A stretch of DNA of 64,000 bases from Kiritimatiellota bacterium (GTDB taxonomy: Bacteria; Verrucomicrobiota; Kiritimatiellia; JAAZAB01): positions 21,306-85,305 of the forward strand of contig JAPLSY010000030.1 of NCBI GenBank assembly GCA_026398415.1, written 5' to 3'. The translations under genes were made by a program, and so were the position numbers. This document shows positions 1-64,000 of the stretch, in pieces (position 1 is the first letter of the stretch; every line of letters starts with the position of its first letter). The notes beneath the pieces are model-generated. The model saw nothing but the letters and a program-made list of their open reading frames with translations. It did no database searches and was not told the origin of the DNA.

Positions 1-2019
1 CCATCGGCCCGGGGGTGTCTTGAAGACCACGGCATGTCCTGCCCCGGTTGTGCTTCGCATGTCTGTGCTGGTCCCGCCGTCATACCGCAGCAGGACGCCG
101 GCCGCGTCCTGCTCCCGGACCAGTCCGGCCACCGCCTGGTCAGTGATCTCGCGTTGCGCGACCTCCCACTTGACCTTCGAGGTCAGCATATCCTCCGGAA
201 TCAGCTTCCGCGCGGACTCGTCACCAGTACCCTTCACCAGCGCATCCATAAACCGCGTCATCAGGTCCTTGCCTTGGGGCCGACTTTCCATCGCTGCATT
301 CATGGCCTCCATCACTTTGGCCGCGCCGTAGCGCTGGTGAACGGCATAAAAGGCTACCGCAGCCCTGCTGACCGGATCCTTGAATTTTTCCGGATTCTGG
401 CTCTGCTTTTCGAGCCGGGCCAGGCCTTCGACGCTGGCATAGTCATAGGGCTCCGGCCACAGGGTCGCTCCGAGCTTCTTATAAACCTCGTCCACTACCA
501 CCGACCCCGTGTAGTGTGCCCATCCCTCGGGCACTCCTTCCGGCAGGCCGAGGGAATTGACATTACGATACATGGCCATATGGCCGAGCTCATGGCAGAT
601 TCCGTAAATGTTGAACACCCCGCTCTGCATGGACGGAGCCAGGGTGGCGATCGAGGTCACCGTAAGATTTATCTCGGACTCGCCATCGGTCCAGAGACTG
701 GTCTGGCCGTCAGGATCTTTGGTTATCCGCACGACGAATGCGTCGGGCATATTGCATTTAAATTGATCCGCGTAAACCCGGCGCGCCTCGGCCGTAAGGG
801 TTAAAATGGCCTTGGCATAGGCAGGCGGTATGCCGACGCTGACCACTTTGGCGCCCGGCGCTTCCAGCGTCTGCTCGGCGACCGCGCCCGTCTTCGGTGG
901 TTCCGGAGATTTCCATGCAACCACGCTCCGAGCCCGACCGCCATCCACCGGAATGGAGGCTATTCCGTTCCCACTCTTGACCAGGATGGCGCTGCTGTCC
1001 GGCGCCCAGGCAAAGGGCATTTTCTTATCAAAGACCTTCTTTTTGCCGGAACCATCCGAATTCATGACCCAAATCTCGTTCAGACTGAGCTTATCCTTAT
1101 CCCCCTCGCTGATGTTGTGAACCTTGATGTAGGCGATCCGTTTGCCGTCCGGCGACCAAAGCGGATTATACGCACCACTGATTTCCCAGCGCTTTGTTTT
1201 CTCGTCGTAGGTGTTTATCGCAGGTTCCGTCAGAATCCTGCTCTCATCGGTTGCGAAGTTCTTGATTATGATACTCCCGTCAATCGCAATGCCCTGCCAC
1301 CACGACCCTCCCCGGACGATCTTGCCCGTATATGCCAGCCATCTGCCGTCGGGCGACCACGCAATGCCAACGCCGTCAAGCCCTGTCTCGCTGGCGGCAG
1401 ACGTATCCACGTCCAGGATCTGGATTTTATAACTTTTTTGGTAGCCGCCTAGTCCATAGGCCAGTTTCTTGGAGTCGGGTGACCATGACGCATGGGATTT
1501 CACAATGGCCTGCGCGAGTCGCTTAACCTTGCCGGTCAGCAAATCGAGTAAAAATATCCCGCTCCCCGATTCCGTGCCCGTCTGCTGATAGCCCGTAAAT
1601 GCCGCCTGTTTGCCGTCCGGTGAAATTGAGGCATAGCCGCTAAACTCGCTAAGCGCGAATTTTTTTCCTTTACCTCCGCTAAGCGGAATAAGGTAAACGG
1701 CGTTGCCCCAGAGCTGACTGGCGGCCAGTTCGTCACGTCCGCCCCACGCTATGTCCCATTCTCCCGGCAGACTACCAACCTGCTTCTTAGCGGAACCATC
1801 CAGATTGGCAATCCACAGCGCCGTGGCCGGGTCGCCGTATTCATCATACGCCGGCACCGGATAGGCAATCTGGGTGCCATCCGGCGAAACGGCAAACTTG
1901 CAATTGATCAGGGGATCTGGCTTCTGCCCATGCGGGACTTTTGAGAGCTTACCGCATGAGGCCAATAATAGACAAAACAGTCCTATACAACTCGCTGTTA
2001 ATATGACCTGGCTTTTCAT
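1..2019 (-). CDS. Lipoprotein with TolB-like (PD40) beta-propeller and C-terminal gluzincin-type metallopeptidase domain; 3' end runs off the window
   Basis: Not in the ORF track; translated by hand from ATG at 2019: MKSQVILTASCIGLFCLLLASC (lipobox), repeated (W/I/V)SPDG motifs, then CHELGHM (HExxH at 594-580) and PEGWAHY (528-511); frame open to position 1. Confidence 0.8.
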   Translation of the reverse strand, partial: MKSQVILTASCIGLFCLLLASCGKLSKVPHGQKPDPLINCKFAVSPDGTQIAYPVPAYDEYGDPATALWIANLDGSAKKQVGSLPGEWDIAWGGRDELAASQLWGNAVYLIPLSGGKGKKFALSEFSGYASISPDGKQAAFTGYQQTGTESGSGIFLLDLLTGKVKRLAQAIVKSHASWSPDSKKLAYGLGGYQKSYKIQILDVDTSAASETGLDGVGIAWSPDGRWLAYTGKIVRGGSWWQGIAIDGSIIIKNFATDESRILTEPAINTYDEKTKRWEISGAYNPLWSPDGKRIAYIKVHNISEGDKDKLSLNEIWVMNSDGSGKKKVFDKKMPFAWAPDSSAILVKSGNGIASIPVDGGRARSVVAWKSPEPPKTGAVAEQTLEAPGAKVVSVGIPPAYAKAILTLTAEARRVYADQFKCNMPDAFVVRITKDPDGQTSLWTDGESEINLTVTSIATLAPSMQSGVFNIYGICHELGHMAMYRNVNSLGLPEGVPEGWAHYTGSVVVDEVYKKLGATLWPEPYDYASVEGLARLEKQSQNPEKFKDPVSRAAVAFYAVHQRYGAAKVMEAMNAAMESRPQGKDLMTRFMDALVKGTGDESARKLIPEDMLTSKVKWEVAQREITDQAVAGLVREQDAAGVLLRYDGGTSTDMRSTTGAGHAVVFKTPPGRW

Positions 2020-2252
2020 TGTTACCCTCGATTTCTCGCTTTGCGCCGGAGCTTCGATCCACCATTTTGCTGGTATGCGCAAAAATGGTCGCACGGCTCG
2101 TATTCAGTATCCTGACAAGCGATTACGACCTTGTCAACAATCGCCGCCCTCACGGCAGGGCCGAATTGTATATTGCCGAAACCTCAATCCCCAAAATTTA
2201 TCCCACACATAAATGTTAAATACTAATTACAGGTCTGGCCTTAATTCCTCCT

Positions 2253-2294
2253 AAATAACATTCCAACATTCTGCAGAATGTTGGAATGTTATTT
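2253..2294. repeat. Palindrome P1 (42-bp perfect inverted repeat built from 8-nt AACATTC(C/T) units)
   Basis: AAATAACATTCCAACATTCTGCAGAATGTTGGAATGTTATTT is self-complementary; contains the TAA stop of the Mrr-like gene. Confidence 0.95.
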
Positions 2295-2852
2295 CAGGAT
2301 TTTGAATGAGTCAAGCCATTGCTGGAGAATGGTCCGGTCAATGAGAATGCATTCGGTGCCACGCGCAAATTCACGGGCATCTTCTGTGAACTCGCTATTG
2401 GTAACTACCATGGCTTTGGTGCATTTGTAGTATTTCATTCCAGCCACAGCGTCGCTGATGGCTTTCCTTGTGATCTTATTCTTGGAGCGTTTGACCTGGA
2501 CCGCCATACGTTCCTTGTCCTTATTGATGATCAGGTCAACGCCATAGTCGTTAGAATCCCGCAGGTTGCCAACTTCATAGCCCTGTTGCGCCAGAAGACT
2601 GCCTACAAGTTTTTCAAAAGCCGCTCCGGACATAGCGTCCACGGCAGCCATGTCCGGCGCCGCATTGGAAGCGGCGGCATTCGTGGCGGTCTCTGCCAAG
2701 GCACAAGTTGTAATCCCAAGTGAAGCACCCCGCGGTGAGCCGCGGGGTATTTCTGCGGAATCCTGCGAAGCCATTTCTCCCTGAGGCAAAGCACAGAGTA
2801 TCCCGGCGAAGAAGGACGAAATAAGAATGGCAACGGCAACAATTCTGCTCAT
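2289..2852 (-). CDS. Mrr-like restriction endonuclease catalytic-domain protein with hydrophobic N-terminus
   Basis: FEKLVGSLLAQQGY...DYGVDLI...AVQVKR (PD-(D/E)xK-type D..QxK). Confidence 0.8.
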   Translation of the reverse strand: MSRIVAVAILISSFFAGILCALPQGEMASQDSAEIPRGSPRGASLGITTCALAETATNAAASNAAPDMAAVDAMSGAAFEKLVGSLLAQQGYEVGNLRDSNDYGVDLIINKDKERMAVQVKRSKNKITRKAISDAVAGMKYYKCTKAMVVTNSEFTEDAREFARGTECILIDRTILQQWLDSFKILK

Positions 2853-2906
2853 GACACCCCGCTTAAATATGCTGTTCCTGACCGGACTTAATGGGAGTTC
2901 CCCTTG

Positions 2907-3236
2907 TTACTTGCTTGATTCATCGACATGGAATATGTGGAGGATCCGGTGAATGAGCGGGGTGAAGAGCACTCCCGCTACCGTGATGAATACGACGCCG
3001 CTGAAGAGGGCATAAGCCGAGGCAAAGAGCTTGGCCGCCCTGCCATGCAGTTCGCCGACCGGTCCCATGCCCCCGAGGATCATGGAGGCGTTCAGCAATG
3101 AATCGATCAGACTAAAGCCGGCGATCCCAATGCCTAAGGCAAAGACGATCAGCAGGCCGGCGACTCCGGCAAAACCGGCTACCCGCCAGGCAAACTGCCG
3201 GGCAGGCAGTAGTCGCTCGTGTTTCTTCTCCAGCAT
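2907..3236 (-). CDS. Small membrane protein (potassium-channel-pore-like family)
   Basis: Two hydrophobic segments around DSLLNASMILGGMGP. Confidence 0.6.
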   Translation of the reverse strand: MLEKKHERLLPARQFAWRVAGFAGVAGLLIVFALGIGIAGFSLIDSLLNASMILGGMGPVGELHGRAAKLFASAYALFSGVVFITVAGVLFTPLIHRILHIFHVDESSK

Positions 3237-3263
3237 GCGTCACCTATTCCCTGATTGAATTCG

Positions 3264-4172
3264 TCATTTGTATTTGATGAAAGTCCCCTGTTTATATTCC
3301 TCAAAAGCGATTTGTAATTCTTCCTGGGTGTTCATCACTATGGGACCATACCAAGCGACGAGTTCACCAATGGGCTTGCCGGAAATCAGCAGGAATCTCA
3401 CGGCACGCGCCTCGGTAAAAACCCTTATCTCGTCACCGTCATCGAACATGACAATCGTCCCGTTGCCGACAAATGGATCGCGCTGAATATCGAAATAATT
3501 GCTCCCTTCCACTTCGTAAGTGAAGGGATTTTTATCCCTGCAAAAATAGCCCTGCCCGTCGATTATGTAAGCGAAGACCGTATGGCCCTGTATCGTGGGG
3601 TGTCTGAATTCTGAATTTGCAGGAACGGTAACGTCGATATACTCAGGATCGATTACAATACCCCGGACCGGACCTTTAATGCCGGCCACTTCACCGGCAA
3701 TGACCTTGATGGTCGTGCCATTGGATAGTTTGACTTCGGGTATTTGTTTGTTCGCTACGTCTCGATACCGCGGGTCCATCATTTTTTCCCGGGCCGGCAG
3801 ATTGGCCCAGAGCTGAAATCCGTACATTTTTCCGCTTGCATCGCCTTTAGGCATTTCCTGGTGGATGATCCCGCTTCCGGCGGTCATCCACTGTATATCC
3901 CCCGAGCGAATAATGCCTTTGTTTCCAAGACTATCGCCGTGTTCTACGTCTCCAGTCAGAACATAGGTGATCGTTTCGATCCCGCGATGAGGATGCCAGG
4001 GGAAACCTTGTATATAGTGGGCTGGATTGCCGGAGCGGAAATCATCAAGCAGCAGAAAAGGATCGAACATGGGCACTTCACTGAATCCAAAAGCCCTTTT
4101 CAGGTGAACGCCCGCACCTTCAATCGTTGGCTTGCTTTTAAGAACTTTCCGGATTTTCCGAATTGTAGGCAT
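3264..4172 (-). CDS. Pirin family protein
   Basis: DPFLLLD, FPWHPHRGIETITY, QWMTAGSGIIHQE, GPIVMNT motifs. Confidence 0.95.
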   Translation of the reverse strand: MPTIRKIRKVLKSKPTIEGAGVHLKRAFGFSEVPMFDPFLLLDDFRSGNPAHYIQGFPWHPHRGIETITYVLTGDVEHGDSLGNKGIIRSGDIQWMTAGSGIIHQEMPKGDASGKMYGFQLWANLPAREKMMDPRYRDVANKQIPEVKLSNGTTIKVIAGEVAGIKGPVRGIVIDPEYIDVTVPANSEFRHPTIQGHTVFAYIIDGQGYFCRDKNPFTYEVEGSNYFDIQRDPFVGNGTIVMFDDGDEIRVFTEARAVRFLLISGKPIGELVAWYGPIVMNTQEELQIAFEEYKQGTFIKYK

Positions 4173-4192
4173 AGCAATTTCTTTCCTTCAGC

Positions 4193-4223
4193 CCTCGAAA
4201 TAAAACTTAATATTATTTCAAGG
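4193..4223. promoter_or_regulatory. Imperfect inverted repeat upstream of pirin gene, possible operator
   Basis: CCTCGAAATAA-N9-TTATTTCAAGG (10/11 arm match). Confidence 0.35.
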
Positions 4224-4461
4224 ATTGCTAATCATTCAACCATGCCATCCGATGTCTGTTAAGTGTTGATTTGAGGGACCCTAAAACCTCCAACTAGCTT
4301 TAATATTTCTTGAGGAACGGGCATATTTTGACTTGAATGGCATTATAGAAGAAAACGAGGTGGAATCAATGCTTGGCTTGCTTGATTGCTCCCTACGCGG
4401 CGCGCCTCATTTTCCCGCCGCTTCCGAATATTCCGGTCCCTACCTTCCCCATTCCCAAAAT

Positions 4462-4495
4462 AACATTCTAACATTCTGCAGAATGTTAGAATGTT
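4462..4495. repeat. Palindrome P2 (34-bp perfect)
   Basis: AACATTCTAACATTCTGCAGAATGTTAGAATGTT; encodes the last codons and stop (ACA TTC TAA) of the ArsR-like gene. Confidence 0.95.
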
Positions 4496-4761
4496 CTCAT
4501 GAACTTCAGGAAGGATTTGCCGTAAGGCGAAAGGGAATGGGCCACCCGGCGGCCGCGGTATTGTTTATTCAAAAGGCCGGCCTGAACCAGCGCGCGCGTG
4601 TGTTGCGAAATGGTTTTAAAGTTGGCTCCCAGCGCGCCGGCAAGCTCTTCAACCGCAATGCCATTGTTTTTCTCAACGGCAAGCAAAATGGCAATGCGCC
4701 GATGATTGGCCGCCCCTTTAAAGTGCCGTTCCAGTTGTTTTGGCGTCTTCATTCGTTGCAA
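4486..4761 (-). CDS. ArsR-like winged helix-turn-helix protein (no cysteines)
   Basis: NHRRIAIL...VEELAGALGANFKTISQHTRALVQAGLL wHTH pattern, 91 aa. Confidence 0.8.
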   Translation of the reverse strand: MQRMKTPKQLERHFKGAANHRRIAILLAVEKNNGIAVEELAGALGANFKTISQHTRALVQAGLLNKQYRGRRVAHSLSPYGKSFLKFMRTF

Positions 4762-4775
4762 AAACGAGCATATTT

Positions 4776-4809
4776 AACATTCCAACATTCTGCAGAATGT
4801 TAGAATGTT
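4776..4809. repeat. Palindrome P3 (34 bp, one mismatched pair)
   Basis: AACATTCCAACATTCTGCAGAATGTTAGAATGTT, 15 bp upstream of the ArsR-like start. Confidence 0.95.
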
Positions 4810-4893
4810 GTCAAGAAGAATTCAACGACAGCGTTCAGCACTTTCCGGAAAATCACGGGGCGGAGTCACGCTCTAACCATTGCAAACATAGCT

Positions 4894-5505
4894 TCATTTC
4901 GCAATTTTCAGCAGCACACGCCGGCTTTTCGTCGATGCCACTTGCTTGCCCAACGCAACCGCCTGCTTGCGTATCCCCGGCTTGTGCTTGATGTCACCCG
5001 ATACGCCGGCATTGGAAACAAGGAGCGAAGCAAATTTCATGCCGGTATATTTGGCGGTCAAGGCAAACGGCTTGCTGAGGGCATCCAACCCCTCATCTTC
5101 AAAGGCGCTGGCTAGCAGAACGAGCGTCTTGCCTTTTAACGGGGTCGCCACGGTGCCGGCCTGATTGTCCCATTTGTAGAGCGAGAACATCCGGTCAAAG
5201 ACGAGCTTAAGCTGCGCGCTTGCTCCATAGAAATACAGGGGCGTGGCCATGACAATCACATCCACCTTGGCCATCCTGGCCAGGACCGGCTTGGCCTCGT
5301 CCTTAATCACGCAGGCGTACGCATCCAGTTTTTGGCAGGTCCGGCAGGCTGTGCATCCGGTGGATTTATACTTTAAGAAAGCCGTGCGCACGATCTCAAC
5401 CCGCGCGCCTTTTGAGCGCGCACCCGCGGCGAACCAATCCACGAGTGTCGCCGTGTTGCCGGCTTTCCTGGGACTTCCTGATAGTATTAAAATTTCTTTA
5501 GTCAT
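4894..5505 (-). CDS. Flavodoxin family / iron-sulfur flavoprotein (NADPH-dependent FMN reductase fold)
   Basis: GSPRKAGNT, CTACRTC...C, ATPLYF motifs. Confidence 0.85.
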   Translation of the reverse strand: MTKEILILSGSPRKAGNTATLVDWFAAGARSKGARVEIVRTAFLKYKSTGCTACRTCQKLDAYACVIKDEAKPVLARMAKVDVIVMATPLYFYGASAQLKLVFDRMFSLYKWDNQAGTVATPLKGKTLVLLASAFEDEGLDALSKPFALTAKYTGMKFASLLVSNAGVSGDIKHKPGIRKQAVALGKQVASTKSRRVLLKIAK

Positions 5506-5998
5506 AGGTTCCTAATTTTGATTTTGTCATCCTTTCAATCGAAACGAGAACGTCCTTATAAATCCGCTCCAGTTGATCCGCCAGCTCGGGCGCAAGTTCT
5601 TCGCCAAATTCGCCCGACCAGGCCACCTCGATGCCGATCAGGCTAACGCGCTCCGGCATGGGTATATGCATCGTACGCGCCAGGGCCAGCGCCTCCGGCA
5701 GGTTAATACTGTGCGCGGAAGCCCCTACCCGATACCGCTCCAAGTCGGTTTCAGTCAGCACCTTGACCGTGCCGGCCGGCACCGTTCCCGTCACCATGGC
5801 ATCCACGATCAGGACTTGCTGAAAGCCTTGCGTCTCGGATATGAAATCCAACGGCGATCCGGTGAACTCACGCACGACCACACGGGCGTCTGACTTGAAG
5901 AATTGTTCCAGGCGTCGCCCAAGCGCATATCCAATGCAGTCGTTTTTAACGATCGGATTGCCAAGATAACAGATCAGCGTCCTGCGACTTTTTTGCAT
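5498..5998 (-). CDS. Hydrogenase maturation protease
   Basis: LGNPIVKNDCIG, IVDAM, SAH motifs; directly downstream of large subunit. Confidence 0.9.
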   Translation of the reverse strand: MQKSRRTLICYLGNPIVKNDCIGYALGRRLEQFFKSDARVVVREFTGSPLDFISETQGFQQVLIVDAMVTGTVPAGTVKVLTETDLERYRVGASAHSINLPEALALARTMHIPMPERVSLIGIEVAWSGEFGEELAPELADQLERIYKDVLVSIERMTKSKLGTYD

Positions 5999-6055
5999 AT
6001 TTATATCCGGCGCCTGTCCTCCGGCTTGCCCCGCCAGCCTTCATGCGATATGGAT

Positions 6056-7558
6056 TTAGCTGCGGGTGATGTGGCGGATTTCGGCGCCGGTGTTGTCGCG
6101 AAGCACGATCTGCATGGGCATCTGCCCAATGGCCGCATGCGTGGCGCAGGAAAAGCAGGGGTCGTAGGCGCGGAACGCCATTTCCACCATGTTGAAAATG
6201 CCGTCGCTGACCATGCCGTTCTTGATCAGGGTCTTGGCCACGTTGCGCACATCCATATTCATGGCGCCATAATTCTGGGCGCTGGCCACCAACAGGTTAA
6301 GATCGGTCATCATGCCGTTGGCATCGGTCTTGTAGTGATGGAACAGCGTCCCGCGCGGCGCCTCCACGACCCCCACGCCTTCGCCCACCACTTGCTTGCT
6401 GATGGTGCGGTAGTTCCGGCTGAGGATTTCGTCATCCGCGGCCAGTTCCTGCAAGCGCTCGGCGGCGTACAGGGCTTCCACGGCACGCGCCAGGTGGTAG
6501 GTCAGCGAATGCTGCACGGGCTTAGGTCCGAACCGCTTCATAAAATGTTTGTAAGCCTGCTGGGCTTTTGGGGTCGCCATGCCGTTACAGACATTGAGCC
6601 GCGCGAGCGGCGCCACCCGATACATGCCGCTCGCTTTGCCATCCACCAATCCTTTCCAGCCCACCTGCCGCAAATACGGAAACTTTAAATAAGACCACGG
6701 CACCGGATGCTCGGCGATATAGGCAAGATAATCCTTACCCTCAAAATCCGCCACGTATTTTCCATCCGGATCCATGATTTTCAGGCGTCCGCCGTAAAAC
6801 GTGAAACGGCCGTCGGCATCCACCATGCCCATGTGATAGGAACGATGGTAATAGAGGTCTTTATTCAGGATAATCGCGACATATTCCGGATTGGCCATAA
6901 CGATCTTGTCGGCGGCCGCGATGGTAAACTCGCAGAAGTCCACCAGCTTGCCGGCCAATTCCTGGATGCGTTTGCGCTCCTCCCTGGTGACGGGATGCGA
7001 CACGCCGCCGGGCAGGCTGAACACCGGGTGCGTGGATTTTCCGCCGATGATGTCTTCGATTTCCACGGCATAGCTGCGATGTTTGATCACCTTGGTCCCG
7101 ATATCCAAACCCAACTCGGCAATGACCCCGAACACATTGCGCTTAAGCTGATCGGCTGCCGGGCCGACCACAAAATCCGGCGCCATGCCCAGCGCGTAAA
7201 TATGCTCCAGGTGACTTTCCAGCATGTGGGCGCAGTAGCCCAACTCCCGGATTTTATGCGCCGCCCGGGGCGGAGGCGCGGCAAACACCTGGTCCAGGGC
7301 CAGCGTGGAGGCCAGGTGATGCGGCCACGGGCATACCCCGCACAGCCGCGTAACGATGCGCGGAATTTCCTCGGCAGGCCGGCCTTTGCAAAACTCCTCG
7401 AACCCGCGCAGTTCCACCACCTGGAAATAGGTGTCTTCCACGTTGCCGTCGGCGTCCAGGAAAATGTCGATCTTGGCGTGACCCTCGAGGCGCGTGACCG
7501 GCTCGATGTGGATCGTCCGCGCCGTAGTTTTTTTCTTCTCATCCCAGATTTTCGGCAT
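6056..7558 (-). CDS. mvhA: [NiFe] hydrogenase large subunit, Mvh type (group 3c)
   Basis: EPVTRLEGH, L1 RLCGVC, GVVEAPRG, L2 RAYDPCFSCATH plus cleavable C-terminal tail; start trimmed to MPKIWD. Confidence 0.93.
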   Translation of the reverse strand: MPKIWDEKKKTTARTIHIEPVTRLEGHAKIDIFLDADGNVEDTYFQVVELRGFEEFCKGRPAEEIPRIVTRLCGVCPWPHHLASTLALDQVFAAPPPRAAHKIRELGYCAHMLESHLEHIYALGMAPDFVVGPAADQLKRNVFGVIAELGLDIGTKVIKHRSYAVEIEDIIGGKSTHPVFSLPGGVSHPVTREERKRIQELAGKLVDFCEFTIAAADKIVMANPEYVAIILNKDLYYHRSYHMGMVDADGRFTFYGGRLKIMDPDGKYVADFEGKDYLAYIAEHPVPWSYLKFPYLRQVGWKGLVDGKASGMYRVAPLARLNVCNGMATPKAQQAYKHFMKRFGPKPVQHSLTYHLARAVEALYAAERLQELAADDEILSRNYRTISKQVVGEGVGVVEAPRGTLFHHYKTDANGMMTDLNLLVASAQNYGAMNMDVRNVAKTLIKNGMVSDGIFNMVEMAFRAYDPCFSCATHAAIGQMPMQIVLRDNTGAEIRHITRS

Positions 7559-8576
7559 AACCTCTGGCCCCCTTTGGATTATCTTCCACCACACGACCGA
7601 GTTCGGACTTCGGCAGGGAATACCGGTAAAAGAATCCCAGCGGATCGAGAATCTGGCTCATCAGTTTTTCGATCTGCTCTTCGCTCATCTCGGCTTCATG
7701 GTCGGTCAGCCCGTATAGCGACGAAATGGCCGAAAGCATGGAGCCGCCCTGCTCGGTCACTGCTCCCGTTGGCCCCATGCAACCGCGGCAAGGCATGTTG
7801 ACCTTGGTACAGACGGCGTCGCATCCGGCGCGGGTCGCCGGACCAAGGCACAGCACCCCCTGCTCCAGAAAACATTTATCCGGATCGAAATCCAGTTCAT
7901 GCACCCTTGTAAAGCTGCCCACCGTGAGCTTTTCCGCCTTTTTCCGTTTGCACTCGTCACAGAGCGTCATTTCGGAGGCAATGACGGTGCCCTTGGGCGG
8001 CAGGGGCTTACCCTTTTCCACAAAATCCTTGACCATCTGCAGGATCTGCATGTTCATGACATGGGTCGGCGGGCAGGCCGGCACGAAATAATCCACGTCT
8101 ACCACGTCGTCCAAAGCTTTAACATCCTCGAAGAATTCAGGCAGGGTCAGTTTGTGCCCGGCAGCGTCCTGAAAATTTTCCTGCGGCTCGGCGCCGTCGG
8201 TGTTGACCGTGGAAACCGTATTTTTATAAACCTGATCGAAGATCTTGCGCTTGGTTGTAACGTTGGCCAGTCCGGGAATGCCCCCCATATGGGCGCAGGC
8301 CCCATAGGCGATCAGTATTTTGCACTTGGAGCGCATAATCCTGGCCAGTTCGGCGTTATCGGAATTGCGCACGGCCCCGTGATAGAAACCGATGGTAATG
8401 GACTGGTCCGGCATGGCGCGCAACTGGTCATACTTGACGTCCAGCAGGGTCGGCGCAAACACAATATCGGCCAGCGCCATGAGCGTCAGCAGGTCCTCGT
8501 TGAAATTGACCACGGCAATGTCGCAACCAACGCACGAAGCGCCGCGTTTCAGGGCAATCGTAATTTTTTCCGGCAT
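7539..8576 (-). CDS. mvhG: [NiFe] hydrogenase small subunit, Mvh type
   Basis: SCVGC, GACAHMGGIPG, PACPP, LCDEC, CFLEQGVLCLGPAT...C...CRGC. Confidence 0.92.
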   Translation of the reverse strand: MPEKITIALKRGASCVGCDIAVVNFNEDLLTLMALADIVFAPTLLDVKYDQLRAMPDQSITIGFYHGAVRNSDNAELARIMRSKCKILIAYGACAHMGGIPGLANVTTKRKIFDQVYKNTVSTVNTDGAEPQENFQDAAGHKLTLPEFFEDVKALDDVVDVDYFVPACPPTHVMNMQILQMVKDFVEKGKPLPPKGTVIASEMTLCDECKRKKAEKLTVGSFTRVHELDFDPDKCFLEQGVLCLGPATRAGCDAVCTKVNMPCRGCMGPTGAVTEQGGSMLSAISSLYGLTDHEAEMSEEQIEKLMSQILDPLGFFYRYSLPKSELGRVVEDNPKGARGYAENLG

Positions 8577-8588
8577 GGCTTAGTACCA

Positions 8589-8623
8589 GTTATTAGTGAT
8601 CAGTGATCAGTAATTAGTGATTT
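8589..8623 (+). repeat. In-phase heptamer array, GTGATCA family (5 units)
   Basis: GTTATTA GTGATCA GTGATCA GTAATTA GTGATTT. Confidence 0.8.
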
Positions 8624-9109
8624 ATCATCATCCACCGTCTGTTGCCCGGCTTCCAATTTCCGGCGTCCGGTTTCTGGTGTCCGTTGCCTGTCGTCCGTCT
8701 TCCGATACGGACTGGGGCCGAGTTGCTCGACTTGATTGATAAAAGCATTAATCACCCGCGCAAACTTTTCGCCTTCCGAGGCTGAGACCCACTCCAGTTT
8801 CAGGCGGCCCTCGTGCAAGCCGAACTGTTTCAGCAGGAGTTTAAGGAGCGCCATGCGCCGGCGGGTGCGGTAATTCCCGCCGATGTAATGGCAATCCCCC
8901 GGATGACAGCCGGCCACCATGACGCCATCCGCGCCCCGGCGAAATGCGCGCAGGATAAATTCGGGGTCAATCCGCGCCGAACACATGCTGCGGATCACAC
9001 GGAATTCCGGCCGGATTTTCATGCGGCTGATACCCGCAAGGTCCGCCCCGGCATAGGAACACCAGTTGCAACAAAACACCAGCACTTTTGGTTTGAATTC
9101 AGCCGCCAT
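8600..9109 (-). CDS. mvhD: Hydrogenase iron-sulfur subunit MvhD
   Basis: FCCNWCSYAGAD, MCSARIDP, GCHPGDCHY; start trimmed to MAAEFKPK; tail encoded by heptamer repeats. Confidence 0.93.
   Translation of the reverse strand: MAAEFKPKVLVFCCNWCSYAGADLAGISRMKIRPEFRVIRSMCSARIDPEFILRAFRRGADGVMVAGCHPGDCHYIGGNYRTRRRMALLKLLLKQFGLHEGRLKLEWVSASEGEKFARVINAFINQVEQLGPSPYRKTDDRQRTPETGRRKLEAGQQTVDDDKSLITDH
8635..8704 (+). repeat. In-phase heptamer array, TCGTCCG family (10 degenerate units)
   Basis: CCGTCTG TTGCCCG GCTTCCA ATTTCCG GCGTCCG GTTTCTG GTGTCCG TTGCCTG TCGTCCG TCTTCCG. Confidence 0.7.
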
Positions 9110-9122
9110 AGCCCACAATACC

Positions 9123-9164
9123 ATTTCTGATTTATGATTTCGGATTGCTGATTGCTGATTTCTC
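9123..9164 (+). repeat. In-phase heptamer array, ATT(T/G)CTG family (6 units)
   Basis: ATTTCTG ATTTATG ATTTCGG ATTGCTG ATTGCTG ATTTCTC, between hdrA and mvhD. Confidence 0.8.
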
Positions 9165-9170
9165 GCCGCT

Positions 9171-12100
9171 TTACGCTCCACTTTCTTCCAGCGCCGCATC
9201 GATCATCGCCATAATCTGGCTGGTCTTATAGCCTTTCTGCTCCATGGCGCCGCTCGGGCAGGTCGCCGCACAACAGCCGCATCCTTTGCACAAGGCCTCG
9301 GTAACCTTGACCCGCTTTTTCTTCTGCCCGTTGCGCTCGACTTCGACGATCTCCAGGGCGCCATAATCGCAGACCGGCACGCACAGGCCGCAACCATCGC
9401 ACAAATCTTCGTTCACGGCCACAATGATCGGCTCGGATTCATATTCTTTCCGTGAAATAATCGTGCCGACCCGCGCCGCCGCCGCCTGGGCCTGGGCAAT
9501 GGTTTCCTCGATCGCCTTGGGCGCGTGGGCCATGCCGGCCATGAAGACGCCCTCGGTGGCGAAATCCACCGGGCGCAGTTTGACGTGCGCCTCGAGCAGG
9601 AACTTCTCGGCATTCAACGGCACCTTGAACAATTTTCCCAGTTCGGCGTTATCGGGGTTGGCATCCACCCGCGCGCTTAAGACCAGCAAATCCGCGCCGA
9701 TATTCAGAACCGACCCGGTCAATTCATCCGGAACGGTCACATTGATTTTCCGGCCGGCGGCGGCCAGCGCCGGTTTATGTTCAACCTCGAACCGCACAAA
9801 TTGCACGCCGAGATCGCGCGCCCGGGTGTAATATTCCTCACGCAAGCCATAGGTGCGGATATCGCGATAGAGGATATAGACCTGGCAGCGCGGATTCAAC
9901 TGCTTGAGGCGGATGGCATTTTTGATGGCGGTGCTGCAGCAAACCCGGCTGCAATACATATGGTCGCTCTCGCGCGACCCGACGCACTGGATCATGACCA
10001 CGTTATCGGGAACCTTGAACGCCGAGCTGCGCATTTGTTTTTCCAGGTCCAACTGCGTAAGGACCCGTTCTGATTTTCCATAGCCGTACTCAATCGGCTT
10101 GCTTTCCTGCGCGCCCGTGGCCAGCACAACGGCCCCGTGTTTCAAGGTTTTCTTGGTGTTTTTTCCGATCTGCAGCACGGTTTCGAAATTGCCGACAAAT
10201 CCGGCGGCCTGTTTTACGGACGCGTTCAGGAACAAGGCAATGCGCGGATGGTGCCGCACGCGCGCCGCAAGCGACGCGGCCAAATCCGCCGGCGCCCGGC
10301 CGTCGAGGGTACGATCCAGCTTTAACAGATTGCCCCCCAGTATTTTTTCCTTTTCAACCAGGAAAACGTCAAAGCCCTGGTCGGCGATGTCCAGGGCCGC
10401 CGTCATGCCGGCCAGCCCGCCGCCGATCACGAGCGCTTTCGCGGTCACCGGTTGCGGCTGGGAATGCAAAGCCTCCGCCAAGTTCACCTTGGCCACCGCC
10501 ATGCGCACGAGGTCGCAGGCTTTCGCGGTGGCGGCGGCGGGATGGTCCATATGGATCCAGGAACACTGGTCGCGGATATTGGCCATTTCGAAGAGGTAAG
10601 GATTGAGCCCGATTTCCTTCAAGGTCGCCTGGAACAGCGGCTCGTGCGTGCGCGGCGAGCAGGAGGCCACCACCAGCCGGTTCAGCTTGTGCTCCCCAAT
10701 TAACTGGCTGATGTGATTTTGAGACTCCTGCGAACAGGCATAGAGGCTGGTCTCGGTATATACCACGTTCGGCAGGGACTTGGCATATTCCGCCACGCGC
10801 GCAACGTCCACCACGCCGGCAATATTGATTCCGCAGTGGCAGATAAGCACGCCCACCCGCGGCGTCTCCTGCTCCACGGCGCGCTCCGGCGGAAATTGTT
10901 TAATCCTGGTCTGGGTGCCGCGCGCGCGAGCGAGTTCCCGGCCGGCCTCGCTGGCGGCTGCGCTGGCCTGCACCACGGTTTCCGGAATATCCCGGGGACC
11001 GGACGCCACGCCAGCGACAAAAACGCCGGGCCGGGAAGTGCGCAAAGGCGCCAGGGAATCGGTCCAGACAAATCCGAAATCGTTCAAGTTCACACCCAGC
11101 CGCCCCGCCAGGCCCCGCAGGCTGGCGGAGGGTTCCAGACCGGTCGCCAGGACCACCATGTCGAACGCAGCTTCGGCCGTACCGCCGCCGGCCGGCGCAT
11201 ATTTGACCATTAACTGCTTTGTCTGCTGATCCTGCTCCACGCCATGAACCCGCGCGCGTTCGAAAACCACGCGGCTTTCGCTGCGCGCATGCTCGTAATA
11301 CTTGTCGAAATCCTTGCCGTGCGCGCGCACATCCATGAAGAAAATCGTGGCATCCACCTGCTTGAGATGCTCCCTGGCGATCACGGCTTCCTTGATGGCA
11401 TACATGCAGCAGACGGACGAGCAATAGCCGTTGCGGCAGGCCACGTCCCGTGACCCCACGCATTGCAGGAAAGCAATCCGCTTGGGCTCGCGGCCGTCGG
11501 AAGGACAGCGCACATGCCCGGCAAACGGACCGGATGCGCATAAAATGCGCTCGAATTCCATGCTGGTCACAACATCCGGGAACCGGCTGTAGCCGTATTC
11601 GTGTTTGGGATACGGCTGGAACTGATCGTAACCCGGGGCCAGAATAACGGCGCCGATCTCGATTTGCTCGATGCGATCCTTGTCGTCATAACAAATGGCG
11701 CCGGCCTGGCAGGCCTTCTGGCACAAGCCGCAGGTCCCCTTGGTCAGCTTCAGGCACATGGCCGCGTCAATGGCCGGCGCATTGGGCAGGGCCTGGGCGT
11801 AAGGGCGCGCAATGGCGCTCTTTGCGCGCAATTGCCACTCGAATGCAGAGAGCGTTTTCTTGGGCACTTCCTCGTCGGGATGGGCAGGATGCCGGACATA
11901 GCGCCGGGGACATTTTTCCAGGCAGACCCCGCAGCCCGTGCAGCGCTCGAGATCGATATAGCGGGCGCGTCGCCGGATGGTGGCCGTGAACCGACCGCTC
12001 TCCCCCTGCAAGTCCAGCACGTCGGCCATGGTCATCAGGGTCACATTGAGATGACGTCCGCACTCGACCAGCTTCGGCGATAGAATACAGAGCGAGCAGT

Positions 12101-12281
12101 CGTTGGTGGGAAACGTCTTGTCCAGCATGGCCATGTTGCCGCCAATGGCCGGACTGGATTCGACCAGATAGACCTTGAACCCGGCGTTGGCCAGGTCCAG
12201 TGAGGCTTGAATCCCGCCTACGCCGCCGCCCACCACCAGGACCGCGCCCACGGGCTTCGATTTTTTTTGCGGTGCAATCAT
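9171..12281 (-). CDS. hdrA: Large heterodisulfide reductase subunit A-like flavoprotein (two FAD modules, multiple 4Fe-4S)
   Basis: GGGVGGIQA and GGGLAGMTA FAD motifs, KTFPTNDC, two QCVGSR...CSxVCC motifs, ferredoxin CxxCxxCxxxCP motifs. Confidence 0.92.
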   Translation of the reverse strand: MIAPQKKSKPVGAVLVVGGGVGGIQASLDLANAGFKVYLVESSPAIGGNMAMLDKTFPTNDCSLCILSPKLVECGRHLNVTLMTMADVLDLQGESGRFTATIRRRARYIDLERCTGCGVCLEKCPRRYVRHPAHPDEEVPKKTLSAFEWQLRAKSAIARPYAQALPNAPAIDAAMCLKLTKGTCGLCQKACQAGAICYDDKDRIEQIEIGAVILAPGYDQFQPYPKHEYGYSRFPDVVTSMEFERILCASGPFAGHVRCPSDGREPKRIAFLQCVGSRDVACRNGYCSSVCCMYAIKEAVIAREHLKQVDATIFFMDVRAHGKDFDKYYEHARSESRVVFERARVHGVEQDQQTKQLMVKYAPAGGGTAEAAFDMVVLATGLEPSASLRGLAGRLGVNLNDFGFVWTDSLAPLRTSRPGVFVAGVASGPRDIPETVVQASAAASEAGRELARARGTQTRIKQFPPERAVEQETPRVGVLICHCGINIAGVVDVARVAEYAKSLPNVVYTETSLYACSQESQNHISQLIGEHKLNRLVVASCSPRTHEPLFQATLKEIGLNPYLFEMANIRDQCSWIHMDHPAAATAKACDLVRMAVAKVNLAEALHSQPQPVTAKALVIGGGLAGMTAALDIADQGFDVFLVEKEKILGGNLLKLDRTLDGRAPADLAASLAARVRHHPRIALFLNASVKQAAGFVGNFETVLQIGKNTKKTLKHGAVVLATGAQESKPIEYGYGKSERVLTQLDLEKQMRSSAFKVPDNVVMIQCVGSRESDHMYCSRVCCSTAIKNAIRLKQLNPRCQVYILYRDIRTYGLREEYYTRARDLGVQFVRFEVEHKPALAAAGRKINVTVPDELTGSVLNIGADLLVLSARVDANPDNAELGKLFKVPLNAEKFLLEAHVKLRPVDFATEGVFMAGMAHAPKAIEETIAQAQAAAARVGTIISRKEYESEPIIVAVNEDLCDGCGLCVPVCDYGALEIVEVERNGQKKKRVKVTEALCKGCGCCAATCPSGAMEQKGYKTSQIMAMIDAALEESGA

Positions 12282-12301
12282 AAGAAAATCGTTTTAAGAA
12301 C

Positions 12302-12350
12302 GTTCTTGGTTCTTCGTTTTTCGTTCTTCGTTAATCCGGAACGAAGAATC
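12302..12350 (+). repeat. Heptamer array GTTCTTC family (5 units) with short inverted arm
   Basis: GTTCTTG GTTCTTC GTTTTTC GTTCTTC GTTAATC followed by GAACGAAGAA; fills the hdrC-hdrA gap. Confidence 0.75.
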
Positions 12351-12359
12351 GGAAACTCT

Positions 12360-12821
12360 TTAATTCGCATTCACTTCCTCAAAGCGCTTCTTTTGGGCCG
12401 CATAGGCCGCTTTATCAGTCACCAGTTTGTTGATCAGGTTTTGTTGTATTTTAACCGCGAGCGAATTCACTTCCTTTACGTCCTTAAGCCGGTCGGCATC
12501 CACATGGCCTTCCTTGACGGCCATGGCGCGCAAAGCCTGAATGATGTCCCGGAACTTGACATTCTGAGGGCAGGTGGCATAGCAGGCGTAACACTGGATA
12601 CAGCGCCAGATCAAGGGCGATTTCAACACCTGCTGGCGCATGCCCAAAAGCACCTGGCGAATGATTTTGCGCGGATTGAATTCCTCGTCAATCCCCGCCA
12701 CCGGACAGGCCGCCGTGCATGTGCCGCAGGCATAACACAGCTTGATATTCTCGCCGCCGGGATAGGCCGCGACATCAAACTTGAACTTCGGGTCCAGATC
12801 CTTACATAAGATCGTTTCCAT
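12360..12821 (-). CDS. hdrC: Heterodisulfide reductase subunit C-like 2x[4Fe-4S] protein
   Basis: CYACGTCTAACP, FNPRKIIR, IWRCIQCYACYATCPQNV; start trimmed to METILC after AAGAGG. Confidence 0.85.
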   Translation of the reverse strand: METILCKDLDPKFKFDVAAYPGGENIKLCYACGTCTAACPVAGIDEEFNPRKIIRQVLLGMRQQVLKSPLIWRCIQCYACYATCPQNVKFRDIIQALRAMAVKEGHVDADRLKDVKEVNSLAVKIQQNLINKLVTDKAAYAAQKKRFEEVNAN

Positions 12822-12877
12822 AATTACCTCTTTCTTCAACGCATGCCCTGCTCCGCTTTCAGCGGGCCCGTCCTCTG

Positions 12878-13837
12878 TCATACCAACGGAACCGGCCTGG
12901 GCGTCAGCCCGGCCTTTTGCACGATCTCCGCCACCTTGCTTTCCCACTCAATTGCCATGAGGTGAATACCGGCCACGCCCTCGATCTGGCGCAAGGCCTG
13001 AATCTGTTCGGCACAAATAGCGATGCCCTCCGTCTTGGGCTCCTTGGATCGTTCCATCCGCTCGATATAGCTATCGGGCAATTTGATCCCGGCGACATTG
13101 TCGCGCATGTGTTTGGCCATGCCCAGGGTTCTGAGCGGGGTCAGTCCGGCCAGGATCTTGCAGCGCTTGTGCAGACCGCGGGCGCGCACAAGCTCCATCC
13201 AGCGCTGAAACCGATCCATGTCGTAAATGCATTGGGTCTGGATGAAATCCGCGCCGGCTTCCACTTTTTTCTCGAGGCGCGTGACCCGGAACTCGAACGG
13301 ATCGGCGAACGGGTTGGCGGCGGCGCCGATAAACATGCGCGGCTCATGGAGCGCGGCCTTGGCACTGGCTTTAATCTCATCCCCGCAGGCAAATATTTTT
13401 TTATCCCGCATATCCCGCACCATCCGGATCAACTGAATGGAGTCCAGGTCGAATACGTGCCGGGCCGTCGGGTGGTTGCCAAAACACTGGTGATCGCCGG
13501 TCAGGCATACCAGGTTGCGGATGCCCAGCAGGTAGGCGCCCAGAATATCGGCCTGCATGGCCAGCCGGTTGCGGTCGCGACAGGTCATCTGCATGATCGG
13601 CTCCAGCCCCAGATCCAACGCCAATTTGGAAGCGCACAGGCTGGATACCCGGACAATGGCCGTCTGGTTATCCGTGATATTGACGGCATCCACCCAGCCC
13701 CGCAGGTGATCGGCCTTGGTCTTGATGATTTCCGGGTCGGCGCTCTTAGGCGGTCCCAGCTCGGCGGTGACGATAAATTCCCCCGCCGCCATCAGTTTTT
13801 CCAGATTGCTTCCGGATTTATAGGTTGTTTCGGACAT
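12878..13837 (-). CDS. metF: Methylenetetrahydrofolate reductase, FAD subunit
   Basis: VTAELGPPK, NITDNQ, QMTCRDRNRLAMQ, LTGDH, GADFIQTQ. Confidence 0.93.
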   Translation of the reverse strand: MSETTYKSGSNLEKLMAAGEFIVTAELGPPKSADPEIIKTKADHLRGWVDAVNITDNQTAIVRVSSLCASKLALDLGLEPIMQMTCRDRNRLAMQADILGAYLLGIRNLVCLTGDHQCFGNHPTARHVFDLDSIQLIRMVRDMRDKKIFACGDEIKASAKAALHEPRMFIGAAANPFADPFEFRVTRLEKKVEAGADFIQTQCIYDMDRFQRWMELVRARGLHKRCKILAGLTPLRTLGMAKHMRDNVAGIKLPDSYIERMERSKEPKTEGIAICAEQIQALRQIEGVAGIHLMAIEWESKVAEIVQKAGLTPRPVPLV

Positions 13838-13857
13838 AATGCGTTCTTGGTTATTTA

Positions 13858-14520
13858 TCAACTATCCTGCGCAACATCTTCCCGCGTCAGCCGGCGCGGC
13901 CCGCCACAGTGGGTCTTTGACCAATCCCGCGGCGCCGCCACGGCCGTCAACGCATCCAGCTTGCCGAGGGCTTTCAGCCGGTCATGAATCAATTGCCAGC
14001 CGCACTCGATATTATCGGGGTCCACCTCGCACCTGCCGTCTTCGGACCCGCCGCAAGGGCCGTTGGAAAGCGACTTGGCGCAGCGGGTCACCGGGCAAAC
14101 CCCGCCGAACACGCCGAGCTGACAATCGCCACAGGCCAGGCAGTTTTCCGCCCATTTGCCGGCGGCTTCGTTCGTGCCCATGAATTTTGTATTCAGCGCC
14201 GGATACACCGGCTTGTCGCCGAAAAGCCGCGCCGCCAGCTGGACCCCCACCCCACAGGCCAGCGAAAGAATGGCGTCACAGGCGGTCGCCACTTCGCGCA
14301 CGGACTCGAAAAACTCGGCATCGCACTGGCGCTCGATGGTCTGCTCCACCGCCTCAAGCTTTCCGCCCAGGCGCAAGACCGACGTCAGGGTGGCCACTTC
14401 ACGTTCGCCGCCGGCCAGGCAGACCGTGACACAAGTTCCACAGCCCAGCACCAGCACCTTCCGGTGGCCCTGGAGCAATCCCATGATTTCATCCATTGGT
14501 TTTTGTTCGGCAATAATCAT
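13858..14520 (-). CDS. metV: Methylenetetrahydrofolate reductase small Fe-S/Zn subunit
   Basis: GCGTCVTVC, ERQCD, ACGVG, CLACGDC, CPVTRCAKSLSNGPCGGS..GRCE, CGW. Confidence 0.92.
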   Translation of the reverse strand: MIIAEQKPMDEIMGLLQGHRKVLVLGCGTCVTVCLAGGEREVATLTSVLRLGGKLEAVEQTIERQCDAEFFESVREVATACDAILSLACGVGVQLAARLFGDKPVYPALNTKFMGTNEAAGKWAENCLACGDCQLGVFGGVCPVTRCAKSLSNGPCGGSEDGRCEVDPDNIECGWQLIHDRLKALGKLDALTAVAAPRDWSKTHCGGPRRLTREDVAQDS

Positions 14521-14526
14521 GACGCA

Positions 14527-16581
14527 TCATTCCTTCACAAACTGCAGGAACCGGCCGGATTCGAACTCGGTCAGGTGGCCTATTCTTAGCCGCGCCCCGT
14601 CAATACCGGCCTTGGTCAACATCGCGCGCAAACGCGCCACCCGCTTGGCGCCATGATCGGCGCCAACCAGATAGCGGCAATTTTCACGATGGCATCCCAG
14701 GAGCGTAACGTTTTTGGCGCCCCGTTCGAGCGCCTGCAGAACCTGACGGGCATCTACTTTTCCCAGGCAGGGCACACGAATCAAACGCACCGCGGAACTG
14801 TATTCCGCCCGGTTGACACCGGCCAGCGTGGCGGCCGGCCAGGCGGAATGCTCGCAGGCGAACACCGTCATATCCGGTTCCACGCCGATATCAGCCCGCA
14901 TCTGCTCGTCGGTAAAACGCGGCATCTGGATCGCAACCGCCGGACACATTGTGGTGCATAATCCACAGCGCCGGCAGGCCGGCGCCGAAACGGCCGCGGT
15001 TTTGTTGGCCGCATCCACACGGATGGCGCCATGCGGACACGTGCGCAGGCACGTCAGGCACAAAACGCACCGATCGGGGTCTACCGTGGCCGCATCCTGG
15101 GGCATGGTCACGCGCCCGGAGGCGAGCAAGGCCTGAATCGCGGCAGCGGTCGCGGCGGCATCGTTCAGCGCCTCGCGGAACTCGCTGTTGCCGCGCGCCA
15201 AGCCAACCACAAACAGACCCGGTCGATTGGCAAGCACCGGGGTCAGCCAGACATTATCCGCCTGCGCCGCGCCGCCGGGCCCGCGCCGGATCAGATTTCC
15301 CGGCGCAGACAATCCATCGCCGGGACACAAGCGCGCATCCGCCATGATCGCGCATTCCACGGATTCCGTCACAACGGCCCCCGACTGAATATCCTGGTAT
15401 TCAATGTCAACTTGATTCCCGGCAGCATTGATTTTCGGCTTGGTTTTATACCGCATGATCAGGACACCGGCTTCCCGCGCCCGGCGATATAGCGCTTCCA
15501 AGCCCCAGGCCGCAACGCGGATATGCCGCGCAAAGAGCAGGACTCGGCACCGCCGGCTGCGGGCCAACCGTTCGGCGGCGGTCAGCGCCAGGGCATTGAT
15601 GATCCGTCCCTGCTCCGCGGCAAGGTCGAGAAAAATCGCCACCGATTTCGGGAAGGATTGGGCGTGCAACCGCTCAGCCAATCCGGCCAAATTCATCACC
15701 GCGCTCTTACCAGTCAGATGCTCCGGGAATGGGAACGACTCGAGTTCGCCGCAGGCCAGCGCCACCGCGCCCGCCGTTATATTCCGCGCTTGCTCCCCGG
15801 TCGTGAATGCGGCAACAAAGCGGCCGACATCCCCGCTCAACGATCGCAAGGCGGCGTTGCCGATAAAGGTAATGGCCGGATCATGGCGAACCGCTTCCAT
15901 CGTGGCGGCCATGACCTGCCGCACCGCTTGCGCGGTTTCGGCGTCCCGGTTCTCCGACTTGTCGGACGAGTCCGAGAGGCCGGTGTCATCCAGGTAACCG
16001 AAGAAATCGATCATCCGGGCGGCGCTCCCGCCCAAGTCCGGTCTGCGGCTGGCCAGCGTAACCTTGTGTCCCATGCGCGCCAGGCACAGTGCCGTTTGCA
16101 TCGCCACCAGGTCGCCGCCCAGGATAAGAACGTCGCGATTCATGGGTTCGCGTTTGGAGGCAATCGGCTCCAACAGGACGGCGCGTTCCACGGCCGCGTT
16201 AATTAACGCATTCGCCTTACGGGTGGCCGCGGCAGGATCGGCGTGTACCCAGGCGCACTGCTCGCGGATATTGAGGAACGTTGCGAGGCCATCGCCGATA
16301 CGAACACGCTTAAGCGCCGGATTCAACGCCGGGTCGAAAATTTCGCGCTCACAGGCCGCCAGCACAAGGCGACGGCAGCCCTTGGCGGCAACGGCCTTGA
16401 CCGCCTGAAGGCATCCCTTGGCATTGCACAAGCGCGATGTCACCTGCACGGCGGCCACGCCTTCCCGCGCGGCAGCAGCCTTGGCCAGCGCCTGAAAATC
16501 CAGGCGCTTGGCGAGGGTCCCGGCACAATCGCACAGGATCACGCCGACACCGTTTTTGTCTTTTTTAACAGATGGGCTCAT
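14527..16581 (-). CDS. HdrA-like (degenerate FAD module) / ferredoxin / MvhD fusion protein (QmoB-like architecture)
   Basis: N-terminal LCDC...LC...AC...NIREQCAWVH; CVLCLTCLRTCP and CRRCGLCTTMCP; C-terminal MvhD-like FACEHS, PCLGK, GCHRENCRY. Confidence 0.85.
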   Translation of the reverse strand: MSPSVKKDKNGVGVILCDCAGTLAKRLDFQALAKAAAAREGVAAVQVTSRLCNAKGCLQAVKAVAAKGCRRLVLAACEREIFDPALNPALKRVRIGDGLATFLNIREQCAWVHADPAAATRKANALINAAVERAVLLEPIASKREPMNRDVLILGGDLVAMQTALCLARMGHKVTLASRRPDLGGSAARMIDFFGYLDDTGLSDSSDKSENRDAETAQAVRQVMAATMEAVRHDPAITFIGNAALRSLSGDVGRFVAAFTTGEQARNITAGAVALACGELESFPFPEHLTGKSAVMNLAGLAERLHAQSFPKSVAIFLDLAAEQGRIINALALTAAERLARSRRCRVLLFARHIRVAAWGLEALYRRAREAGVLIMRYKTKPKINAAGNQVDIEYQDIQSGAVVTESVECAIMADARLCPGDGLSAPGNLIRRGPGGAAQADNVWLTPVLANRPGLFVVGLARGNSEFREALNDAAATAAAIQALLASGRVTMPQDAATVDPDRCVLCLTCLRTCPHGAIRVDAANKTAAVSAPACRRCGLCTTMCPAVAIQMPRFTDEQMRADIGVEPDMTVFACEHSAWPAATLAGVNRAEYSSAVRLIRVPCLGKVDARQVLQALERGAKNVTLLGCHRENCRYLVGADHGAKRVARLRAMLTKAGIDGARLRIGHLTEFESGRFLQFVKE

Positions 16582-16587
16582 GAAAAA

Positions 16588-17862
16588 TTATGCCTGTTTC
16601 AAAATCTCGGCGCACACGGCTTCCGCCTGGCCGATGGTTGCGGCGATGTCCTGCGGGTTGCCGCAGGTTCCGGCGACAAATATGTTTCGGCAATGCGTCT
16701 GCGGCAAGCCCGCCGTACCCTTGATCCCCAGAAAACCCTCTTGATCCACGGCCAGCCGCAGGCAATCAGCCAGCGCGCGCGCCGCCGGCGCGGGGCGGAT
16801 GCCGATGGAAAGAATGACCAGGTCAAACTCCGCCTTATTGACGGCGCCTTTCTCCTGATCTTCATATGCAATGACAACCGCACCCTCCGAACCGGCAACA
16901 ATCTCCACCGGCCGCGCGCGCACAAAGGTCATCGTTTTCTGGCAGGCTGCAAAAAAAGATTCGAAGTCTTTGCCGAAATTCTGGATGTCCATGTAAAAGA
17001 CCGTGACGCTCGTATCCGGTGCGTCATGCTGAATGCGCCGAGCCATGCGCAGGGCGTAAGCGCAGCAGACCGTCGAACAATAGTTGGTGTCTTCCGGCCG
17101 GCGATGGGCGTGTTCGCTGCGCGACCCGACGCACTGGATAAACGCCACGCGGCGGGGCGCGCTTCCGTCGGACAAGCGCGTGATGCGGTGCTGGCCGGCC
17201 AATTGATGCTCGGCATCCAACCCGGAGATGACATTGGGAATCACGCCGTAACCGAAAGTTCCCATCGGCCCGGGATGGAAGGGCTCATGGCCCGTAGCCA
17301 CCACAACGGCATCCACGTCCAGTTCCCGGTTTTGGGTCGGCTCTTTCCAATCGATCGCCTGGACCGGGCAGGCCTTGGCACACCGATCACAGGCCTTGTC
17401 ACGGGTGCGGCGGCAAAGCGGCAAATCCAGCACCGGCACGCCGCCATGCAAGGCCGGGTATTTGACGGAAATGCAATGCTCAGGACAAACAGCCACGCAA
17501 AGACCGCAGCCGATGCATCGCTCGCGGCGGATAATGTTCGGTTCCGTTCGCAGGGTAACACGATAGGCGGCGCCATTATTTCCCGGCACCAGCGCCACCA
17601 GTTTGGAACGGGTATTGAGCCGCACACGCGGAGCGTGGAGCGCGGCCTTGAGCCGATCGGTGGCCACGCAAACGTGACACCGCAAACAGACATCGGCGGC
17701 TTTACAGCCCATGGCCGCCGCCTGGCCGCCAATTACCGGCTCCTTTTCAACCCACTGCACGTCGAGACCAGCGCGTCCCAGGCGTTCCGCCACCGTCGCA
17801 CCGGCAATGCCTCCGCCGAGAACCAGCACGCACCGAATGGGTTTGTTGGATTTCGTTGTCAT
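16588..17862 (-). CDS. Short HdrA-like FAD/Fe-S protein (QmoA-like architecture)
   Basis: GGGIAG, VEKE..IGG, CIGCGLCVAVCP, QCVGSR...YCSTVCC. Confidence 0.85.
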   Translation of the reverse strand: MTTKSNKPIRCVLVLGGGIAGATVAERLGRAGLDVQWVEKEPVIGGQAAAMGCKAADVCLRCHVCVATDRLKAALHAPRVRLNTRSKLVALVPGNNGAAYRVTLRTEPNIIRRERCIGCGLCVAVCPEHCISVKYPALHGGVPVLDLPLCRRTRDKACDRCAKACPVQAIDWKEPTQNRELDVDAVVVATGHEPFHPGPMGTFGYGVIPNVISGLDAEHQLAGQHRITRLSDGSAPRRVAFIQCVGSRSEHAHRRPEDTNYCSTVCCAYALRMARRIQHDAPDTSVTVFYMDIQNFGKDFESFFAACQKTMTFVRARPVEIVAGSEGAVVIAYEDQEKGAVNKAEFDLVILSIGIRPAPAARALADCLRLAVDQEGFLGIKGTAGLPQTHCRNIFVAGTCGNPQDIAATIGQAEAVCAEILKQA

Positions 17863-17896
17863 GACGCTTGACGATCCTCAGCCGTGAACAGTATTA

Positions 17897-18003
17897 AATG
17901 TGCCAGATTATTGGCCAGCCAATCTTGCATATTCCTGCAATTATTTAGTATATTACTGCATTACCTGGCCAATGAATGACGAGTTTTCAAAGAGAATCAG
18001 GTC
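17897..18003 (+). promoter_or_regulatory. Diverged inverted copy of the araC/metF2 intergenic region including a remnant of the araC 5' end; upstream of the hdr-met-mvh operon
   Basis: Aligns with the reverse complement of 19360-19457; remnant reads MNDEFSKRI from ATG 17972 versus MNEDFSKRI in the intact regulator; ATTCCTGC-N13-ATTACTGC repeat. Confidence 0.8.
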
Positions 18004-18065
18004 CAACGGGGCCATAGCCGCTGGCTATGCCTCCCACGTCACTACGCTTGCGTTCCGCCTTCCGA

Positions 18066-18103
18066 ACAACATTCTAACATTCTGCAGAATGTTGGAATGT
18101 TGT
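18066..18103. repeat. Palindrome P4 (38 bp, one mismatched pair)
   Basis: ACAACATTCTAACATTCTGCAGAATGTTGGAATGTTGT. Confidence 0.95.
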
Positions 18104-18149
18104 CGGCATTCGGATGCCATTGGTGAAAGAGAAATGCATAATCCCATTC

Positions 18150-19391
18150 TTAATGCTCATGATTCAACAGATAACGGAATTTGCCGGGGGTAAGGTTGAC
18201 GGCATCCTTGAAGGTACGGGTAAAGTGGCTTTGATCCGTGAAGCCGCAGCACAGGGCAATGTCGCTGACTTTCATAGTCGTGGTGGATAGCAGGCGCCGG
18301 GCTTCCGCGATGCGCTTTTCGTGAAGCAACTGGTGAAAAGTCTTGCCGGTTTCCCGGCGCAACGTATGCGCCAGGGAGGAAACACTGGCGCCCGTGGCGC
18401 GCGCGGCGGAGGCCAGGATTGCTTTGCCGGAGTAATGACACTGGATCCAGTTCAACGCCCGATCAGGAAGCGAGCCCTCCTTCTCGGAGTACTCTTCAGC
18501 GACCAGATGCTGCTGAATCATGTCCGCCACTTCACAGCAAGCGGCTTCGATGGTGTCGGCCTTTTCAAGGCGATGCATGGAACGCAGCTCACGGTTGACG
18601 GCGGTCTCCCACGGCATACCGCGGAGCACATCCTGGCTGGTTATCACGGCCAGCAGTATGCGCAAATGCGCTTTGAGCTTGGTCAGATCCCAGTTGCTGG
18701 CCATGAGCAGTTTGGCGAGAAAAATCGAGACTAACTGACGCGTGCGCTCCCGGTCCTGCCGGTTCAAATGCAAAACCATCCGGCATGTATCCACCATGAG
18801 ATCCGACGGCGGCTGGGCAGCGTTGCGCAAAACTTCCGCTTCCTCGGCAATTTCGCGCTGTTGCAGGTAACGGGCATTCTGCCGGGCAAAGAACGCAGAA
18901 GAATTCAAGCCCGACGAGAAGGTGGCATCCATGACATACTGGCCCAGGCCGCGCAGGGCGCTCGGCGTGATCGGCTTCAGCGAATCCAACGTCTTGCGCA
19001 GCGCCGGCACATCCCGCCGGGGCAACATGTTCAGACGTTCGCCAACTGTTTCGCGGATATCCGATTCCGGGGAATAGAATCCGCCCAGCGAAATTCCACC
19101 ACGCCCGATATTGCGCGGCGCCACCGCCACGGTGACAAAGAGCAATCCCGCCCAGCATTCCGAGTAAAACGGCTCGCCGGACGATAACGCGTTCAATGCC
19201 GCGTTACAGCAGGTATGGCGGCAAAATGAACGGGCGGACGGATGCTCCAGACATTGCCGGCAAAAGTCACAGAGCGCCCCATTGCGCAATGGACCTTGCT
19301 CGCTCAGATCATGATAGACCGCACCCTGCCGGCTCACCGATCCGATTTCGTTCAGTAACGACCCGATGCGCTTTGAAAAATCTTCATTCAT
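18150..19391 (-). CDS. AraC-family regulator with PocR sensor domain
   Basis: FC...C...GEP...CWAGL PocR pattern; C-terminal KVSDIALCCGFTDQSHFTRTFK...TPGKFR. Confidence 0.9.
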   Translation of the reverse strand: MNEDFSKRIGSLLNEIGSVSRQGAVYHDLSEQGPLRNGALCDFCRQCLEHPSARSFCRHTCCNAALNALSSGEPFYSECWAGLLFVTVAVAPRNIGRGGISLGGFYSPESDIRETVGERLNMLPRRDVPALRKTLDSLKPITPSALRGLGQYVMDATFSSGLNSSAFFARQNARYLQQREIAEEAEVLRNAAQPPSDLMVDTCRMVLHLNRQDRERTRQLVSIFLAKLLMASNWDLTKLKAHLRILLAVITSQDVLRGMPWETAVNRELRSMHRLEKADTIEAACCEVADMIQQHLVAEEYSEKEGSLPDRALNWIQCHYSGKAILASAARATGASVSSLAHTLRRETGKTFHQLLHEKRIAEARRLLSTTTMKVSDIALCCGFTDQSHFTRTFKDAVNLTPGKFRYLLNHEH

Positions 19392-19457
19392 CTGCGCAAG
19401 AATGTACCATATAATTGCAGGAATATACAAGATTGATCGCCGATAATCTGGCACATT
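19360..19457 (-). promoter_or_regulatory. Divergent promoter region between araC and metF-like gene
   Basis: 21-bp-spaced direct repeat (minus strand ATTCCTGC at 19424-19417, ATTCTTGC at 19403-19396); duplicated at 17897-18003. Confidence 0.7.
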
Positions 19458-19525
19458 GCGTCACTTGCCATCGCTCGCTTTTGCAGGCAGAATGGAGCAG
19501 GCAGCATTCAGGAATTGCCAGCACC

Positions 19526-20323
19526 ATGCAACATCATATCGACAATAAAATCTATCACATCGAGATCCTGACCCCGAAGCAAAACACCGAAAAGCTCGAC
19601 GAGGATCTGGCAAAGTTCGCGGAAAAGTACACCGCCGTGGTTGGGGCTGGCTATGCGGCGTGCATCACGGATAATCCCATGGGCCATCTCAGCTTCCAGG
19701 CCACGGACATCATTCCGGAATTAGCGCTTCCCGTAAAACCCGATCAACTCATGATCCATCTCAACACCTTTCACACCAAGGATGCGATGGATCAGATTCT
19801 GGATACGGCTTCCCGGATGGGCGTAAAGTACCTGCTGGTTGTCTCCGGCGATGGCAACGAGCGGCTACCCAGACTCAAGCCCGAGGCCATTGGCGCGAAG
19901 AGCCAGGTCGTCACCTCGGTTGAGTTGCTGCGCTACATTCACCAACGTCATCCAGGGACTTTCACCTGCGGCGTGGTCTTCAATCCCTACGAGCCGCAGG
20001 ATCATGAACTGGGAAAAATGCGCCGCAAGGTGGATGCCGGGGCAAAGTTTGTGTGCACCCAGCCGGTGATCGGCAAGGATGAGCGCGTGGACGCGCTCCG
20101 GCCCTTCGGTCTGCCCATCATCATTAATGCATGGATGTCCAAGAACATTCATCTGCTTTCCGAGTGCGTGGGCTACACCATCCCGGAGAATACGCCTTAC
20201 GATCCGATGGCGAACCTTCGTCAATTGCACAGGCACTACCCGGATTGCGGCCTGTACCTTGCGCTCTTGGGCTACAAGACGCAGTTCCCGCTGCTCAAGG
20301 AAGTATTAGGAAACACGCGCTGA
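19526..20323 (+). CDS. Second, short and divergent methylenetetrahydrofolate reductase-like flavoprotein
   Basis: ACITDNPMG, LLVVSGDG, RRKVDAGAKFVCTQPV; start uncertain. Confidence 0.75.
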   Translation: MQHHIDNKIYHIEILTPKQNTEKLDEDLAKFAEKYTAVVGAGYAACITDNPMGHLSFQATDIIPELALPVKPDQLMIHLNTFHTKDAMDQILDTASRMGVKYLLVVSGDGNERLPRLKPEAIGAKSQVVTSVELLRYIHQRHPGTFTCGVVFNPYEPQDHELGKMRRKVDAGAKFVCTQPVIGKDERVDALRPFGLPIIINAWMSKNIHLLSECVGYTIPENTPYDPMANLRQLHRHYPDCGLYLALLGYKTQFPLLKEVLGNTR

Positions 20324-20381
20324 GGAAGCTGACAAAAAAGGAGGCATCATTACCACACCTTGGAAGAGATGGCGGATCGCA

Positions 20382-21605
20382 TTGATGGGGGTGCTGTTGC
20401 AACTCTGCCTGGGCACGGTTTATGCCTGGAGCTATTTCCAGAAACCGCTGGTAGCCGTCTACGGGTGTTCAAACAGCCAGATCGCTTGGGGCTTTTCGCT
20501 GGCTATTTGTTTCCTGGGCCTGTCCGCCGCCTGGGGCGGCCTTAACCTGGAACGTTTCGGACCCCGACGATTGGCCATGACGGGTGGATTCCTTTACGCC
20601 CTCGGCTACCTGATCGCCGGCTGGGCCATTGCCTCAAAATCCCTGGTCTGGCTGTATCTGGGGTTTGGCGTGATCGGCGGGATCGGCCTCGGGTTGGGCT
20701 ACGTCACGCCCGTCGCCACGGTCGCTAAGTGGTTCCCGGACAAAAAGGGACTTGTCACCGGAATGGTGGTGATGGGGTTCGGTTTCGGCGCCCTGATCAT
20801 GGCCAAGATCATTGCCCCGCTCTTGATGACGGCGACCGGACAGAATCTGCCGCAAGTTTTCTTTTGGATTTGCGGCATAATGCTTGTCATGACATTGCCG
20901 GCGGCCGCTTGTTTGCAGAATGTCCCTGCGGCCCAGTCCGGCCGGCAATCCGGCGCAACACCGGTGGCATCCGCCAAAACAGCCTTGAAATCCAGCGCCT
21001 TTAGGCTGATGTGGCTTGTATTTTTCATCAACATCACAGCCGGAATAATGTTCATCGGCTTTCAATCGCCAATGTTGCAGGATCTCATGCATGCCAAAAA
21101 TACGGAATTGACGGCAGGAGTATTGAGCGCAGCCGGCGCCACGCTCATTGCCATCAGCTCATTGTTCAATGGTTTTGGGCGGCTGTTCTGGGGCGCGATT
21201 TCCGATAAGCTGGGACAAATCCGGGTGTTCCGGCTGATTCTGATCAGCCAGATATTCGTGTTTGCCGGGCTCATCGTCGTGCGGGAACCATGGCTGTTCG
21301 GCGTATTGGTCTGTTACGTACTGCTGTGCTATGGCGGCGGATTCGGCGTCATGCCGTCGTTTACCGGAGTCATGTTCGGGCAGTCGGTCATGCCCACAGT
21401 TTATGGCACGATTCTTACGGCCTGGTCGGCCGCGGGGATTGTGGGGCCCCAGCTGGCCGCTTTCATCAAGGACCATTACGCCGAACAGGCCGGACGGCTG
21501 ACGTTCAGCGTGGCGGTACTATTACTGTTGGTGGGCGCGGCCTTGTCGTTTCGGCTTCGCCCGCCTACACCCCCCGGCAAAGGGGACAGGCCGGATTGCG
21601 GTTGA
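20382..21605 (+). CDS. OFA family (oxalate/formate antiporter-like) MFS transporter
   Basis: QLCLGTVYAWS, KWFPDKKGLVTG..VMGFG, FNGFGRLFWGAISDK, YGGGFG; start may be further upstream (ATT at 20349). Confidence 0.9.
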   Translation: MMGVLLQLCLGTVYAWSYFQKPLVAVYGCSNSQIAWGFSLAICFLGLSAAWGGLNLERFGPRRLAMTGGFLYALGYLIAGWAIASKSLVWLYLGFGVIGGIGLGLGYVTPVATVAKWFPDKKGLVTGMVVMGFGFGALIMAKIIAPLLMTATGQNLPQVFFWICGIMLVMTLPAAACLQNVPAAQSGRQSGATPVASAKTALKSSAFRLMWLVFFINITAGIMFIGFQSPMLQDLMHAKNTELTAGVLSAAGATLIAISSLFNGFGRLFWGAISDKLGQIRVFRLILISQIFVFAGLIVVREPWLFGVLVCYVLLCYGGGFGVMPSFTGVMFGQSVMPTVYGTILTAWSAAGIVGPQLAAFIKDHYAEQAGRLTFSVAVLLLLVGAALSFRLRPPTPPGKGDRPDCG

Positions 21606-22317
21606 TGCGCACCGAGCGGAACTCCAGACGCAAGGCGTTATAGGTCAGCAGGCGGTTGGTCAAAAGCTCGCCGAGCCCGAGCAGATATTTGATGGCTTCC
21701 GTGGCCTGGATGGTTCCAATCACTCCCGGCACAACACCCAGCGGACCCTGCGGCGGTTCTTTGTTGCCCGGCGGCAGCTCGTCAAACACGCACCGCAGGC
21801 AGGCGGTTTTACCCGGAATTACGGTCAGCGTCTGGCCAATGAATTTAAGTATACCGGCATGCGAATATGGTTTGCCAATGGCGTGACAGGTCCCGGCAAT
21901 CATAAATTTGGATTCGAAATTATCGGTGGCATCAATGATAAAATCATATTCCTTAAACAACCCCGGCGCATTTCCAGCGGTCAGGCGCAGATTGTGGGCA
22001 TTGATCCGAACATCCGGATTGAGTGCCGCAAAGGCGCGCGCCGCCGATTCTATTTTGAATCGCCCCAGGTCGGCGGTGGTATGCGCAATCTGGCGCTGAA
22101 GATTGCTGAGTTCAAGGGTATCGCCATCCACAAGACCAAGCGTGCCGATTCCCGCCGCCGCCAGGTAATAACCGGCGGGCGAACCCAGGCCCCCCACCCC
22201 GATCAGCAGGACGCGGCTCGCCAGCAGCTTTTTTTGTCCCGCCGCGCCAATTTCCGGCAGGCTGATTTGCCGGGCATAGCGCTGGCGTTGCGCTTTACTC
22301 AATAGTTCCACACTCAT
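21565..22317 (-). CDS. thiF: ThiF/MoeB family adenylyltransferase
   Basis: RYARQISLPEIG..GQKKL, GVGGLG, DGDTLELSNLQRQ, CLRC, RNPACPLC. Confidence 0.88.
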   Translation of the reverse strand: MSVELLSKAQRQRYARQISLPEIGAAGQKKLLASRVLLIGVGGLGSPAGYYLAAAGIGTLGLVDGDTLELSNLQRQIAHTTADLGRFKIESAARAFAALNPDVRINAHNLRLTAGNAPGLFKEYDFIIDATDNFESKFMIAGTCHAIGKPYSHAGILKFIGQTLTVIPGKTACLRCVFDELPPGNKEPPQGPLGVVPGVIGTIQATEAIKYLLGLGELLTNRLLTYNALRLEFRSVRINRNPACPLCRGV

Positions 22318-22514
22318 CCTCCTCCCGCGAGACTGAGCAACTCGATCCGGTCTCCTTCGCGCAGGATGACGTCGCCGACCTTCTGCCGACTGATAACTTC
22401 GTCATTAACTACGGCAACCATTCGGGTCCCGGGGCTCCAGCGTTCGAGAAACGCCTGGAGCGTCAGGGGTTCTTCGTAACGGCACGTTTCGCCATTGACT
22501 GTTAATGTAATCAT
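22314..22514 (-). CDS. thiS: Sulfur carrier protein ThiS
   Basis: 66 aa, VNGE...VAVVNDEVI...GDRIE..., C-terminal GG. Confidence 0.88.
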   Translation of the reverse strand: MITLTVNGETCRYEEPLTLQAFLERWSPGTRMVAVVNDEVISRQKVGDVILREGDRIELLSLAGGG

Positions 22515-22517
22515 ATT

Positions 22518-25500
22518 TTATCTGCTTGCGTCGTTTAACCGTCGCGAGCGCCAGATGAAAAAGATCGCGGGATAAACCACCAGTTCCATGATCGTGGAGG
22601 TTATAACGCCGCCGATCATGGGCAAGGCAATGCGTTTCATAACATCGGCGCCGGCGCCGTGGCTCCACATGATAGGAAGCAAACCGGCAATAATGACTGA
22701 AGCCGTCATGGCCTTCGGACGCACGCGCTTGACTGCGCCGTGATAGATGGCATCGCGCAGGTCGGCGAGATTACGCATGAGACCTTTTCGCTGCCATTCA
22801 CCGTATGCCAGGTCGAGATAAAGGAGCATCACGACGCCCGTTTCGGCGTCGAGACCGGCCAGCGCGATGATGCCAATCCAGACGGCAACGCTCAGGTTAT
22901 AGTGGAACAAGGCGAGGGCCCCAAAGGCGCCCACGAGCGAAAAAGGCACCGCCAGCATGACAATAATCGTTTTGACTGCGGACCGCGTGTTCAGATAGAT
23001 GATCAGGATGATGATGAGCAGCGTCACGGGCACCACGATCATCAGCCGTTGTTTGGCCCGGAGCATGTATTCATACTGGCCGCTCCAGAAGATGTTGTAG
23101 CCGGAAGACAGTTTGATCGCACCCCTGGCAATGGCTGCGTTGACGGCGCGCTGCGCCATTTGCACATAGGTACCGACATCCATGCCTTTAACGTCCACGT
23201 AAATCCAGGCATTGGGCACGGCGGCCTCGCTCTTGATGCCCATCGGGGCATGCACCGTCTCAATGGTTGCCAATTGGCCAAGAGGAATTTGCGCCCCCAT
23301 GGGGGTAGGCACGACTATTTCGCGCAAAGCGCCGAGATTTTCCCGGAAATCGCGACTATAGCGAAGGTTGATGGCGTATCGCTCCAAACCTTCGACCGTG
23401 GTGGTCAGAGGCATGCCGCCCAAGGCCACTTCCAGGATATCCTGAACGTCGCCAACCTTAAGGCCGTAGCGGGCAATGGCGTCGCGGTCGATCGTGAACT
23501 GGATGTAGTTGCCGCCCATGGTGCGCTCGGCGAACGCGCTTAGCGTGCCGGGCACGGTTTTCACCACGGCCTCGATCTCGGAAGCGATGCGCTCCAGTTC
23601 GCCCAGATCCGCTCCCGCCACTTTGATACCAACCGGGGTCTTGATGCCGGTGGCGAGCATGTCAATGCGCGTCTTGATGGGCATCGTCCAGGCATTGTTG
23701 AGGCCGGGAAACTGGATCGCTGCATTCAGGGCGTCAACCAGTTCGTCCGGCGTGCGTCGGCGATGAGCAATGATCTTTCCCTCGGCATCCTTGATATCCA
23801 CGACCGGCCACGTCTTTTCGTCTTTAAGCATGATCGTGGTTTCGAGCATATCGAACGGCGCCGGGTCCGTGGCGGTCTCGGCGCGGCCAATTTTGCCGAA
23901 GACACGATGCACCTCCGGAAACGTCTTGATAATTTTGTCCGTCTGTTGAAGCAGCTCACGCGCTTTGGTGGGCGAAATACCCGGGAACGTGGTCGGCATG
24001 TACAGCAAATCGCCCTCATAAAGCGGGGGCATGAACTCCGAGCCGATGTTTTGATAGGGAAAGAACTTACCCGCTTTGAAGGCCAGTTCCTTGACGCGGC
24101 CGTCCGGCAGCCGTTGCGCCGCCAAGCGGTTCCAGGGAAGAAATACCCAGATGATGAGCGCGGCCGCGGTAACGATGACCGCCCAGCGCCATTTGATGAC
24201 AAAATCAATGACGGGATGATAGAGCCAGATGAGAAAGCGATTAATGGGGTTCTGCTCTTCGTGCGGGATCCTGCCCCGGATGAAGAAGCCCATCAGGATC
24301 GGCGCCAGCGTGATGGAGAGTATGGCGGCCGCGGCCATCGAATAGGTCTTGGTGAAGGCCAAGGGCTTGAACAGCCGCCCCTCCTGGGCCTGGAGCGTGA
24401 ACACGGGCAGGAACGAGACCGTGATGACCAGCAGGGAGTAGAACAAGGTGGGCCCCACTTCGACGGCCGCGTCACGGATGATCGCCCAGTGGGGTTTTGC
24501 GCCCTGGTCGCGCTCCATGTGCTTGTGGGCGTTTTCGATCATGATGATGGCCGCATCCACCATCGCGCCGATGGCAATGGCGATCCCGCCGAGCGACATG
24601 ATGTTGGAACTGATGCCCTGGCCAAACATGATCAGGAACGAAATCAGCACGGCCATCGGCAGAATGGCGATAGCGACCAGTGCGCTGCGCAAGTGCATCA
24701 GGAATACGATGCACACCAGCGCCACGACGATGCTTTCCTCGATCAGTTTCTCTGCCAGCGTCTTGACGGCGCGATCAATCAGCGCGCTGCGGTCATAAGC
24801 GACGGTATAGCGCACGTCCGGCGGCAGCCCTTGCATGGCCTGGTCGAGCTTCTTCTTCACATCAAGAATGACCTGGCGGGCATTGGCGCCGTAGCGGACC
24901 ACGACGATGCCGCCCACGGTTTCACCCTCGCCGTTCAACTCGGCAATGCCGCGCCGCATGTCCGGGCCGAACTCCACGTTGGCAACCTGCCCAAGGAGAA
25001 TCGGCACGCCCTGGCCATCCACGCCGAGCGCGACTTTACGCAAGTCATCTAATTGCTGCACGTAACCGCGCACACGGAGGATGAATTCCTTCTCCGCCAA
25101 CTCGATGGAACGACCGCCTACCTCCCCATTGCTGCGCCGGATGGCCATGGCCACATCCGAGATCGAAAGGTTGTAGGCGCGCAGTTTGGTCGGATCCACG
25201 GTCACTTGGTATTGCTTGACAAAGCCGCCGAGGGAGGCGACCTCGGACACGCCCTCCACGGCGGAAAGTTGGTATTTTAAATACCAGTCCTGCATGGAGC
25301 GCAGTTCGGCAAGGCTACGGTTGGTAGAGTTGATGGCGTACATAAACGCCCACCCGACGCCCGTGGCATCCGGGCCGAGACTGGGCGTTACGCCGGCTGG
25401 GAGCCGGCCGCTCAAGCCGCTCAGGTACTCGAGCACCCGGCTGCGCGCCCAATACGGATCGGTTCCGTCCGCGAAGATCACATATACAAAGGAAAAACCG

Positions 25501-25763
25501 TAGAACGAGTAGCCGCGCACCACCTTCGCTTTGGGCACCGAGAGCATCTTGGTCGTGATCGGGTAAGTGACCTGGTCCTGGATGATCTGCGGCGCCTGAC
25601 CCGACCACTCGGTATAGATAATGACCTGCACATCCGACAGATCGGGAATCGCGTCGAGCGGAATGTTGCACACCGCGTAAACACCGCCTAACGCCAGTGC
25701 GATCGTTCCCAGCAAGACGATGAATTTGTTCTTGAGCGAAAAATCGATGATTCCTTGGAGCAT
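22518..25763 (-). CDS. cusA: CusA/CzcA family heavy-metal RND efflux permease
   Basis: LDAIPDLSDVQVII, GYSFYGFSFVYVIF, GAMVDAAIIMIEN, RVRPKAMT; start trimmed to MLQGIID. Confidence 0.93.
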   Translation of the reverse strand: MLQGIIDFSLKNKFIVLLGTIALALGGVYAVCNIPLDAIPDLSDVQVIIYTEWSGQAPQIIQDQVTYPITTKMLSVPKAKVVRGYSFYGFSFVYVIFADGTDPYWARSRVLEYLSGLSGRLPAGVTPSLGPDATGVGWAFMYAINSTNRSLAELRSMQDWYLKYQLSAVEGVSEVASLGGFVKQYQVTVDPTKLRAYNLSISDVAMAIRRSNGEVGGRSIELAEKEFILRVRGYVQQLDDLRKVALGVDGQGVPILLGQVANVEFGPDMRRGIAELNGEGETVGGIVVVRYGANARQVILDVKKKLDQAMQGLPPDVRYTVAYDRSALIDRAVKTLAEKLIEESIVVALVCIVFLMHLRSALVAIAILPMAVLISFLIMFGQGISSNIMSLGGIAIAIGAMVDAAIIMIENAHKHMERDQGAKPHWAIIRDAAVEVGPTLFYSLLVITVSFLPVFTLQAQEGRLFKPLAFTKTYSMAAAAILSITLAPILMGFFIRGRIPHEEQNPINRFLIWLYHPVIDFVIKWRWAVIVTAAALIIWVFLPWNRLAAQRLPDGRVKELAFKAGKFFPYQNIGSEFMPPLYEGDLLYMPTTFPGISPTKARELLQQTDKIIKTFPEVHRVFGKIGRAETATDPAPFDMLETTIMLKDEKTWPVVDIKDAEGKIIAHRRRTPDELVDALNAAIQFPGLNNAWTMPIKTRIDMLATGIKTPVGIKVAGADLGELERIASEIEAVVKTVPGTLSAFAERTMGGNYIQFTIDRDAIARYGLKVGDVQDILEVALGGMPLTTTVEGLERYAINLRYSRDFRENLGALREIVVPTPMGAQIPLGQLATIETVHAPMGIKSEAAVPNAWIYVDVKGMDVGTYVQMAQRAVNAAIARGAIKLSSGYNIFWSGQYEYMLRAKQRLMIVVPVTLLIIILIIYLNTRSAVKTIIVMLAVPFSLVGAFGALALFHYNLSVAVWIGIIALAGLDAETGVVMLLYLDLAYGEWQRKGLMRNLADLRDAIYHGAVKRVRPKAMTASVIIAGLLPIMWSHGAGADVMKRIALPMIGGVITSTIMELVVYPAIFFIWRSRRLNDASR

Positions 25764-25795
25764 AAAACCGTTTCCTGTTCGACTTAGTGCTGATG

Positions 25796-27550
25796 TTACG
25801 GCGCAACCGGTCCCGGAGCGATGGCCGGATGCTGTTGCCGCCATTCAGCCGGCGTCGGCTTCGGAGCTTCCATCACCGGGATGAGGGTCATGCCGCATGC
25901 CGGACACTTGCCCGGTTTGTCCAAGTGGACATCGCTGTGTTCAGGCATGGGACAGGCATAATAAAGCAGCTTGCCGCCCGGTGGCAGCTTGCTTAACGTC
26001 GCCGGTGAAATCGGCACCAGCGTCATCCCGCAAATAGGACATTGGCCCGGATGATCGTATTCGATCGAGACATGTTCGGGCATTGGACAGAGGTAAACCA
26101 GCTTTTCCGGTTTCGCCGGCATCGCCATGGCGGTTTGGGCGGGAGCTGTCTCGCGAACCGCTGCCGGGGCGGTGGCGGCCGGCTGGCCGGGCTTGATCAT
26201 TTTCTGGATGGCCTCGCGCAGTTGACTTTCTGAATCAAGCATGAACTGGCCTGAGGTGACAATTTTTTCGCCTTCATTCAGCCCGCTGAGGACCTGGTAA
26301 TAATCGTTCTCCGCCTGCGGACCGAGCGTGACGGTGCGCGGGTCGAAACGTCCGCCTGCCAGGGCCACAAAAACAGTGTTCTTTTCGCCGCTGCGGAGGA
26401 TGGCCGAGTCGGGCACCAGCAGGACCGAGGGCTCCAATTCAGAGGTGACGGTGACCGAGGCAAACATACCCGGTTTGAGGAAAAATCCCGGGTTATGGAA
26501 CTCCATGCGCACGCGGGCAGTGCGGGTCTTTTCATCCACATTCGGATAGATGTAGGTCACGCGGCCGCGGAACTGGCGACCCGGCAGGTAAGAGAGTGCC
26601 ATGGCCGCTTCCTGGCCCAGTTTGAGATAGACGATATCCTGTTCGTAAATCTGCGCATAGACCCAGACCAGCGCCAGGTCGGCCAAACGATAGATTTTCA
26701 TGCCGGGATCCACCATCTGGCCCTCAACCACATTTTTTTCGACGACAAAACCATCAATGGGCGAAAGGATGCGCAGGGTTTTCCTGGGCTGGAGCGTTTT
26801 CTCCAGTTCGGCAATCTGTTCGTCCGAGATATCGAAGTATTTCAACTTGGTGAAGGCACTGGTTCTCAGCACATCTTTCTTCAGCACGGCGTTGACGGGA
26901 GAAGCAAGTGCCGTCAGATATTCGGCTTGTGCGCTGTAAAGTTCCGGCGAGTAGATTTCGAAGAGCGGTTCGCCGCGGTGCACCTGCTGGCCGGTGGCGT
27001 CCACATATAACTTTTCAATCCAACCTTTGAACTTGGTGGTCACGTCAGCCAAGGACGGCTCGTTATAATCGATCGTCGCCACGCTGCGTATCGTCCGACG
27101 CAACGGGCCGCGGATAACCTCGGCGGTGCGGATACCCATATTCTGGATTGTCACCGGGTCAATCGTAATGGTGGACGATTCGGCTGTGGCCGCCTCGTCT
27201 GCATACACCGGCAGCATGTCCATGCCCATGCTGTCCTTACCCGGCGTCTGGCGCACTTCGCACGGGAGCATAGTGGATTTGTAGTACTTGACCTCTCGCT
27301 CAGTGGAACCGGCGCCGACGCCGACCTGCTTGCGAATCCTGGTCAGTTTCATCCCGCAGATGGGGCAGTTGCCCGGTTTGTTTTGAATCACCTGGGGGTG
27401 CATGCCGCACGTGTAGAGCTGTTCGGATTTTGCTTCGCGTGCGCTCCTGTGGTCCGGAACGGATGGTTTCAGGAAGAGTACCCCGGCGGCGACAATAAGC
27501 GCCGCCACAACCACCGTAAAAGTTAGCGTGAGTTTTATTTTTGTTTTCAT
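25796..27550 (-). CDS. cusB: CusB family RND periplasmic adaptor with four heavy-metal-binding modules
   Basis: YTCGMHP..PGNCPICGMKL, PGKDSMGMD, YSPELYSAQAEY, two C-terminal CPMPEH...PG.CP.CGM modules. Confidence 0.9.
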   Translation of the reverse strand: MKTKIKLTLTFTVVVAALIVAAGVLFLKPSVPDHRSAREAKSEQLYTCGMHPQVIQNKPGNCPICGMKLTRIRKQVGVGAGSTEREVKYYKSTMLPCEVRQTPGKDSMGMDMLPVYADEAATAESSTITIDPVTIQNMGIRTAEVIRGPLRRTIRSVATIDYNEPSLADVTTKFKGWIEKLYVDATGQQVHRGEPLFEIYSPELYSAQAEYLTALASPVNAVLKKDVLRTSAFTKLKYFDISDEQIAELEKTLQPRKTLRILSPIDGFVVEKNVVEGQMVDPGMKIYRLADLALVWVYAQIYEQDIVYLKLGQEAAMALSYLPGRQFRGRVTYIYPNVDEKTRTARVRMEFHNPGFFLKPGMFASVTVTSELEPSVLLVPDSAILRSGEKNTVFVALAGGRFDPRTVTLGPQAENDYYQVLSGLNEGEKIVTSGQFMLDSESQLREAIQKMIKPGQPAATAPAAVRETAPAQTAMAMPAKPEKLVYLCPMPEHVSIEYDHPGQCPICGMTLVPISPATLSKLPPGGKLLYYACPMPEHSDVHLDKPGKCPACGMTLIPVMEAPKPTPAEWRQQHPAIAPGPVAP

Positions 27551-27557
27551 AAAGCGA

Positions 27558-29012
27558 TCAGGGCTTTGGGTTTTGCGTGGCGGCGGACGAAGGGACCAGG
27601 AGCGGCGCATTTACCGGCGGCGTTCCCAGGATAATAAGACTGAGTTCGGCAAGGACGAGTTCGCGTTGGGTGTGCGCTTCAATCTCGGCCAGTTGAAAAT
27701 TAAGCAGGGTTCGCTCGGCATCAATCAGGTTGAAAAAATCAATCCGGCCAGCCAGGTAGCCGGAGCGGGCAACTTCCAGCGACTGCCGCGCTTTGGGGAT
27801 CAGTTGTTCCTGCAACAGGGCCAGATTGCGGCTGATCTCGCGGAAGGCAAACGTTTGTTCGGCGAAATCCATGGCCAATGTAATCTGTTCTCCGGTGAGC
27901 CGGGCTTGGGCCGCGCGTTTGTCGGACTGCGCGGCAGCAATTTCAGCGGCGATTTTGTCGCGCCAAACGGGCAGGGTCATGCCGAACAAAGGGCGGAACA
28001 TCGTGGGCGCGGCTTTGACGTCGGCCATGAGGCCCAAGCCAAAATCCGGCACGCGCGTCTTATAGGCCAGGTCCAGCGCTGCTTCGGCACGCCGCACATC
28101 GGCCTCCATTGCTTTGAGACGAGGGTTCCGGACAAAGGCTTCCGCCAACAACCGGTCGGAAGTCAAGTCAAGCGGTGTGGATTCAAAGCGCGCCGGCACC
28201 GGCGGATTGGATTGTTCCGCCGTCAAGCCCAAGGCTGCCTTCAGCCGGGCCAGGAGCGGCTCTCTCGAGTCTTCCAGATTAGCAATGTCGGTCGCGAGCC
28301 GATCCTCTTCAATCTGGGCGCGCAACACGTCTTGCAACGTCACCCGGCCCACGTCATTCTGTGCACGGGCAATTTGTTCCAATTCCATCAGCAGGTTCAA
28401 CATCTGGCGGTTGATGCGGATGCGCTCATCCAGGAAATACGATTGATAATAGGCCCGTTTGAAGGCAAAGGCGGTCTGCAGGACGACGGATTCAAAGGTG
28501 AAGTATTTCGTCTGGCTCTCCGCCGAAGCCGCCTGGGCGCGCAAGCCAAGCTTGCCGGGACCCGGAAATTCCTGCATCAGCCCCGGCATGACGGTCATCA
28601 CCACGTCGGCAATATCGCTCTGGAACGTCAACTGGGGATCGGGCAGGGAACGTTCGACCGTAATGCGCTCGACCGATGCGACCCAATCATAATACGCCGA
28701 CTCTACTTGCGGGTGGTTCAACATGGCGAACCGCAAGAAGTCGTTCAGCGGCGAGTTGGTCGAGAGCGTCGGCATCGCCGGCCGCTGACCGTTGGGCCGG
28801 TAAATTGTTTCGATCGCTTGTTGATTCCGATGCGCCGCTTTCTCCCCGGGCGACTGAACACCCACACAACCGACCAGCAGGAAAACCATAGCAAAACCGC
28901 CGAGAACCAAGCATAGCCAGGACCCGCCGCGCATCGCATCCACGCTGAGGACGGCATCCATTCCCCGGCATGGGTCCCACGGTCTTTTTCCAATCCCTTT
29001 CTTCGTTTTCAT
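27558..29012 (-). CDS. TolC family outer-membrane efflux lipoprotein (CusC-like)
   Basis: Lipobox LLVGC, SLPDP, GYLAGRIDFFNLIDAER; start uncertain. Confidence 0.85.
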   Translation of the reverse strand: MKTKKGIGKRPWDPCRGMDAVLSVDAMRGGSWLCLVLGGFAMVFLLVGCVGVQSPGEKAAHRNQQAIETIYRPNGQRPAMPTLSTNSPLNDFLRFAMLNHPQVESAYYDWVASVERITVERSLPDPQLTFQSDIADVVMTVMPGLMQEFPGPGKLGLRAQAASAESQTKYFTFESVVLQTAFAFKRAYYQSYFLDERIRINRQMLNLLMELEQIARAQNDVGRVTLQDVLRAQIEEDRLATDIANLEDSREPLLARLKAALGLTAEQSNPPVPARFESTPLDLTSDRLLAEAFVRNPRLKAMEADVRRAEAALDLAYKTRVPDFGLGLMADVKAAPTMFRPLFGMTLPVWRDKIAAEIAAAQSDKRAAQARLTGEQITLAMDFAEQTFAFREISRNLALLQEQLIPKARQSLEVARSGYLAGRIDFFNLIDAERTLLNFQLAEIEAHTQRELVLAELSLIILGTPPVNAPLLVPSSAATQNPKP

Positions 29013-29436
29013 CGTTGCACCAGTCGGCCGTTTCGGCTTGGATTTCCAAATGATCGATTTCAATCCTGATTCGTGTTGACAAGATAAACTGACTATGGTC
29101 CGGGCAATGCCACATGCCATAGGCTTATTCGAGCATATCACCTTTCCTGTTTTCGTCAATTACCGGGCGCACTTCAAAAAAACTTTGTTCAATATGCAAA
29201 CTGTTTTGCTTGACTGTTAATCGCCTGCTTTTGTCAGATGCTCCAGCGAGCCAATTCTTTATCCTTCAGACTTGACCTCCCGGCCACCCTTTAACATATT
29301 ACCGCCATTAATAGTTTCATCAGGTCGGTTCCGAGTGGCGAGTATTGGATTACTGCGGCTGAAGCCGAACCTGCAAAGTGGTTCTCCGGGAAGATTCAGG
29401 AGTGGCTGGCAAAGATCGGCACAAAGGCGAGCAAAC

Positions 29437-30369
29437 ATGAAACAAACATGGATTGACACGCACATACACGTGTCTGATGTCGGGCCGGACGGAACGCGCC
29501 GCGAGAGGATGCTCGAGAACCTGCTGAACGTGCTCGACCGCTGTGACGCGGATCTGCGCTTTGTGATCAGTTGCGATAGTCCGTACACATGGCATATGAT
29601 TCAAGATCCGGTTGGGATGATGGAGGGGAACCGTTTCATTTACGAACTGGTCCGCCGCGCGCCCGGGCGGCTTTACGGAAGCTGCACGATCAACCCCAAC
29701 TTACTCGAGGAGTCGCTACGGGTGATGGACGTCTGCTTCAGTGAATGGGGATTCGTGCAGTTGGGCGAGATGCTGCAGTACATGATGAACTACCGCATGG
29801 ACAGCGATGCCGGAGAGGCGGTCGTGCGGCACGCCGTCAAGTACAACGTCCCGGTGCAAGTCCACCTGGGAACCTACTGCCGGCCCAAACACCAGGGCGG
29901 CCGGTATCGGGATGAGACCTCTGGCGACGGCATTTTCCATATCGCGGACCTTCTGGGAGTCGCGCAGCGTGTGCCGGAGGCCAAGTACGTCCTCGCCCAC
30001 GCCATCGGATGCGGACCCACTCCAGATTACATCTCTTGGGCCGATATGTTCCTGGACGTCATCCAGGGGTCGTATGACACGTATCCCGACAATTTCTGGA
30101 TCGAGATCAGGGACTTTCAGTGCAAAGCGTTACCGCGAACGATCCGCGACGTACCGACCAACCGCCTGCTCGCCGGAACAGACTGGGTGACACGGGTTGG
30201 TCCACCGTTCCAGCCATACGGAACCATGTTTGATGTGAAGGCGGGCCAGAATCCCTTCCCGCCAAAGGTGTCGTCCTTCGTGGAATTCCTCCGTGCCGCC
30301 GGGGCAACGGAGAACGATATTCAGCGCATCGGAGCCGAGAACGCCAGGGAACTTTTCCGCCTTCCGTGA
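29437..30369 (+). CDS. Amidohydrolase family metal-dependent hydrolase
   Basis: IDTHIH, QVHLG, LAHAIG, LAGTDW, GAENARELF. Confidence 0.85.
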   Translation: MKQTWIDTHIHVSDVGPDGTRRERMLENLLNVLDRCDADLRFVISCDSPYTWHMIQDPVGMMEGNRFIYELVRRAPGRLYGSCTINPNLLEESLRVMDVCFSEWGFVQLGEMLQYMMNYRMDSDAGEAVVRHAVKYNVPVQVHLGTYCRPKHQGGRYRDETSGDGIFHIADLLGVAQRVPEAKYVLAHAIGCGPTPDYISWADMFLDVIQGSYDTYPDNFWIEIRDFQCKALPRTIRDVPTNRLLAGTDWVTRVGPPFQPYGTMFDVKAGQNPFPPKVSSFVEFLRAAGATENDIQRIGAENARELFRLP

Positions 30370-30531
30370 AAAGTCTCCTGCTTGTCATCCGGTACTCGTG
30401 CGTGGCATATCCTGGAGAACGGTCGCCAGATTGTGCCGCCCTCCCGGGTTGCACAAAAGCCAACATAATTGAGGGACGGAATTCTTCCCTGGTTCTCTCG
30501 CCTGGGCGAAGCGCTTCGGCGGAGCCTGGTC

Positions 30532-30566
30532 GTTCTTTGTTCTTTGTTCCGCACGCTTCACGTGCT
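30532..30566 (+). repeat. Short heptamer array at thiG 3' end
   Basis: GTTCTTT GTTCTTT GTTCCGC ACGCTTC ACGTGCT. Confidence 0.5.
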
Positions 30567-31343
30567 TCCGGCATTCGAAAGGAACGAGGTCAGCGGACTG
30601 GTGGGGACGGCCTCCTCGCTCTGGGACATGATCCCGGCCAGACGCGCGGAATGACCGGCCTGCACGGCTAAAGCAAAGGCGGCGGCCATAGCCACGGGAT
30701 CGCCGGCGATGGCAATGGCGCTATTGACCAGCACGGCATCGCACCCGATTTCCATGGCCAGGGCGGCATCGGCAGGCGAACGCAATCCCGCATCCACAAT
30801 CACCGGCACGCGACTGTCGCGGATAATGATTTTAAGCAGGTCGGCCGTGGCCAGGCCGTGGCCCGTGCCGATCCCCGACCCCAAGGGCATGACCGACGCA
30901 CAGCCGACATCTTCCAGACGCTTGGCCAGGACCGGATCGGCCGGCATGTAGGGCATGACCACAAAACCTTCCGCCGCCAGGATCCTGGTGGCCTCCAGGG
31001 TTTCAATCGCATCCGGCATCAGGTGATGGGGATTGGGATGGATTTCCACCTTGATAAACTTGCTGCCGCTGAGTTCCCGGGCGATGCGGGCGGCCTTGAC
31101 GGCCTCCTGCGCGTTGCAGGCCCCGGACGTGTTCGGCATGAGCGTCAGGCCCTTGATGGTCAACAACGGGCCCAGCAGATCATCCGAGGGCCGTTCCCGA
31201 TTGAACCGGCGCAAAGCCACGGTCACAAGCTGGGCGCCGGAAGCCTGAATGGCTTTCAGCATGGTTTCGGCATCCGAAAACTTACCCGTCCCCAGGATCA
31301 GGCGCGAGGTGAAGGTGTGTTGGCCTAATGTTAAAGAATCCAT
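30558..31343 (-). CDS. thiG: Thiazole synthase
   Basis: [49 protein letters not shown]. Confidence 0.95.
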
Positions 31344-31353
31344 GGCAAAACCA

Positions 31354-31479
31354 GTGATCAGTGATTAGTAATCAGTTATCAGTTCTTCGTTCTTGGTTCT
31401 TCGTTTTTGGTTCTTCGTTTTTTGTTCTTCGTTTTGCATTCGACGTTAAGCGTTTGACGTTGGGCATTGAGCGTTTGCT
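31354..31479 (+). repeat. Composite array of 18 in-phase heptamers from three motif families
   Basis: 4x GT(G/A/T)AT(C/T)A, 8x GTT(C/T)TT(C/G/T)-like, 6x (G/A)TTnnnC-like, all in one 7-nt register. Confidence 0.85.
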
Positions 31480-31514
31480 TCTTCCCTTTTCAGACTGTCG
31501 TCCGTTGTCTGGCC

Positions 31515-31895
31515 TCACGTCTTCATCAATTTCCGGCGCTGGACGGCAACGATTTCATTGATCCGTTTGGGATTCGGCAAGCCGCGGGCAACCAGTTCAT
31601 AGCCTTCCACACCCGAGGTGGCCATCTTGATATCGCCAATCCGGCACAGCCGCTGGAAAAACGACTGGCTAATTTCAACCGTGTTGATGTCCGTTATCGC
31701 CAGATCTACAACGCGCTTGCTGACGAGCCCGGTTTCCAGAACTACCCGGTCCGGATATACACGCAAAGTCAGACTGGCCTGCTTCCAGAGCGCGATCACC
31801 AGCGGGATCAACAGCCACCCGAACACCAGGTACCCGAAGTAATGCCACCAGGATGGCTCCACTTCCAGCAGGAGGTCTTCCGTATCTTCAAACAC
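31515..31895 (-). CDS. Bacterial PH-domain membrane protein
   Basis: One hydrophobic segment then YPDRVVLETGLVSK...I.TVEISQSFFQRL..IGDI. Confidence 0.75.
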   Translation of the reverse strand: MFEDTEDLLLEVEPSWWHYFGYLVFGWLLIPLVIALWKQASLTLRVYPDRVVLETGLVSKRVVDLAITDINTVEISQSFFQRLCRIGDIKMATSGVEGYELVARGLPNPKRINEIVAVQRRKLMKT

Positions 31896-31985
31896 CTCTT
31901 CATCCTCCGGATCTTATGTCCGCATGGGGCATGGTTCACGGTTCCAAGGTTATCGGATCATATGACAAGGGCGATCTTGACGGAT

Positions 31986-32034
31986 TTGTCCGGCGTCTGT
32001 CGTCTGTCATCCGTCGTCGGGCTTCCGTCCCCCG
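31986..32034 (+). repeat. Heptamer array, TCGTCCG family (7 units) immediately after methyltransferase stop
   Basis: TTGTCCG GCGTCTG TCGTCTG TCATCCG TCGTCGG GCTTCCG TCCCCCG. Confidence 0.7.
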
Positions 32035-32036
32035 CC

Positions 32037-33050
32037 CTACCCAAGCTTGCCTGCGCGATGAGCGGCAATAAAATTCATGCCAAAATCGTCCGTGCCCAGC
32101 AGGAGCGCCTTGGCCAGCTGGAACGGCTCCGCGTTTGCGTCCAGACCCTGAAGGATTTTGGCATTGATCTGGAGCGGGTCCACAATACCGCCATCGCCGC
32201 CGGCTTCCACCGCCAGATAAGCGAAGACCTGGTTGATCAGCTTGCGGGCGGGCATGCCAAAGGACACATTGCTCAAGCCGCCGATAATGTGAACGGCGGG
32301 ACCGTACTTTGCCCGGATCGCTTGCACGGCGGCCAAAAACATCTTGCCGTTGTTCGCTTCCGTGGAAATTGTATAAACAAGCGGGTCCACGTGAATCCAA
32401 TCCATCTGGATGCCCTTGGCCGTCAACTGCGGGATCAGCCGTCCCAAATTATCCAGGCGTTCCTCCGTGTTAGCAGGCAGGCCTTTTTCACCGGCGGCGG
32501 AGGCCACCACGGCCGGTTTATACTCGGCCACCGCGCCCAGGAGCCCGATGCGCTCCAGGGAAATGGAGTTCACCATCGGCCGACCGCGGGCTTTTTCGCA
32601 GGCTTTCAGGCCGGCGCGCATGATATCGCTGTTGGAGGAATCGATGCTGAGCGGCAGGCGGGAGGCGCCCTGGACCAGCGCCGCCGTCCACTGCACAGCC
32701 TTGATCCGTTCCGGCAAATCCATGCTGAATTCATCCACGTTTACATCGAGGAACGAAGCCCCGGCCTTCTCCTGCTTGGCCGCCATGACCCGCAGGTAAT
32801 CGCAACCGGCTTCCTGCGCGGGTCCCTGTCCGTAAAGCCCCTGCCAGATCGCCGCAACGCAGTGCTTGATTTTTCCGTTTTCCCAGTCGGCGCTTTTCAA
32901 TAAAATTTCGGGAATGGGCAATGTTTTCTTCTTGCCGCCATCGTCATAGCGAATGACGCGCGCAGCGGCATCCACCAGGTTGCCATCGCGCTTCAGCACG
33001 CGCGTGCAATGAATGTTCTCACCGATCACAATAAAGGTTTTGATCTGCAT
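32037..33050 (-). CDS. Methyltetrahydrofolate:corrinoid methyltransferase (pterin-binding TIM barrel, AcsE/MT2 type)
   Basis: VIGENIH, LDVN, PLSIDS, MVNSI, VDPLV, GGLSNVSFGMP, IVDP. Confidence 0.88.
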   Translation of the reverse strand: MQIKTFIVIGENIHCTRVLKRDGNLVDAAARVIRYDDGGKKKTLPIPEILLKSADWENGKIKHCVAAIWQGLYGQGPAQEAGCDYLRVMAAKQEKAGASFLDVNVDEFSMDLPERIKAVQWTAALVQGASRLPLSIDSSNSDIMRAGLKACEKARGRPMVNSISLERIGLLGAVAEYKPAVVASAAGEKGLPANTEERLDNLGRLIPQLTAKGIQMDWIHVDPLVYTISTEANNGKMFLAAVQAIRAKYGPAVHIIGGLSNVSFGMPARKLINQVFAYLAVEAGGDGGIVDPLQINAKILQGLDANAEPFQLAKALLLGTDDFGMNFIAAHRAGKLG

Positions 33051-33153
33051 AATTCAGCCTTTCCATTGTATGGTTCCAACTCTCTTCACAACGACGCCGA
33101 TTAATATACGCCAACCGCCCGACCCGACAAGCAAAATTGGCGCACCACGACGG

Positions 33154-33191
33154 AAAAAAACCGCCCCGCTGGAGTTACCCAGCAGGGCGGC
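33154..33191 (-). terminator. Rho-independent terminator after corrinoid protein gene
   Basis: Minus strand CCGCCCTGCTGG-GTAACT-CCAGCGGGGCGG-TTTTTTT. Confidence 0.8.
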
Positions 33192-33219
33192 TTTAAATAT
33201 ACAGGACAATAGACCGAGT

Positions 33220-33858
33220 TTACTTGACGCCCGACAGCTTTTTCGCCAAATCGGCGGCCGAAGCGGCATCCGGCGCGTAACCATCGGCGCCGATCTCATC
33301 GGCAAACGCCTGGGTCACGGGCGCGCCGCCGATCATGACCTTGACTTTGCCGCTCATACCCGCCGCCTTGACGGCTTCCACGACGCTCTTCATATTGGTC
33401 ATGGTGGTCGTCAGCAGGGCGGAGGCCCCGATCAGGTTGGCGTTATTTTCCTTGGCCAACTGGACCATTTTATCGGGCTCCACGTTGATGCCCGCATCCA
33501 CGATCTTGAAACCAGCCCCTTCCAGCATCATGCACACCAGGTTTTTGCCAATGTCATGCAGATCGCCCTTGACGGTTCCCACAACGACCGTGCCCTTCGG
33601 CTGAACACCGGCGGCGGCCAGGAGCGGCTTCAACTGTTCCATACCCGCTTTCATAGCGCGGGCGGCAATCAGCACTTCCGGCACATAGACTTCGTTCTTC
33701 TTGAACCGCTCGCCGATAATGCTCATGCCGGACAGCAAGCCCTTATTCAGAATGTCGGCCGGTTTGATCTTTTCCGCGACGGCCTTCGCGACTAGTTCCT
33801 TAACGTCCTTGGCCTTACCCTTGATCAAGTTCTCCGTGATTTGCTCCAATACGCTCAT
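33220..33858 (-). CDS. Corrinoid (cobalamin-binding) protein, MtbC/MttC/MtvC type
   Basis: N-terminal cap (GLLSGM..IGERF..NEVYVPE), GDLHDIGKNLV (DxHxxG), SALLTTT, GGAP; RBS AGGAGG. Confidence 0.93.
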   Translation of the reverse strand: MSVLEQITENLIKGKAKDVKELVAKAVAEKIKPADILNKGLLSGMSIIGERFKKNEVYVPEVLIAARAMKAGMEQLKPLLAAAGVQPKGTVVVGTVKGDLHDIGKNLVCMMLEGAGFKIVDAGINVEPDKMVQLAKENNANLIGASALLTTTMTNMKSVVEAVKAAGMSGKVKVMIGGAPVTQAFADEIGADGYAPDAASAADLAKKLSGVK

Positions 33859-34010
33859 GTAACCCTCCTGTTTGCCCGCCTGCATCCGGCAGTTGCCGGA
33901 AGCATTGCGGGCAGTTTATTACCCGGCTTGTTTACGACGTTGATCCCTTTGCCCAATTCGATCTAAAAACACAGCCTTACCATACGGGAACCCCGGTTAA
34001 AAGATAGACA

Positions 34011-34039
34011 AATAATGCTTGATTTTATAACATTCTTGC
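34011..34039 (+). promoter_or_regulatory. Third instance of the 21-bp-spaced AnTnnTGC direct repeat, between corrinoid gene and second PocR-AraC
   Basis: AATAATGC (34011-34018) and ATTCTTGC (34032-34039). Confidence 0.45.
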
Positions 34040-34069
34040 TGTATTTAAAAAAATAGTGCCGAATATTGA

Positions 34070-35395
34070 ATGTTTTTCAAGCCGGCAAGGCCTGGTTTTA
34101 TGACAATTCTATCCAAACGCATGATCGCGGAAGTTAGCCGATCCTACCACCAAACTTTCGGTTTGTACGCCCTGCCCATCACCATCAGCGGCGAACGCTG
34201 GCCGGACCGGCCATCGCCGGCGGACCGCTCATCAGCAGCGGACCGGGCACACCGCTTGTCAGCGGCGCACCGCTCGTTAGTGGAGCGCCTGCCGACGGCC
34301 GTGCAGACGCGAGCCTACAGTTTGCAGGAAGCATTGCATTGGGGCGAACCGTACCTGTTTTATCCCGTGGCCGGCCTGATGAGCTGGGTGGTGGCCTTGG
34401 TGGACCAGCATGCCGTGCGGGGCGGCCTGCTGGGCGGCGAGGTGCGCCCCCAGGGTCAACCACTGGCCGAAAGCATACAGGGCCTGGTAGGCCAGGGCAT
34501 TGCTCTGTCGGCCGCGCGGCAATACATCGCCCGCCTGCCGATCTGGAACGCCGCGCGTATTCGGGAAGCGGCCGTGGCCCTGGAAAAAACATTTTATCAG
34601 GTCAGCGGCTGGAAGCCGCTGCTCCTGGAGGAAAACCGGCTCAAGGCCGCCCAACAGCGGCAAATCGCGGAAGCCATCGAAGATCAGAAAAAAAACGGCA
34701 AGACCGCCTACCCGATTGACAAGGAACGCATGTTGCTCTCGCTGATCCGCGCAGGCGATCAGAACGGCGCGCGGCGCGTGCTTAATGAAATGTTAGGCGC
34801 CATGTACCTGTTTTCGCCCAAGCTGGCGGTCCTGCGCGCGCGGAGCATCGAAATGATGGGCTACCTTACGCGGGCCGCCGTCGAGGACAGCCCGCTCATG
34901 GAGCCGCTCATCGAGCGCAACCACCACTGGATGCAAAAGCTCATCAGCGCACCCGATTTTGAAATGCTGTCCCACGTGCTGATGCAGGCCCTGGACGACT
35001 TCATGCAGGGCATTTATGCACATGGCTTCAACGTCTATAACCCCAAGGTCAGCCGCATCCTCGACTTTGTCGCCCAGCATTATACCAAGCCGATCACGCT
35101 GGAGCAGATCGCCACGGCCACGGACCTGAGCGTTTTCCGCGTAAGTCACCTGGTGAAGCAAAACACAGGCAAGTCCGTCCTCCAGCACGTCATGCAGTTG
35201 CGCATCCAGAAGGCGCGGCAGTTGCTGGAACGCTCGTCTCTCAGTTGTTCGGAAATCGCCTACGAGTTGGGATTCTGCGATCAGAGCTATTTCATCAAGC
35301 ATTTCAAGCGCCTGACCGGAATCACCCCCCGGCGTTATCGCCGCGCGCCCTCGACGTTCGGGCCTGCGGTTCAAACACCACCCTTGCGCTCCTAA
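34070..35395 (+). CDS. AraC-family regulator with PocR-like sensor domain
   Basis: GEPYLF..VAGL...RGGLLGGEV; CSEIAYELGFCDQSYFIKHFKRLTGITPRRYR; start may be 34100. Confidence 0.88.
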   Translation: MFFKPARPGFMTILSKRMIAEVSRSYHQTFGLYALPITISGERWPDRPSPADRSSAADRAHRLSAAHRSLVERLPTAVQTRAYSLQEALHWGEPYLFYPVAGLMSWVVALVDQHAVRGGLLGGEVRPQGQPLAESIQGLVGQGIALSAARQYIARLPIWNAARIREAAVALEKTFYQVSGWKPLLLEENRLKAAQQRQIAEAIEDQKKNGKTAYPIDKERMLLSLIRAGDQNGARRVLNEMLGAMYLFSPKLAVLRARSIEMMGYLTRAAVEDSPLMEPLIERNHHWMQKLISAPDFEMLSHVLMQALDDFMQGIYAHGFNVYNPKVSRILDFVAQHYTKPITLEQIATATDLSVFRVSHLVKQNTGKSVLQHVMQLRIQKARQLLERSSLSCSEIAYELGFCDQSYFIKHFKRLTGITPRRYRRAPSTFGPAVQTPPLRS

Positions 35396-35523
35396 TCCGG
35401 TTTTGGCATCCTCCCCCATGCAAGCGCTCTTTCAGGCTGGTTTTAATGGGTGCGTATCCGTACCGCCCGAAAAGCGCTTTCTTATCACCCGGACAAACAG
35501 TGCAAATTAATAAAAAAGAAAAT

Positions 35524-36480
35524 ATGAAGGCGGCGCTTGAACGTCGCCAGCCTGAATGGGCGGTGCCCATATGGGAACTTGAATTCCATATTTGGAATTT
35601 ATTTTCAGACAAAAAAATAATTCTGGGCACAGAGTTTGTCTCGCTGACGGCCGGCGAACAGGAACGTGCCCTGCATATGAACGCCGCGGTCATGGCCGAC
35701 GTTGCCGCGAAAATGCATTTTTCGGCGATGACGGTTCCCGGCGGTTACTGGGAAATTGCGCCCGGCAAACCGGCCTATTACTGGCTACCGCCTGAGGCGC
35801 GCTTACGGCAAACCGCAATCCTTGTTGAGGCGGTTGGTGCTGAAATCCTGCTGATCGCCAATACCGGCGGTGTTATAAGCATGCCGGGTTCCAACGACTA
35901 CGTGGAATTTTCCTACAAACTCTTCGATGCCCCGGAAGAAATCGATGCGCGGGCCCGCAACACGTTAGCGTCGGGCCTGGATAGTGCAAAACGTTTACGG
36001 GATTTAGGGGTCGAGGGCATGTGTTCCCCGTCGGACATTGCGGATAACAAGGGGCTGTTTTTCAATCCGGAGCAAATGCGGCGTTTTATTCTGCCCTATC
36101 TCGGCGAGTGGGCGCGGGAGGTCAAAAAGCTCGGCGCTTACAGCATTCTGCACACGGACGGCAATCTATCTGCGTGCCTGGAAGATATTGCCGCCAGCGG
36201 CATTGACGCGCTCCAGGCAATCGATCCGGTTGCCGGAATGGATATTCGCAAAGTAAAAATCCAAGCAGGTAAACGGCTGTGCCTCTGCGGCAACGTTGAC
36301 TGCGGTTTGTTGCTGTCCGGAATGCCCGCTGATGTGTACCAGGCAACGCGCGATCTGCTGTTGGACTGCAAGCAAGGTGGCGGACTTGTGCTGGGAGCAT
36401 CTAATGCCATCCAACAGGAAGTTTCCAGAGCTAACTATTGCGCCATGATCGAAGCATGGAAAGATTATGGCCGGTATTAA
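35524..36480 (+). CDS. UroD/MtaA-fold (methylcobamide methyltransferase-like) protein
   Basis: SDIADNKGLFFNPE.MRRFILPY, ILHTDGN, LCGNVD, GGGLVLGASN; lacks HemE MRQAGR motif; start uncertain (GTG 35500). Confidence 0.85.
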   Translation: MKAALERRQPEWAVPIWELEFHIWNLFSDKKIILGTEFVSLTAGEQERALHMNAAVMADVAAKMHFSAMTVPGGYWEIAPGKPAYYWLPPEARLRQTAILVEAVGAEILLIANTGGVISMPGSNDYVEFSYKLFDAPEEIDARARNTLASGLDSAKRLRDLGVEGMCSPSDIADNKGLFFNPEQMRRFILPYLGEWAREVKKLGAYSILHTDGNLSACLEDIAASGIDALQAIDPVAGMDIRKVKIQAGKRLCLCGNVDCGLLLSGMPADVYQATRDLLLDCKQGGGLVLGASNAIQQEVSRANYCAMIEAWKDYGRY

Positions 36481-36576
36481 GATTCATAAAACGATGATTT
36501 TACACAAACATCAGCGTTGCGGTGATTACCTCAATAAAGACGGTGTATAAACTATTCACCCTGTTGGAGAAAATTA

Positions 36577-37614
36577 ATGAAAAAGTACCGTGTTGCAATT
36601 ATTGGCTGCGGAAATCGCGGCAGAGATCATGCAAAATCGTATAAATGGTTGCCGGAAGCTGAAGTCGTCGCCGGATGCGATGTAGCTTCGGAGAAAAGCC
36701 ATAAATTTGCCGGGGAATTCGGAATACTTCCGTATACTGACCCCGAAAAAATGCTGAAAGAAGTGAAGCCGGACCTGGTGCATATCACCACCTATCCGGA
36801 TGTGCGTGTTCCATTGATGATGCTGGTCTCGGATTGTAATGTTCCGGCCTGCACAACCGAAAAACCGGTTGCTGCAAGGGTTGCCGACTGGAAACAGCTG
36901 TGCGCGTTGGAGGCCCGCAGCAAAACCCGCTTTGCCGTGAGTCATCAGTGCCGCTGGCAAAAGAATTTTGTCAAGTGTCACAATGCCCTCGAATCAGGAC
37001 AACTGGGGCAGGTAAAATTTCTGGATATGTCCGCAGGCATGAACATTTCCGGGCAGGGCACCCATATTTTGAACTATGCCATGGCGTTTAATAATAACGT
37101 TCCCGTAAAGAGTGTCTTCGGCGCGGCAAGCGGAACCGCGGAAATGTCCGCCGTTCATCCCGGACCGGACACCACTATCGGCTATTTGACCTTTGAAAAT
37201 GGAGTGCGCGCCCTGTGGAATAACGGTCCGACCGCTCCGCGTTGCGGCGACCCGGATGTCTTCTGGAAGCATGTGCGGGTGGCGGCTTATGCCGAATTGG
37301 GACGGGTCAGTTGGGAAGAGTTCAATCACTGGGAAATTGTATCGCCAAAAGGGGTTGAATCCGGAGACTACGGCGGCATGGATACCTGGACAGAGAATAA
37401 TCTCAAATCCCAGGCTGATTTTCATCGGGCCATGCTCAAGTGGATTAAGGATCCCGGCAAAATACCGGGAACAAATCTCAAACAATCACTGCATGAATGG
37501 AAGGTTGTCCTGGCGCTTTATGCCAGCGCGCTGGAGCGGAGGCCGGTCCAGCTCGACAGTTTCAATCCGCAGGACAATCTTTTCGAATGCCTGGAAAAAG
37601 CCCTGAAAAACTGA
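36577..37614 (+). CDS. Gfo/Idh/MocA family oxidoreductase
   Basis: VAIIGCGNRG..H, VAGCD, EKPVA, VSHQCRW, QGTH. Confidence 0.9.
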   Translation: MKKYRVAIIGCGNRGRDHAKSYKWLPEAEVVAGCDVASEKSHKFAGEFGILPYTDPEKMLKEVKPDLVHITTYPDVRVPLMMLVSDCNVPACTTEKPVAARVADWKQLCALEARSKTRFAVSHQCRWQKNFVKCHNALESGQLGQVKFLDMSAGMNISGQGTHILNYAMAFNNNVPVKSVFGAASGTAEMSAVHPGPDTTIGYLTFENGVRALWNNGPTAPRCGDPDVFWKHVRVAAYAELGRVSWEEFNHWEIVSPKGVESGDYGGMDTWTENNLKSQADFHRAMLKWIKDPGKIPGTNLKQSLHEWKVVLALYASALERRPVQLDSFNPQDNLFECLEKALKN

Positions 37615-37703
37615 CCATTGGAATGTCGGCGGGAATGGCGGAATTTCCGCAATGCGAAGGTTGGTATGCTGTGGTCGCATGAAACGAACAAAGGAATAAC
37701 TAA

Positions 37704-38741
37704 ATGAAAGTCGTCGGCATCATCGGAGAACGTCAAAGCCAATTAGTGGAAAAACCTGACCCGCACGCCCGGGGGGAGTTGGCGCTCGTCAAGATTATTG
37801 CGGTCCCCATGTGCACGGAGTACAAGGGATTTGAATCCGGAGGGAAGACCTGCTGCCTGGGGCATGAGGCGGCCGGAGAAGTTGTCGAAGTTGCCCAACC
37901 CTCGCGGGTAAAAGTGGGCGATCGTGTAGTCGTCATGCCCCTTTATGCTTGCGGTCAATGCCCGCTTTGTCTGAAGGGCGACTACATTTATTGTCAGCAC
38001 CAGCTTGATTTCCCAAAAGTCACCGGGCAGGCCACGGGCAACGTCACCTACGCGCAATATCTGCTGAAACAAGATTGGCTGCTTGTTCCAATTCCAGACA
38101 AAGTCTCTTACGATCACGCCAGCATGGCCTGCTGCGGGTTGGGCCCGACTTTCGGGGCCATGCAACGCATGCAGGCGGATGCTTTCGATACGATCCTGAT
38201 TGCCGGCATGGGGCCCGTGGGCTTGGGCGGTATTATCAACGGCTTATTCAGGGGCATGCGCGTTATTGCCGTGGAATCACATCCTTATCGGGCCAAGCTT
38301 GCCCTGAAGCTTGGCGCAACGGCGGTCATTAATCCACAGGAAGCCGATCCGCTCGGACAGATCATGGATTTGACGCATGGCCTGGGTGTGGACAAATTCA
38401 TCGACTGTACCGGCATCCCGGCTGCCCAGCGGCTTGGCATTGACGCCGTTCGCCGCAGAGGCCAGGTTGCTTTTGTGGGCGAAGGCGGCAACCTGAATAT
38501 TCACGTCGGCAATGATATGCTGCGCAAGGGCTTGACCCTGCACGGTTCCTGGCACTTCAACCTTGGCGATGTTCCGCGGCTGATGCAGGTCATAATTAAA
38601 TCGGCCAAATTGCTGGACGAACTGATCACGCACAAATTTGCCATGGAAGATATCCAGCGCGCATTTGAACTCCAGTCGACTAAAAACTGCGGGAAAGTAA
38701 TCCTGTATCCGTGGCAAAAATCCGGTTCATTGGCAACATAG
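37704..38741 (+). CDS. Zinc-binding (MDR) alcohol/sugar dehydrogenase
   Basis: MCTE, GHEAAGEV, CGQCPLC..GDYIYC, GMGPVG. Confidence 0.9.
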   Translation: MKVVGIIGERQSQLVEKPDPHARGELALVKIIAVPMCTEYKGFESGGKTCCLGHEAAGEVVEVAQPSRVKVGDRVVVMPLYACGQCPLCLKGDYIYCQHQLDFPKVTGQATGNVTYAQYLLKQDWLLVPIPDKVSYDHASMACCGLGPTFGAMQRMQADAFDTILIAGMGPVGLGGIINGLFRGMRVIAVESHPYRAKLALKLGATAVINPQEADPLGQIMDLTHGLGVDKFIDCTGIPAAQRLGIDAVRRRGQVAFVGEGGNLNIHVGNDMLRKGLTLHGSWHFNLGDVPRLMQVIIKSAKLLDELITHKFAMEDIQRAFELQSTKNCGKVILYPWQKSGSLAT

Positions 38742-38842
38742 ATATTTTTACCGCCAAAGCGGATTTACTGAACTCATACAGTCATAAGTTCGCGCACCTC
38801 TCTGACCGCCGTCTGTTGAGGCCAACAATCGTTCTTTGAGCG

Positions 38843-38998
38843 TCATTTTTTGTTTCCCGTGGCTGGGGGATTCGAGTCCAGAACCTGTTTGACGATATCC
38901 ATGCCCACCAACCGGCTCCAGGCTTCGGTCAGGCGCTTGAACATCGGGCCGGGACGGCCGTCGCCAATGGAGACCCCATTGATGCGGGTCACCGGCGC
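38843..38998 (-). pseudogene. Duplicate 3' end of the class IV aminotransferase gene
   Basis: 38874-38998 matches 43496-43620 at 123/125 nt; reads ...RLVGMDIVKQVLDSNPPATGNKK-stop. Confidence 0.9.
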
Positions 38999-39175
38999 GG
39001 GCAACGACTTCGATCAGATTGGTGTGCGCCCATCCCCAATTGGTCCACGGCGGGGTCGGCGACGGTTGTTGGCTCGACGTCACCACGTAATAATTCGTTG
39101 CGCTGCCCAGGGCGTTATCAGGGTCATCGCCAGTCCCAACCCGAGAAACATCCGTTGCAAGTATTGCGTTTTCAT
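38999..39175 (-). pseudogene. Frameshifted 5' fragment of a secreted protein paralogous to the 60838-62235 gene
   Basis: MKTQYLQRMFLGLGLAMTLITPWAA(-1 nt)...PTPPWTNWGWAHTNLIEVVA aligns with 60841-61017; fused to aminotransferase 3' end. Confidence 0.88.
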
Positions 39176-39257
39176 CGTGCGCCTCACTTTATCTTATGTG
39201 CTTCGCTTTGTTTTTCGAACATATTGACAAGAGTCTGTTGCCGCAGTAGCCACCCAT

Positions 39258-40880
39258 CTATGAACCCTTGAAGTAGAACTCAACCCAGTTCACAGTGACG
39301 GCTTTGAGCGCGCGAATCTCGATCAGGTTATAGCCTTCGTTCATTGCGGACTTTGGCACGCTGTACCCGCAGACAGGGCCGGTCGGCGCGGGATTCTGCA
39401 ACTTGACATCGCCGGAAAACGCACAGACGAAACCATTGACTCTGACTGTCAGCGTGGATGCGTCGAATGCGCCTGTTTCACTGCCCAACATCACGCTGAC
39501 TTCCTCGGTGTCCGGCTTTGGCCCCGTGTGAATGCGGAATCTGTAGTGCGCCCCCGGATAGGTGGTTACGGGAAGCTGATAAATTTTGGGCTCGCCGGGG
39601 GCGGCAACGTCGTGATACGTAAGCACGTGACGCCTGGTCTTCCCGCGTATCGTCTTGAGGTCCCCAATTTCCGACATAACTTTGTGGTGCCTCGGGTCTG
39701 CCGGAACGCTGTCAAACATGTTGAACGTGTATATTCTGTCGGCCCCGCGAACCAGGTATGAAGCGGCGCTGCCGCGGAGGGTCTCGATAGAATTGCCCTG
39801 CCTTGGAAACGACAGGGTTGGGCTTATCCCGGCCTCCAGGCCGGCGGCGATTTTCACCTTGGTCTTCAGCAGCAGCCGCTTCCAGATGTCTATGGGCATG
39901 TCGTTGTCAATGGTTTGGAAAAACGGGGTCGGCACGATCCAGTCGATCAGCCCTTCTTGCGCCCATGTCGCGACATCGTAGCCCATCAGCAGCGCCGTTT
40001 CTGGGCGATAGGGAACGCGCGCAGAAAGCGCTATGCGATGCCCAACACGCTTCTCGGCGGCGTCCATCACACGGCGCGCCTCGCGGATGAACTCAGTGAG
40101 CTGTTTGGCGCCCTCGGCCTCGTGTCCCGGCCGGAACAGATAACCAAACCGCATGAAGTCCATTTCGAAGCCGTCGAAATCATAGCGCTGGGCCAGTTCG
40201 CGAATCAGCTTCATATGGTATTCGCGAACTTCGGGATGCCCGTAGTCGAGCGCGTTATCGCTCCAGTCGCCGACCATGCCTTCCGTGTAGTTGACGCGCC
40301 GGAATTCAGGATGTGCGCGCCAGAAATCGCCGTGCAGATAGTAGTTTGGATCGTGGACGCCGTGGATATCGTTCATGCGCATACTGATCCAGGGAGCTAT
40401 GCCCAGCTTGCGACAGCGCTCCGTCCACACCTTGTAAGGATCAATGCCGTCCTGGTTCAGTTGCCAGGCCAACTGAATCCACGCCCGAGCGCTCTTCTGC
40501 TCATTCGTGGGCACGCTGGCAAACAGCGGCTGATTGTCCGGACCGTTGGGGTCCAGACCCTTCCAAACAGGCGTCCACACTTTGCTGTCGTAGCTCGTGC
40601 GCTGACAGTTCGGGTTGAAGAGCATGGCCTTGATCTGCGTGTCGGCGTACTGGTCGACAAACGCCTCCACTTCAGCCAAAGACAGTTTTTTCATTGCACG
40701 GCGGGCGTGGAAGAAGTGGGAAGCATCCTCATTGAACATTATCCCGGTTACTCCCGCCGGGTGCTCGACGCTCTTGAGCACGAGACCGCGCTCCTTTTCT
40801 CCCGGCCCATTTGCGCGCCAGAACAACAACATCAGGGCGGCGATACAGACCACTAAAATAAGGAAACCGAGTTTCATCAT
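39258..40880 (-). CDS. Putative glycoside hydrolase (GHL10/DUF187-like TIM barrel) with N-terminal anchor
   Basis: SMRMNDIH, LDYGHPEVREY, YDFDGFEMDFMR, QEGLIDWIV. Confidence 0.6.
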   Translation of the reverse strand: MMKLGFLILVVCIAALMLLFWRANGPGEKERGLVLKSVEHPAGVTGIMFNEDASHFFHARRAMKKLSLAEVEAFVDQYADTQIKAMLFNPNCQRTSYDSKVWTPVWKGLDPNGPDNQPLFASVPTNEQKSARAWIQLAWQLNQDGIDPYKVWTERCRKLGIAPWISMRMNDIHGVHDPNYYLHGDFWRAHPEFRRVNYTEGMVGDWSDNALDYGHPEVREYHMKLIRELAQRYDFDGFEMDFMRFGYLFRPGHEAEGAKQLTEFIREARRVMDAAEKRVGHRIALSARVPYRPETALLMGYDVATWAQEGLIDWIVPTPFFQTIDNDMPIDIWKRLLLKTKVKIAAGLEAGISPTLSFPRQGNSIETLRGSAASYLVRGADRIYTFNMFDSVPADPRHHKVMSEIGDLKTIRGKTRRHVLTYHDVAAPGEPKIYQLPVTTYPGAHYRFRIHTGPKPDTEEVSVMLGSETGAFDASTLTVRVNGFVCAFSGDVKLQNPAPTGPVCGYSVPKSAMNEGYNLIEIRALKAVTVNWVEFYFKGS

Positions 40881-40935
40881 AATTACCTTTCATAAGTACG
40901 CCTCGCCGGCCCGTGTTCCATATTCGTCTTACTTT

Positions 40936-42102
40936 CTATTTTTTCTGCCAGCACGTTTGGACGGCCCGGCTCAGCGCATACAAGCATTCCTCGGGAGTAT
41001 CGGGACCAAAAGCTTCCGCCGTTCCCACAACCAACCCACGGCCATCGGGTGCCTGGGTGAAAAGTGCTTCAACCGCTTGCTGGATGGTCTGTTGATTTCC
41101 TCGTTCAAAAACATAAATGGGGTCCAGTGCGCCCATGAGGCAGATTTTATTTCCCCACTTTTTTCGGATCTCTCCAAAGACGCAGTCGCCGACCGGCGGG
41201 GGTTGCAGTCCGCTGACAATATCGACCCCCAGGTCCGCCAGAAATGGGAAAATGTCGGTCATCCTGCCGTCGTCTTGATAGCGGTAATAAGCCCCATAAT
41301 TTTTCACCAGCTGAACGCTTTCGCGGATGAGGGGATGGAAAAATTCCTTAATATGATCAGGTGACCAGCCGACCGACGGCCCGCATTGGAACCAACTGAC
41401 GGCGATGTGCCGATGACCGGACTCCAAAACGGTTTTCAGGAGACGAAGATGCTGATCCTGGCAGACGCGGAGCACGGCATGTAAAAGGGGCTTATTATCC
41501 ACGGCACAGATGAGCATGTTTTCCGGTCCCAGCGCTTCCATACCCCAGGTCCCGGCATTGGAACCTTCGAGAAATTCAACCACGCCCCGTTCGCCGACAA
41601 TTTGCGAAAACAGTTTCAGGTCAGTGACGAAGTTTTTTCGCGGCGCCGGGTAAAGATGCTTTAACGCGGGAATGTCGTCCAGGGATTTGACCAGGGGTTC
41701 TTCCCGATGGGGGTTGGGACCATCGCCATAGCCCATGTCCGGCCGTGCCCAGGCAATCCGGTCGGTCAACGTACCATCCGGGGTGTGGAATTGGCGGATA
41801 TGAATGGTTTGGTCCGTTGCATTTTCCACCCGAATATCGATTTTAACCCCGGGCAAATCCCGGTATCCGCCGTCGGGGCGATAGACGTAATCGGTGGCCA
41901 TCGGATGATTTAAATACAACCCGTACATGATCATGGCATCGAATCCGAACGTTTCGCAGGCCTGCAGTTGGTGCATTTCGCAGGGACAGCCCCATCGTCC
42001 GCGTATCCAGCGAATAAGGTTGGGCATTACCGCGGGGCGGTCCGTGTCCTTCCTCGAAAAAGCGGCCAGCAAACGTTGCCGCGGCGTCATTGTTATAGTC
42101 AT
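40936..42102 (-). CDS. UroD/MtaA-fold protein
   Basis: MTPRQRLLAAF, TPDGTL, YQDDG, ICLMGALDP, GLVVGTAE. Confidence 0.82.
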   Translation of the reverse strand: MTITMTPRQRLLAAFSRKDTDRPAVMPNLIRWIRGRWGCPCEMHQLQACETFGFDAMIMYGLYLNHPMATDYVYRPDGGYRDLPGVKIDIRVENATDQTIHIRQFHTPDGTLTDRIAWARPDMGYGDGPNPHREEPLVKSLDDIPALKHLYPAPRKNFVTDLKLFSQIVGERGVVEFLEGSNAGTWGMEALGPENMLICAVDNKPLLHAVLRVCQDQHLRLLKTVLESGHRHIAVSWFQCGPSVGWSPDHIKEFFHPLIRESVQLVKNYGAYYRYQDDGRMTDIFPFLADLGVDIVSGLQPPPVGDCVFGEIRKKWGNKICLMGALDPIYVFERGNQQTIQQAVEALFTQAPDGRGLVVGTAEAFGPDTPEECLYALSRAVQTCWQKK

Positions 42103-42134
42103 TATTGAAATCCTTTCAGTATCATCACCAAAAG

Positions 42135-43310
42135 TTAATATCCATGTGAAGTATTGATAAGCAGGTCGATTCTTTCCGGATCCGTATGCATTGTCACGCA
42201 ACTGCCTGTCGAAGTGATAAAACGTCCATCCTTTCCCGCGACATCGATCTGATGTTTGACTTTTTTTATAATATCCTCTTTAAGCCCTTTTTCCAAAAGA
42301 TTAATAGCATCTAGATTGCCAACAAGCGCAATGTCATTTCCTACTCTTTTTCGCACATCGGCAATATCAATGTTGAATGTTTCTTCAACATGCAGGGCAT
42401 CAATATCCATCTCCAATAATTTTTCAAGCCTGGGCACAACATTACCCGTAAGGTAATATTTCACCATAAGCCCTAAATGTTTTGCTTCTGCAACCAGTTC
42501 TTTCTGGTACGGGAAACTGAATTCATCATAGACCTGAGGTGAAATCATGTCGGAACCGGTCCAGATTTCGCCTGTATGTATGCCGTCAGCTCCATAATCT
42601 TTGACTACTTTCAGATATTCCATTTCCTGTTCCATCATTCTATTAAGCAAATATTTCAAAAGCTCCGGATTTTCATTTATCATTATAAAACCGCTATTGA
42701 GCCCCAAAATCCCCACAGCCAGGCGGAATACAGAACCGACCCCACCCGCTTCTACGTATAAGCCGGGGTCGCATTGCTTTTTAAAAAGCTTGAGTGTATC
42801 CCAAAATCCTCTTTGCTTGACCGAGGCTGCTTGCTCAAGCGGAAACAACCGGTCAATATCTTCTTTGGAACTAATCGGGTACTTGTCATCCATGGTCATG
42901 AACTGCTGCCCGTTGACAATGACTTCAATCTCACCGTGCATTATAAATGGCTTTTCACGAGGGGGGATTGAATCTCTGTACTGGGCATGGTAATTGCTGC
43001 CCAGTTTGTATTTCTTACCGCTTTCCTTCTCTATTAAATATGCCTCGCCGTTATTTTTTATTTCGACATCATGGTTTTTTATCCAATTACTGGTACGGCC
43101 TTTAGCCCACAAAATAAAACTGTCGGGTTTAAATCTTTCAACACACGCAAGCTGCGCCCTGGTGCGGTAATTCACGTCCTGGTAAAGAAATTTATAGGGC
43201 GGTATGCCGGATACCCCACAGATCGCTTCTGTACTGAAAAACAGTTCAACAGGAACAACATCTGTTTCTTTGCCTTCCATGACGGAAATTATTCTTTCCC
43301 TGGAATTCAT
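42135..43310 (-). CDS. UroD/MtaA-fold protein (AT-rich gene)
   Basis: MNSRERIISVMEGKE.DVVP, GSDMISPQVYDEFSFPY, YLTG, LVGNLD, GRFITSTG. Confidence 0.85.
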   Translation of the reverse strand: MNSRERIISVMEGKETDVVPVELFFSTEAICGVSGIPPYKFLYQDVNYRTRAQLACVERFKPDSFILWAKGRTSNWIKNHDVEIKNNGEAYLIEKESGKKYKLGSNYHAQYRDSIPPREKPFIMHGEIEVIVNGQQFMTMDDKYPISSKEDIDRLFPLEQAASVKQRGFWDTLKLFKKQCDPGLYVEAGGVGSVFRLAVGILGLNSGFIMINENPELLKYLLNRMMEQEMEYLKVVKDYGADGIHTGEIWTGSDMISPQVYDEFSFPYQKELVAEAKHLGLMVKYYLTGNVVPRLEKLLEMDIDALHVEETFNIDIADVRKRVGNDIALVGNLDAINLLEKGLKEDIIKKVKHQIDVAGKDGRFITSTGSCVTMHTDPERIDLLINTSHGY

Positions 43311-43485
43311 TCCTATTATCCTCAGTTAAATTTTAACAAATGACTTTACTTCTGCGTTTCTTCAACGACCATGGCGCCGTGCGGCGGCCACATAGGCGTT
43401 CAAACAATCGACCGGTGTTGTCGGATCAACAGCTTCGGCGGTGCACAGGACAAAACCGGGTGCCGGCCCAGCCGCCTCCAAGGTC

Positions 43486-44439
43486 TCACATACTAGAGTC
43501 CAGAATCTGTTTGACGATATCCATGCCCACCAACCGGCTCCAGGCTTCGGTCAGGCGCTTGAACATCGGGCCGGAACGGCCGTCGCCAATGGAGACCCCA
43601 TTGATGCGGGTCACCGGCGCCAGGGAATAGGGCGTGGTCGGCAAAAAGGCCTCATCGGCGTTCATGACGTCATGAACCTGAAAATCGCGCTCGACGAATG
43701 GGATTTGCATCTCGCGACACAGGTCCATCACGGTCAGCATGCTGATGCCCGGGAGAATATTGCGGGGCAAGGGCGAGATTACACTCCCGTTTTTGACGAT
43801 CAGGAAATTGGAGCCGCCGGTCTCGGTAACATTGCCGTCCAGGTCTAGGCACAGGGCCACCGCCTTCGGGTCCGTCAAGTGCGCCTCCTGATCCGCCAGC
43901 CACCAGTGCATCCGACTGCGGCATTTGATTTTTGGGTCCACGCATTGCGGCGGCACGTGACGAATGGAGGGCGTGACCACATGAATGCCGTCCGTAAAAG
44001 CCTGCTTCCAAAGATAAAACGGGATCGGAAATGTGTGCATGCAGAAGGTCGGTTCCATCTTGCCCGACATCCCGGCGCCGCCGGCATAAATTTTCAATTC
44101 GCCCGGCGAGAGAAATAAAACCAGCGACAGGTCTTCCTCGGGTTTCAACAGAGCGGCATTGCGCTCGGTCAACTCGCGGCAGATCCGCGTTGTTTCGTCG
44201 GCCGATTCCACGGGATAAATGCGCGTATATTTACACGAACGATAAAACCGCGCAATGTGATCTTCCAACCGGAAAAGCCGGTGGCGGAACGTTCGCACCA
44301 GGTCCGTGACGGTCGCGCCGAGCACGACGGACGCGTCGTAGATGGCCACATGCGCCTGCGATGCCGGGATCATTTTGCCTTTCAGATAAACCAAGGGTTC
44401 CTGGGCGTTAAGCTTGGCTGCTTTTCCTTTTGCCTGCAT
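43486..44439 (-). CDS. Class IV PLP-dependent aminotransferase (IlvE/PabC/Dat family)
   Basis: LFRLEDHIARF, KIKCRSR (PLP lysine), TETGGSNF, LPGIS, DEAFLPTT. Confidence 0.9.
   Translation of the reverse strand: MQAKGKAAKLNAQEPLVYLKGKMIPASQAHVAIYDASVVLGATVTDLVRTFRHRLFRLEDHIARFYRSCKYTRIYPVESADETTRICRELTERNAALLKPEEDLSLVLFLSPGELKIYAGGAGMSGKMEPTFCMHTFPIPFYLWKQAFTDGIHVVTPSIRHVPPQCVDPKIKCRSRMHWWLADQEAHLTDPKAVALCLDLDGNVTETGGSNFLIVKNGSVISPLPRNILPGISMLTVMDLCREMQIPFVERDFQVHDVMNADEAFLPTTPYSLAPVTRINGVSIGDGRSGPMFKRLTEAWSRLVGMDIVKQILDSSM
43496..43620. repeat. 125-bp direct repeat partner of 38874-38998
   Basis: Two mismatches by direct comparison. Confidence 0.95.
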
Positions 44440-44529
44440 GGTTTTTCTCCTTTGCCTTCAGGGGTTAAGCCTTCTGCAATATTCCTAACTATTTATCGAA
44501 CAACAACATGCGTTGATTGTTTCCTTGAA

Positions 44530-44598
44530 TTATCCTCCATCTCCGCGTAGGATGCAAGTCGTTAAACACAAAACACCTGCAACGAAAATGGAGGATAA
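44530..44598 (+). promoter_or_regulatory. 11-bp inverted repeat able to sequester the transposase RBS
   Basis: TTATCCTCCAT (44530-44540) / ATGGAGGATAA (44588-44598); ATG at 44601. Confidence 0.55.
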
Positions 44599-44600
44599 AA

Positions 44601-45035
44601 ATGCAACAAATCCGTCTCCCGCTTTTCTATAATCTTCAGGACGTCATTCGAAAATCAGACTTCCATCGCAAATATGATCTGCTCTTTCAGTCGCTGGATC
44701 TGTCCGCTGTTCGCGACACCAACACGGGCCTTGACCGCACCGGCTACTCACGCCATGCCATCCTGCGAGCCTTCATTGTCAAACATCTCGAAGAAATTAA
44801 ATCCGTGCCCCGCTTAATCGAGTTCCTCGACGCTCATCCGGTGCTCACCGAAATGTGCGGATTCGACATGGGCGCTCTGCCCGATGAGTCTCAGTTCTAC
44901 AAGTTCCTCTCTCAAACCAACACCTCCGCAATCGAAACCCTCCACCATGCCGTCAATCAGAAACTCATTGATGCGGACGTGGTTTCTCTTTCCCATTTCA
45001 TCATGGATTCCAAACCCGTCATGGCCGCCACCCGC
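44601..45035 (+). mobile_element. Truncated DDE transposase (IS5/IS1182-like, DUF772-type N-terminus)
   Basis: GYSRHAILRAFIVKHL, LIEFL, MCGF, PDESQF, FIMDSKPV (first catalytic Asp); similarity appears to stop near 45035. Confidence 0.75.
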
Positions 45036-45249
45036 CGCAATAGCAACCGGCCGCGAGCCGGATGCCGCTTCCGATGTGCAACGCAACTCGACGAATCCGC
45101 TATAGACAAGGTTGGAATGGTCGGGAGCGACCGCCAGGGGAAGGGACTCGGCATTCGTTATCGTCGCGATTTCTTTCAGACCGACCGCGTTGCCTTTCTG
45201 ATACGCCACTTTCATGGTATCATTCCCCGATCATAGCGTATCGAGACTT

Positions 45250-45281
45250 CTCGAGGGCCACATCCGTAGGTGACCCTCGAG
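45250..45281. other. Stem-loop (12-bp stem, 8-nt loop) downstream of the kelch-repeat gene
   Basis: CTCGAGGGCCAC-ATCCGTAG-GTGACCCTCGAG. Confidence 0.5.
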
Positions 45282-45414
45282 CTCATTCGTCCGTTTATGA
45301 CTCACAACCCTTAGTTTAGCCAAGGGAGGGGGGGTATGATGTACCCCACCTCGCCCACAATATTCAGGGATTATCTTGACGTTATGACCTATTACGGAAG
45401 CAACGGAATAGTGC

Positions 45415-47875
45415 TCACCGGCGCATAACCCGCCCTGGACATCCAGACTTTCCACACACCATTGGCGTCCACCATGGCGGGATCCGCCAGACCATCGCCG
45501 TCAAAGTCGCCCGCCACCGGGAACCCGCCCACCACATAGAGCGGGATCGCAGACACCACCGGAACATATTCGTTGCCCGACAGCCAAACTTTCCAGATTC
45601 CATTGGTATCCACCATGGCGGGGTCCGCCAGACCATCACCATCAAAGTCGCCCGCCACCGGCAGTCCGTCCGCCACATGCATCGAAATCGAAGTCACCGG
45701 CGCAACATATTCGCCGTTCGACAGCCAACCTGTCCAGAAAATGCAATCGGCATCCCTCATGGCCGCATCCGTCTTGCCATCGCCATCAAAGTCGCCCGCC
45801 ACCGGAAATCCGTCCGCCACATGCAGTGAAATCGCAGACACCACCGGAACATATTCGTTGCCCGACAGCCATCCCGTCCAGACGTCATCGGCGCCCACTA
45901 TAGCTGGATCTGCCAGGCCATCGCCGTCAAAGTCGCCCGCCACCGGGAACCCGCCCACCACATAGAGCGGGATCGCAGACACCACCGGAACATATTCGTT
46001 GCCCGACAGCCAAACTTTCCAGATTCCATTGGCATCCACCATGGCGGGGTCCGCCAGACCATCACCATCAAAGTCGCCCGCCACCGGCGGCATACCAACC
46101 GTCAGCGTGGCTACTATAATTTGCGGACTGTTCGTCGTGTCAGCGGAAGTAATCCGGTTGGTCGCGTAATATGTGCCGGCGCCAAGTCCGGCAATGTTGA
46201 TCTGGTTGGTCAACACGACGGCGCCTTTCACGGCGACAGTTTCGGCCGACGGCAACACCGTCAGCCATCCCGATGCCCCCGCGCTGTAGGTGATCGCATT
46301 CGTGTAAGTGAACGTTCCCGCGCCGACGTTGCTCATCCCCGCCATCTGTGCGGCTGGGTTAAATCCCTTATACGTGGCGCTGAAAACAAGCTCATTCGTA
46401 TCAATGAGCATCCCGCCAGCCATGGTGTATTTCCACAGGTCGTTAAGGATGCCAATGCCTGCACTGCTGGCATAGCCATAGCCGCCGAAGAGCCAGAACG
46501 CGCCGGAGTCGTCTCTCCACGATGCCGCGTAAAGGTGCGCGCTGGGCATGTTGGCCGGGTCCGGCACGCCCTGCGTGCCGTAGATCCCTAATTGGTTGGT
46601 TGTATTCGAACCCTTCATCCAAGTCCAATTTGTTGTGGACTGATCGAATTTCCACAGGTCGCTTAAATAGGCGCCCGCCATGCCTGTCGTGCTGAAGCCA
46701 TAGCCGCCGAAGAGCCACAACGCACCTTGGCCATCCGTCCACGAGACCATATCGTGTCGCGCGCCGGGCATGTTTGCCGGGTCCGGCACGCCCTGCGTGC
46801 CGTAGGTCCCTGACTGGTTGCCATTCGTTGAGCCCTTCATCCAAGTCCAGTTGGTTGTGATCGGATCGAATTTCCACAGGTCGTTAAGGACGTCGACGCT
46901 TGCACTGCTGGCATAGCCATAGCCGCCGAAGAGCCACAACGCACCGGAGTCGTCTCTCCACGATGCCCCGGTATAGTGCGCGCCGGGCATGTTGGCCGGG
47001 TCCGGCACGCCCTGCGTGCCGTAGATCCCTAATTGGTTGGTTGTATTCGAACCCTTCATCCAAGTCCAATTTGTTGTGGACGGATCGAATTTCCACAGGT
47101 CGCTTAAATAGGCTTTCGCCATGCCTGTCGTGCTGAAGCCATAGCCGCCGAAGAGCCACAACGCACCGGAGCCATCCGTCCACGACATTGAGCCATAACG
47201 GGTGCCGGGCGTGTTGACCGGGTCCGGCACGCCCTGCGTGCCGTAGATCCCAAACTGGTTGGTTGTATTCGAACCCTTCATCCAAGTCCAATTTGTTGTG
47301 GACGGATCGAATTTCCACAGGTCGTTAAGTATGCCACTGGATGCAAGATCCGTGCTGCCGCCGAAGAGCCACAACGCACCTTGGCCATCCGTCCATGACG
47401 TTGCGAAAAAGCGCGCGCCGGGCATGTTGGCCGGGTCCGGCACACCCTGCGTACCGTAGGTCCCTAACTGGTTTTTTGTATTCGAACCCTTCATCCAAGT
47501 CCAGTTGGTTGTGATCGGATCGAATTTCCACAGGTCGTTAAGGACGCCTGCATTGCTGGTATAGACATAGCCATAGCCGCCGAAGAGCCAGAACGCACCT
47601 TGGCCATCCGTCCATGACGTTGCGCGCATGTGCGCGCCGGGCATGTTGGCCGGGTCCGGCACGCCCTGCGTGCCGTAGATCCCAAACTGGTTTTTTGTAT
47701 TCGAACCCTTCATCCAAGTCCAGTTGGTTATGAAAACGCCGTCGCCGACCGTTGGAACCGACGACGGCGGCGCCGGATAATCAAAACTTCCACTGCGCAC
47801 GGGTGTCACCATCAATCCCAGGCAAATCGCCGATGCAATGATTAACAATCTATCCCTACATGTAGTTTTAAACAT
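45415..47875 (-). CDS. Secreted kelch/galactose-oxidase-like beta-propeller protein with BACON-like linker and C-terminal FG-GAP-like repeats
   Basis: Signal peptide, six ~72-aa WLFGG-containing repeats, five ~47-aa PVAGDFDGDG repeats. Confidence 0.85.
45418..46087 (-). repeat. Five intragenic ~141-bp FG-GAP-like repeats
   Basis: PVAGDFDGDGxxDPA units; units 1 and 4 nearly identical in DNA. Confidence 0.9.
46428..47728 (-). repeat. Six intragenic ~216-bp kelch-like repeats
   Basis: TNWTWMKGSN...YGTQGVPDP.N.P...W.D..GA.WLFGG...L.DLWK units, highly similar in DNA. Confidence 0.92.
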
Positions 47876-48374
47876 ATTTAATCCTGAATCAGTGACGGCA
47901 AATACCGTTACTGATATTTTTATCCGGTATATTGTTGTAGCATGGACCACCGCCTGATTTTTCGATGGCCACACTTTTTTACGCCGCTTCAAATCAATTT
48001 TATGCTCTGATTAAACTCTACCCCTCCTTTTTTCTGGCGTGTCAATGCCGTTTTGGATTTTTTTTGACAGACCCCTCCCATCATTTCGACCCCAGACAAT
48101 CCGTCGTATCTATTTAGCCATTTGCAGAAGACTTTTTTACGATAAAATCCTCGCAAAACCGCATTCAAGGGCAACCTCGCTGCGCTCGGTTGCTTTCAGA
48201 CGGGGATGACTGCGAGATATAGCCCTTATATTCTTTTTACAATACCCCCTTATAAGTTCTCTTGCATTTATGCGCCCAGTCTGCCGTTCTTCACGGCCGG
48301 ACACAAACGTATTGTTCTGGTAATTTATTTTTACCAGGGAGGTTGGCCCGTAATTTTGCAGGGGCTGCCTTGCA

Positions 48375-49460
48375 TCAGGCGGGAGGAGCCACCGTTCCGC
48401 CCGGTATGAATTGGGATGGGATTGGAGTCAAACGACGCAAGCACCGCTCGCCCGTCGCCAACCGGATCAAAGCGCGCACACTGCGGAGCGCATACAGATC
48501 GTCATCCACCTTGTAACGCGCTATCGGCGGCAGATACCAGTCTAAAAAATCATCGTCGTCGCGGCAGATCACGGAAACGTCGTTTGGGACCCGCAATCCT
48601 TTTTGCGCTAAATAACCGGCCAACGTTAAAGCGTGATACGGATGAGAGACTAAAAATGCGGTTGGGGCATCAGGCCTGGTCAGGGCCGGCTCCAGCACGC
48701 GCCGTATATTCGGCACACTGCCGTCATGGTACAGGATGCGCGGGAGGGAGCCGGGCCAGGACCCGCATTGAAATGCGCTGATAAATCCCTGTTCGCCAAG
48801 GAGATCTCCGGCAAATTTTGTTTTTAAGGTCAGCATGGCGATTCGGCGATGGCCCAACCTCAGCAACGTTGCGGCCGCATGCCGACAAACCGCCTCGTAA
48901 TCCACATCAAATTCAACCAGGTTCATTCCGGGATAGCACGAACCCATAACCAGGGCCGGAATATGGCGCCGCATGAACCATGCCTGAATCTCCCTGGTTA
49001 CGGAACATAGCACCCAACTTGCCGCCCGATTCGAAGACACAAGTTCTTCCAAACGCTTCGTAATCGAACGGCCGCGCTGGCACACCATAACATTGACCAA
49101 TAGCTCAAAGCCGGCCACATGTAAATGATGTTCGATCCCGCGGATCAGGAGCTGTAATTGAGACGGGAGGGCATGCAACGGATTGCTGGTCAATACGCCA
49201 ATGACCCGGTTGGCCGATTTCCAACGTGCGCCGGACGCATAGGGCGCGATGAATATCCCCTGACGCGCAACAGGCCGCAAAAGACCCTTGCGGCAAAGAA
49301 TGCTTAGCGCCGCACGTAAAATCGGGCGGCTTACGCCCAGCCGGACACACAATTCGCGCTCAGCGGGCAAGCGTCCGCGCCATTCCTTTGCCCGCAATCC
49401 GGAGGCCACTCCGGCCGCCACCTGCGCCACGAGCGACTGGCGTTGAAATCGTCCGTTCAT
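48375..49460 (-). CDS. Transcriptional regulator, GntR-type HTH plus LacI/PBP-type sensor domain
   Basis: LPAERELCVRLGVSRPILRAAL; LLRLGHRRIA, PTAFL, GLRVPNDVSVIC. Confidence 0.88.
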   Translation of the reverse strand: MNGRFQRQSLVAQVAAGVASGLRAKEWRGRLPAERELCVRLGVSRPILRAALSILCRKGLLRPVARQGIFIAPYASGARWKSANRVIGVLTSNPLHALPSQLQLLIRGIEHHLHVAGFELLVNVMVCQRGRSITKRLEELVSSNRAASWVLCSVTREIQAWFMRRHIPALVMGSCYPGMNLVEFDVDYEAVCRHAAATLLRLGHRRIAMLTLKTKFAGDLLGEQGFISAFQCGSWPGSLPRILYHDGSVPNIRRVLEPALTRPDAPTAFLVSHPYHALTLAGYLAQKGLRVPNDVSVICRDDDDFLDWYLPPIARYKVDDDLYALRSVRALIRLATGERCLRRLTPIPSQFIPGGTVAPPA

Positions 49461-49524
49461 AATTGCTTAGCCGCCCTTGCATGTGTCGCGGAGCAATCAA
49501 TATCCCGGCCTCGATCAAGACGGC

Positions 49525-50358
49525 TCAGGAAATAGCTTGCGGCGCGCAAACAAAATGATAAGGCCGCCGGATATCATAAAATTCGCAGGGCAGATCAGGA
49601 TAAGCATCCTTAAGCATCCGGACAAAGTGCCGCAATCCGATATTTTCGCTGGCCGCATGCGATGTTTCAATTAACACCGTGCCGTTATATTCCTGCGCAA
49701 AGATTTCAGCGTACTCATCCGATTCGCCGCCGATAATGGCTTCCGCGCCATACTCGATCTGCTTGCGCATCCAGTAGCGGTTTGAGGACAGCGCCACGCC
49801 TCCCCAGGCATTACCCACGCGGGTAATCATCTTCCGGCCGTCACCCGTCAAGCGCACACAATCCAATCCGATTTTGCCGGCAACCTGCCGGGCCAGAGCA
49901 TCAGCCGTTTGCGGAGCCGGAAGAGCATACACCTTCTCGTAACCGCCGCCGGCAACGACCTGCGTAATCCCCAACTGCCGCATAAAGTCATCACCGATGC
50001 AGAGCCGATCCAGGCCATAATGAATCTGAACCACAACCAGGTTGTTCTGCTCGGCCAAGCGCAGGCGGACCGAATTCGGATGATCAGGGCGCTCATAGGG
50101 CTGTTCGGCGGGCGGCGAGGTCCATCTATAAATCGGGGGCTGCGGTATTTCTTCAAATCGAAAACACTCATGGCAAACCACCAGATTATACCCCAGACTT
50201 GCTGCCTTTTTCAAAACCTCGGCTGTGGCCATCCAGGTTATCAGTATGCCCTGGACCTCCGTCTCCGCGGCGCCGACGATAACGCCGCCATCGGGAAGCA
50301 TGTCGGCCGAAAGGCCTATCTTGGCGGCCACCCATTCGATAATTTCACCTGCTTTCAT
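49525..50358 (-). CDS. NIF3-like dinuclear metal-center protein
   Basis: EVQGILITWMAT, LVVCHE, QIHYGLD, IIGGE, ETSHAASENIG. Confidence 0.82.
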   Translation of the reverse strand: MKAGEIIEWVAAKIGLSADMLPDGGVIVGAAETEVQGILITWMATAEVLKKAASLGYNLVVCHECFRFEEIPQPPIYRWTSPPAEQPYERPDHPNSVRLRLAEQNNLVVVQIHYGLDRLCIGDDFMRQLGITQVVAGGGYEKVYALPAPQTADALARQVAGKIGLDCVRLTGDGRKMITRVGNAWGGVALSSNRYWMRKQIEYGAEAIIGGESDEYAEIFAQEYNGTVLIETSHAASENIGLRHFVRMLKDAYPDLPCEFYDIRRPYHFVCAPQAIS

Positions 50359-50447
50359 CGTTCTTGTGCCTTTCGGTTGTTGCCCAGGTATTCATCAACG
50401 GCCATTGTCTGCCAATTGCCACATCCTCAGGGGACCGGCCCAGCACA

Positions 50448-52622
50448 TCAATGCGATCCGGAGCGGAGCGCCCGGCGGTATTGGGGAATATCGGACCGCA
50501 GCACGCCCTGCACCTGGGCGATTTTCCACCGCAAATGCGCAGCATCCGTCATGTATTCCATGCTGGGTTCCCAGCCCAGCCGCGAATCCTGTTCGACCAG
50601 CGGTATCGTCGCGCGCGCGTTTTCAATCTCACGCCGCGCGAGTGATTCCAGCGCGTCCAAAATGGCGTGCAGTTTCCGCGGCTGATCGGTAACCAGCAGC
50701 CGTTGATTCAACATCCACCACTCTTTGACATGGATGACGGTGTTGATGGTATTGAGGATAAAACGGCCGAGATTCAACAGGTTCTCGCCGGCGGGCCGTT
50801 TAGGCATCGGCATGCGCGCCAAGGCCTTTTCCAGCGAATGCAGGCCGGAGCGCCAACGCGCCGCCATGCGGCGCAACGCCCGGATTTCCACAGCAACGCG
50901 GCATGATCCGGGCGATTGCCGGGGATCATCCAAGGGCTGATATAGGCTGAAGACGATATTGCTTCCGCTCCACGCATTCCAGGCTGATGGAATTTTCAGG
51001 TCCTTGGTTGAAAAGGATCTCGAAAAATTCGGATGAAAAATCAGAGGATAGGAAGGTCCCACGCGGAACGGCCCGTATTGGTCTTCATTGGTGGGGATAT
51101 AGTCGTGCCGAATGGCATCGCTCCAATCGCGCCAGGCCTTCACGACCAGCGGCGCCGCCCGCGCGCCGTAATCCCGTTGCGCAATGGCCTTGGCCAGGAC
51201 TTCCACCGAAGGACTCGGCGTCCAGAACGACCATTTGGCCAGTTCGCTCACAAACGACGGCCACCACCCGTAATGGTGTGATTCCATTAATCCGGAAAGA
51301 TTCCAGCGCCGACGCGCCGCATGGAGCGCGGCATGACGCCGGGCCCACTGAAATGGGGCGGGCTCATAGGGAATGACGCCGCAATCCCACGTCAGCCCTC
51401 CCGTATTGCTCATCGTGTAGAGCCGCAAATGCCGTTTCTTCGCCACGGCCGCCTCGGATTTGAAATAATGCCCCGGCCCCGCATACGACAACGTGTAATC
51501 AACGCAGACATTGGTCACATTTTCGTGCCGTATCTGGTCAAACATCTCAAAGGTGACCAGCAGGGTAATATCCGTCGGCAAGGCACGGAGCAGGGCCAGG
51601 CGGTCCTTTTCCGGGGCCCACCCCCAGTTATACGTCCAGAACACGATATCGGCCTGCGGACTGTATTTGCGGATCGTGTTTTTAACCAGGTTGATCCATT
51701 GAGGATAATCGCGGCAGGGCCACCATCCGGGACTGGGCTTGGTCGGCGGCAATCCATCGGTCAACGGCGCATCATAGGGCCGTCCCGTGGTCCTTTGATC
51801 GTGACTGGGAAATTCCACGGACTCGCCGACCAGGACCACGCCTTTGGCCCGGGGGCAGGCTTTGAATAACGCGCCGTAGGTGCTGTCATAATACGATGCG
51901 GCATCGGGATCGGACGGATGCTTGGTACTCTTGAGGAGGCTGTACAAATAGACGTCCAACCCGAATCCGGCGGCGCGTTCAACGAGATCGTTGAAATCCA
52001 GGTAACCCTGCGTGGTGTGATCAACCCCGCGCGTAAAGACCAGGATGGAATCGAACCCGTGATGAGCCATGGCATTCAAATGGCTGTCCGGCAACTGGTC
52101 AATGCCCCATCCGGAATGCACCATGCGCGGGGAAAACAGGGGTTCCCGAACAACATCCAGGTTGCGGAGAATGGGCGCTTCCCGCAGATTCATCAGATCT
52201 TCCAGATAGAAGGCCCCTTGGCTGACGCCCCGCTCGTCATGCCCGCAGATTATCACGCGGCCAGGCACGCACAGCAGCCGATAACTGCCCGGCCGCGTAA
52301 CCGGCCCCAAAAAGGCACGCAAGTCGGCCCTGGTCCCCAGGATGATCGTGGAACGCTCGTCCTTGCAGGCCCGGGCTAAGTTGTCCATTTTGATCAACAG
52401 GGTCGAGATGTGCATGCTCGTGAACAGGTAATCCTGAAGATCCTGGGCAGTATTCACGATCAAGGCCGAAGCCGATGCGCTGATGATAATCCGCCCACCG
52501 TTTTCAATCATCCATTCATTGGCGGTTGGCACGGCGTGAATATTTCGCCGGTTGGGCGCATGCACCTGGTTGAGTCGTTGCCGGAATTGATAATTTCGCT
52601 CGATCGCAGAATTGGTTTTCAT
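50448..52622 (-). CDS. Uncharacterised glycoside-hydrolase-like protein (GH20-like N-terminal domain plus TIM-barrel-like core)
   Basis: GSYRL...GRVIICGHDERGVSQGAFYLEDLM, FSPRMVHSG; cytoplasmic-looking N-terminus. Confidence 0.5.
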   Translation of the reverse strand: MKTNSAIERNYQFRQRLNQVHAPNRRNIHAVPTANEWMIENGGRIIISASASALIVNTAQDLQDYLFTSMHISTLLIKMDNLARACKDERSTIILGTRADLRAFLGPVTRPGSYRLLCVPGRVIICGHDERGVSQGAFYLEDLMNLREAPILRNLDVVREPLFSPRMVHSGWGIDQLPDSHLNAMAHHGFDSILVFTRGVDHTTQGYLDFNDLVERAAGFGLDVYLYSLLKSTKHPSDPDAASYYDSTYGALFKACPRAKGVVLVGESVEFPSHDQRTTGRPYDAPLTDGLPPTKPSPGWWPCRDYPQWINLVKNTIRKYSPQADIVFWTYNWGWAPEKDRLALLRALPTDITLLVTFEMFDQIRHENVTNVCVDYTLSYAGPGHYFKSEAAVAKKRHLRLYTMSNTGGLTWDCGVIPYEPAPFQWARRHAALHAARRRWNLSGLMESHHYGWWPSFVSELAKWSFWTPSPSVEVLAKAIAQRDYGARAAPLVVKAWRDWSDAIRHDYIPTNEDQYGPFRVGPSYPLIFHPNFSRSFSTKDLKIPSAWNAWSGSNIVFSLYQPLDDPRQSPGSCRVAVEIRALRRMAARWRSGLHSLEKALARMPMPKRPAGENLLNLGRFILNTINTVIHVKEWWMLNQRLLVTDQPRKLHAILDALESLARREIENARATIPLVEQDSRLGWEPSMEYMTDAAHLRWKIAQVQGVLRSDIPQYRRALRSGSH

Positions 52623-52688
52623 GATCCTTTTTTAAAATCCTTTCGTTATTTCTCAACCGCAGGCGTTTAAAGTTTTCGATGCCGTTAA

Positions 52689-52757
52689 CCCTGAGTGAAG
52701 GCCTGTCTTCAGGCCGTAGTCGAAGCCCGCCTGCCCTGAGCTAAGTCGAAGGGCAGG
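52689..52757. repeat. REP-like tandem CCCTGAG...GTCGAAG hairpin elements
   Basis: CCCTGAGTGAAGGCCTGTCTTCAGGCCGTAGTCGAAG and CTGCCCTGAGCTAAGTCGAAGGGCAG. Confidence 0.6.
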
Positions 52758-52792
52758 GTGATCTATTCATGGCTTTGCATGAATAGATCAGG

Positions 52793-53725
52793 TCAAATGC
52801 TGCAACCGGTTTTAACTGCCGCCCAGCGGGCGTTTTCTTCGATCGTTGCTTCCGTGGTATGACGCGGCTGAAATCCCAGCTGGGTCCTGGCTTTGCTGAT
52901 ATCAAAACACATATGCGCGGCCATAAAACGCAGGCCGGTTTCGTTGATTTTACCCTGATATTTTTTCAGCATGGCTTCCAGGGGCAGATAATTAATGGCG
53001 GCTTTGCGCCCCAAGGCGGCCGCGGTAATTTCAAGGTAGCGCGTCAGGGTGACCGCTTTTTCCAGGCAGATGTTGTAAATCTGCCCGATGCTCCGGCTCG
53101 TTTCCGCGGCAAGCAGAAATGACCATCCCAGGTCGGCGATATGGATGGGCTGTAAAAGGGCCAGCCCGTCATTGGGCAGGTCCAGGGCAATATTGTTGAC
53201 GATGTCCTTGATGAAATCGTTGCGTCGATCGCCTTGATTGTCGAGCGGCAGCATGCCCGGCCCGCTGATATAACAGGGACGGATAACGGTCGCCGGAAAT
53301 CCCTGTTCGTGAAATAAACGCATGACCTTGGCATCGACAATGCATTTTTGCTTCCATCCGGCGCCGGATGAACCCAGGTAAGGCATGGTTTCATCGCCCG
53401 GGATGAATGGCAAAGGGGCATAGCCGCCGGTGGAACTGCAGTGAATATACTGCTTCAGCCGCGAGGCATATTTGACGATTAAATCAATCGTTGCTTCGGT
53501 GGGGACGGTATCTACGATGATATCATAGGCGGTTTTCAAAACAGCCGCCATCTCGGGTTCGCGGGTTTTATCAAGGGAAAGGCGCACAATATCCCGCGGC
53601 AGTTCTGAAATGAATTCCTGCTTTTTGCCGCGCGCGGCCACGGTCACCTGGTAACCGGCGCGATGAAATTGTATGGCGCAATGATGACCAACCCAACCCG
53701 TCCCGCCTAAAATCAGAATTTTCAT
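52793..53725 (-). CDS. NAD-dependent epimerase/dehydratase family protein
   Basis: ILGGTGWVG, YIHCSSTGGY, TVIRP..ISGPG, GQIYN. Confidence 0.88.
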   Translation of the reverse strand: MKILILGGTGWVGHHCAIQFHRAGYQVTVAARGKKQEFISELPRDIVRLSLDKTREPEMAAVLKTAYDIIVDTVPTEATIDLIVKYASRLKQYIHCSSTGGYAPLPFIPGDETMPYLGSSGAGWKQKCIVDAKVMRLFHEQGFPATVIRPCYISGPGMLPLDNQGDRRNDFIKDIVNNIALDLPNDGLALLQPIHIADLGWSFLLAAETSRSIGQIYNICLEKAVTLTRYLEITAAALGRKAAINYLPLEAMLKKYQGKINETGLRFMAAHMCFDISKARTQLGFQPRHTTEATIEENARWAAVKTGCSI

Positions 53726-53937
53726 ACAAGCACGCTTTCCACCGTATGCAGAATAATCCCAAATGGGTCTCATCCTACCCTTGGCCTTCCGATTCCGCAA
53801 GCAAACAACAGCTGTTTGCGCGGTCCCGCCTATGAGATCGTGCGTCCGGCCTTGCGGTTGCGCCTTGCGTTATCATCCGTTTTGCGATAGAAAAAGACGC
53901 AACCAGCAGACGTATTCCTTCACAATCCGGATTTCAT

Positions 53938-55575
53938 ATGCTGACAATTATTTTCATCGGCGTGTTGCTCGTTTTTCTGGCCGCCTATTTTATTTACGGC
54001 CGGTTCCTGGATCGCCGCTTTGACGTGGACGACAAGCGGCCGACGCCCAGCCATACGGATTACGACGGCATTGACTGGATACCGACGCATCCTGTCGTCC
54101 TTTTCGGCCATCATTTCTCGGCTATTGCCGGGGCCGGACCGATCGTTGGCCCGATCATTGCCTCACTGGCTTTCGGCTGGGGTCCCCCATTGCTATGGAT
54201 TCTGATCGGGGCCATTTTTGTCGGCGGCGTGCAGGATTTTTCCGCCCTGATTGCCTCCATCCGCCGCGGAGGGCGCTCGATCGCGCAAATCGCGCGCGAA
54301 ACCATGTCGCCCCTGGCCTTCCACCTATTGTTGTTGTTCATCTGGTTAAGCCTGGTTTATGTGCTGACCGTTTTCACGGACCTGACGGCAGTCACGTTTG
54401 TAGAGGACGGCGGCATCGCGACTGCATCGGTGTTGTTCATTGCGTTGGCAATCGGCTTCGGTATGTGCGTCTATCGCCTGAAAATGTCGGTATGGATGGC
54501 TTCGCTGATTTTCGTGCCCCTGGTCTTCCTGGGGGTCTGGGTCGGCCAGGAGTTCCCGATTTTGCCCGCATGGATTAACAACACCTTGGGATGCGATCCC
54601 AAGAAAGCGTGGTGCCTGTTGCTCATCGTGTATTGCTTTGTGGCCTCTACGGTGCCGGTTTGGATCCTGTTACAGCCCCGCGATTATCTTTCCTCTTACC
54701 TGTTGTATTCCTCGATACTGGGCGCATTTTTAGGCATCCTGCTCGGCGGGTTTCCGATCCAATACCCGGCATTCAAGGGCTGGCAGAATCCCCAATTGGG
54801 AATGTTGTTCCCGATTCTGTTCATTACAATAGCCTGTGGGGCCTGCTCGGGGTTCCATTCGCTGGTATCATCCGGCACCACGGCCAAACAGTTGAACAAG
54901 GAAACGGACGCGCGTAAAATCGGCTATGGCGCCATGCTGGTGGAGGGCATGGTGGCGGTCATCGGGCTCATCGTGGTGGCCATGCTGCCAAAAACCGGCG
55001 CACTCACCAGCCAGGATCCAATGATTATTTACGGCAACGGCATGGCTAAGTTTCTCGGCGTGTTCGGCGTGCCCGCCAAAATCGGTTTTTCGTTCGGGCT
55101 CCTGGCGCTCTCCACGTTCATCCTGACGACCCTTGACGCGGCCACCCGGCTGGGCCGTTATATCTTCGAGGAATTTTTAGGCCTCAAAGGTCACTATGTA
55201 CGATATCTTTCCACAATCCTGACACTGGCGCTGCCGACGCTTTTTGTGCTGATTCCGTTCAAGGATGCCGCCGGCAACCCGATCTCCGCCTGGAAAGCGA
55301 TCTGGCCGGTCTTTGGCGCCACCAACCAGATGCTGGCCGGACTGGCCCTGCTGGTCATCCTGGTCTGGCTGAAAAAAATCGGCAAACCGATCGGGTTCAT
55401 TCTCTGGCCCATGATCTTCATGCTCGGCATGACCGTCTGGGCGCTGGTCATGCTGATCGGCCAATACCGCTTGTCACTGATCGGTATTATTGCCATGCTG
55501 CTGTTTGCGCTGGCCCTGCTTTTAATCGTGGAAGCCGCGCGGGCGCTCAAGACCAAACCGGCTGCGGAATTATAG
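53938..55575 (+). CDS. cstA: Carbon starvation protein A family transporter
   Basis: VLFGHHFSAIAGAGPIVGPI, LQPRDYL, FITIACGACSGFH, TTLDAATRLGRY, WPVFGATNQMLA. Confidence 0.93.
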   Translation: MLTIIFIGVLLVFLAAYFIYGRFLDRRFDVDDKRPTPSHTDYDGIDWIPTHPVVLFGHHFSAIAGAGPIVGPIIASLAFGWGPPLLWILIGAIFVGGVQDFSALIASIRRGGRSIAQIARETMSPLAFHLLLLFIWLSLVYVLTVFTDLTAVTFVEDGGIATASVLFIALAIGFGMCVYRLKMSVWMASLIFVPLVFLGVWVGQEFPILPAWINNTLGCDPKKAWCLLLIVYCFVASTVPVWILLQPRDYLSSYLLYSSILGAFLGILLGGFPIQYPAFKGWQNPQLGMLFPILFITIACGACSGFHSLVSSGTTAKQLNKETDARKIGYGAMLVEGMVAVIGLIVVAMLPKTGALTSQDPMIIYGNGMAKFLGVFGVPAKIGFSFGLLALSTFILTTLDAATRLGRYIFEEFLGLKGHYVRYLSTILTLALPTLFVLIPFKDAAGNPISAWKAIWPVFGATNQMLAGLALLVILVWLKKIGKPIGFILWPMIFMLGMTVWALVMLIGQYRLSLIGIIAMLLFALALLLIVEAARALKTKPAAEL

Positions 55576-55584
55576 GAGTCAATT

Positions 55585-56559
55585 ATGAAAATGGTTAAAC
55601 GGGCCCGGAAAATTCTGGACATTGAAATCAAGGAGTTGCAGCGCGTCCGCGCGCAACTCGGTAAAGGCTTTTCGCGCGCCGTGCAGGTCATCCTGGATGG
55701 CCTGAACCGGGACGGCAAGATCGTGGTCGCCGGCGTGGGCAAGAGTTTTCACATCGGCCAGAAGATCGCCGCCACGCTGGCCAGCACCGGCTCGCCCAGC
55801 GTGACCCTGCATCCCTCGCAGGCCATGCATGGGGATATCGGCATCCTCGGAAGCCGCGACGTCCTTTTGGCCTTAAGCCACAGCGGGGAGTCCGCCGAGA
55901 TCCTGGAAATCCTGCCGGTCGTCAAGCGTCTGGGCGCGACGATCGTGGCCATGACCGGCGTGGCCGAAAGCGCGCTGGCCCGGGCCAGTGACGAAGTCAT
56001 CCTGATTCCCGTCCGCCGCGAAGCCTGCCCCTTCAACATGGCGCCGACCGCCAGCACGACCGCCATGCTGGCCGTGGGCGACGCGCTGGCCATCGTGCTC
56101 CTGGAGACACGCGGGTTCCGCAAGGAGGATTTCGCCAAGCTCCATCCCGGGGGCGCCATCGGACGGACCCTGCTTCTGCGCGTGGCCGACATCATGCGCA
56201 AGGATAAACGCCTGGCGCGCATCGGCACGCACGCCAAAGTCAAGGATGCGATTCTGGCCATGACCAGCGCCCGCGCGGGCGCGGTCGGCATCGTGGACAA
56301 GGACGGTAAACTTGCCGGTATTTTCACGGATGGCGACCTGCGCCGGCTCATCACCCAGCGGAGCGGGGCAATCGCCAACCTGCCCATCCGCACCGTAATG
56401 ACCCGCGCACCTATCACCGTCCGGACAGAGGACCTGGCCGTCGAAGTGCTGAAAATCTTTGAGGACCACACCATTGACGACCTGCTCGTGGTGGACGGCA
56501 AACACCGCCTCGTTGGCATGGTGGATATCCAGGATTTGCCGAAGTTCAAGATTATGTAA
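55585..56559 (+). CDS. kdsD: Arabinose 5-phosphate isomerase (KdsD/GutQ; SIS plus CBS)
   Basis: GVGKSFHIGQKIAATLASTG, HPSQAMHGDIG, APTASTT, LHPGG, FTDGDLRR. Confidence 0.9.
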   Translation: MKMVKRARKILDIEIKELQRVRAQLGKGFSRAVQVILDGLNRDGKIVVAGVGKSFHIGQKIAATLASTGSPSVTLHPSQAMHGDIGILGSRDVLLALSHSGESAEILEILPVVKRLGATIVAMTGVAESALARASDEVILIPVRREACPFNMAPTASTTAMLAVGDALAIVLLETRGFRKEDFAKLHPGGAIGRTLLLRVADIMRKDKRLARIGTHAKVKDAILAMTSARAGAVGIVDKDGKLAGIFTDGDLRRLITQRSGAIANLPIRTVMTRAPITVRTEDLAVEVLKIFEDHTIDDLLVVDGKHRLVGMVDIQDLPKFKIM

Positions 56560-56580
56560 GTTGAATCTCGGCAACAACTC

Positions 56581-56671
56581 ACCACGGATTACACGGATAG
56601 CACGGATACAGACGAAGCTATATAAATACATGGATTTCCATCTTATCAGTGTTATCCGTGATATCCGCGGT
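56581..56671. repeat. REP-like hairpin with arms made of three 9-nt units each
   Basis: CACGGATTA CACGGATAG CACGGATAC ... TTATCAGTG TTATCCGTG ATATCCGCG. Confidence 0.75.
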
Positions 56672-56695
56672 AAAAAATGTCTTTAGGAATCTCGT

Positions 56696-57853
56696 ATGAA
56701 AATCGTTTGCTCCACCAATATTCCCTATGCCGAAGAGGCTTTCCGACCGCTGGGCGACCTGACAATCCTAGCGCCGCAGGAAATAACGGCCGCTCGCGTC
56801 CGGGACGCGGATGTGCTCGTGATTCGCTCCACCCTGCGCGCGAACCGCGCCCTGCTGGAGGGCAGTCGCGTCCGGTTTGTCGGTACGGCCACGATCGGGA
56901 CCGACCACCTGGACCAGGCTTACCTCAATCAGGCCGGCATCACTTGGTGTGCGGCGCCCGGCTGTAACGCCAACAGCGTCTCGGAATACGTGACCACCGC
57001 CCTGCTGTGCCTGGGTCAGCGTCACGGCTTTACATTGGAGGGTAAAACGATTGGCGTGGTGGGCATCGGCAATGTGGGCCGGCTCGTGGTGCAAAAGGCG
57101 CAGGCCCTGGGTCTGCGCGTCCTGCAGAACGATCCGCCCCGGCGCGCGGCCGAAAATAATCCGATCTTCCTGCCGTTGGAGCAGTTGCTGGCCGAAGCCG
57201 ATATCCTGACCTTGCACGTGCCTCTGACCAAAACCGGCCCCTACCCCACCTGGCACCTGGCCGATCGGCGTTTATTCGAACGGCTTAAACCTGGCATCGT
57301 ATGGCTTAACGCGGCGCGCGGCGCTGCCATGGATTCGGATGCATTTTTAGAAGCGCGCGCGAATGGCAGGATGGCCTGTGCCGTGCTGGATACTTGGGAA
57401 GGCGAACCCGCGTTCCGGACCGACGTGCTGGCAAAGGCGGATATCGCCACGCCGCATATTGCCGGTCATTCCTTCGAGGGCAAGGTCATGGGCACCGTCA
57501 TGATGTATCAGGCCGTGTGCCGGTTCCTGGGCATTGAGCCGACCTGGACACCGGAAGGCCTATTGCCGCCGCCAATCGTTCCGGAAATTCGCCTGGACCC
57601 CGCGGGCTTAAGCGAGGAAGCGGCCTTGTGGCGGATTGTGCGGCCGGTTTACGATATCGAGGCCGATGACCAGTGCCTGCGCGCGGGCGCCGCAGCGGAT
57701 CCCAAGACGCGCGGCAAGCACTTTGAACAGTTGCGTAAGAATTATCCCATCCGCCGGGAGTTCCGGTTCACGCGCGTGGTGCTTCCCCAGGGATATCTCC
57801 GGCTGGAAGCCAAAATCCGCGACCTGGGCTTTATGCTGGCCAAGCGCACCTAA
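56696..57853 (+). CDS. pdxB: 4-phosphoerythronate dehydrogenase
   Basis: VRFVGTATIGTDHLD, APGCNANSVSEY, GIGNVG, TLHVPL, NAARG, LDTWEGEP, TPHIAGHSFEGK. Confidence 0.92.
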   Translation: MKIVCSTNIPYAEEAFRPLGDLTILAPQEITAARVRDADVLVIRSTLRANRALLEGSRVRFVGTATIGTDHLDQAYLNQAGITWCAAPGCNANSVSEYVTTALLCLGQRHGFTLEGKTIGVVGIGNVGRLVVQKAQALGLRVLQNDPPRRAAENNPIFLPLEQLLAEADILTLHVPLTKTGPYPTWHLADRRLFERLKPGIVWLNAARGAAMDSDAFLEARANGRMACAVLDTWEGEPAFRTDVLAKADIATPHIAGHSFEGKVMGTVMMYQAVCRFLGIEPTWTPEGLLPPPIVPEIRLDPAGLSEEAALWRIVRPVYDIEADDQCLRAGAAADPKTRGKHFEQLRKNYPIRREFRFTRVVLPQGYLRLEAKIRDLGFMLAKRT

Positions 57854-58038
57854 CCGCAAACATCTTGCATTGCCCTGGAAAAATATCAGGCATGCAAAAT
57901 AATGTTCACAATCGACTTGTTATGGTTGCGGGATATGATAATTTGTTATCTGTTTTGAATAAAAAAAGCCTTTGGCCATAAATACACGGCATGGAAACGA
58001 AAAACGGAAGCCGCCTGATGGCATGAAGGAGGAGCAGC

Positions 58039-60768
58039 TTGAAAAGACAGTTGATAACCAGAGGATTTAACGATTTTTCCAAGGGTACACTCGGTAATGG
58101 TGGACATAACCTCTATGTGTCCCGCAAAGGAATATTGCAGCGCATCCACCAGACCGATGTTACCCGCAATGGTTATGTTGATTTAGTCTTCTGCAATTCC
58201 CAGAAGCACGAGGAGAATGTCCCGGTATATCTTTATCCCGACCCGGTCCATTTTCCCGAACAAAGGCAAGAACTTTTCATCCGCGGGTCATGGTGCGCGG
58301 AAGTCGCGGATATCAGCGGCGCCGGTTATGATGATCTGGTTGTCGGCTGCGCATGGGACGGGGTAAACCCGCAACTTAACGCGGCCATCCTCTATGGCGC
58401 CAAGGAAGGCCTGACCAATAAATACCTGGATTTTTTACCGGCGCCCAAATCATCCGCGGTAGCCGCGGGTGATTTCAAAGGCACCGGCAAAACAAGCCTG
58501 GCGTTCATTTCGGAGGGGAAAATCAAGGTTTTTTACCAGGGGGACAAGGGGTTCCCAATCGGCGTATACGAGGCACATGACTTCCCCGAGGCGGAGCAAA
58601 TTGCCGCCGTTTGGGACGTTAAAGGCAGAACACATCATCTTTTAATTAAAAAAGCCGACGGCAGTTGTTTCATAATCAAAGCATCATCAAATGGTCTCGA
58701 TTTTAAAAACGGTCCCGCAAAATTATGCGATAAAGACCCGGATTATAAGCCGGTTGTCAGACCCGATGAAACATATCTCCAGGTAGTGAAAGATTGTTCT
58801 TCCCGGCTCCAGACACTGGCGCTAAAACTGAAAGATACAGGTGAAACACAAACTTATGTATTCGTTGCCCATAAGAACAAGTGTTTTCTCTATCCCTATG
58901 CAGACTTCAAATTTGGCGCGCCCTTGGTTTTCAACTGTGAAAACGCGCGCGCCGTAGCGAGTGGCGACATCGACAAAAACGGTTTTACCGATCTTGTTTT
59001 TGCCTGCCGGGATACCACGATCGGCAAGGAGGTGTCCTGGATTTATTATGGAGATGAAAGCGGCTGGAATGAAAAAAACCGGCGTGCCTTGAACACATTT
59101 AATGCTTGCGATGTTGCCGTGGCTAATTTCAGCGGCCAGGGCTATCAGGACATTGTAATCGGCCAGGGCAATACGGACGAGTCTTATACCTGCCAAACGC
59201 TCATTTTCTGTACGAATGCCAGCGGACTTTCAAAGGAGCCGCTACGGCTTCTGGCCCATAATCCCACACGCGCACTGGTTGTCCGTGCAGGCAAGGAAAA
59301 GAAACCGCAACTGGTTGTTCTAAACCGGCACAGCGGGTCGCGGATTGGCAATGGCGATATATTCATTTATCCCGGTGGGCCCGCGGGATTTACCAAAGCG
59401 AATCGCATCAGCCTCCAATCCTGGGGCGCCAGCGATATGGTTTGCTGTGATTTAAATGATAGCGGGCACCCCGACTTAGTATTTGCGAATACTGCCGAAC
59501 TTTCACCGTGGCTCGACCCGGGCTCCTACATATTCAAAGGCTCGCAAAAAGGATATAGTTATACTCCCGACTTTATTCTGCCCACCGCAAGAGCAACAAA
59601 TTTAATTGCCGGAGACTTTAATCGAGACGGGTTTCTCGATCTGGCGATTACCGGTTTCGATAACTCCCACATGGCGATATTTTATGGATCAGAAAAGGGG
59701 TTCCTTCCTGAAAACAGCGTTAAAGTAAAGCTGGAATACAAGGGGAAAAAATATAAAGAACCACACGGAACATTTTGCGCCGATCTGAATAATGACGGCT
59801 GGCTGGATATTTTCATTCCCATGATTGATGGAAATGAGAGTTTCATATTATGGGGCGGCCCGAAGGGGTATAGTTTTGACAATACCCAGGTTCTCAATAT
59901 CCGCCATGCTACTAATGTAAAAGTTGCCGATCTTAATAAAGATGGTTATCCCGAGCTCATAGTTGGCGGATTTGTCCATGCCCTTACCGCTCTTCAGGAG
60001 GCCTTCGTATATATATACTGGGGGTCAGCCGAGGGGTACAGCGAAAACAGGAAAACACTTCTGCCGGCCTACGCTGTGGGGTCTTTAGCAATAGCCGACT
60101 TTGATAATGACGGCTGGCTGGATATTTTTGTGTCTTCGTACCAGGACGGCAAGATGCGAGACCTTGATTCCTTCATCTACTGGAACCAGAAGGAAAAGGG
60201 GTTCTTGCCGCATAAACGGAAATTACTGCGTACCCATGCGGGGACGGGTAATATTGCCGCCGATTTTAACGAAGACGGTTGGATTGATCTGGCCGTTGCC
60301 AATCATAAAGTCGACGGCGATCATATCTGTAACTCCACGGTCTGGTATAACGGCCCCGACGGGTTTGATGAAAAAAACACGATCAACCTGCCATCCGAAG
60401 GCATTCACGGCATGGGTAATGTTGACGTCGGCAATGTCATGGACCGGGGCCCGGACGAGTATTATACATCCATGCCATTTGAGCTCGACGAGGAATGCGG
60501 CATTACTTCGTTCGAATGTGTTGCCGATATTCCGCCTAAGACCTGGGTGAAAGCGCAATTCCGCCTGGCCGATTCCAGGGACACATTGGAAAGAACTTTC
60601 TGGCAGGGCCCTGTCGGCAGAGGCAGTTGGTTCAACATCGGGGAGCGGGTAGATAAAACATTGTTTCGAGGAAAATGGGTGCAGTACCGGCTGGCTGTTG
60701 GAGCCTATAATTCGCTCAATACGCCGCGGATCAGTCAAATCATTGTAAATCTGGAAACAATGCAATGA
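58039..60768 (+). CDS. FG-GAP/VCBS repeat beta-propeller protein with C-terminal beta domain
   Basis: Many D(L/F)NxDGxxDL repeats; no obvious signal peptide. Confidence 0.85.
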   Translation: MKRQLITRGFNDFSKGTLGNGGHNLYVSRKGILQRIHQTDVTRNGYVDLVFCNSQKHEENVPVYLYPDPVHFPEQRQELFIRGSWCAEVADISGAGYDDLVVGCAWDGVNPQLNAAILYGAKEGLTNKYLDFLPAPKSSAVAAGDFKGTGKTSLAFISEGKIKVFYQGDKGFPIGVYEAHDFPEAEQIAAVWDVKGRTHHLLIKKADGSCFIIKASSNGLDFKNGPAKLCDKDPDYKPVVRPDETYLQVVKDCSSRLQTLALKLKDTGETQTYVFVAHKNKCFLYPYADFKFGAPLVFNCENARAVASGDIDKNGFTDLVFACRDTTIGKEVSWIYYGDESGWNEKNRRALNTFNACDVAVANFSGQGYQDIVIGQGNTDESYTCQTLIFCTNASGLSKEPLRLLAHNPTRALVVRAGKEKKPQLVVLNRHSGSRIGNGDIFIYPGGPAGFTKANRISLQSWGASDMVCCDLNDSGHPDLVFANTAELSPWLDPGSYIFKGSQKGYSYTPDFILPTARATNLIAGDFNRDGFLDLAITGFDNSHMAIFYGSEKGFLPENSVKVKLEYKGKKYKEPHGTFCADLNNDGWLDIFIPMIDGNESFILWGGPKGYSFDNTQVLNIRHATNVKVADLNKDGYPELIVGGFVHALTALQEAFVYIYWGSAEGYSENRKTLLPAYAVGSLAIADFDNDGWLDIFVSSYQDGKMRDLDSFIYWNQKEKGFLPHKRKLLRTHAGTGNIAADFNEDGWIDLAVANHKVDGDHICNSTVWYNGPDGFDEKNTINLPSEGIHGMGNVDVGNVMDRGPDEYYTSMPFELDEECGITSFECVADIPPKTWVKAQFRLADSRDTLERTFWQGPVGRGSWFNIGERVDKTLFRGKWVQYRLAVGAYNSLNTPRISQIIVNLETMQ

Positions 60769-60837
60769 TTAACTGAATGCATGCTTGTCCAAAGCAACTT
60801 TCAAAAACAATAATAAGCATCATTAGCTCTGTGCCGT

Positions 60838-62235
60838 ATGATGAAAACACAATCTTTGCAACGGATGTTGATCGGGTTGGTGCTGGCGATGACTTTGGTG
60901 GCACCGTGGGCATCGGCATCGACAAATTATTACGTGGTGGCGCCGGGCCAATCGACGCCGACCCCGCCGTGGACCAACTGGGGATGGGCCCACACCAATC
61001 TGATCGAAGTCGTTGCCGCCGCCCGCGACAACGACACGGTGTATGTTACCAACAACGCCACCTATTGGCTCACTAATCAAATAGCCGTCACATATGCCAT
61101 TACGGTGCGCAGTTGGGGGCCGGGCGGAATCCTGGACCCGACCAATACGATCCTGAGTGGCAGATATCCCGGCGCAACCAACCGACATTTTCAGCTTAAC
61201 AATGCAGGGGCCGCCGTGGCGGGTTTTACGCTCAAGAAGGGGTGCGAGATCTACGGCGGGTCAATCTGGTTGCAGAATGGAATGGTAACGAATTGCACGA
61301 TCGTGAGCAACTTTGCGTATACCTCCCTGGAGGTTCAGGGTAACGACAAAAGGGGTGGAGGTGGTGTGCATATGGAAGGCAGTAGTGGCGGCGTGTGGAA
61401 TTGTGTATTTAGCGGCAACACGGCAACAAACTCGGGAGCAGGGATTTGTATCAAGTCTGGGGGGCCTTGGCGGATTGCAAGTTGCAGAATCTCCGGCGGT
61501 AACGCACTAATAAGTGGCGGCGGAATTTATGCCGGTCCGGGAGGCGCCGGTGCGATAATCAGCAATTGCTGGGTTGTATCCAATTACTCGCCCTGGTACG
61601 CCGGCGGTATACATCTGGCTAATTGCGCGGAATGCCATAATTCCTTTATCATGGGAAATTCGGTTGATCTCTATGAAGGGGGTGGCATTCGTATGAGCGC
61701 GGGTGCCTTGGTCAGAAATTGCTTGATTGTTAATAATATTACGCAAAAAAGTCATGGTGGCGGCGTCGATGCTAGAGTTAATGCTTCAATTCAAAACTGC
61801 ACGATTGCCAGTAACGAAGCGACACTTAAGGAGGGCGGTGGAATCAATCTTGACGGTTCATATTCAGCGCAGCTCGAAAACACCATAATATGGGGCAATA
61901 GTGGAAGCGGAACTGCCTCTAACTGGTACATATATCCGACTGGTAGTGGCACGAATACATTTACCAACTGCTGCACCGCGCCGGATATTGCTGGTGTCGG
62001 TGCTTATACTGCCACCGAGGTCAATACCATCACCAACGATCCGCGATTTGTGAATAACGCCACTGATTTCCGCCTGCAACCGGATTCGCCCTGTATCAAT
62101 GCCGGGGTAAATCGGGCCTGGATGGATGGTGCACAGGACTTGGACGGCTATCGGCGTATTGATAATTTCCGTAAAACCGTTGATATCGGCGCCTATGAAC
62201 ACCTTGGTCGAGGCACAGTATTCAAAATCCATTAA
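60838..62235 (+). CDS. Secreted right-handed beta-helix protein with choice-of-anchor-Q-like C-terminus
   Basis: Signal peptide, GGG-x-x-x...NC repeats, DPRFV...DFRLQPDSPCINAG, VDIGAYE. Confidence 0.85.
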   Translation: MMKTQSLQRMLIGLVLAMTLVAPWASASTNYYVVAPGQSTPTPPWTNWGWAHTNLIEVVAAARDNDTVYVTNNATYWLTNQIAVTYAITVRSWGPGGILDPTNTILSGRYPGATNRHFQLNNAGAAVAGFTLKKGCEIYGGSIWLQNGMVTNCTIVSNFAYTSLEVQGNDKRGGGGVHMEGSSGGVWNCVFSGNTATNSGAGICIKSGGPWRIASCRISGGNALISGGGIYAGPGGAGAIISNCWVVSNYSPWYAGGIHLANCAECHNSFIMGNSVDLYEGGGIRMSAGALVRNCLIVNNITQKSHGGGVDARVNASIQNCTIASNEATLKEGGGINLDGSYSAQLENTIIWGNSGSGTASNWYIYPTGSGTNTFTNCCTAPDIAGVGAYTATEVNTITNDPRFVNNATDFRLQPDSPCINAGVNRAWMDGAQDLDGYRRIDNFRKTVDIGAYEHLGRGTVFKIH

Positions 62236-62333
62236 TGATCTATAAGCCGTTCCGTTACGGACTATGGAGTGAACGATTTAATTCTTATAACTGCTCGGGC
62301 ATCTTTTCCGGAGAATAGGACAAGGAGCACGCA

Positions 62334-63746
62334 ATGAAACAGAAATCCATTTTGATAATCGTTATCCTGGTCGGCCTGATCGTATTCTGGTTGGCAGGCC
62401 GTGACCTGCGTCACGAACAGGGACGGATTATTGGCGCGGCCAGGCGCATTTTCATGGTCGCGGCCGACAAAAAACCAGTTGCTGTCGCCTCGTCGCTCAA
62501 AACTAACTACGACTTGCGCATCCTGGACCGGGAAATTCACTATCCCTTCGGGCCGCAATCAGCTGTTCGTCCGATACCAATGCCGGAAACCGCCCTGTTG
62601 CCGAGCTTGCCCCCTCTTCCGAAAACCATTTCTTCGCCATATCCGTGGGAGAGCATCGAAAATGTTTATTTGAATAACGCCCGCCATCTTTCGGCCGGTA
62701 AATACCAGGAACCGGATAAACCCTGGATTCTCCAGTTGGGTGAACTTTGTCCGGGCGTTACCGATACGCCGACTTCCGGACACTACAAAATCTGGTACCG
62801 GGTCTCCCGTGATGGCGGCAAAACTTCCGGGGAGTTAAAACCGCTTGTCCAACAAGGCAAGCCATACAACCCGGTACATCCCCTGGATGGTATTTGGGCG
62901 GACAAAAATCCCGCCTGCACTAGCGCTTTCGGACCAATCGTGCGCGCCACCAACGGCGAGATCATGGTGCCGATAACTTCCAGTGTACTCGGCAAGGACG
63001 GCTTGCCGGAAAACCCCTTGAATGCCTTTTTCTTCAGTTATGCCGGCGTGCTCATCGGCCGCTGGGTTGAAGACGGGAGCGACCTGACCTGGAATTACAG
63101 CCGGGTGGGCATAGATGCCCGACTCTCCACCCGCGGACTTTACGAACCAACGATTGTCGAACTGAAACGCAAAGGTGAATTTATGATGGTTGCCCGCGGC
63201 TCAAACGATCGGGGGATTTACAAATACGAGGCGTTTCCCGGCGGCCGTTTCAAATATACCTGTACCGGTGTCCGCGATCTAAAATCCAGAGTTGCCGGAC
63301 GCAAGTGGATCAGTTTTTCAAAAGATTACTGCCGGACCTGGAGCGAACCGAAGCATTTAACCTACTCCGACGGCACGGAATTCTTCAGCCCCAGTGCTTG
63401 TTCTACGCTGATCCGTTCCCGAAAAAACGATCGGATTTACTGGATCGGCAATATTTGCCCGGAAAACCCGGACGGTAACAACCCGCGTTACCCGCTGATT
63501 ATAGGAAAAATTGACGAGAAAAGCTGCGGCCTGATCAAGGCAAGCGTGCTGGTCCTGGACACCCTGAACCCGGAGCACGATACGCCGAGGATGGAATTAT
63601 CCAACTTCCTTGTTTACGAAGACCCCCAGACCGGTAATATTTGTGTGGAATTATACCGCTTGGACTATACGCAGGCGGAGGCGTACACGGAGTCATGGCA
63701 GAAACTGGCCCGCTGCTGGTATCTGATCGGTGTGCCTGCTTCATAA
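62334..63746 (+). CDS. Sialidase/BNR (Asp-box) family protein with N-terminal anchor
   Basis: SRDGGKT and SKDYCRTWS Asp-boxes, RGLYEPT, PRYPL. Confidence 0.75.
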   Translation: MKQKSILIIVILVGLIVFWLAGRDLRHEQGRIIGAARRIFMVAADKKPVAVASSLKTNYDLRILDREIHYPFGPQSAVRPIPMPETALLPSLPPLPKTISSPYPWESIENVYLNNARHLSAGKYQEPDKPWILQLGELCPGVTDTPTSGHYKIWYRVSRDGGKTSGELKPLVQQGKPYNPVHPLDGIWADKNPACTSAFGPIVRATNGEIMVPITSSVLGKDGLPENPLNAFFFSYAGVLIGRWVEDGSDLTWNYSRVGIDARLSTRGLYEPTIVELKRKGEFMMVARGSNDRGIYKYEAFPGGRFKYTCTGVRDLKSRVAGRKWISFSKDYCRTWSEPKHLTYSDGTEFFSPSACSTLIRSRKNDRIYWIGNICPENPDGNNPRYPLIIGKIDEKSCGLIKASVLVLDTLNPEHDTPRMELSNFLVYEDPQTGNICVELYRLDYTQAEAYTESWQKLARCWYLIGVPAS

Positions 63747-63768
63747 CGCCGAAAGTACGATTAAAAAA

Positions 63769-64000
63769 ATGAAGCCCGCCATGAACCGAATGGATGATTT
63801 TCGCCCGATACCTTTTTATTTCTTGAACACCACGCGCCGCAACGAGTTGAGCCGGGAAGGCGCCGCCGCCGGCATGCAGCAGCTTAAATCCGAAGGTTTC
63901 GGCGGATGCATCCTTTTCAATAAGCCGCCGACCGGTTTCAATCCGGAAGAGTATCTTTCGGACTACTGGTTCGAAGTCACGGAAAACTTCATCCTCGCCG
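63769..64000 (+). CDS. 5' fragment of a putative glycoside hydrolase (GH106/alpha-L-rhamnosidase-like N-terminus); runs off the window
   Basis: RPIPFYFLN...MQQLKSEGFGG...YLSDYWF. Confidence 0.55.
   Translation, partial: MKPAMNRMDDFRPIPFYFLNTTRRNELSREGAAAGMQQLKSEGFGGCILFNKPPTGFNPEEYLSDYWFEVTENFILA

Follow-up and report, generated by a model that had tools for sequence, protein, structure and literature searches.

A gene for a small MetF-like protein followed by an MFS transporter gene raises the question of which one-carbon reaction the protein catalyzes, in which direction it runs, and which compound the transporter carries. The pair lies in a 64,000-nucleotide stretch of DNA (hereafter, the window) from an uncultured lake bacterium of the Kiritimatiellia, which lives by anaerobic sugar digestion. 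Anaerobic oxidation of methyl-THF and the electron acceptor of this reaction are a long-standing open point in one-carbon energetics. The overall reading favored here, with a probability of about 0.5, is that methyl-THF is oxidized to formate and that the formate is exported.

Small MTHFR-fold protein MetFs

The gene at positions 19526–20323 of the plus strand has an ATG start, at which homologues also begin, and encodes 265 aa, confirming as real the MetF-like gene of approximately 265 aa in the original prediction. The product, termed MetFs, belongs to a distinct family of approximately 262 aa. Its match to the Pfam MTHFR profile (PF02219) is a weak pass (38.3 bits against a gathering cut-off of 24), which covers positions 10–181 of the 287 in the profile and leaves the last third unmatched, and its scores fall below the MTHFR equivalog cut-offs (25.3 vs 293.7 for TIGR00676 and 30.5 vs 310 for TIGR00677). 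A single-sequence search of the PDB retrieved only yeast MTHFR (E 0.005). MetFs had also been described as very divergent from the MetF of the hdr-metVF-mvh operon (12878–13861) and as having no MetV partner, and both descriptions hold. The two proteins share 23% identity over 167 residues (E 3e-5), the sole MetV (PF12225) in the window is the partner of the operon MetF, and no MetV gene adjoins MetFs or forms a cluster among the neighbors in 81 loci of the family.

The AF2 model of MetFs (pLDDT 92.1) is a β8/α8 barrel like those of solved MTHFRs, and the best 50 Foldseek matches in the PDB are all MTHFRs (E 3.5e-12 to 2e-8, TM 0.62–0.72). Mfr structures (7wmz and 8bgr) are among the fold matches at similar scores, ranking below the flavin enzymes, and sequence and profile searches gave no match of MetFs to Mfr. 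Glu13, Asp109 and Gln179 are invariant in an alignment of 20 MetFs-family members and 7 canonical MTHFRs, and in the central motifs the alignment extends to yeast and human MTHFR; we take these three residues to be the equivalents of the catalytic Glu28, Asp120 and Gln183 of E. coli. A TDNPMG-type strand-2 motif is common to MetFs and anaerobe-type MetF. Approximately 13 residues are deleted after strand 7, presumably the Phe223 loop of E. coli MetF. Almost all family members have His78 and Lys168, and many have Thr48, at positions assumed to be flavin contacts. MetFs is probably a genuine methyl-THF/methylene-THF oxidoreductase containing flavin, the flavin being argued for because of the Etf linkage in relatives described below.

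Gene neighborhoods of the MetFs family

The MetFs family is tight, occurs in at least 281 species and comprises 1132 clusters at 90% identity, with approximately 30 representatives at E<1e-30 in a 50% library. Its members come from bacteria of lakes, sediments, the gut, the rumen and termites, and the 80 best loci include none from an alphaproteobacterium. In the tree, a long branch sets the family apart, and the window MetFs groups with four relatives outside an Etf-linked clade (clade branch support 99%). A literature search covering few subscription journals retrieved no description of a MetF family that is short or Etf-linked, and MetFs apparently represents a separate, undescribed MTHFR family.

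Neighbors in the 81 MetFs loci include a pterin-binding methyltransferase (55), Fhs (33), FolD (18), a corrinoid protein (14) and FocA (8); the neighborhood clusters c9, c12 and c13 are shadow ORFs inside real genes. EtfB and EtfA are encoded directly after MetFs in 42 and 41 of these loci, respectively, and are of the bifurcating type, scoring 205–231 bits to bifurcating Etfs vs 60–115 bits to non-bifurcating ones; this operon-linked EtfBA is found in Clostridia and spirochaetes. In its eight loci, FocA follows MetFs-EtfBA or Fhs, an operon position equivalent to that of the MFS carrier. In the window, the gene directly 3′ of MetFs is the MFS gene, not EtfB-EtfA. A divergent PocR-AraC gene adjoins the family in 20 of the 81 loci, and the gene order in PVC relatives is PocR-AraC, (S-methyl_trans) Pterin_bind, Fhs, MetFs, FolD, (PurH). 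The predicted complex of MetFs with EtfB and EtfA of the same genome scored 0.72, but substitution of another protein for EtfA still gave 0.56; this lack of specificity means that the prediction speaks neither for nor against a partnership. Co-occurrence with EtfB (25 or 26 of the 28 MetFs-positive genomes, but 111 of 201 overall) follows phylogeny and was rejected as evidence for a partnership.

Methyl-transfer genes are also present in the window. A pterin-binding methyltransferase is encoded at 32037–33050 of the minus strand (Pterin_bind, 77.6 bits), and the corrinoid protein of the methyl-transfer hub at 33220–33885 of the same strand (B12-binding and B12-binding_2) is 77% identical to the corrinoid protein of a related locus (L029). 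In two other loci (L010 and L011), only ThiF lies between the pterin-binding methyltransferase and the MetFs-MFS pair, and in a sample of the class, the methyltransferase occurs in 26/28 MetFs-positive genomes vs 39/173 others. MetFs is kept in addition to a housekeeping MTHFR; a canonical or YitJ-type MTHFR likewise occurs in four of five other MetFs genomes tested, and a closed genome (G051) contains two pterin-MT/MTHFR pairs that are separate from each other.

MFS carrier downstream of MetFs

The gene at 20349–21605 (plus strand) encodes an OFA/SLC16-like MFS monocarboxylate carrier, a probable formate:H+ carrier. The 58-nt gap originally given between the two genes holds if the listed TTG at 20382 is the start, but an ATT at 20349, separated by 25 nt from the MetFs stop codon, is the more likely start codon. 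A Shine-Dalgarno sequence, AAGGAGG (20338–20344, plus strand), lies 4 nt before this ATT, with the same GGAGG-to-start spacing in L008 and L011; the carrier of L095 has an ATG at the corresponding codon, and the conserved N-terminus K-R-W-R-I-A is encoded upstream of the TTG.

The earlier assignment of the transporter to the OFA family stands at the family level only. The carrier scores 108 bits with MFS_1, and its best NCBIfam model is that of the L-lactate transporter SfMCT (NF049980; 318.5 vs a cut-off of 320), followed by the OFA subfamily model TIGR00890, whose cut-off is missed (184.3 vs 374.85). In the PDB, it matches SfMCT at 133 bits and OxlT at 93 bits, and the Arg of TM8, an Asn and the Tyr of TM4 are kept. 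The OxlT-type exchange of oxalate and formate that had been suggested is not supported by the pocket: the Arg is kept, but the position of OxlT Lys355 is a Trp, invariant in five orthologues, and the OxlT model TIGR04259 gives only 152 against a cut-off of 335. No oxalate genes were found near the carrier. Relative to SfMCT, the pocket equivalents Tyr119, Asn276, Arg280, Tyr331 and Phe335 are kept, whereas Leu145 is changed to Phe, Phe359 to Leu and Cys362 to the invariant Trp.

Orthologues of the carrier (48–86% identity) adjoin formate dehydrogenase, Fhs or MetFs in 28 of 80 metagenome loci (NAD-type formate dehydrogenase in 20, Fhs in 6 and the MetFs family in 2 more), and because of this context, formate is the likely substrate. 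The original prediction had hinged on the linkage of transporter homologues to C1 genes, and in these 28 loci they are so linked. Most of the formate-linked orthologues adjoin formate dehydrogenase, which implies formate uptake in those organisms. No lactate-utilization gene is among the recurrent neighbors in the 80 loci. Conservation of the MetFs-carrier pair was found, but it is confined to a few lineages (7/81 MetFs loci). The pairing recurs in three lineages at 51–57% carrier identity (L032, L043 and L099), and in L043 and L099 the carrier lies inside an Fhs-MetFs-EtfBA operon, at the place of FocA elsewhere. The two genes are 25–58 nt apart, depending on the start codon, under one promoter. 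A literature search of the same scope as above yielded no paper on a tested MFS formate carrier, and automatic annotation is likely to mis-name this subfamily as lactate or oxalate/formate transporters.

Promoter element and PocR-AraC regulator

The shared promoter motif of the original prediction proved to be an element of 54 aligned columns, 47 of which are identical between a copy towards MetFs-MFS (19405–19457, plus strand) and a copy towards the hdr-metVF-mvh operon (17897–17950, minus strand). The paired element occurs at only these two places in the 3.29-Mb genome, and no further copy was found genome-wide with both boxes required and ≤4 mismatches in each. Single-box matches with 2 mismatches are isolated and look like chance, and a third candidate site at approximately 34008–34035 is weakly similar. 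The element is kept before the MetFs homologue in L008 and L010. A sigma-54 promoter within the element was rejected, as TGGCAC is present but no TTGC stands at the right spacing.

Both copies flank the gene for a PocR-domain AraC-family regulator (18150–19454, minus strand), which is divergent from MetFs and contains PocR, HTH_18 and HTH_AraC domains (PF10114, 25.5 bits against a cut-off of 23.9; HTH_18, 78 bits); its score is far below the equivalog cut-off of Salmonella PocR (49.6 vs 500). The true start is probably approximately 26 codons inside the listed GTG because homologues are 408–439 aa. The operon sharing the element (5498–17862, minus strand; assigned by Pfam and NCBIfam) encodes HdrA-like, HdrA/MvhD, MetV, MetF, HdrC-like, large HdrA-like and MvhD proteins, followed by the small and large subunits of a [NiFe] hydrogenase and a HycI protease. 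Exact-match metatranscriptome contigs of one study (contigs only, in which depths and gaps carry no meaning) cover parts of the regulator, MetFs and carrier genes, weakly indicating their expression.

Genome content and proposed pathway

The genome of the host is 93% complete, and genes not found there may still exist. Within this limit, ACS, molybdopterin enzymes (hence formate dehydrogenase), FocA and MetE were not found, Fhs and FolD are both present, and there is one OFA carrier. With Fhs and FolD present and ACS, formate dehydrogenase and FocA not found, formate is a plausible end product. A YitJ-type bifunctional homocysteine-MT/MTHFR is encoded on contig 61, and contig 21 carries the gene for a stand-alone S-methyl_trans protein (homocysteine methyltransferase) with 58% identity to a MetFs-linked counterpart. 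The sole EtfBA of the genome, which is of the bifurcating type, is encoded on contig 43, unlinked to MetFs and with no recognizable dehydrogenase adjoining.

In the favored explanation, methyl groups of methylated substrates would be handed to THF by way of the corrinoid protein and the pterin-binding methyltransferase, and MetFs would oxidize the resulting methyl-THF to methylene-THF in parallel to the hydrogenase-linked MetFV-Hdr complex. FolD and Fhs would then convert methylene-THF to formate, the Fhs step yielding one ATP, and the MFS carrier would export the formate, probably along with a proton. The 54-column element would be the target of a single PocR-AraC regulator, which would switch on MetFs-MFS and hdr-metVF-mvh together, and the electron acceptor of MetFs may be the unlinked EtfBA of contig 43. 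The proposal that formate is the exported product of methyl oxidation thus agrees with the C1 modules, the formate link of the carrier and the gene content, whereas its direction is inferred. The further proposal of an uncoupled electron route through MetFs is not supported, given the operon linkage of half of the family to bifurcating-type EtfBA and the promoter element that the window MetFs shares with the hydrogenase-Hdr-MetFV operon. Oxidation of methyl-THF with H2 as the product is strongly endergonic and needs coupling; nothing in the sequence or neighborhood of the window MetFs shows such coupling.

Opposed to the favored explanation are the operons of PVC relatives, which carry a homocysteine S-methyltransferase module and PurH, an arrangement that looks anabolic, leading from formate to methionine. 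Also counting against it are the lactate transporter model that the carrier matches best, the small share of MetFs loci with a carrier, and the formate uptake implied by carrier orthologues adjoining formate dehydrogenase. A broader proposal, put forward tentatively and at clearly less than even odds, is that methylene-THF reductases include a sixth class, as yet undescribed, whose catalytic subunit is MetFs and whose electrons pass to a bifurcating-type EtfAB that is operon-encoded in Clostridia and spirochaetes and supplied in trans here. In this way, polysaccharide degraders that are not acetogens would oxidize methyl groups to formate and form NADH or H2 as the reduced product. No formate:H+ exporter of the MFS type would have preceded the carrier, and PocR-AraC would tie both to the hydrogenase-Hdr-MetFV machine in one methyl-disposal regulon.

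Alternative explanations

The main rival reverses the flux: formate, imported by the carrier or derived from PFL, would be converted by Fhs and FolD to methylene-THF and by MetFs to methyl-THF, which would feed a B12-dependent methionine synthase made of three parts, namely the pterin-binding and corrinoid proteins of the window and the homocysteine methyltransferase of contig 21, with PocR-AraC tuning the system to B12 or methyl supply. A three-part MetH is proven in Phaeobacter (PMC5764234), and the PVC gene order, the resemblance of the stand-alone S-methyl_trans to a MetFs-linked one in a genome where MetE was not found, and the uptake implied by carrier orthologues beside formate dehydrogenase fit such a route. 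It is harder to reconcile with the YitJ-type enzyme already present in the genome, with the second MTHFR of most MetFs genomes tested and the two pairs in G051, and with an element common to the hydrogenase-Hdr-MetFV operon, whose 10 genes are out of proportion to the needs of methionine supply; the FocA and bifurcating EtfBA genes of relatives also indicate a catabolic direction. Methionine supply is rather doubtful as the full account, although it may be partly true alongside methyl oxidation because one and the same hub is able to work in either direction (PMC12478193).

If, instead, the carrier moved lactate, pyruvate, acetate or another small monocarboxylate, its place after MetFs would be a lineage-specific accident with no C1 link. 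This account, which is unlikely, draws on the SfMCT score just under the cut-off, on SfMCT as the best PDB sequence match, on the lactate-contacting residues that are kept, and on the rarity of the pairing. The three substitutions, however, should change the pocket, 28 of the 80 orthologue loci feature formate dehydrogenase, Fhs or MetFs, no lactate-utilization gene recurs in the 80, and the pairing recurs in three lineages, with the two genes close together under one promoter. Less probable still is a MetFs that does not function as an MTHFR; it might be a paralogue that binds folate or pterin but catalyzes a different reaction, an enzyme that uses NADH without flavin as mycobacterial Mfr does, or a subunit with no catalytic role. 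The scores far below every MTHFR equivalog cut-off, the unmatched last third of the Pfam profile, the deletion after strand 7 and the Mfr structures among the fold matches are in keeping with it, but sequence searches gave no Mfr match, and the family is highly conserved, with three invariant catalytic residues and a constant association with Fhs, FolD and pterin methyltransferases; the EtfBA linkage in one clade can be understood only if the reaction is a redox step mediated by a flavin.

Comparison with known systems

A second MetF paralogue beside a corrinoid/pterin methyl-transfer system is also found in Ruegeria pomeroyi, in which metF2 (SPO1862), downstream of the pterin-binding mtgD, was proposed to serve methyl-H4F oxidation after demethylation, and in which the methyl-transfer hub also serves methionine synthesis (PMC12478193). 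R. pomeroyi differs in being aerobic, the role of its MetF2 rests on proteomics, and its system has no dedicated carrier, PocR regulator or hydrogenase-linked partner operon. The methylene-THF reductases of acetogens, including the MetFV and MetFV-HdrABC-MvhD types, fall into five groups (PMC8515935), none of which is stand-alone at approximately 262 aa or Etf-linked, unlike the MetFs family. MetFs shares with the MetFV types the barrel, the anaerobe-type TDxPMG motif and, as proposed here, the reaction; the window itself holds a MetFV-Hdr-type enzyme under the same promoter element, than whose MetF MetFs is approximately 60 residues shorter. Coupling of an MTHFR to EtfAB was proposed for acetogens, for which no matching genes were found (PMC8515935). 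The widespread MetFs family sits exactly where an Etf-coupled MTHFR would be expected.

To our knowledge, no MTHFR-Etf complex has been shown so far. The methyl/methylene-THF couple is nearly isopotential with lactate/pyruvate. Because of this similarity, the confurcation logic of LctBCD, the lactate dehydrogenase-EtfAB of Acetobacterium woodii (PDB 7qh2), could apply to the Etf-linked MetFs family, in which a bifurcating-type Etf likewise stands beside the enzyme. The window MetFs differs in lying outside the Etf-linked clade, with EtfBA on another contig. This variant comes with a regulator of its own, an MFS carrier linked to formate and a partner operon linked to hydrogenase. Its host degrades sugars, and neither acetogenesis genes nor formate dehydrogenase were found in the 93% complete genome. 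The combination suggests that, in lakes, methylated sugars supply food webs with formate and H2.

Among characterized carriers, OxlT of Oxalobacter formigenes (PDB 8hpk) pairs Arg272 and Lys355 for the two carboxylates of oxalate (PMC10070484). The carrier belongs to the same MFS family and keeps the Asn-x3-Arg motif of TM8 and the Tyr of TM4, and formate, a substrate of OxlT, is likely its substrate as well; unlike OxlT, it has the invariant Trp in place of the Lys that holds the second carboxylate. SfMCT of Syntrophobacter fumaroxidans is an L-lactate:H+ symporter (PDB 6g9x) with defined lactate-pocket residues (PMC6573034), and as the best sequence and profile match, it makes proton-coupled monocarboxylate transport likely for the carrier, which differs from it in three pocket residues and in an orthologue context of formate, not lactate, enzymes. 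The FocA/FdhC channels of the FNT family are the presumed functional counterpart of the carrier, taking the same operon position in eight relatives, but are unrelated to it in fold and mechanism.

The MetFs protein and its family

The small MTHFR-fold protein MetFs (265 aa) is encoded from an ATG start at 19526-20323 (+). The original prediction described it as a MetF-like protein very divergent from the MetF of the hdr-metVF-mvh operon and lacking a MetV partner, which is borne out by an identity to the operon MetF (12878-13861) of 23% over 167 residues (E 3e-5) and by the position of MetV (13858-14520) within that operon, with none near MetFs. The match to Pfam MTHFR is weak (38.3 bits, cut-off 24), the aligned part stopping at position 181 of 287 in the profile, and the score lies far under every NCBIfam MTHFR equivalog. 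An AlphaFold model with 20 family members as input reached a pLDDT of 92.1, and the 50 PDB structures closest to it in fold are all methylene-THF reductases (TM 0.62-0.72). Alignments with canonical MTHFRs revealed that Glu13, Gly108-Asp109 and Thr178-Gln179 are invariant and that approximately 13 residues after strand 7 and the loop after strand 4 are missing. Glu13, Asp109 and Gln179 presumably match the acid-catalyst Glu, the Asp that binds folate and the catalytic Gln of E. coli MTHFR. The central motifs of the MetFs-family profile also align to yeast and human MTHFR. A paralogue with a function other than that of MTHFR, a reading compatible with the partial profile match and opposed by the invariant residues, is very improbable.

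The family comprises 1132 clusters at 90% identity; among the 120 best matches listed, most are of 262 aa and identities are 64-89%. In a 50%-identity library, only about 30 representatives appear at E<1e-30 and canonical MTHFRs only near E 1e-5, and a long branch separates the two in the tree; judged from sequence, the family is tight and separate. It occurs in at least 281 species genomes, including Kiritimatiellia, Verrucomicrobiota, Lentisphaerota, Aminicenantes, Acidobacteriota, Planctomycetota, Spirochaetota (termite Treponema included) and Clostridia; within the class to which the window belongs, 28 of the 201 genomes in the sample carry it. A literature search found no paper describing this widespread MTHFR family, and the published five-group MTHFR scheme contains no MetFs-like type (PMC8515935).

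Besides MetFs, the genome encodes two further MTHFR-fold proteins, making three: the operon MetF and a YitJ-type homocysteine-methyltransferase/MTHFR fusion of 650 aa with homocysteine S-methyltransferase and MTHFR domains (open frame at 4261-6039 of contig 61; loci L091 and L176). A canonical or YitJ-type MTHFR is also present in four of the five other MetFs genomes tested. The closed genome G051 (L179, L180) provides a clean case for distinct roles of both reductases, as a pterin methyltransferase is paired there with a canonical MetF, and a second one stands in the order PocR-AraC, pterin methyltransferase, Fhs, MetFs. MetFs is an additional enzyme, not the housekeeping MTHFR.

Gene neighbourhoods and control

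All ORFs of 80 loci and the window were clustered, and the clusters were named by Pfam (n=81). A pterin-binding methyltransferase is the most frequent neighbour (55/81), mostly directly upstream of MetFs, followed by EtfB (42/81, median 11 nt downstream), EtfA (41/81, after EtfB), Fhs (33/81), the PocR-AraC regulator (20/81), FolD (18/81), a corrinoid protein (14/81), FocA (8/81, same strand, after EtfA or Fhs), homocysteine S-methyltransferase and the OFA carrier (7/81 each) and PurH (5/81). Of the 28 MetFs genomes in the class sample, 26 carry pterin methyltransferase, versus 39 of the 173 others; these are counts only, from kin that are not independent. One Aminicenantes MAG locus (L087) shows five consecutive pterin-binding ORF matches followed by two small-MetF matches, although its ORFs were called mechanically and some may be pieces of a single gene.

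The MetFs-linked Etf proteins score 205-231 bits against CarD, the C. difficile and A. fermentans Etfs, T. maritima Etf and LctB, versus 60-115 bits against non-bifurcating ETFs, and are assigned to the bifurcating type by these scores. Etf-linked MetFs genes form one clade (99% support). The window MetFs and four close relatives, with PocR-AraC upstream and MFS downstream, fall outside it.

The predicted shared promoter motif is real. One copy lies before MetFs (19405-19457, +); the other (17897-17950, -) precedes the hdr-metVF-mvh operon (5498..17862, -), at a distance of 34 nt from its first gene. The two agree in 47 of 54 aligned columns. When both boxes were required, no further copy was found elsewhere in the 3.29-Mb genome, and a site near 34008-34035 resembles the element only weakly. 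The two copies flank the PocR-AraC regulator gene (18150-19454, -). The element is kept before the MetF homologue of locus L008 and, more loosely, before that of L010. In one study, lake metatranscriptome contigs align with zero mismatches to parts of the regulator gene, of MetFs (19343-19569, 19733-19956) and of the carrier gene (20635-20845, 21216-21587), which is compatible with transcription and neither ranks nor proves expression.

In loci L010 and L011, the sole gene between the MetFs-MFS pair and the pterin methyltransferase/corrinoid protein genes is ThiF. The latter two lie at 32037-33885 in the window, beyond a cus efflux block. The intervening 22518-31343 (cusA/cusB/outer-membrane efflux block, amidohydrolase and thiG) looks inserted or rearranged, since both units are adjacent in L010 and L011.

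The carrier and its probable substrate

The carrier gene lies on the same strand as MetFs, and ORF calling places its start at TTG 20382, which reproduces the 58-nt gap to MetFs given in the original prediction. As a conserved N-terminal K-R-W-R-I-A is encoded upstream of this codon, and as an AAGGAGG box with a 4-nt spacer precedes ATT 20349 (20338-20351) in a layout that is the same in L008 and L011, with ATG at that codon in L095, ATT 20349 was taken as the start. The carrier thus appears to have 418 aa, and the gap shrinks to 25 nt. Such an AUU start would be rare and may hold carrier translation low relative to MetFs. A ThiF/MoeB-like gene (21565-22317, -) convergently overlaps the carrier 3' end by 41 nt (21565-21605), as is also seen in L001.

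The only Pfam match of the carrier is MFS_1. Of the NCBIfam models, that of the L-lactate transporter SfMCT fits it best (318.5 bits, cut-off 320), and OxlT gives 152 (cut-off 335). Against solved structures, it reaches 133 bits with SfMCT and 93 with OxlT. Comparison of carrier alignments with the SfMCT and OxlT structure papers revealed that the carrier retains Asn-x3-Arg in TM8 and Tyr in TM4. Where OxlT has Lys355, the ligand of the second oxalate carboxylate, the carrier has a Trp that is invariant in five orthologues. These residues point to a monocarboxylate carrier rather than an oxalate exchanger, so that the OxlT-type oxalate/formate exchange first assumed is not upheld. Leu145, Phe359 and Cys362 of SfMCT are replaced by Phe, Leu and Trp, and the pocket is altered and probably tighter.

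Among 80 metagenome loci with carrier orthologues (48-86% identity, one weaker at 43%), recurrent neighbours are the NAD-type formate dehydrogenase alpha subunit, its NuoF-like subunit, FdhD and Fhs. Formate dehydrogenase genes occur in 20 loci, Fhs in six and MetFs in two more; hence 28 of 80 adjoin C1 genes, in line with the expected linkage, and of the 55 loci that span 5 kb or more, 21 are formate-linked. In L043 and L099, the carrier lies inside an Fhs-MetFs-EtfBA operon at the site held by FocA elsewhere. Formate is therefore the best-supported substrate. A carrier for lactate or another monocarboxylate that adjoins MetFs by accident would agree with the SfMCT scores, is countered by the formate-linked neighbours and by the lack of recurrent lactate genes in the 80 loci, and is considered unlikely. 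Automatic annotation would label this formate-linked MFS subfamily as lactate or oxalate/formate transporters. The MetFs-carrier pair recurs (7/81), its conservation being lineage-local; it is a local variant built from two families with putative functions. A different context recurs in ten metagenome loci (L133, L134, L140-L142, L145, L147, L152, L154 and L165), where a periplasmic binding protein (Peripla_BP_6), a single-Cache sensor, or both stand before the carrier orthologue.

Proposed role

Methyl groups would enter THF via the corrinoid hub, MetFs and the Hdr-hydrogenase-linked MetFV would oxidize methyl-THF in parallel, and FolD and Fhs would yield formate and one ATP. Formate would be exported by the carrier, electrons would pass to H2 or NADH, and the PocR-AraC regulator would switch both promoters. 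We give this whole scheme a probability of about 0.5; the original observation is confirmed and its interpretation partly supported. We infer the direction, flavin and electron acceptor of the MetFs step. By established redox values, methyl-THF oxidation is endergonic when NAD+ or H+ takes up the electrons and therefore requires some coupling, and the uncoupled electron route once suggested for MetFs is unsupported. The Etf-linked clade, outside which the window MetFs falls, suggests by analogy a confurcation as in the lactate dehydrogenase-Etf complex. EtfAB coupling of an MTHFR was once proposed, and matching genes were not found (PMC8515935). Formate export by OFA proteins has been suggested for syntrophs (PMC12008871); the literature search found no test of this idea.

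A parallel to MetFs beside pterin methyltransferase is found in Ruegeria pomeroyi, where metF2 lies downstream of pterin-binding MtgD; its product is the most induced protein on methylated osmolytes and is proposed to oxidize methyl-H4F, while the same corrinoid hub also makes methionine (PMC12478193). In the main alternative reading, formate would be taken up and converted to methyl-THF to feed a three-part methionine synthase, for which there is precedent (PMC5764234). PVC operons combining a homocysteine methyltransferase module with PurH, a stand-alone homocysteine module on contig 21 of the genome, and the formate dehydrogenase context of carrier orthologues fit such an anabolic function, whereas the extra-paralogue pattern of MetFs and its common control with the large hydrogenase operon make this unlikely to be the principal function, and we regard it as possible but doubtful. 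As the work on Ruegeria shows, catabolic and anabolic roles can use one hub (PMC12478193).

The MAG (Kiritimatiellia, from freshwater/lake samples, 93% complete) holds two PFL-like enzymes, one Fhs, one FolD and one OFA carrier. CdhC/ACS, molybdopterin oxidoreductases and FocA were not found in it, and formate dehydrogenase is consequently also counted as not found. Its single EtfBA, in the contig 43 region 7578-12867 (L088), is of the bifurcating type, with an N-terminal ferredoxin domain on EtfA; no known dehydrogenase was found beside it. Two ORFs (480 and 471 aa) without a Pfam match lie directly upstream on the same strand.

Follow-up and report, generated by a model that had tools for sequence, protein, structure and literature searches.

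Directly upstream of the thiazole synthase gene thiG, the genome of a Kiritimatiellia bacterium carries a tract in which three different 7-nt motifs follow one another without loss of register. This raises the question of whether the tract is the product of a dedicated mechanism that keeps a fixed 7-nt register while units or blocks are added or recombined, as proposed in the initial annotation of the window (the whole 64,000-nt stretch of DNA analysed here), or whether it belongs to a more ordinary class of repeats. When positions 31000-31900 of the window were read, the 18 back-to-back heptamers reported from 31354 on the plus strand were recovered letter for letter, 16 of them opening with GT and the remaining two of the 31354-31479 stretch with AT. 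The sense strand of thiG is the minus strand, where the units read xxxxxAC, so that the leading GT corresponds to a trailing AC. The tract ends 10 nt before the thiG start codon (31343-31341, minus), in agreement with its reported placement directly upstream of this gene, and occupies most of the 171-nt gap between a gene for a bPH_2-domain protein and thiG, both encoded on the minus strand. It is composed of three modules (GCYCAAC x6, GAAGAAC x7 and TGATNAC x4), with a GACRGAC block besides at the upstream stop codon. The features used below are the following, read from the sequence unless another source is given in brackets.

31515-31895, minus: upstream gene for a 126-aa bacterial PH-domain protein, whose TGA stop (31517-31515) opens the spacer (ORF list; Pfam bPH_2, E 5.5e-13)

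31495-31514, minus: post-stop module A, about three units of GACRGAC type, immediately 3' of the stop

31438-31479, minus: module F, six GCYCAAC-type units with a AAGCAAAC lead-in and a GTCGAAT end, both found again at other loci; block 3 of the initial annotation

31431-31437, minus: GCAAAAC, a transitional unit at the F/C border that is two changes from either family consensus

31382-31430, minus: module C, seven GAAGAAC-type units arranged as a 14-nt super-repeat (GAAGAAC plus NAAAAAC); block 2 of the initial annotation (TRF, period 14)

31354-31381, minus: module D, four TGATNAC units with TGA/TAA in all three frames; block 1 of the initial annotation

31344-31353, minus: start-proximal spacer TGGTTTTGCC, without a Shine-Dalgarno (SD) motif; TGGTTTC-NCC is kept in relatives (sequence and congener comparison)

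30558-31343, minus: thiG, thiazole synthase (Pfam ThiG PF05690, E 8.5e-102; the N-terminus aligns from residue 1 in relatives)

8587-8630, minus: second module D array of the window, ending in ACTGGTACTAAGCC and then ATG (TRF, sequence)

12296-12345, minus: C-family element of the hairpin class, with a short GTTCTTC-type arm, a loop and GAAGAAC x4, located between hdrC and the gene after it (TRF, sequence)

31988-32029, minus: post-stop module A array after a pterin-binding gene (32037-33050, Pfam) (TRF CGTCTGT, period 7 and 14)

In the sense direction, the spacer thus runs from the stop codon through about three GACRGAC units, 15 nt of other sequence, AGCAAAC plus five GCYCAAC-type units, GCAAAAC, seven GAAGAAC-type units, four TGATNAC units and TGGTTTTGCC to the ATG. 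By TRF, two stretches have period 7 (31352-31383 and 31382-31433), and 31382-31435 also has a super-period of 14 nt, with 3.9 copies and 95% matches. The matches that had been proposed for block 1 with an array near 8589 and for block 2 with another near 12302 were both correct, being of TGATNAC and GAAGAAC type, respectively; the tract is indeed built of discrete blocks that recur elsewhere in the genome.

Module D is formed by the units TGATAAC, TGATTAC, TAATCAC and TGATCAC. A unit that contains a stop codon and has a length not divisible by three puts TGA or TAA in all three frames, so this module closes every reading frame just before the thiG ATG. No Rfam family was detected at gathering score anywhere in the window, including the TPP (THI-box) riboswitch expected before thiamine genes, so a riboswitch or other known RNA was rejected. 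A structured leader RNA was also discarded because the fold of the leader was no better than that of shuffled versions (z -0.66). Neither a sigma-70-like promoter nor an intrinsic terminator was found on the thiG strand of the spacer, and neither GGAG nor AGGA precedes the thiG ATG. Arrays of this kind precede genes of all kinds, and thiG itself is a housekeeping gene.

Two other features lie next to these modules. An ORF of 48 codons from GTG, or of 31 from an internal ATG, crosses the GCYCAAC and GAAGAAC blocks (window 31372-31518, minus). Its stop is a TGA of the TGATNAC block, located 28 nt upstream of the thiG ATG, and the ORF may be a uORF or have no meaning. On the other side of thiG, a short sense AAAGAAC x2.6 array was found directly after its stop codon in the convergent spacer (window 30520-30557, minus), followed by a G+C-rich inverted repeat (GGCTCCGCCGAAGCGCTTCGCCCAGGCGAGAG).

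The tract has a large number of counterparts and is more than a product of chance. The assembly (3.29 Mb, 88 contigs, 56% G+C, a 93%-complete MAG) contains 107 strict period-7 arrays versus at most 29 for each of the other periods from 2 to 15, and a looser scan of the whole genome returned 397 period-7 arrays covering 15.8 kb. About ten unit families (GACRGAC, GCAGAAT, GAAGAAC, TGATCAC, CAGAAAT, GCTCAAC, CATTAAC, GTCAGAA, AGCCTAC and ATCCAAC) make up 726 blocks of at least two units, and at least one block is present in 20% of the co-directional intergenic spacers; many of the matches that appear as genic are ORF ends that extend into arrays. The relatives of its thiG place the genome in an uncultured lineage of Kiritimatiellia (Verrucomicrobiota/PVC) MAGs from groundwater and sediment metagenomes. 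Among kin genomes, which are not independent of one another, the GAATGCA family was present in seven of nine congeneric genomes and in one of 31 more distant relatives, and most genomes of the class have heptamer arrays made from other, lineage-specific units. A 400-kb sample of the sister genome G006 held 105 period-7 arrays versus at most 16 for periods 5, 6, 8 and 9. The tract is, then, an unremarkable member of a family of 7-nt tandem repeats that occupies intergenic spaces throughout the genome. The head-to-tail 7-nt units, the period-7 excess and the mainly intergenic arrays of several families are those of the short tandemly repeated repetitive (STRR) class, and the identity of the tract as a heptamer simple-sequence-repeat module with slippage-type evolution is very highly probable.

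Other sequences were found associated with the arrays. In about 20 confident genes the ORF enters a GACRGAC array and ends at the TGA of a variant unit GNCTGAC (for instance G000 C35:29381-31000 and C51:11111-12355), so the C-termini of these proteins are encoded by repeat units. A G+C-rich imperfect hairpin element of about 30 copies (CCTGCCCRCCG...GCGAAGGYGGGAC) sits inside post-stop GACRGAC arrays throughout the genome, with 29 matches to the expression GCGAAGG[CT]GGG; examples are G000 C16:83437 and C23:76299, and it is also present upstream of thiG at locus L002 (around 2830-2880). A small palindromic repeat, TTTATCCCGCGTTGCGCGGGAC, is inserted in or beside heptamer arrays in three exact copies and eight copies of its core (G000 C23:44404, C23 minus near 161700, and C53:40716). 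A search for shared start-proximal motifs gave only two copies each of GATTTTCTTATG and TGGTTTYNCCATG.

The register was analysed wherever blocks from two families lay on the same strand within 21 nt of each other, writing the unit so that R-A-Y or AC ends it. Labelling at the level of units with one mismatch allowed produced an excess of spurious runs, and only its strict form was used. The offsets modulo 7 of the 42 junctions were distributed as 7, 6, 8, 3, 7, 4 and 7, which is indistinguishable from uniform (chi-square p 0.77), with 7 of the 42 in phase; when at least three units were required on each side, two of nine junctions outside the thiG locus were in phase (p 0.38). It had been stated at the outset that a fixed-register mechanism should be abandoned if block junctions elsewhere were out of phase as often as by chance, and this is essentially what was observed. 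Junctions into TGATNAC blocks were the sole type found in phase (six of seven, with a nominal p of 5e-5 that is indicative only, some of them having been found by eye). GAAGAAC was followed in phase by TGATNAC in the window and at C70:58667, C49:203018 and C51:1808, and GACRGAC by TGATNAC at two of three loci. Other pairs showed recurrent non-zero offsets of their own, such as +4 for GACRGAC followed by CAGAAAT (five of nine). As for the GT/AC anchor shared by the three blocks at thiG, its probability is 1/49 if independent phases are assumed, for a coincidence noticed post hoc among dozens of composite arrays. Register is therefore a property of particular junction sequences and not a general rule.

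A dedicated mechanism adding or recombining units or blocks at a fixed 7-nt register, through templated and polar growth, is thus extremely improbable. The common register of the three blocks at thiG and the in-phase entry into TGATNAC blocks speak for it, and against it stand the uniform offsets at other junctions together with three further results. The reverse transcriptase gene that would accompany a telomerase- or DGR-like addition of templated repeats was not found, as no RVT_1 match was obtained in the 93%-complete genome. Polarised growth had also been suggested, and no sign of it was seen at the start-codon end, where the last 60 nt are collinear with those of congeners, free of indels and diverged at the rate of four-fold degenerate sites. 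Finally, the only visible recent growth is an internal duplication of 14 nt (two units) in the middle block. The idea of cassettes, with a small four-helix-bundle gene between inverted arms, was likewise rejected: genes between distant arms are of all sizes, and arms at most 150 nt apart enclose no gene. It would be a mistake to interpret the tract as a novel system of templated repeats. What holds of the original interpretation is that the blocks are discrete and recur elsewhere and that the three of them share one register at this locus; the general rule, or machine, for addition in steps of 7 nt does not.

To follow the origin of the leader, the thiG loci of congeners were compared. In several of them (loci L002, L003, L005, L008 and L010 compared) thiG comes directly after thiS, and here it is preceded by the bPH-domain gene. 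Upstream of thiG, loci L004, L007 and L008 carry GAAGAAC-type units, three to four TGATNAC-type units and TGGTTTC-NCC-ATG, with about two to four module C-type units at the orthologous place. Ungapped identity over the last 60 nt of the leader was 78, 72 and 63%, respectively, and 77, 76 and 70% at the four-fold degenerate sites of thiG. The leader evolves no slower than these sites, and no constraint was seen at the sequence level. By this comparison, the leader is orthologous at the three loci, with a stable start-proximal end that drifts at an approximately neutral rate. Whole leaders have also been replaced, as the congeners of loci L001, L003 and L006, with a closer thiG (83-88% at four-fold sites), have leaders that are unrelated or of different composition, and the thiS-thiG spacer of L010 is 20 nt long and has no arrays. 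The leader is dispensable, since several of the congeners with a closer thiG have unrelated, array-free leaders.

Slippage in whole units (7 or 14 nt) cannot break the register, which is therefore kept automatically. At the F/C border, GCAAAAC is two changes away from both GCCCAAC and GAAGAAC, and at the C/D border TGATAAC comes nearer to GAAGAAC than any other unit of the TGATNAC block. Whole-unit slippage, intermediate units at the borders and inheritance make a special register mechanism unnecessary. Slippage alone does not account for the return of the same ten or so families and junctions across hundreds of loci. A match to the F-to-C junction was found at C21:155887-155941 (89% over 56 nt), and matches to the C-to-D junction on contigs C49, C51 and C70 (86-93% over 35-49 nt). 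Likewise, AAGCAAAC typically opens GCYCAAC arrays and GTCSAATG closes them, CCGGARAAGA is a frequent end of GACRGAC arrays, and ACTGG is one of TGATNAC arrays. The earlier contention that simple slippage was insufficient was right to the extent that families and junctions recur at unrelated loci beyond what local point mutation gives. Such recurrence means either that joined modules are copied between loci or that the unit repertoire is functionally constrained. In the scheme that we favour, the tract would be one locus of a class of modules shared across the lineage and occupying transcribed spacers in this genus. Arrays would arise and change in length by replication slippage in whole units, and new blocks would come from the amplification of mutated units or from the copying of already joined modules between loci, either of which would explain why particular junctions, such as GAAGAAC to TGATNAC, always look alike.

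Position and strand of the arrays were analysed with respect to 2498 genes (86.5% coverage) predicted with our own codon-usage-based caller, which is crude. Inverted pairs at most 150 nt apart were treated as a hairpin class, and the arms of each family always had the same polarity: GAAGAAC 12/12, GCAGAAT 18/18, GTCAGAA 12/12, CAGAAAT 9/9, CATTAAC 8/8, AGCCTAC 6/6 and GACRGAC 9/9. A universal arm polarity relative to the AC anchor was discarded, as the orientation of five families is opposite to that of three. An inverted pair reads alike on both strands, and the polarity of this class therefore says nothing about transcription. The thiG tract belongs to the unpaired class. Unpaired arrays were found in sense versus antisense orientation in proportions of 87:34 for GACRGAC (p 1.6e-6) and 18:1 for GAAGAAC (p 8e-5), and of 11:4 for TGATCAC; for module D (TGATNAC) blocks the proportion was 12:3. 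In convergent spacers, plus-strand GACRGAC arrays lay by the stop codon of the left gene rather than the right one in a 13:6 proportion, and minus-strand arrays by that of the right gene in a 21:4 proportion (Fisher p 6e-4), showing that the bias follows the gene and not the chromosome strand.

Sense GACRGAC arrays start at a median of 9 nt after the stop codon, which is often the TGA of a variant unit. Sense GAAGAAC, TGATNAC, CAGAAAT and CATTAAC arrays end at a median of 10-21 nt before the start codon, and module D blocks at 10.5 nt, these distances being approximate and partly biased because gene starts were moved past arrays. In composites, all 21 junctions of GACRGAC with the four pre-start families had GACRGAC on the upstream side, GCTCAAC preceded GAAGAAC in three of three, and GAAGAAC preceded TGATCAC or CATTAAC in four of four, with one conflict among the 42 junctions. 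The polar order is therefore stop, GACRGAC, GCYCAAC, GAAGAAC, TGATNAC or CATTAAC, start. In the thiS-thiG spacers of four congeners the sets of modules differ and the order is the same, and paralogous loci on contigs C21 (f-A-F-C) and C53 (A-F-C-G) repeat it. The strand bias was also reproduced in the G006 sample (GACRGAC 13:1; GAAGAAC in sense orientation, at a median of 20 nt from starts). The thiG spacer is a textbook A-F-C-D spacer of this genome.

The role of the pre-start arrays was approached through the signals for translation initiation. SD-like motifs are present upstream of about 35% of the confident genes overall, compared to 11 of the 72 genes with a sense pre-start array within 30 nt (p 3e-4), and thiG has none. 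The region from -50 to +20 folds more weakly behind arrays than in controls (median -7.3 vs. -12.1 kcal/mol); adjustment for G+C left a difference of +1.8 kcal/mol (p 0.005), so the weak folding is in part just low G+C. The genome encodes a six-domain S1 protein. Neither CsrA (PF02599) nor a cold-shock domain (PF00313) was found in the 93%-complete genome, and among nine congeners searched the former was found in none and the latter in one. A bacterium without any cold-shock-domain protein is unusual. CsrA and cold-shock proteins were consequently rejected as binders of the arrays, as neither was found in this genome and both are rare in the genus.

With SD depletion, weak folding, stops in all frames and the likeness to the TAACTGA repeats described below, the likeliest role for the pre-start arrays, tentatively assigned from sequence, is that of an unstructured, A/C-rich, SD-independent leader. 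In the RNA, sense pre-start arrays would serve as a leader rich in A and C, with little structure and no SD motif, on which ribosomes could load by S1-type or standby initiation. Any such function would depend on composition and length and not on the exact sequence, given the near-neutral divergence of the leader and its dispensability in congeners. The closeness of GACRGAC to stop codons does not follow from a role in translation initiation. For the complete reading, that is, a heptamer simple-sequence-repeat module that evolves by slippage and serves as a leader, we estimate a probability of roughly 0.55; the leader function taken by itself is less likely than not.

One competing explanation is that arrays are neutral filler, products of slippage by a polymerase that favours 7-nt steps, tolerated where harmless and without positive function, their strand and position biases reflecting mere tolerance by the mRNA (purine loading and the avoidance of start, stop and SD signals). 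We consider it somewhat unlikely. The drift of the leader at the rate of four-fold sites, its wholesale replacement in close congeners, the 20-nt array-free spacer of L010 and the fact that the strongly sense-biased families are the purine-rich ones all fit it, and the literature, as summarised in PMC4679880 and PMC4692102, ascribes heptamer excess to polymerase slippage. It does not predict the polar order of families (21/21), the conserved lead-in and end sequences of the modules, their tight abutment on stop and start codons or the depletion of SD motifs behind arrays. Defined ends of the modules (AAGCAAAC, GTCGAATG, ACTGG) would fit a dispersed and possibly mobile mosaic element of REP or MITE type, in which pre-joined modules are spread by recombination or a transposase and the register is inherited from a master copy. 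The similarity across junctions to contigs C21, C49, C51 and C70, the family-fixed polarity of the hairpin-class arrays and two genes for Y1 (IS200/RAYT-type) transposases are in its favour. However, the similar stretches are short and themselves low-complexity repeats, neither target-site duplications nor clean filled/empty pairs were found, distant inverted arms enclose no consistent gene, the thiG tract is not palindromic, and the Y1 genes (G000 C70:205151-205420 and C36:178-447) lie at contig ends, not flanked by arrays, so this origin is unlikely. The location of both genes at contig ends suggests a repeated insertion sequence that broke the assembly.

Two further proposals involve the reading of the arrays by some factor. 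An oligomeric nucleic-acid-binding protein could recognise R-A-Y every 7 nt, the families being variants of a single periodic code, much as HutP does with UAG triplets set 7 nt from one another. When all arrays were aligned by EM, they yielded a shared NNNN-R-A-Y register (3.5 bits vs. 2.4 bits in column-permuted controls), matches to RAY-N4 x7 exceed those of the reversed control in many relatives, and the strand-specific bias is also compatible with such a docking platform. The excess of information is small, though, and dominated by the abundant GACRGAC family, several families are without a unique R-A-Y, the out-of-phase junctions are contrary to a continuous periodic binder, and the obvious candidates (CsrA and cold-shock-domain proteins) were not found in the genome, making the proposal quite improbable. 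The ordered, strand-specific modules might alternatively constitute an RNA-level system of operon punctuation, an unlikely reading that is based on their arrangement, in which some factor or the ribosome itself would read the modules, handing ribosomes from gene to gene or setting sites for mRNA processing. It would operate in a lineage without cold-shock-domain and CsrA proteins and with SD motifs in about a third of its genes. Were it true, the TAACTGA and STRR repeats found in other phyla might be understood in the same way. Among these explanations, the slippage-derived leader described above is the one that we prefer.

Observations of heptamer arrays go back 35 years and include cyanobacteria, Xanthomonas, Beggiatoaceae and others. 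A search for literature on heptamer repeats in Kiritimatiellia or Verrucomicrobia found no report. The present genome adds a lineage of the PVC group with about ten families, a clear strand bias and a reproducible 5'-to-3' order between stop and start codons, and it removes for this lineage two published candidate binders, Csp and CsrA. The bias, the order and the missing Csp and CsrA together suggest selection acting on the transcript and not DNA slippage alone. With regard to the register, the value of the analysis is negative, as no sign of a register-keeping mechanism of addition was found. Compared with those parts of the published descriptions that were available, what is new is the host lineage, how many families co-exist, the strand bias that unpaired arrays show relative to genes and the polar order of families.

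Among known systems, the heptamer STRR sequences of cyanobacteria, reportedly described by Mazel et al. in 1990, are close in kind to the arrays analysed here. With these and with the heptanucleotide long simple-sequence repeats of Mrazek et al. (2007), as summarised in PMC4679880, the present genome shares a genome-wide excess of 7-nt tandem repeats, several families per genome, an intergenic bias and a patchy phylogenetic distribution. It differs in the strand-specific placement at stops and starts and in the fixed order of families, features absent from the published STRR descriptions as far as the available portions go. The GGGAATC and GGGGAYT repeats of Xanthomonas and Nostoc (Rehm et al. 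2015, PMC4692102) lie on the coding strand within 50 bp after stop codons, prefer the reverse strand just upstream of ORFs, are rare between divergent genes, also occur as inverted pairs, and vary in length and sequence between close relatives. The GACRGAC family behaves alike, whereas their units are G-tract quadruplex formers that prefer four units and those found here have no G-tracts; the thiG tract, in addition, is a pre-start composite and not a post-stop G4 array. As with REP/BIME sequences and their RAYTs, many arrays of this genome are inverted pairs that would fold into intergenic hairpins, and the Y1 transposase family is present. However, the thiG tract forms no palindrome or significant fold, and the stems found elsewhere in the genome are built of tandem heptamers. 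A link of REP/RAYT type was discarded because no arrays flank the Y1_Tnp genes.

The TAACTGA direct repeats of marine Beggiatoaceae, some Cyanobacteria and Bacteroidetes (MacGregor 2015, PMC4679880) occur in forward orientation a few nucleotides upstream of start codons, over the position of the ribosome-binding site and without an SD, in two to six copies, mixed in some genomes with other heptamers, and Csp and CsrA have been proposed as their binders. Module D is similarly in forward orientation, 10 nt before the thiG ATG and without an SD, and TGATAAC, alone among its units, is an exact rotation of TAACTGA, the family consensus TRATNAC differing at one variable position. In contrast to those repeats, one position of the unit is free here (TCAC, TTAC, TAAC, TGAC), the module is one of about ten families in polar order, its host is a Kiritimatiellia (PVC) bacterium, and the proposed binders were not found in the 93%-complete genome. 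Judged by its sequence, the thiG tract is a member of the heptanucleotide class of long simple-sequence repeats, and its start-proximal block is close to the TAACTGA kind.

What the first reader, a model, noticed from the sequence alone, without database searches (positions are those of the whole stretch)
32037..43310. Cobalamin methyl-transfer system embedded among sugar-processing genes: candidate anaerobic O-methyl-sugar demethylase
Seen: corrinoid protein and pterin-binding methyltransferase are divergent from a PocR-AraC, a UroD-fold protein, a Gfo/Idh/MocA oxidoreductase and a Zn-dehydrogenase; two more UroD-fold genes sit with a putative glycoside hydrolase. Established: acetogen O-demethylases use substrate-specific MT I, a corrinoid protein, MT II to THF and an ATP-dependent activator; MtaA-type methyltransferases share the UroD fold; known O-methyl-galactose demethylation in marine bacteria uses an O2-dependent P450. 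Inference: these UroD-fold proteins demethylate methylated sugars released from polysaccharides, passing methyl to THF and then to the MetVF-Hdr-Mvh complex. The activator gene is not in the window.
Basis: partly seen in the sequence, partly recalled or inferred. Interest (0 to 1): 0.8.

Follow-up and report, generated by a model that had tools for sequence, protein, structure and literature searches.

The report
B12 methyl-transfer hub beside sugar genes
An uncultured anaerobic sugar-degrading bacterium has one vitamin-B12 carrier protein with its partner enzymes but about 51 candidate methyl-removing enzymes, many of them among sugar-cleaving genes, which fits an oxygen-free way of removing methyl groups from sugars that has not been shown.

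Summary
All nine genes are real and have the stated folds. The "putative glycoside hydrolase" is in fact a close homologue (about 58% identity) of the founding GH156 exo-sialidase. The missing RACE activator lies elsewhere in the genome.

1. The corrinoid protein and pterin methyltransferase form a lineage-wide hub resembling a split methionine synthase. In relatives, a homocysteine methyltransferase sits between them. This genome has that module as a stand-alone gene and has no fused MetH.
2. The adjacency of the UroD-fold and sugar genes to the hub is specific to this genome. It is absent in the closest relative, and the GH156/UroD-2/UroD-3 block is a 4.6-kb insertion.
3. The genome has 51 URO-D-fold and 7 MttB paralogues but only one corrinoid protein, one THF methyltransferase and one activator.

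Across 60 relatives, URO-D expansion co-occurs with a small corrinoid protein plus RACE. This also holds where a separate MetH exists.

Orthologues of UroD-1 elsewhere lie directly behind corrinoid proteins, or next to fucosidases, rhamnosidases and sulfatases.

A sugar methyl-ether substrate is plausible (about 0.35-0.4) but untested. No acetyl-CoA synthase or MtaB was found, so the methyl group is probably oxidised or used for methionine.

The parts
32037..33050 (-). MT II: methyl-corrinoid:tetrahydrofolate methyltransferase (pterin-binding barrel). It is the only one in the genome apart from FolP.
   Evidence: Pfam Pterin_bind 1.5e-21. NCBIfam PRK07535 196 bits. The genome-wide PF00809 search finds only this gene and a FolP-like gene. 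It is conserved downstream of the CP in relatives.
33220..33885 (-). Corrinoid (B12) carrier protein, cap domain plus Rossmann domain, DxHxxG motif. It is the only such protein in the genome.
   Evidence: Pfam B12-binding_2 plus B12-binding. The closest NCBIfam models are MtgC/pyl_corrinoid. PF02607 gives one hit in the own genome. 560 relatives were found; the closest is 93% identical, in a Verrucomicrobiota MAG.
33886..34069 (.). Divergent intergenic region between the CP operon and the PocR-AraC gene
   Evidence: Sequence read. sigma-70-like matches lie on both strands. The divergent AraC/CP arrangement is conserved in 21 of 60 CP loci.
34070..35395 (+). PocR-AraC regulator, the conserved divergent partner of the CP operon
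   Evidence: Pfam HTH_18 2e-22, PocR 24.8 bits. Orthologues of 41-82% identity lie next to the CP in relatives.
35500..36480 (+). UroD-1: URO-D/MtaA-fold protein, candidate methyl-donor:corrinoid methyltransferase (MT I)
   Evidence: URO-D 4.8e-19. The family has invariant H-x-D-G and C-L-C-G-N-x-D-C-G motifs. AF2 pLDDT 91; UroD/MtaA fold with TM about 0.7. Orthologues lie directly downstream of corrinoid proteins in KSB1 and other contigs.
36577..37614 (+). Gfo/Idh/MocA NAD(P) sugar oxidoreductase
   Evidence: Pfam 2.3e-17. The best PDB matches are sugar 3-oxidoreductases of the DgpA type and inositol dehydrogenases, over the N-terminal domain only. It belongs to a family of 27 paralogues, 6 of them near URO-D genes.
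37704..38741 (+). Zn-dependent (MDR) alcohol/polyol dehydrogenase
   Evidence: Pfam ADH_N plus ADH_zinc_N. PDB matches are threonine/polyol dehydrogenases. A 47%-identical orthologue lies two genes after a UroD-1 orthologue in L167.
38830..38842 (+). Terminator-like hairpin that would end the AraC-UroD-1-GFO-ADH unit
   Evidence: Pattern scan. This is a consensus match only.
38874..38998 (.). Relic copy of the 3' end of the class IV aminotransferase gene; left border of the 4.6-kb insertion
   Evidence: 125-nt direct repeat, 98% identical to 43496-43620.
39258..40880 (-). GH156-family exo-sialidase homologue with an N-terminal signal/anchor
   Evidence: PDB 6rzd E = 6.8e-179 over residues 41-537, about 58% identity. 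The hydrophobic N-terminus was read. It has 24 paralogues in the genome.
40936..42102 (-). UroD-2: divergent URO-D-fold protein without the His-x-Cys motif
   Evidence: URO-D 4e-14. No PDB sequence match. 132 homologues. Orthologues lie next to GH123/GH20/GH2, GH76, or PocR-AraC/URO-D/CobW.
42135..43310 (-). UroD-3: URO-D-fold protein, closest in sequence to true UroD but not HemE; low G+C; nearly an orphan
   Evidence: URO-D 1.7e-36; hemE model 62 bits against a cut-off of 303. G+C is 0.48 here against about 0.56. Only one close relative is known (48% identity), next to BNR_2, GFO and an aminotransferase. It is found in only 2 of 60 relatives.
43486..44439 (-). Class IV aminotransferase. Its 3' end (43496-43620) is the right copy of the 125-nt repeat.
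   Evidence: Pfam Aminotran_4 5.6e-35. Repeat found.
18150..21605 (.). Second PocR-AraC, divergent from a MetF-like gene and an MFS transporter. This module travels with the CP hub in relatives.
   Evidence: Pfam. MetF-like and MFS genes lie beside CP/MTII in L051, L052, L062, L068 and L079.
4894..17862 (-). HdrA-like / MvhD / MetV-MetF / hydrogenase operon; the likely route for methyl-THF
   Evidence: Pfam MTHFR, DUF5981 (MetV), FlpD and HdrA-like domains. This is the subject of a separate finding and was only partly checked here.

Best explanation
The corrinoid protein (CP) and the pterin-binding methyltransferase are the single shared hub of a modular methyl-transfer system resembling a split methionine synthase. 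The other fixed parts are a stand-alone homocysteine methyltransferase (contig C21) and an ATP-dependent RACE reactivator (contig C43). The hub is controlled by a PocR-AraC regulator.

The three URO-D-fold genes in the window are 3 of about 51 dispersed URO-D-fold paralogues, alongside 7 MttB paralogues. These most likely act as substrate-specific methyl-donor:corrinoid methyltransferases (MT I) that load Co(I) on this one carrier. The carrier then passes the methyl group to THF (via MT II) or to homocysteine.

No acetyl-CoA synthase was found. Methyl-THF is therefore probably oxidised through the neighbouring MetVF-Hdr-Mvh module, or used for methionine.

The donors are probably methylated compounds released from glycans. 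Candidates are O-methyl deoxyhexoses for UroD-1, and methylated sialic-acid-type sugars for the GH156-linked UroD-2 and UroD-3. The demethylated sugar would then go to the GFO and Zn-ADH enzymes.

Shown: gene content, folds, synteny and phyletic co-occurrence. Inferred: that the URO-D proteins use the carrier, the direction of methyl flow, and every substrate.
For: Domains and motifs.

One of each fixed part in the genome: one RACE; one CP; one MT II; a stand-alone S-methyl_trans gene at 224 bits; CobS present and a cobalamin riboswitch.

Many candidate donor enzymes: 51 URO-D hits and a family of 7 MttB paralogues.

Hub synteny: PocR-AraC | CP - (HcyMT) - MTII - (MetF-like) recurs in PVC relatives.

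Phyletic coupling: URO-D expansion occurs together with a small CP plus RACE in 44 of 47 genomes, against 3 of 14 genomes without expansion. All 8 of the genomes I counted as having a separate MetH-size or core-MetH-size gene plus URO-D expansion also have a small CP and RACE.

UroD-1 orthologues:
- They lie directly after a CP in operons of the form GntR/PBP - URO-D - CobW - CP - UroD-1 - HcyMT - MetH activation domain - URO-D.
- They lie next to GH27/GH101/SSF genes.
- Among 86 neighbouring ORFs from about 22 metagenome loci there are 4 GH29, 3 GH78, 2 GH106 and 2 sulfatases.

Neighbours in this genome: DegT 7 of 17 (p = 4e-4), MttB 4 of 7, AraC 5 of 13, GH4 3 of 7, GFO 6 of 27, Zn-ADH 4 of 14.

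The only relative of UroD-3 sits by a BNR sialidase-like gene. UroD-2 orthologues sit by GH123/GH20.

Experimental precedent for a dual-use carrier plus bidirectional THF methyltransferase: MtgC/MtgD in PMC12478193.

No CdhC and no MtaB were found.
Against: - No biochemical precedent for corrinoid-dependent cleavage of aliphatic (sugar) methyl ethers was found in six literature searches.
- The alkoxide is a poor leaving group.
- One carrier serving about 58 donor enzymes would be unusual. Known systems pair each MT I with its own carrier.
- Most URO-D genes are far from the hub. Only 11 of 60 CP loci hold a URO-D gene within 10 kb.
- The adjacency in this window is not conserved.
- UroD-2 and UroD-3 lack the His/Cys motif. 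All three score far below the MtaA/CmuA cut-off.
- Neighbour enrichments are modest and not corrected for multiple tests. The GH29/GH78 tally has no background control.
- The phyletic correlation could partly reflect shared ancestry.
- Gene calls in the own genome come from my own crude ORF model.
Confidence: 0.5

Rival explanations
1. The CP/MTII pair, with the stand-alone homocysteine methyltransferase and RACE, is only a split methionine synthase. The URO-D-fold proteins are unrelated, cobalamin-independent sugar-processing enzymes of unknown reaction that happen to be abundant in the same lineages.
For: The order CP - S-methyl_trans - MTII occurs in 12 of 60 CP loci. The genome has no fused MetH. 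Most URO-D genes are not near the CP. UroD-2 and UroD-3 lack the Zn motif. Earlier notes from this scan repeatedly report URO-D arrays 'with no corrinoid partner'.
Against: Genomes that already have a MetH-size or core-MetH-size gene still carry a small CP plus RACE whenever URO-D is expanded, and not otherwise, with two exceptions. UroD-1 orthologues are operonic with CP, CobW, HcyMT and the MetH activation domain, without any pterin methyltransferase. That arrangement makes sense only if a URO-D protein supplies the methyl group. 16 paralogues keep the MtaA-type His-x-Cys motif. A large MetVF-Hdr-Mvh module sits beside the hub although no acetyl-CoA pathway was found.
Confidence: 0.2
2. The URO-D-fold proteins are corrinoid-dependent MT I enzymes, but their donors are not sugars. 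Candidates are methoxylated aromatic aglycones released by rhamnosidases and other glycosidases from plant glycosides, or methyl-thiol, methyl-selenide or methyl-amine compounds.
For: All characterised URO-D-superfamily MT I or MT2 enzymes act on aryl methyl ethers, chloromethane or thiols (Odm/Vdm, CdmB, MtaA/MtsA/MtpA; PMC10418091, PMC13222342). GH78 and GH106 rhamnosidases also act on flavonoid rutinosides. MttB paralogues, which act on quaternary amines, cluster with URO-D genes.
Against: Neighbours include fucosidases, sulfatases, GH156/BNR sialidase-like proteins, GH123/GH20, GH27/GH101, sugar isomerases and aldolases, sugar transporters and LacI/GntR-PBP or AraC-cupin regulators. No aromatic-degradation genes were seen in these neighbourhoods. 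The organism is a PVC glycan specialist.
Confidence: 0.2
3. The URO-D-fold proteins work in the MtaA direction (MT2). They would take methyl from the methylated carrier, loaded from methyl-THF, and place it on thiol or hydroxyl acceptors, for example during glycan or cofactor modification.
For: The closest solved structure and NCBIfam models are MtaA/MtbA methylcobamide:CoM methyltransferases. 16 paralogues have the His-x-Cys motif. MT II enzymes are reversible (PMC12478193).
Against: The contexts are catabolic (secreted glycosidases, transporters, dehydrogenases), not biosynthetic. Sugar methylation is normally SAM-dependent. 51 acceptor-specific methylases would have no obvious role.
Confidence: 0.05

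Closest known systems
Acetogen/Desulfitobacterium aryl O-demethylases (OdmABCD, Vdm, MtvABC) and the chloromethane system CdmBCA
   Same: A four-part logic: a URO-D-superfamily MT I, a small corrinoid protein, a THF-methylating MT II and a RACE-type ATP-dependent activator.
   Different: Here there is one carrier, one MT II and one activator for about 58 candidate MT I genes. The MT I genes are dispersed in glycan loci instead of each lying in an operon with its own carrier. No acetyl-CoA pathway was found. Known substrates are aryl ethers or CH3Cl, not sugars. UroD-1 matches CdmB only at E = 0.04.
MtgB/MtgC/MtgD of Ruegeria pomeroyi (PMC12478193)
   Same: A core corrinoid protein and a bidirectional THF methyltransferase serve both methionine synthesis and demethylation of a methylated substrate. 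The CP here scores best against the MtgC models.
   Different: That system is aerobic and uses one MttB-type MT I for glycine betaine. Here the organism is an anaerobe with RACE, a separate homocysteine methyltransferase, and a very large set of URO-D-fold candidates.
MtaA/MtbA/MtsA methylcobamide:CoM methyltransferases (PDB 4ay7; TIGR01463)
   Same: The fold is the same (TM about 0.65-0.7). The motif region aligns. 16 of the genome's paralogues keep His-x-Cys.
   Different: UroD-1 has His-x-Asp plus a Cys-x-Cys-x4-Cys block. UroD-2 and UroD-3 lack the motif. Scores are 31-77 bits against a cut-off of 235. There is no coenzyme M context.
Type 1 mlp gene clusters (Kountz & Balskus, PMC10418091)
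   Same: Several MtaA-like URO-D proteins occur with one corrinoid protein and a RACE activator in non-methanogenic anaerobes. The THF methyltransferase is often absent.
   Different: Those clusters are compact and mostly in Firmicutes, and are proposed to act on methyl-sulfur or methyl-selenium compounds. Here the genes are dispersed, sit in sugar contexts, and occur in the PVC group.
GH156 exo-sialidase ORF12p (PDB 6rzd; PMC6254351, PMC6811678)
   Same: The 39258-40880 product is about 58% identical over the whole enzyme. The founding member is also closest to PVC bacteria and sits beside a fucosidase.
   Different: This copy has a signal/anchor, is one of 24 paralogues, and is flanked by two URO-D-fold genes. 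Its substrate is untested.
P450-dependent oxidative demethylation of 6-O-methyl-D-galactose in marine Bacteroidetes (from my own knowledge; not retrieved here)
   Same: It would be the same physiological task: removing a methyl ether so that the sugar can be catabolised.
   Different: It needs O2 and releases formaldehyde. The system proposed here would be anoxic and would conserve the methyl group on THF.

Membership tests
Three-component corrinoid methyltransferase system (MT I / CP / MT II + RACE) | Small corrinoid protein with a cap domain, a Rossmann B12 domain and the DxHxxG motif | tested here: met
   PF02607 plus PF02310. GDLHDIGKN read.
Three-component corrinoid methyltransferase system (MT I / CP / MT II + RACE) | Pterin-binding methyl-corrinoid:THF methyltransferase | tested here: met
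   PF00809 1.5e-21; PRK07535 196 bits, below its cut-off of 259. It is adjacent to the CP.
Three-component corrinoid methyltransferase system (MT I / CP / MT II + RACE) | ATP-dependent reductive activator (2Fe-2S plus ASKHA) | tested here: met
   One gene on contig C43 with Fer2, RACo_linker, Raco_middle and RACo_C_ter domains. It is not in the window.
Three-component corrinoid methyltransferase system (MT I / CP / MT II + RACE) | A substrate-specific MT I that is genetically coupled to the carrier | tested here: inconclusive
   UroD-1 lies 1.6 kb from the CP here, but not in relatives. Its orthologues are operonic with a CP in other phyla. Phyletic coupling is strong.
Three-component corrinoid methyltransferase system (MT I / CP / MT II + RACE) | A corrinoid supply | tested here: met
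   CobS is present and CbiD is absent, which suggests salvage. A cobalamin riboswitch scores 67 bits on contig C21.
Three-component corrinoid methyltransferase system (MT I / CP / MT II + RACE) | Methyl transfer from donor to Co(I) carrier to THF | not testable with these tools
   Needs anoxic enzymology.
MtaA/CmuA family (TIGR01463) | Score above the family cut-off | tested here: not met
   54, 31 and 77 bits against a cut-off of 235.
MtaA/CmuA family (TIGR01463) | His-x-Cys...Cys zinc site | tested here: not met
   UroD-1 has H-T-D-G plus CLCGNxDC. UroD-2 reads Q-D-D and UroD-3 reads Y-L-T at that position. The alignment of such divergent paralogues is uncertain.
Uroporphyrinogen decarboxylase HemE (TIGR01464) | Score above the equivalog cut-off over the full length | tested here: not met
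   17.5 bits, no hit, and 62 bits against a cut-off of 303. True HemE in relatives scores 280-445 bits on PF01208, against 47-116 bits for these three genes in the same search and 169 bits at most for any paralogue in this genome.
Split cobalamin-dependent methionine synthase / MtgCD-type dual hub | Separate Hcy-binding, pterin-binding and B12-binding modules, and no fused MetH | tested here: met
   S-methyl_trans 224 bits at C21:111930-112868. The order CP-SMT-MTII is contiguous in 7 relatives. The genome has only one PF02607 hit.
Split cobalamin-dependent methionine synthase / MtgCD-type dual hub | The carrier is required for methionine synthesis | not testable with these tools
   Needs genetics or enzymology.
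GH156 sialidases | Full-length similarity to the characterised founding member | tested here: met
   6rzd E = 6.8e-179, residues 41-537 against 3-500.
GH156 sialidases | Catalytic residues and sialidase activity | not tested
   Catalytic positions were not mapped. Activity needs an assay.

The most novel reading that the evidence does not exclude
Anaerobic PVC bacteria, and by orthology KSB1, Planctomycetota and others, remove methyl ethers from sugars without oxygen. Dozens of substrate-specific URO-D-fold methyltransferases, embedded in glycan-degradation loci, would all dock on one free-standing corrinoid protein derived from a split methionine synthase. The sugar's methyl group would then be conserved as methyl-THF (for energy, via MetVF-Hdr-Mvh) or as methionine. 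UroD-1 would act on O-methyl fucose or rhamnose. The GH156-linked pair would act on methylated sialic-acid-type sugars.
Probability: 0.35. Interest if true: 0.9.

Novelty: new variant of a known kind. Interest (0 to 1): 0.68.

Why it matters
Methyl-ether decorations are common on plant, algal, cyanobacterial and microbial polysaccharides. Examples are 2-O-methyl-fucose and 2-O-methyl-xylose, 3-O-methyl-rhamnose, 4-O-methyl-glucuronate, 6-O-methyl-galactose and methylated sialic acids. The only demethylation route I know of needs O2.

If URO-D-fold enzymes do this job through a B12 carrier, several things would follow:
- A gap in anaerobic glycan breakdown, in sediments, digesters and guts, would be filled.
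- A new B12 demand in glycan degraders that only salvage corrinoids would be revealed.
- Thousands of "uroporphyrinogen decarboxylase family" annotations would be explained.
- A source of C1 units, H2 or formate from polysaccharides would be added to anoxic carbon budgets.

This genome is a good test bed because it has exactly one carrier, one MT II and one activator, so only one set of partner proteins must be made to screen all 51 candidates.

Tried and rejected
- HemE function is rejected (scores).
- A canonical MtaB methanol route is rejected. No MtaB was found in the genome.
- Acetogenesis as the methyl sink is rejected. No CdhC was found.
- A conserved operon linking UroD-1/GFO/Zn-ADH to the hub is rejected. 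It is absent in L047 and other relatives.
- A conserved GH156-UroD-2-UroD-3 module is rejected. UroD-3 occurs in only 2 of 60 relatives, and the block is flanked by a 125-nt repeat.
- The GH156-like family as a whole is not enriched near URO-D genes (2 of 24), nor is the beta-helix family (2 of 30).
- Rfam found no riboswitch in the window.
- Foldseek confirmed the fold only and gave no hint about the substrate.
- Six literature searches found no report of corrinoid-dependent sugar demethylation and none on Kiritimatiellia/Lentisphaerae corrinoid methyltransferases.

Full report
**1. What is in the window**

- The minus strand carries a pterin-binding methyltransferase (MT II, 32037-33050) and a two-domain corrinoid protein (CP, 33220-33885) with the DxHxxG motif.
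- Divergently, the plus strand carries a PocR-AraC regulator (34070-35395), a URO-D-fold gene (UroD-1, best start GTG 35500, ending at 36480), a Gfo/Idh/MocA oxidoreductase (36577-37614) and a Zn-dependent dehydrogenase (37704-38741).
- A terminator-like hairpin follows at 38830.
- Next comes a minus-strand block of a 540-aa protein (39258-40880), UroD-2 (40936-42102) and UroD-3 (42135-43310), and then a class IV aminotransferase.

The 540-aa protein gave only sub-threshold GHL10/GH18 hits in Pfam. Against solved structures it matches the founding GH156 exo-sialidase (6rzd) at E = 6.8e-179 over its whole length, at about 58% identity. That enzyme is characterised in PMC6254351. So "putative glycoside hydrolase" can be sharpened to a GH156 sialidase homologue with a signal/anchor.

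**2. The rest of the machinery in the genome**

The window lies in a 3.29-Mb MAG that is 93% complete.

The genome holds one full-length RACE activator (Fer2 + linker + middle + ASKHA). CobS is present but CbiD is not, which points to corrinoid salvage. A cobalamin riboswitch is present.

The genome has only two Pterin_bind genes: a FolP-like gene and this MT II. It has only one protein with the B12-binding_2 cap domain, namely this CP.

By contrast it has 51 URO-D hits, all above the Pfam cut-off, and a family of 7 MttB paralogues. No CdhC and no MtaB were found. The organism is therefore not an acetogen and has no canonical methanol route.

The CP's closest public relatives are MAGs labelled Verrucomicrobiota, Kiritimatiellia, Victivallales and Lentisphaerae.

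**3. The hub resembles a split methionine synthase**

I compared 80 CP loci from other genomes. The conserved core is PocR-AraC, then divergently CP, then MT II. A MetF-like gene, an MFS transporter and a second PocR-AraC often follow, and these also lie in this window at 18150-21605.

In 12 of 60 loci the CP is followed immediately by a gene 39-68% identical to this genome's C21:111930-112868. In 7 of those loci MT II follows in turn. Pfam shows both the C21 gene and the L049 gene to be full-length homocysteine S-methyltransferase modules.

The hub is thus CP + HcyMT + MeTHF-MT + RACE, in a genome without fused MetH.

There is an experimental precedent for such a carrier doing double duty. 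[quoted passage not shown] The CP here scores best against the MtgC models.

**4. Do the URO-D paralogues use the hub?**

Three lines of evidence say probably yes.

(a) Phyletic profile across 60 relatives.
- 44 of 47 genomes with at least 2 non-HemE URO-D genes have both a small CP (about 210-350 aa) and RACE. The three exceptions are G002 (70% complete, no RACE), G015 (no CP hit) and G034 (an ambiguous CP hit at a contig edge).
- 11 of the 14 genomes without URO-D expansion have neither a small CP nor RACE.
- Fisher p = 2.7e-7 by genome. Collapsed to one observation per family (27 families in all), p = 7.7e-5.
- By my reading of the open-frame lengths, the eight genomes that have a MetH-size or core-MetH-size gene and URO-D expansion all carry a small CP and RACE. 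The nine with MetH but no expansion carry neither. The carrier is therefore not explained by methionine synthesis alone.

(b) In KSB1 and other contigs, UroD-1 orthologues (53-63% identical to UroD-1) lie directly after a CP. The operon reads GntR/periplasmic-binding regulator - URO-D (540 aa) - CobW - CP - UroD-1 - HcyMT - MetH activation domain - URO-D. It contains no pterin methyltransferase. Here only a URO-D protein can supply the methyl group.

(c) 16 of the 49 paralogues I could align keep the MtaA-type His-x-Cys motif, and 20 have His-x-Asp. The UroD-1 family has invariant H-x-D-G and C-L-C-G-N-x-D-C-G blocks. Its model is confident (pLDDT 91) and has the UroD/MtaA fold.

There is also evidence against.
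- UroD-2 and UroD-3 lack the motif.
- All three score far below the MtaA/CmuA cut-off.
- Only 11 of 60 CP loci hold any URO-D gene within 10 kb.

**5. Is the substrate a sugar?**

Only context bears on this.

*Own genome.* I examined the 233 genes within three genes of a URO-D paralogue. They include 10 AraC regulators, 9 GFO oxidoreductases, 7 DegT sugar aminotransferases, 4 MttB, 5 BNR_2 proteins, 3 GH29 fucosidases, GH42, GH4, GHL6, xylose-isomerase-like barrels and Zn-ADHs.

Against paralogue families defined in the whole proteome, the hypergeometric results are as follows:

| Family | Members near a URO-D gene | p |
|---|---|---|
| DegT | 7 of 17 | 4e-4 |
| MttB | 4 of 7 | 2e-3 |
| AraC | 5 of 13 | 4e-3 |
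| GH4 | 3 of 7 | 0.02 |
| GFO | 6 of 27 | 0.03 |
| Zn-ADH | 4 of 14 | 0.03 |

These p values are not corrected for the roughly 60 families tested, so only DegT would survive correction.

*Outside this genome.*
- UroD-1 orthologues sit with GH27 x2, GH101, a pectate-lyase-like protein and an SSF symporter, or with a sulfatase and a fucose-isomerase-like gene.
- Among 86 flanking ORFs from about 22 metagenome loci there are 4 GH29, 3 GH78, 2 GH106, 2 sulfatases, 3 GntR/PBP regulators, 2 ROK proteins and 2 Zn-ADHs. I ran no background control for this tally.
- One contig repeats the order UroD-1 - aldolase - Zn-ADH, with the Zn-ADH 47% identical to the window's.
- UroD-2 orthologues lie by GH123/GH20/GH2/DUF4838, by GH76, or by PocR-AraC/URO-D/CobW.
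- UroD-3 has a single close relative, which lies by a BNR sialidase-like gene, a GFO and an aminotransferase.

The recurrent partners are therefore enzymes that release deoxyhexoses and sialic-acid-type sugars.

This fits O-methyl sugars as donors, but it does not prove it. Aglycones or other methylated compounds remain possible. Six literature searches found no description of a corrinoid-dependent sugar demethylase. The nearest reports are aryl O-demethylases, CdmBCA and the mlp clusters (PMC10418091, PMC13222342).

**6. The local arrangement is recent**

In the closest relative (L047, whose CP is 93% identical), the AraC gene is followed by the homologue of window 56696-57853, a 2-hydroxyacid dehydrogenase. 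UroD-1, GFO and Zn-ADH are absent there. So window 35.4-56.7 kb is variable.

The GH156/UroD-2/UroD-3 block is flanked by 125-nt direct repeats (38874-38998 and 43496-43620, 98% identical). These duplicate the 3' end of the aminotransferase gene. The UroD-3 region has low G+C (0.48 against about 0.56). A transposase fragment lies at 44601-45236. The "embedding" is therefore an accident of this genome, although it is consistent with the general habit of URO-D genes.

**7. Proposed mechanism**

Steps marked S are shown at the level of gene content. Steps marked I are inferred.

1. Secreted glycosidases, GH156 among them, release decorated monosaccharides (I).
2. After uptake, a cytoplasmic URO-D-fold MT I transfers the methyl group to Co(I)-CP (I).
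3. MT II passes it to THF, or the stand-alone HcyMT passes it to homocysteine (S for the modules, I for the direction).
4. RACE rescues Co(II) (S for the gene).
5. No acetyl-CoA synthase was found, so methyl-THF is oxidised by the adjacent MetVF-Hdr-Mvh module and the MetF-like/MFS pair, or is used for methionine (I).
6. The demethylated sugar is oxidised by GFO and Zn-ADH (I).

**8. Verdict**

- My confidence is about 0.85 that the hub is a corrinoid methyl-transfer module, about 0.6 that URO-D paralogues load it, and about 0.35-0.4 that the donors are methylated sugars.
- Earlier notes in this scan report URO-D arrays in sugar loci of many other genomes, usually "without a corrinoid partner". 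Those are unchecked AI notes. What this genome adds is the complete and unique partner set and the phyletic test.

Noticed in passing
window 38874-38998 and 43496-43620: 125-nt direct repeats (98% identical) flank a 4.6-kb block holding GH156, UroD-2 and UroD-3. The left copy is a relic of the 3' end of the aminotransferase gene, so the block looks like an insertion by recombination. The UroD-3 region has low G+C (0.48).
   Followed up: partly
window 39258-40880 and genome-wide: The genome carries about 24 paralogues of the GH156 sialidase-like family, 28 BNR_2 proteins, 30 beta-helix proteins, 27 GFO oxidoreductases and 17 DegT aminotransferases. This repertoire suggests a specialist on sialic-acid-like or amino-sugar-rich glycans.
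   Followed up: partly
G000:C21:107023-107262 (L214 3024-3263, minus strand): A cobalamin riboswitch (67 bits, E = 5e-15) lies upstream of a radical-SAM/SPASM gene. It is about 5 kb from the stand-alone homocysteine methyltransferase.
   Followed up: no
L002, L006, L156, L157 (KSB1 and related contigs): A conserved operon reads GntR/PBP regulator - URO-D (540 aa, with a thioredoxin-like part) - CobW - corrinoid protein - UroD-1 orthologue - homocysteine methyltransferase - MetH activation domain - URO-D. It looks like a THF-independent route from a methylated substrate straight to methionine.
   Followed up: partly
window 44601-45236: A transposase fragment (DUF772) lies beside the variable 35-57 kb region. 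In the closest relative that region is replaced by about 1.3 kb.
   Followed up: partly
window 45461-45998: A 253-nt tandem duplication (79% identical) lies inside the 866-aa Kelch/FG-GAP gene.
   Followed up: no
G000:C61:4219-6084: A 621-aa gene matches both the homocysteine methyltransferase and MetF queries. It is probably a YitJ-type bifunctional HcyMT/MTHFR, and so a second possible route to methionine.
   Followed up: no
G000:C6:8803-21832 and C59:2192-20022 (L009, L039): These islands combine two URO-D paralogues with an MttB paralogue, an Amidohydro_2 gene or two GH4 genes. Two different MT I folds sit together, far from the only carrier.
   Followed up: no
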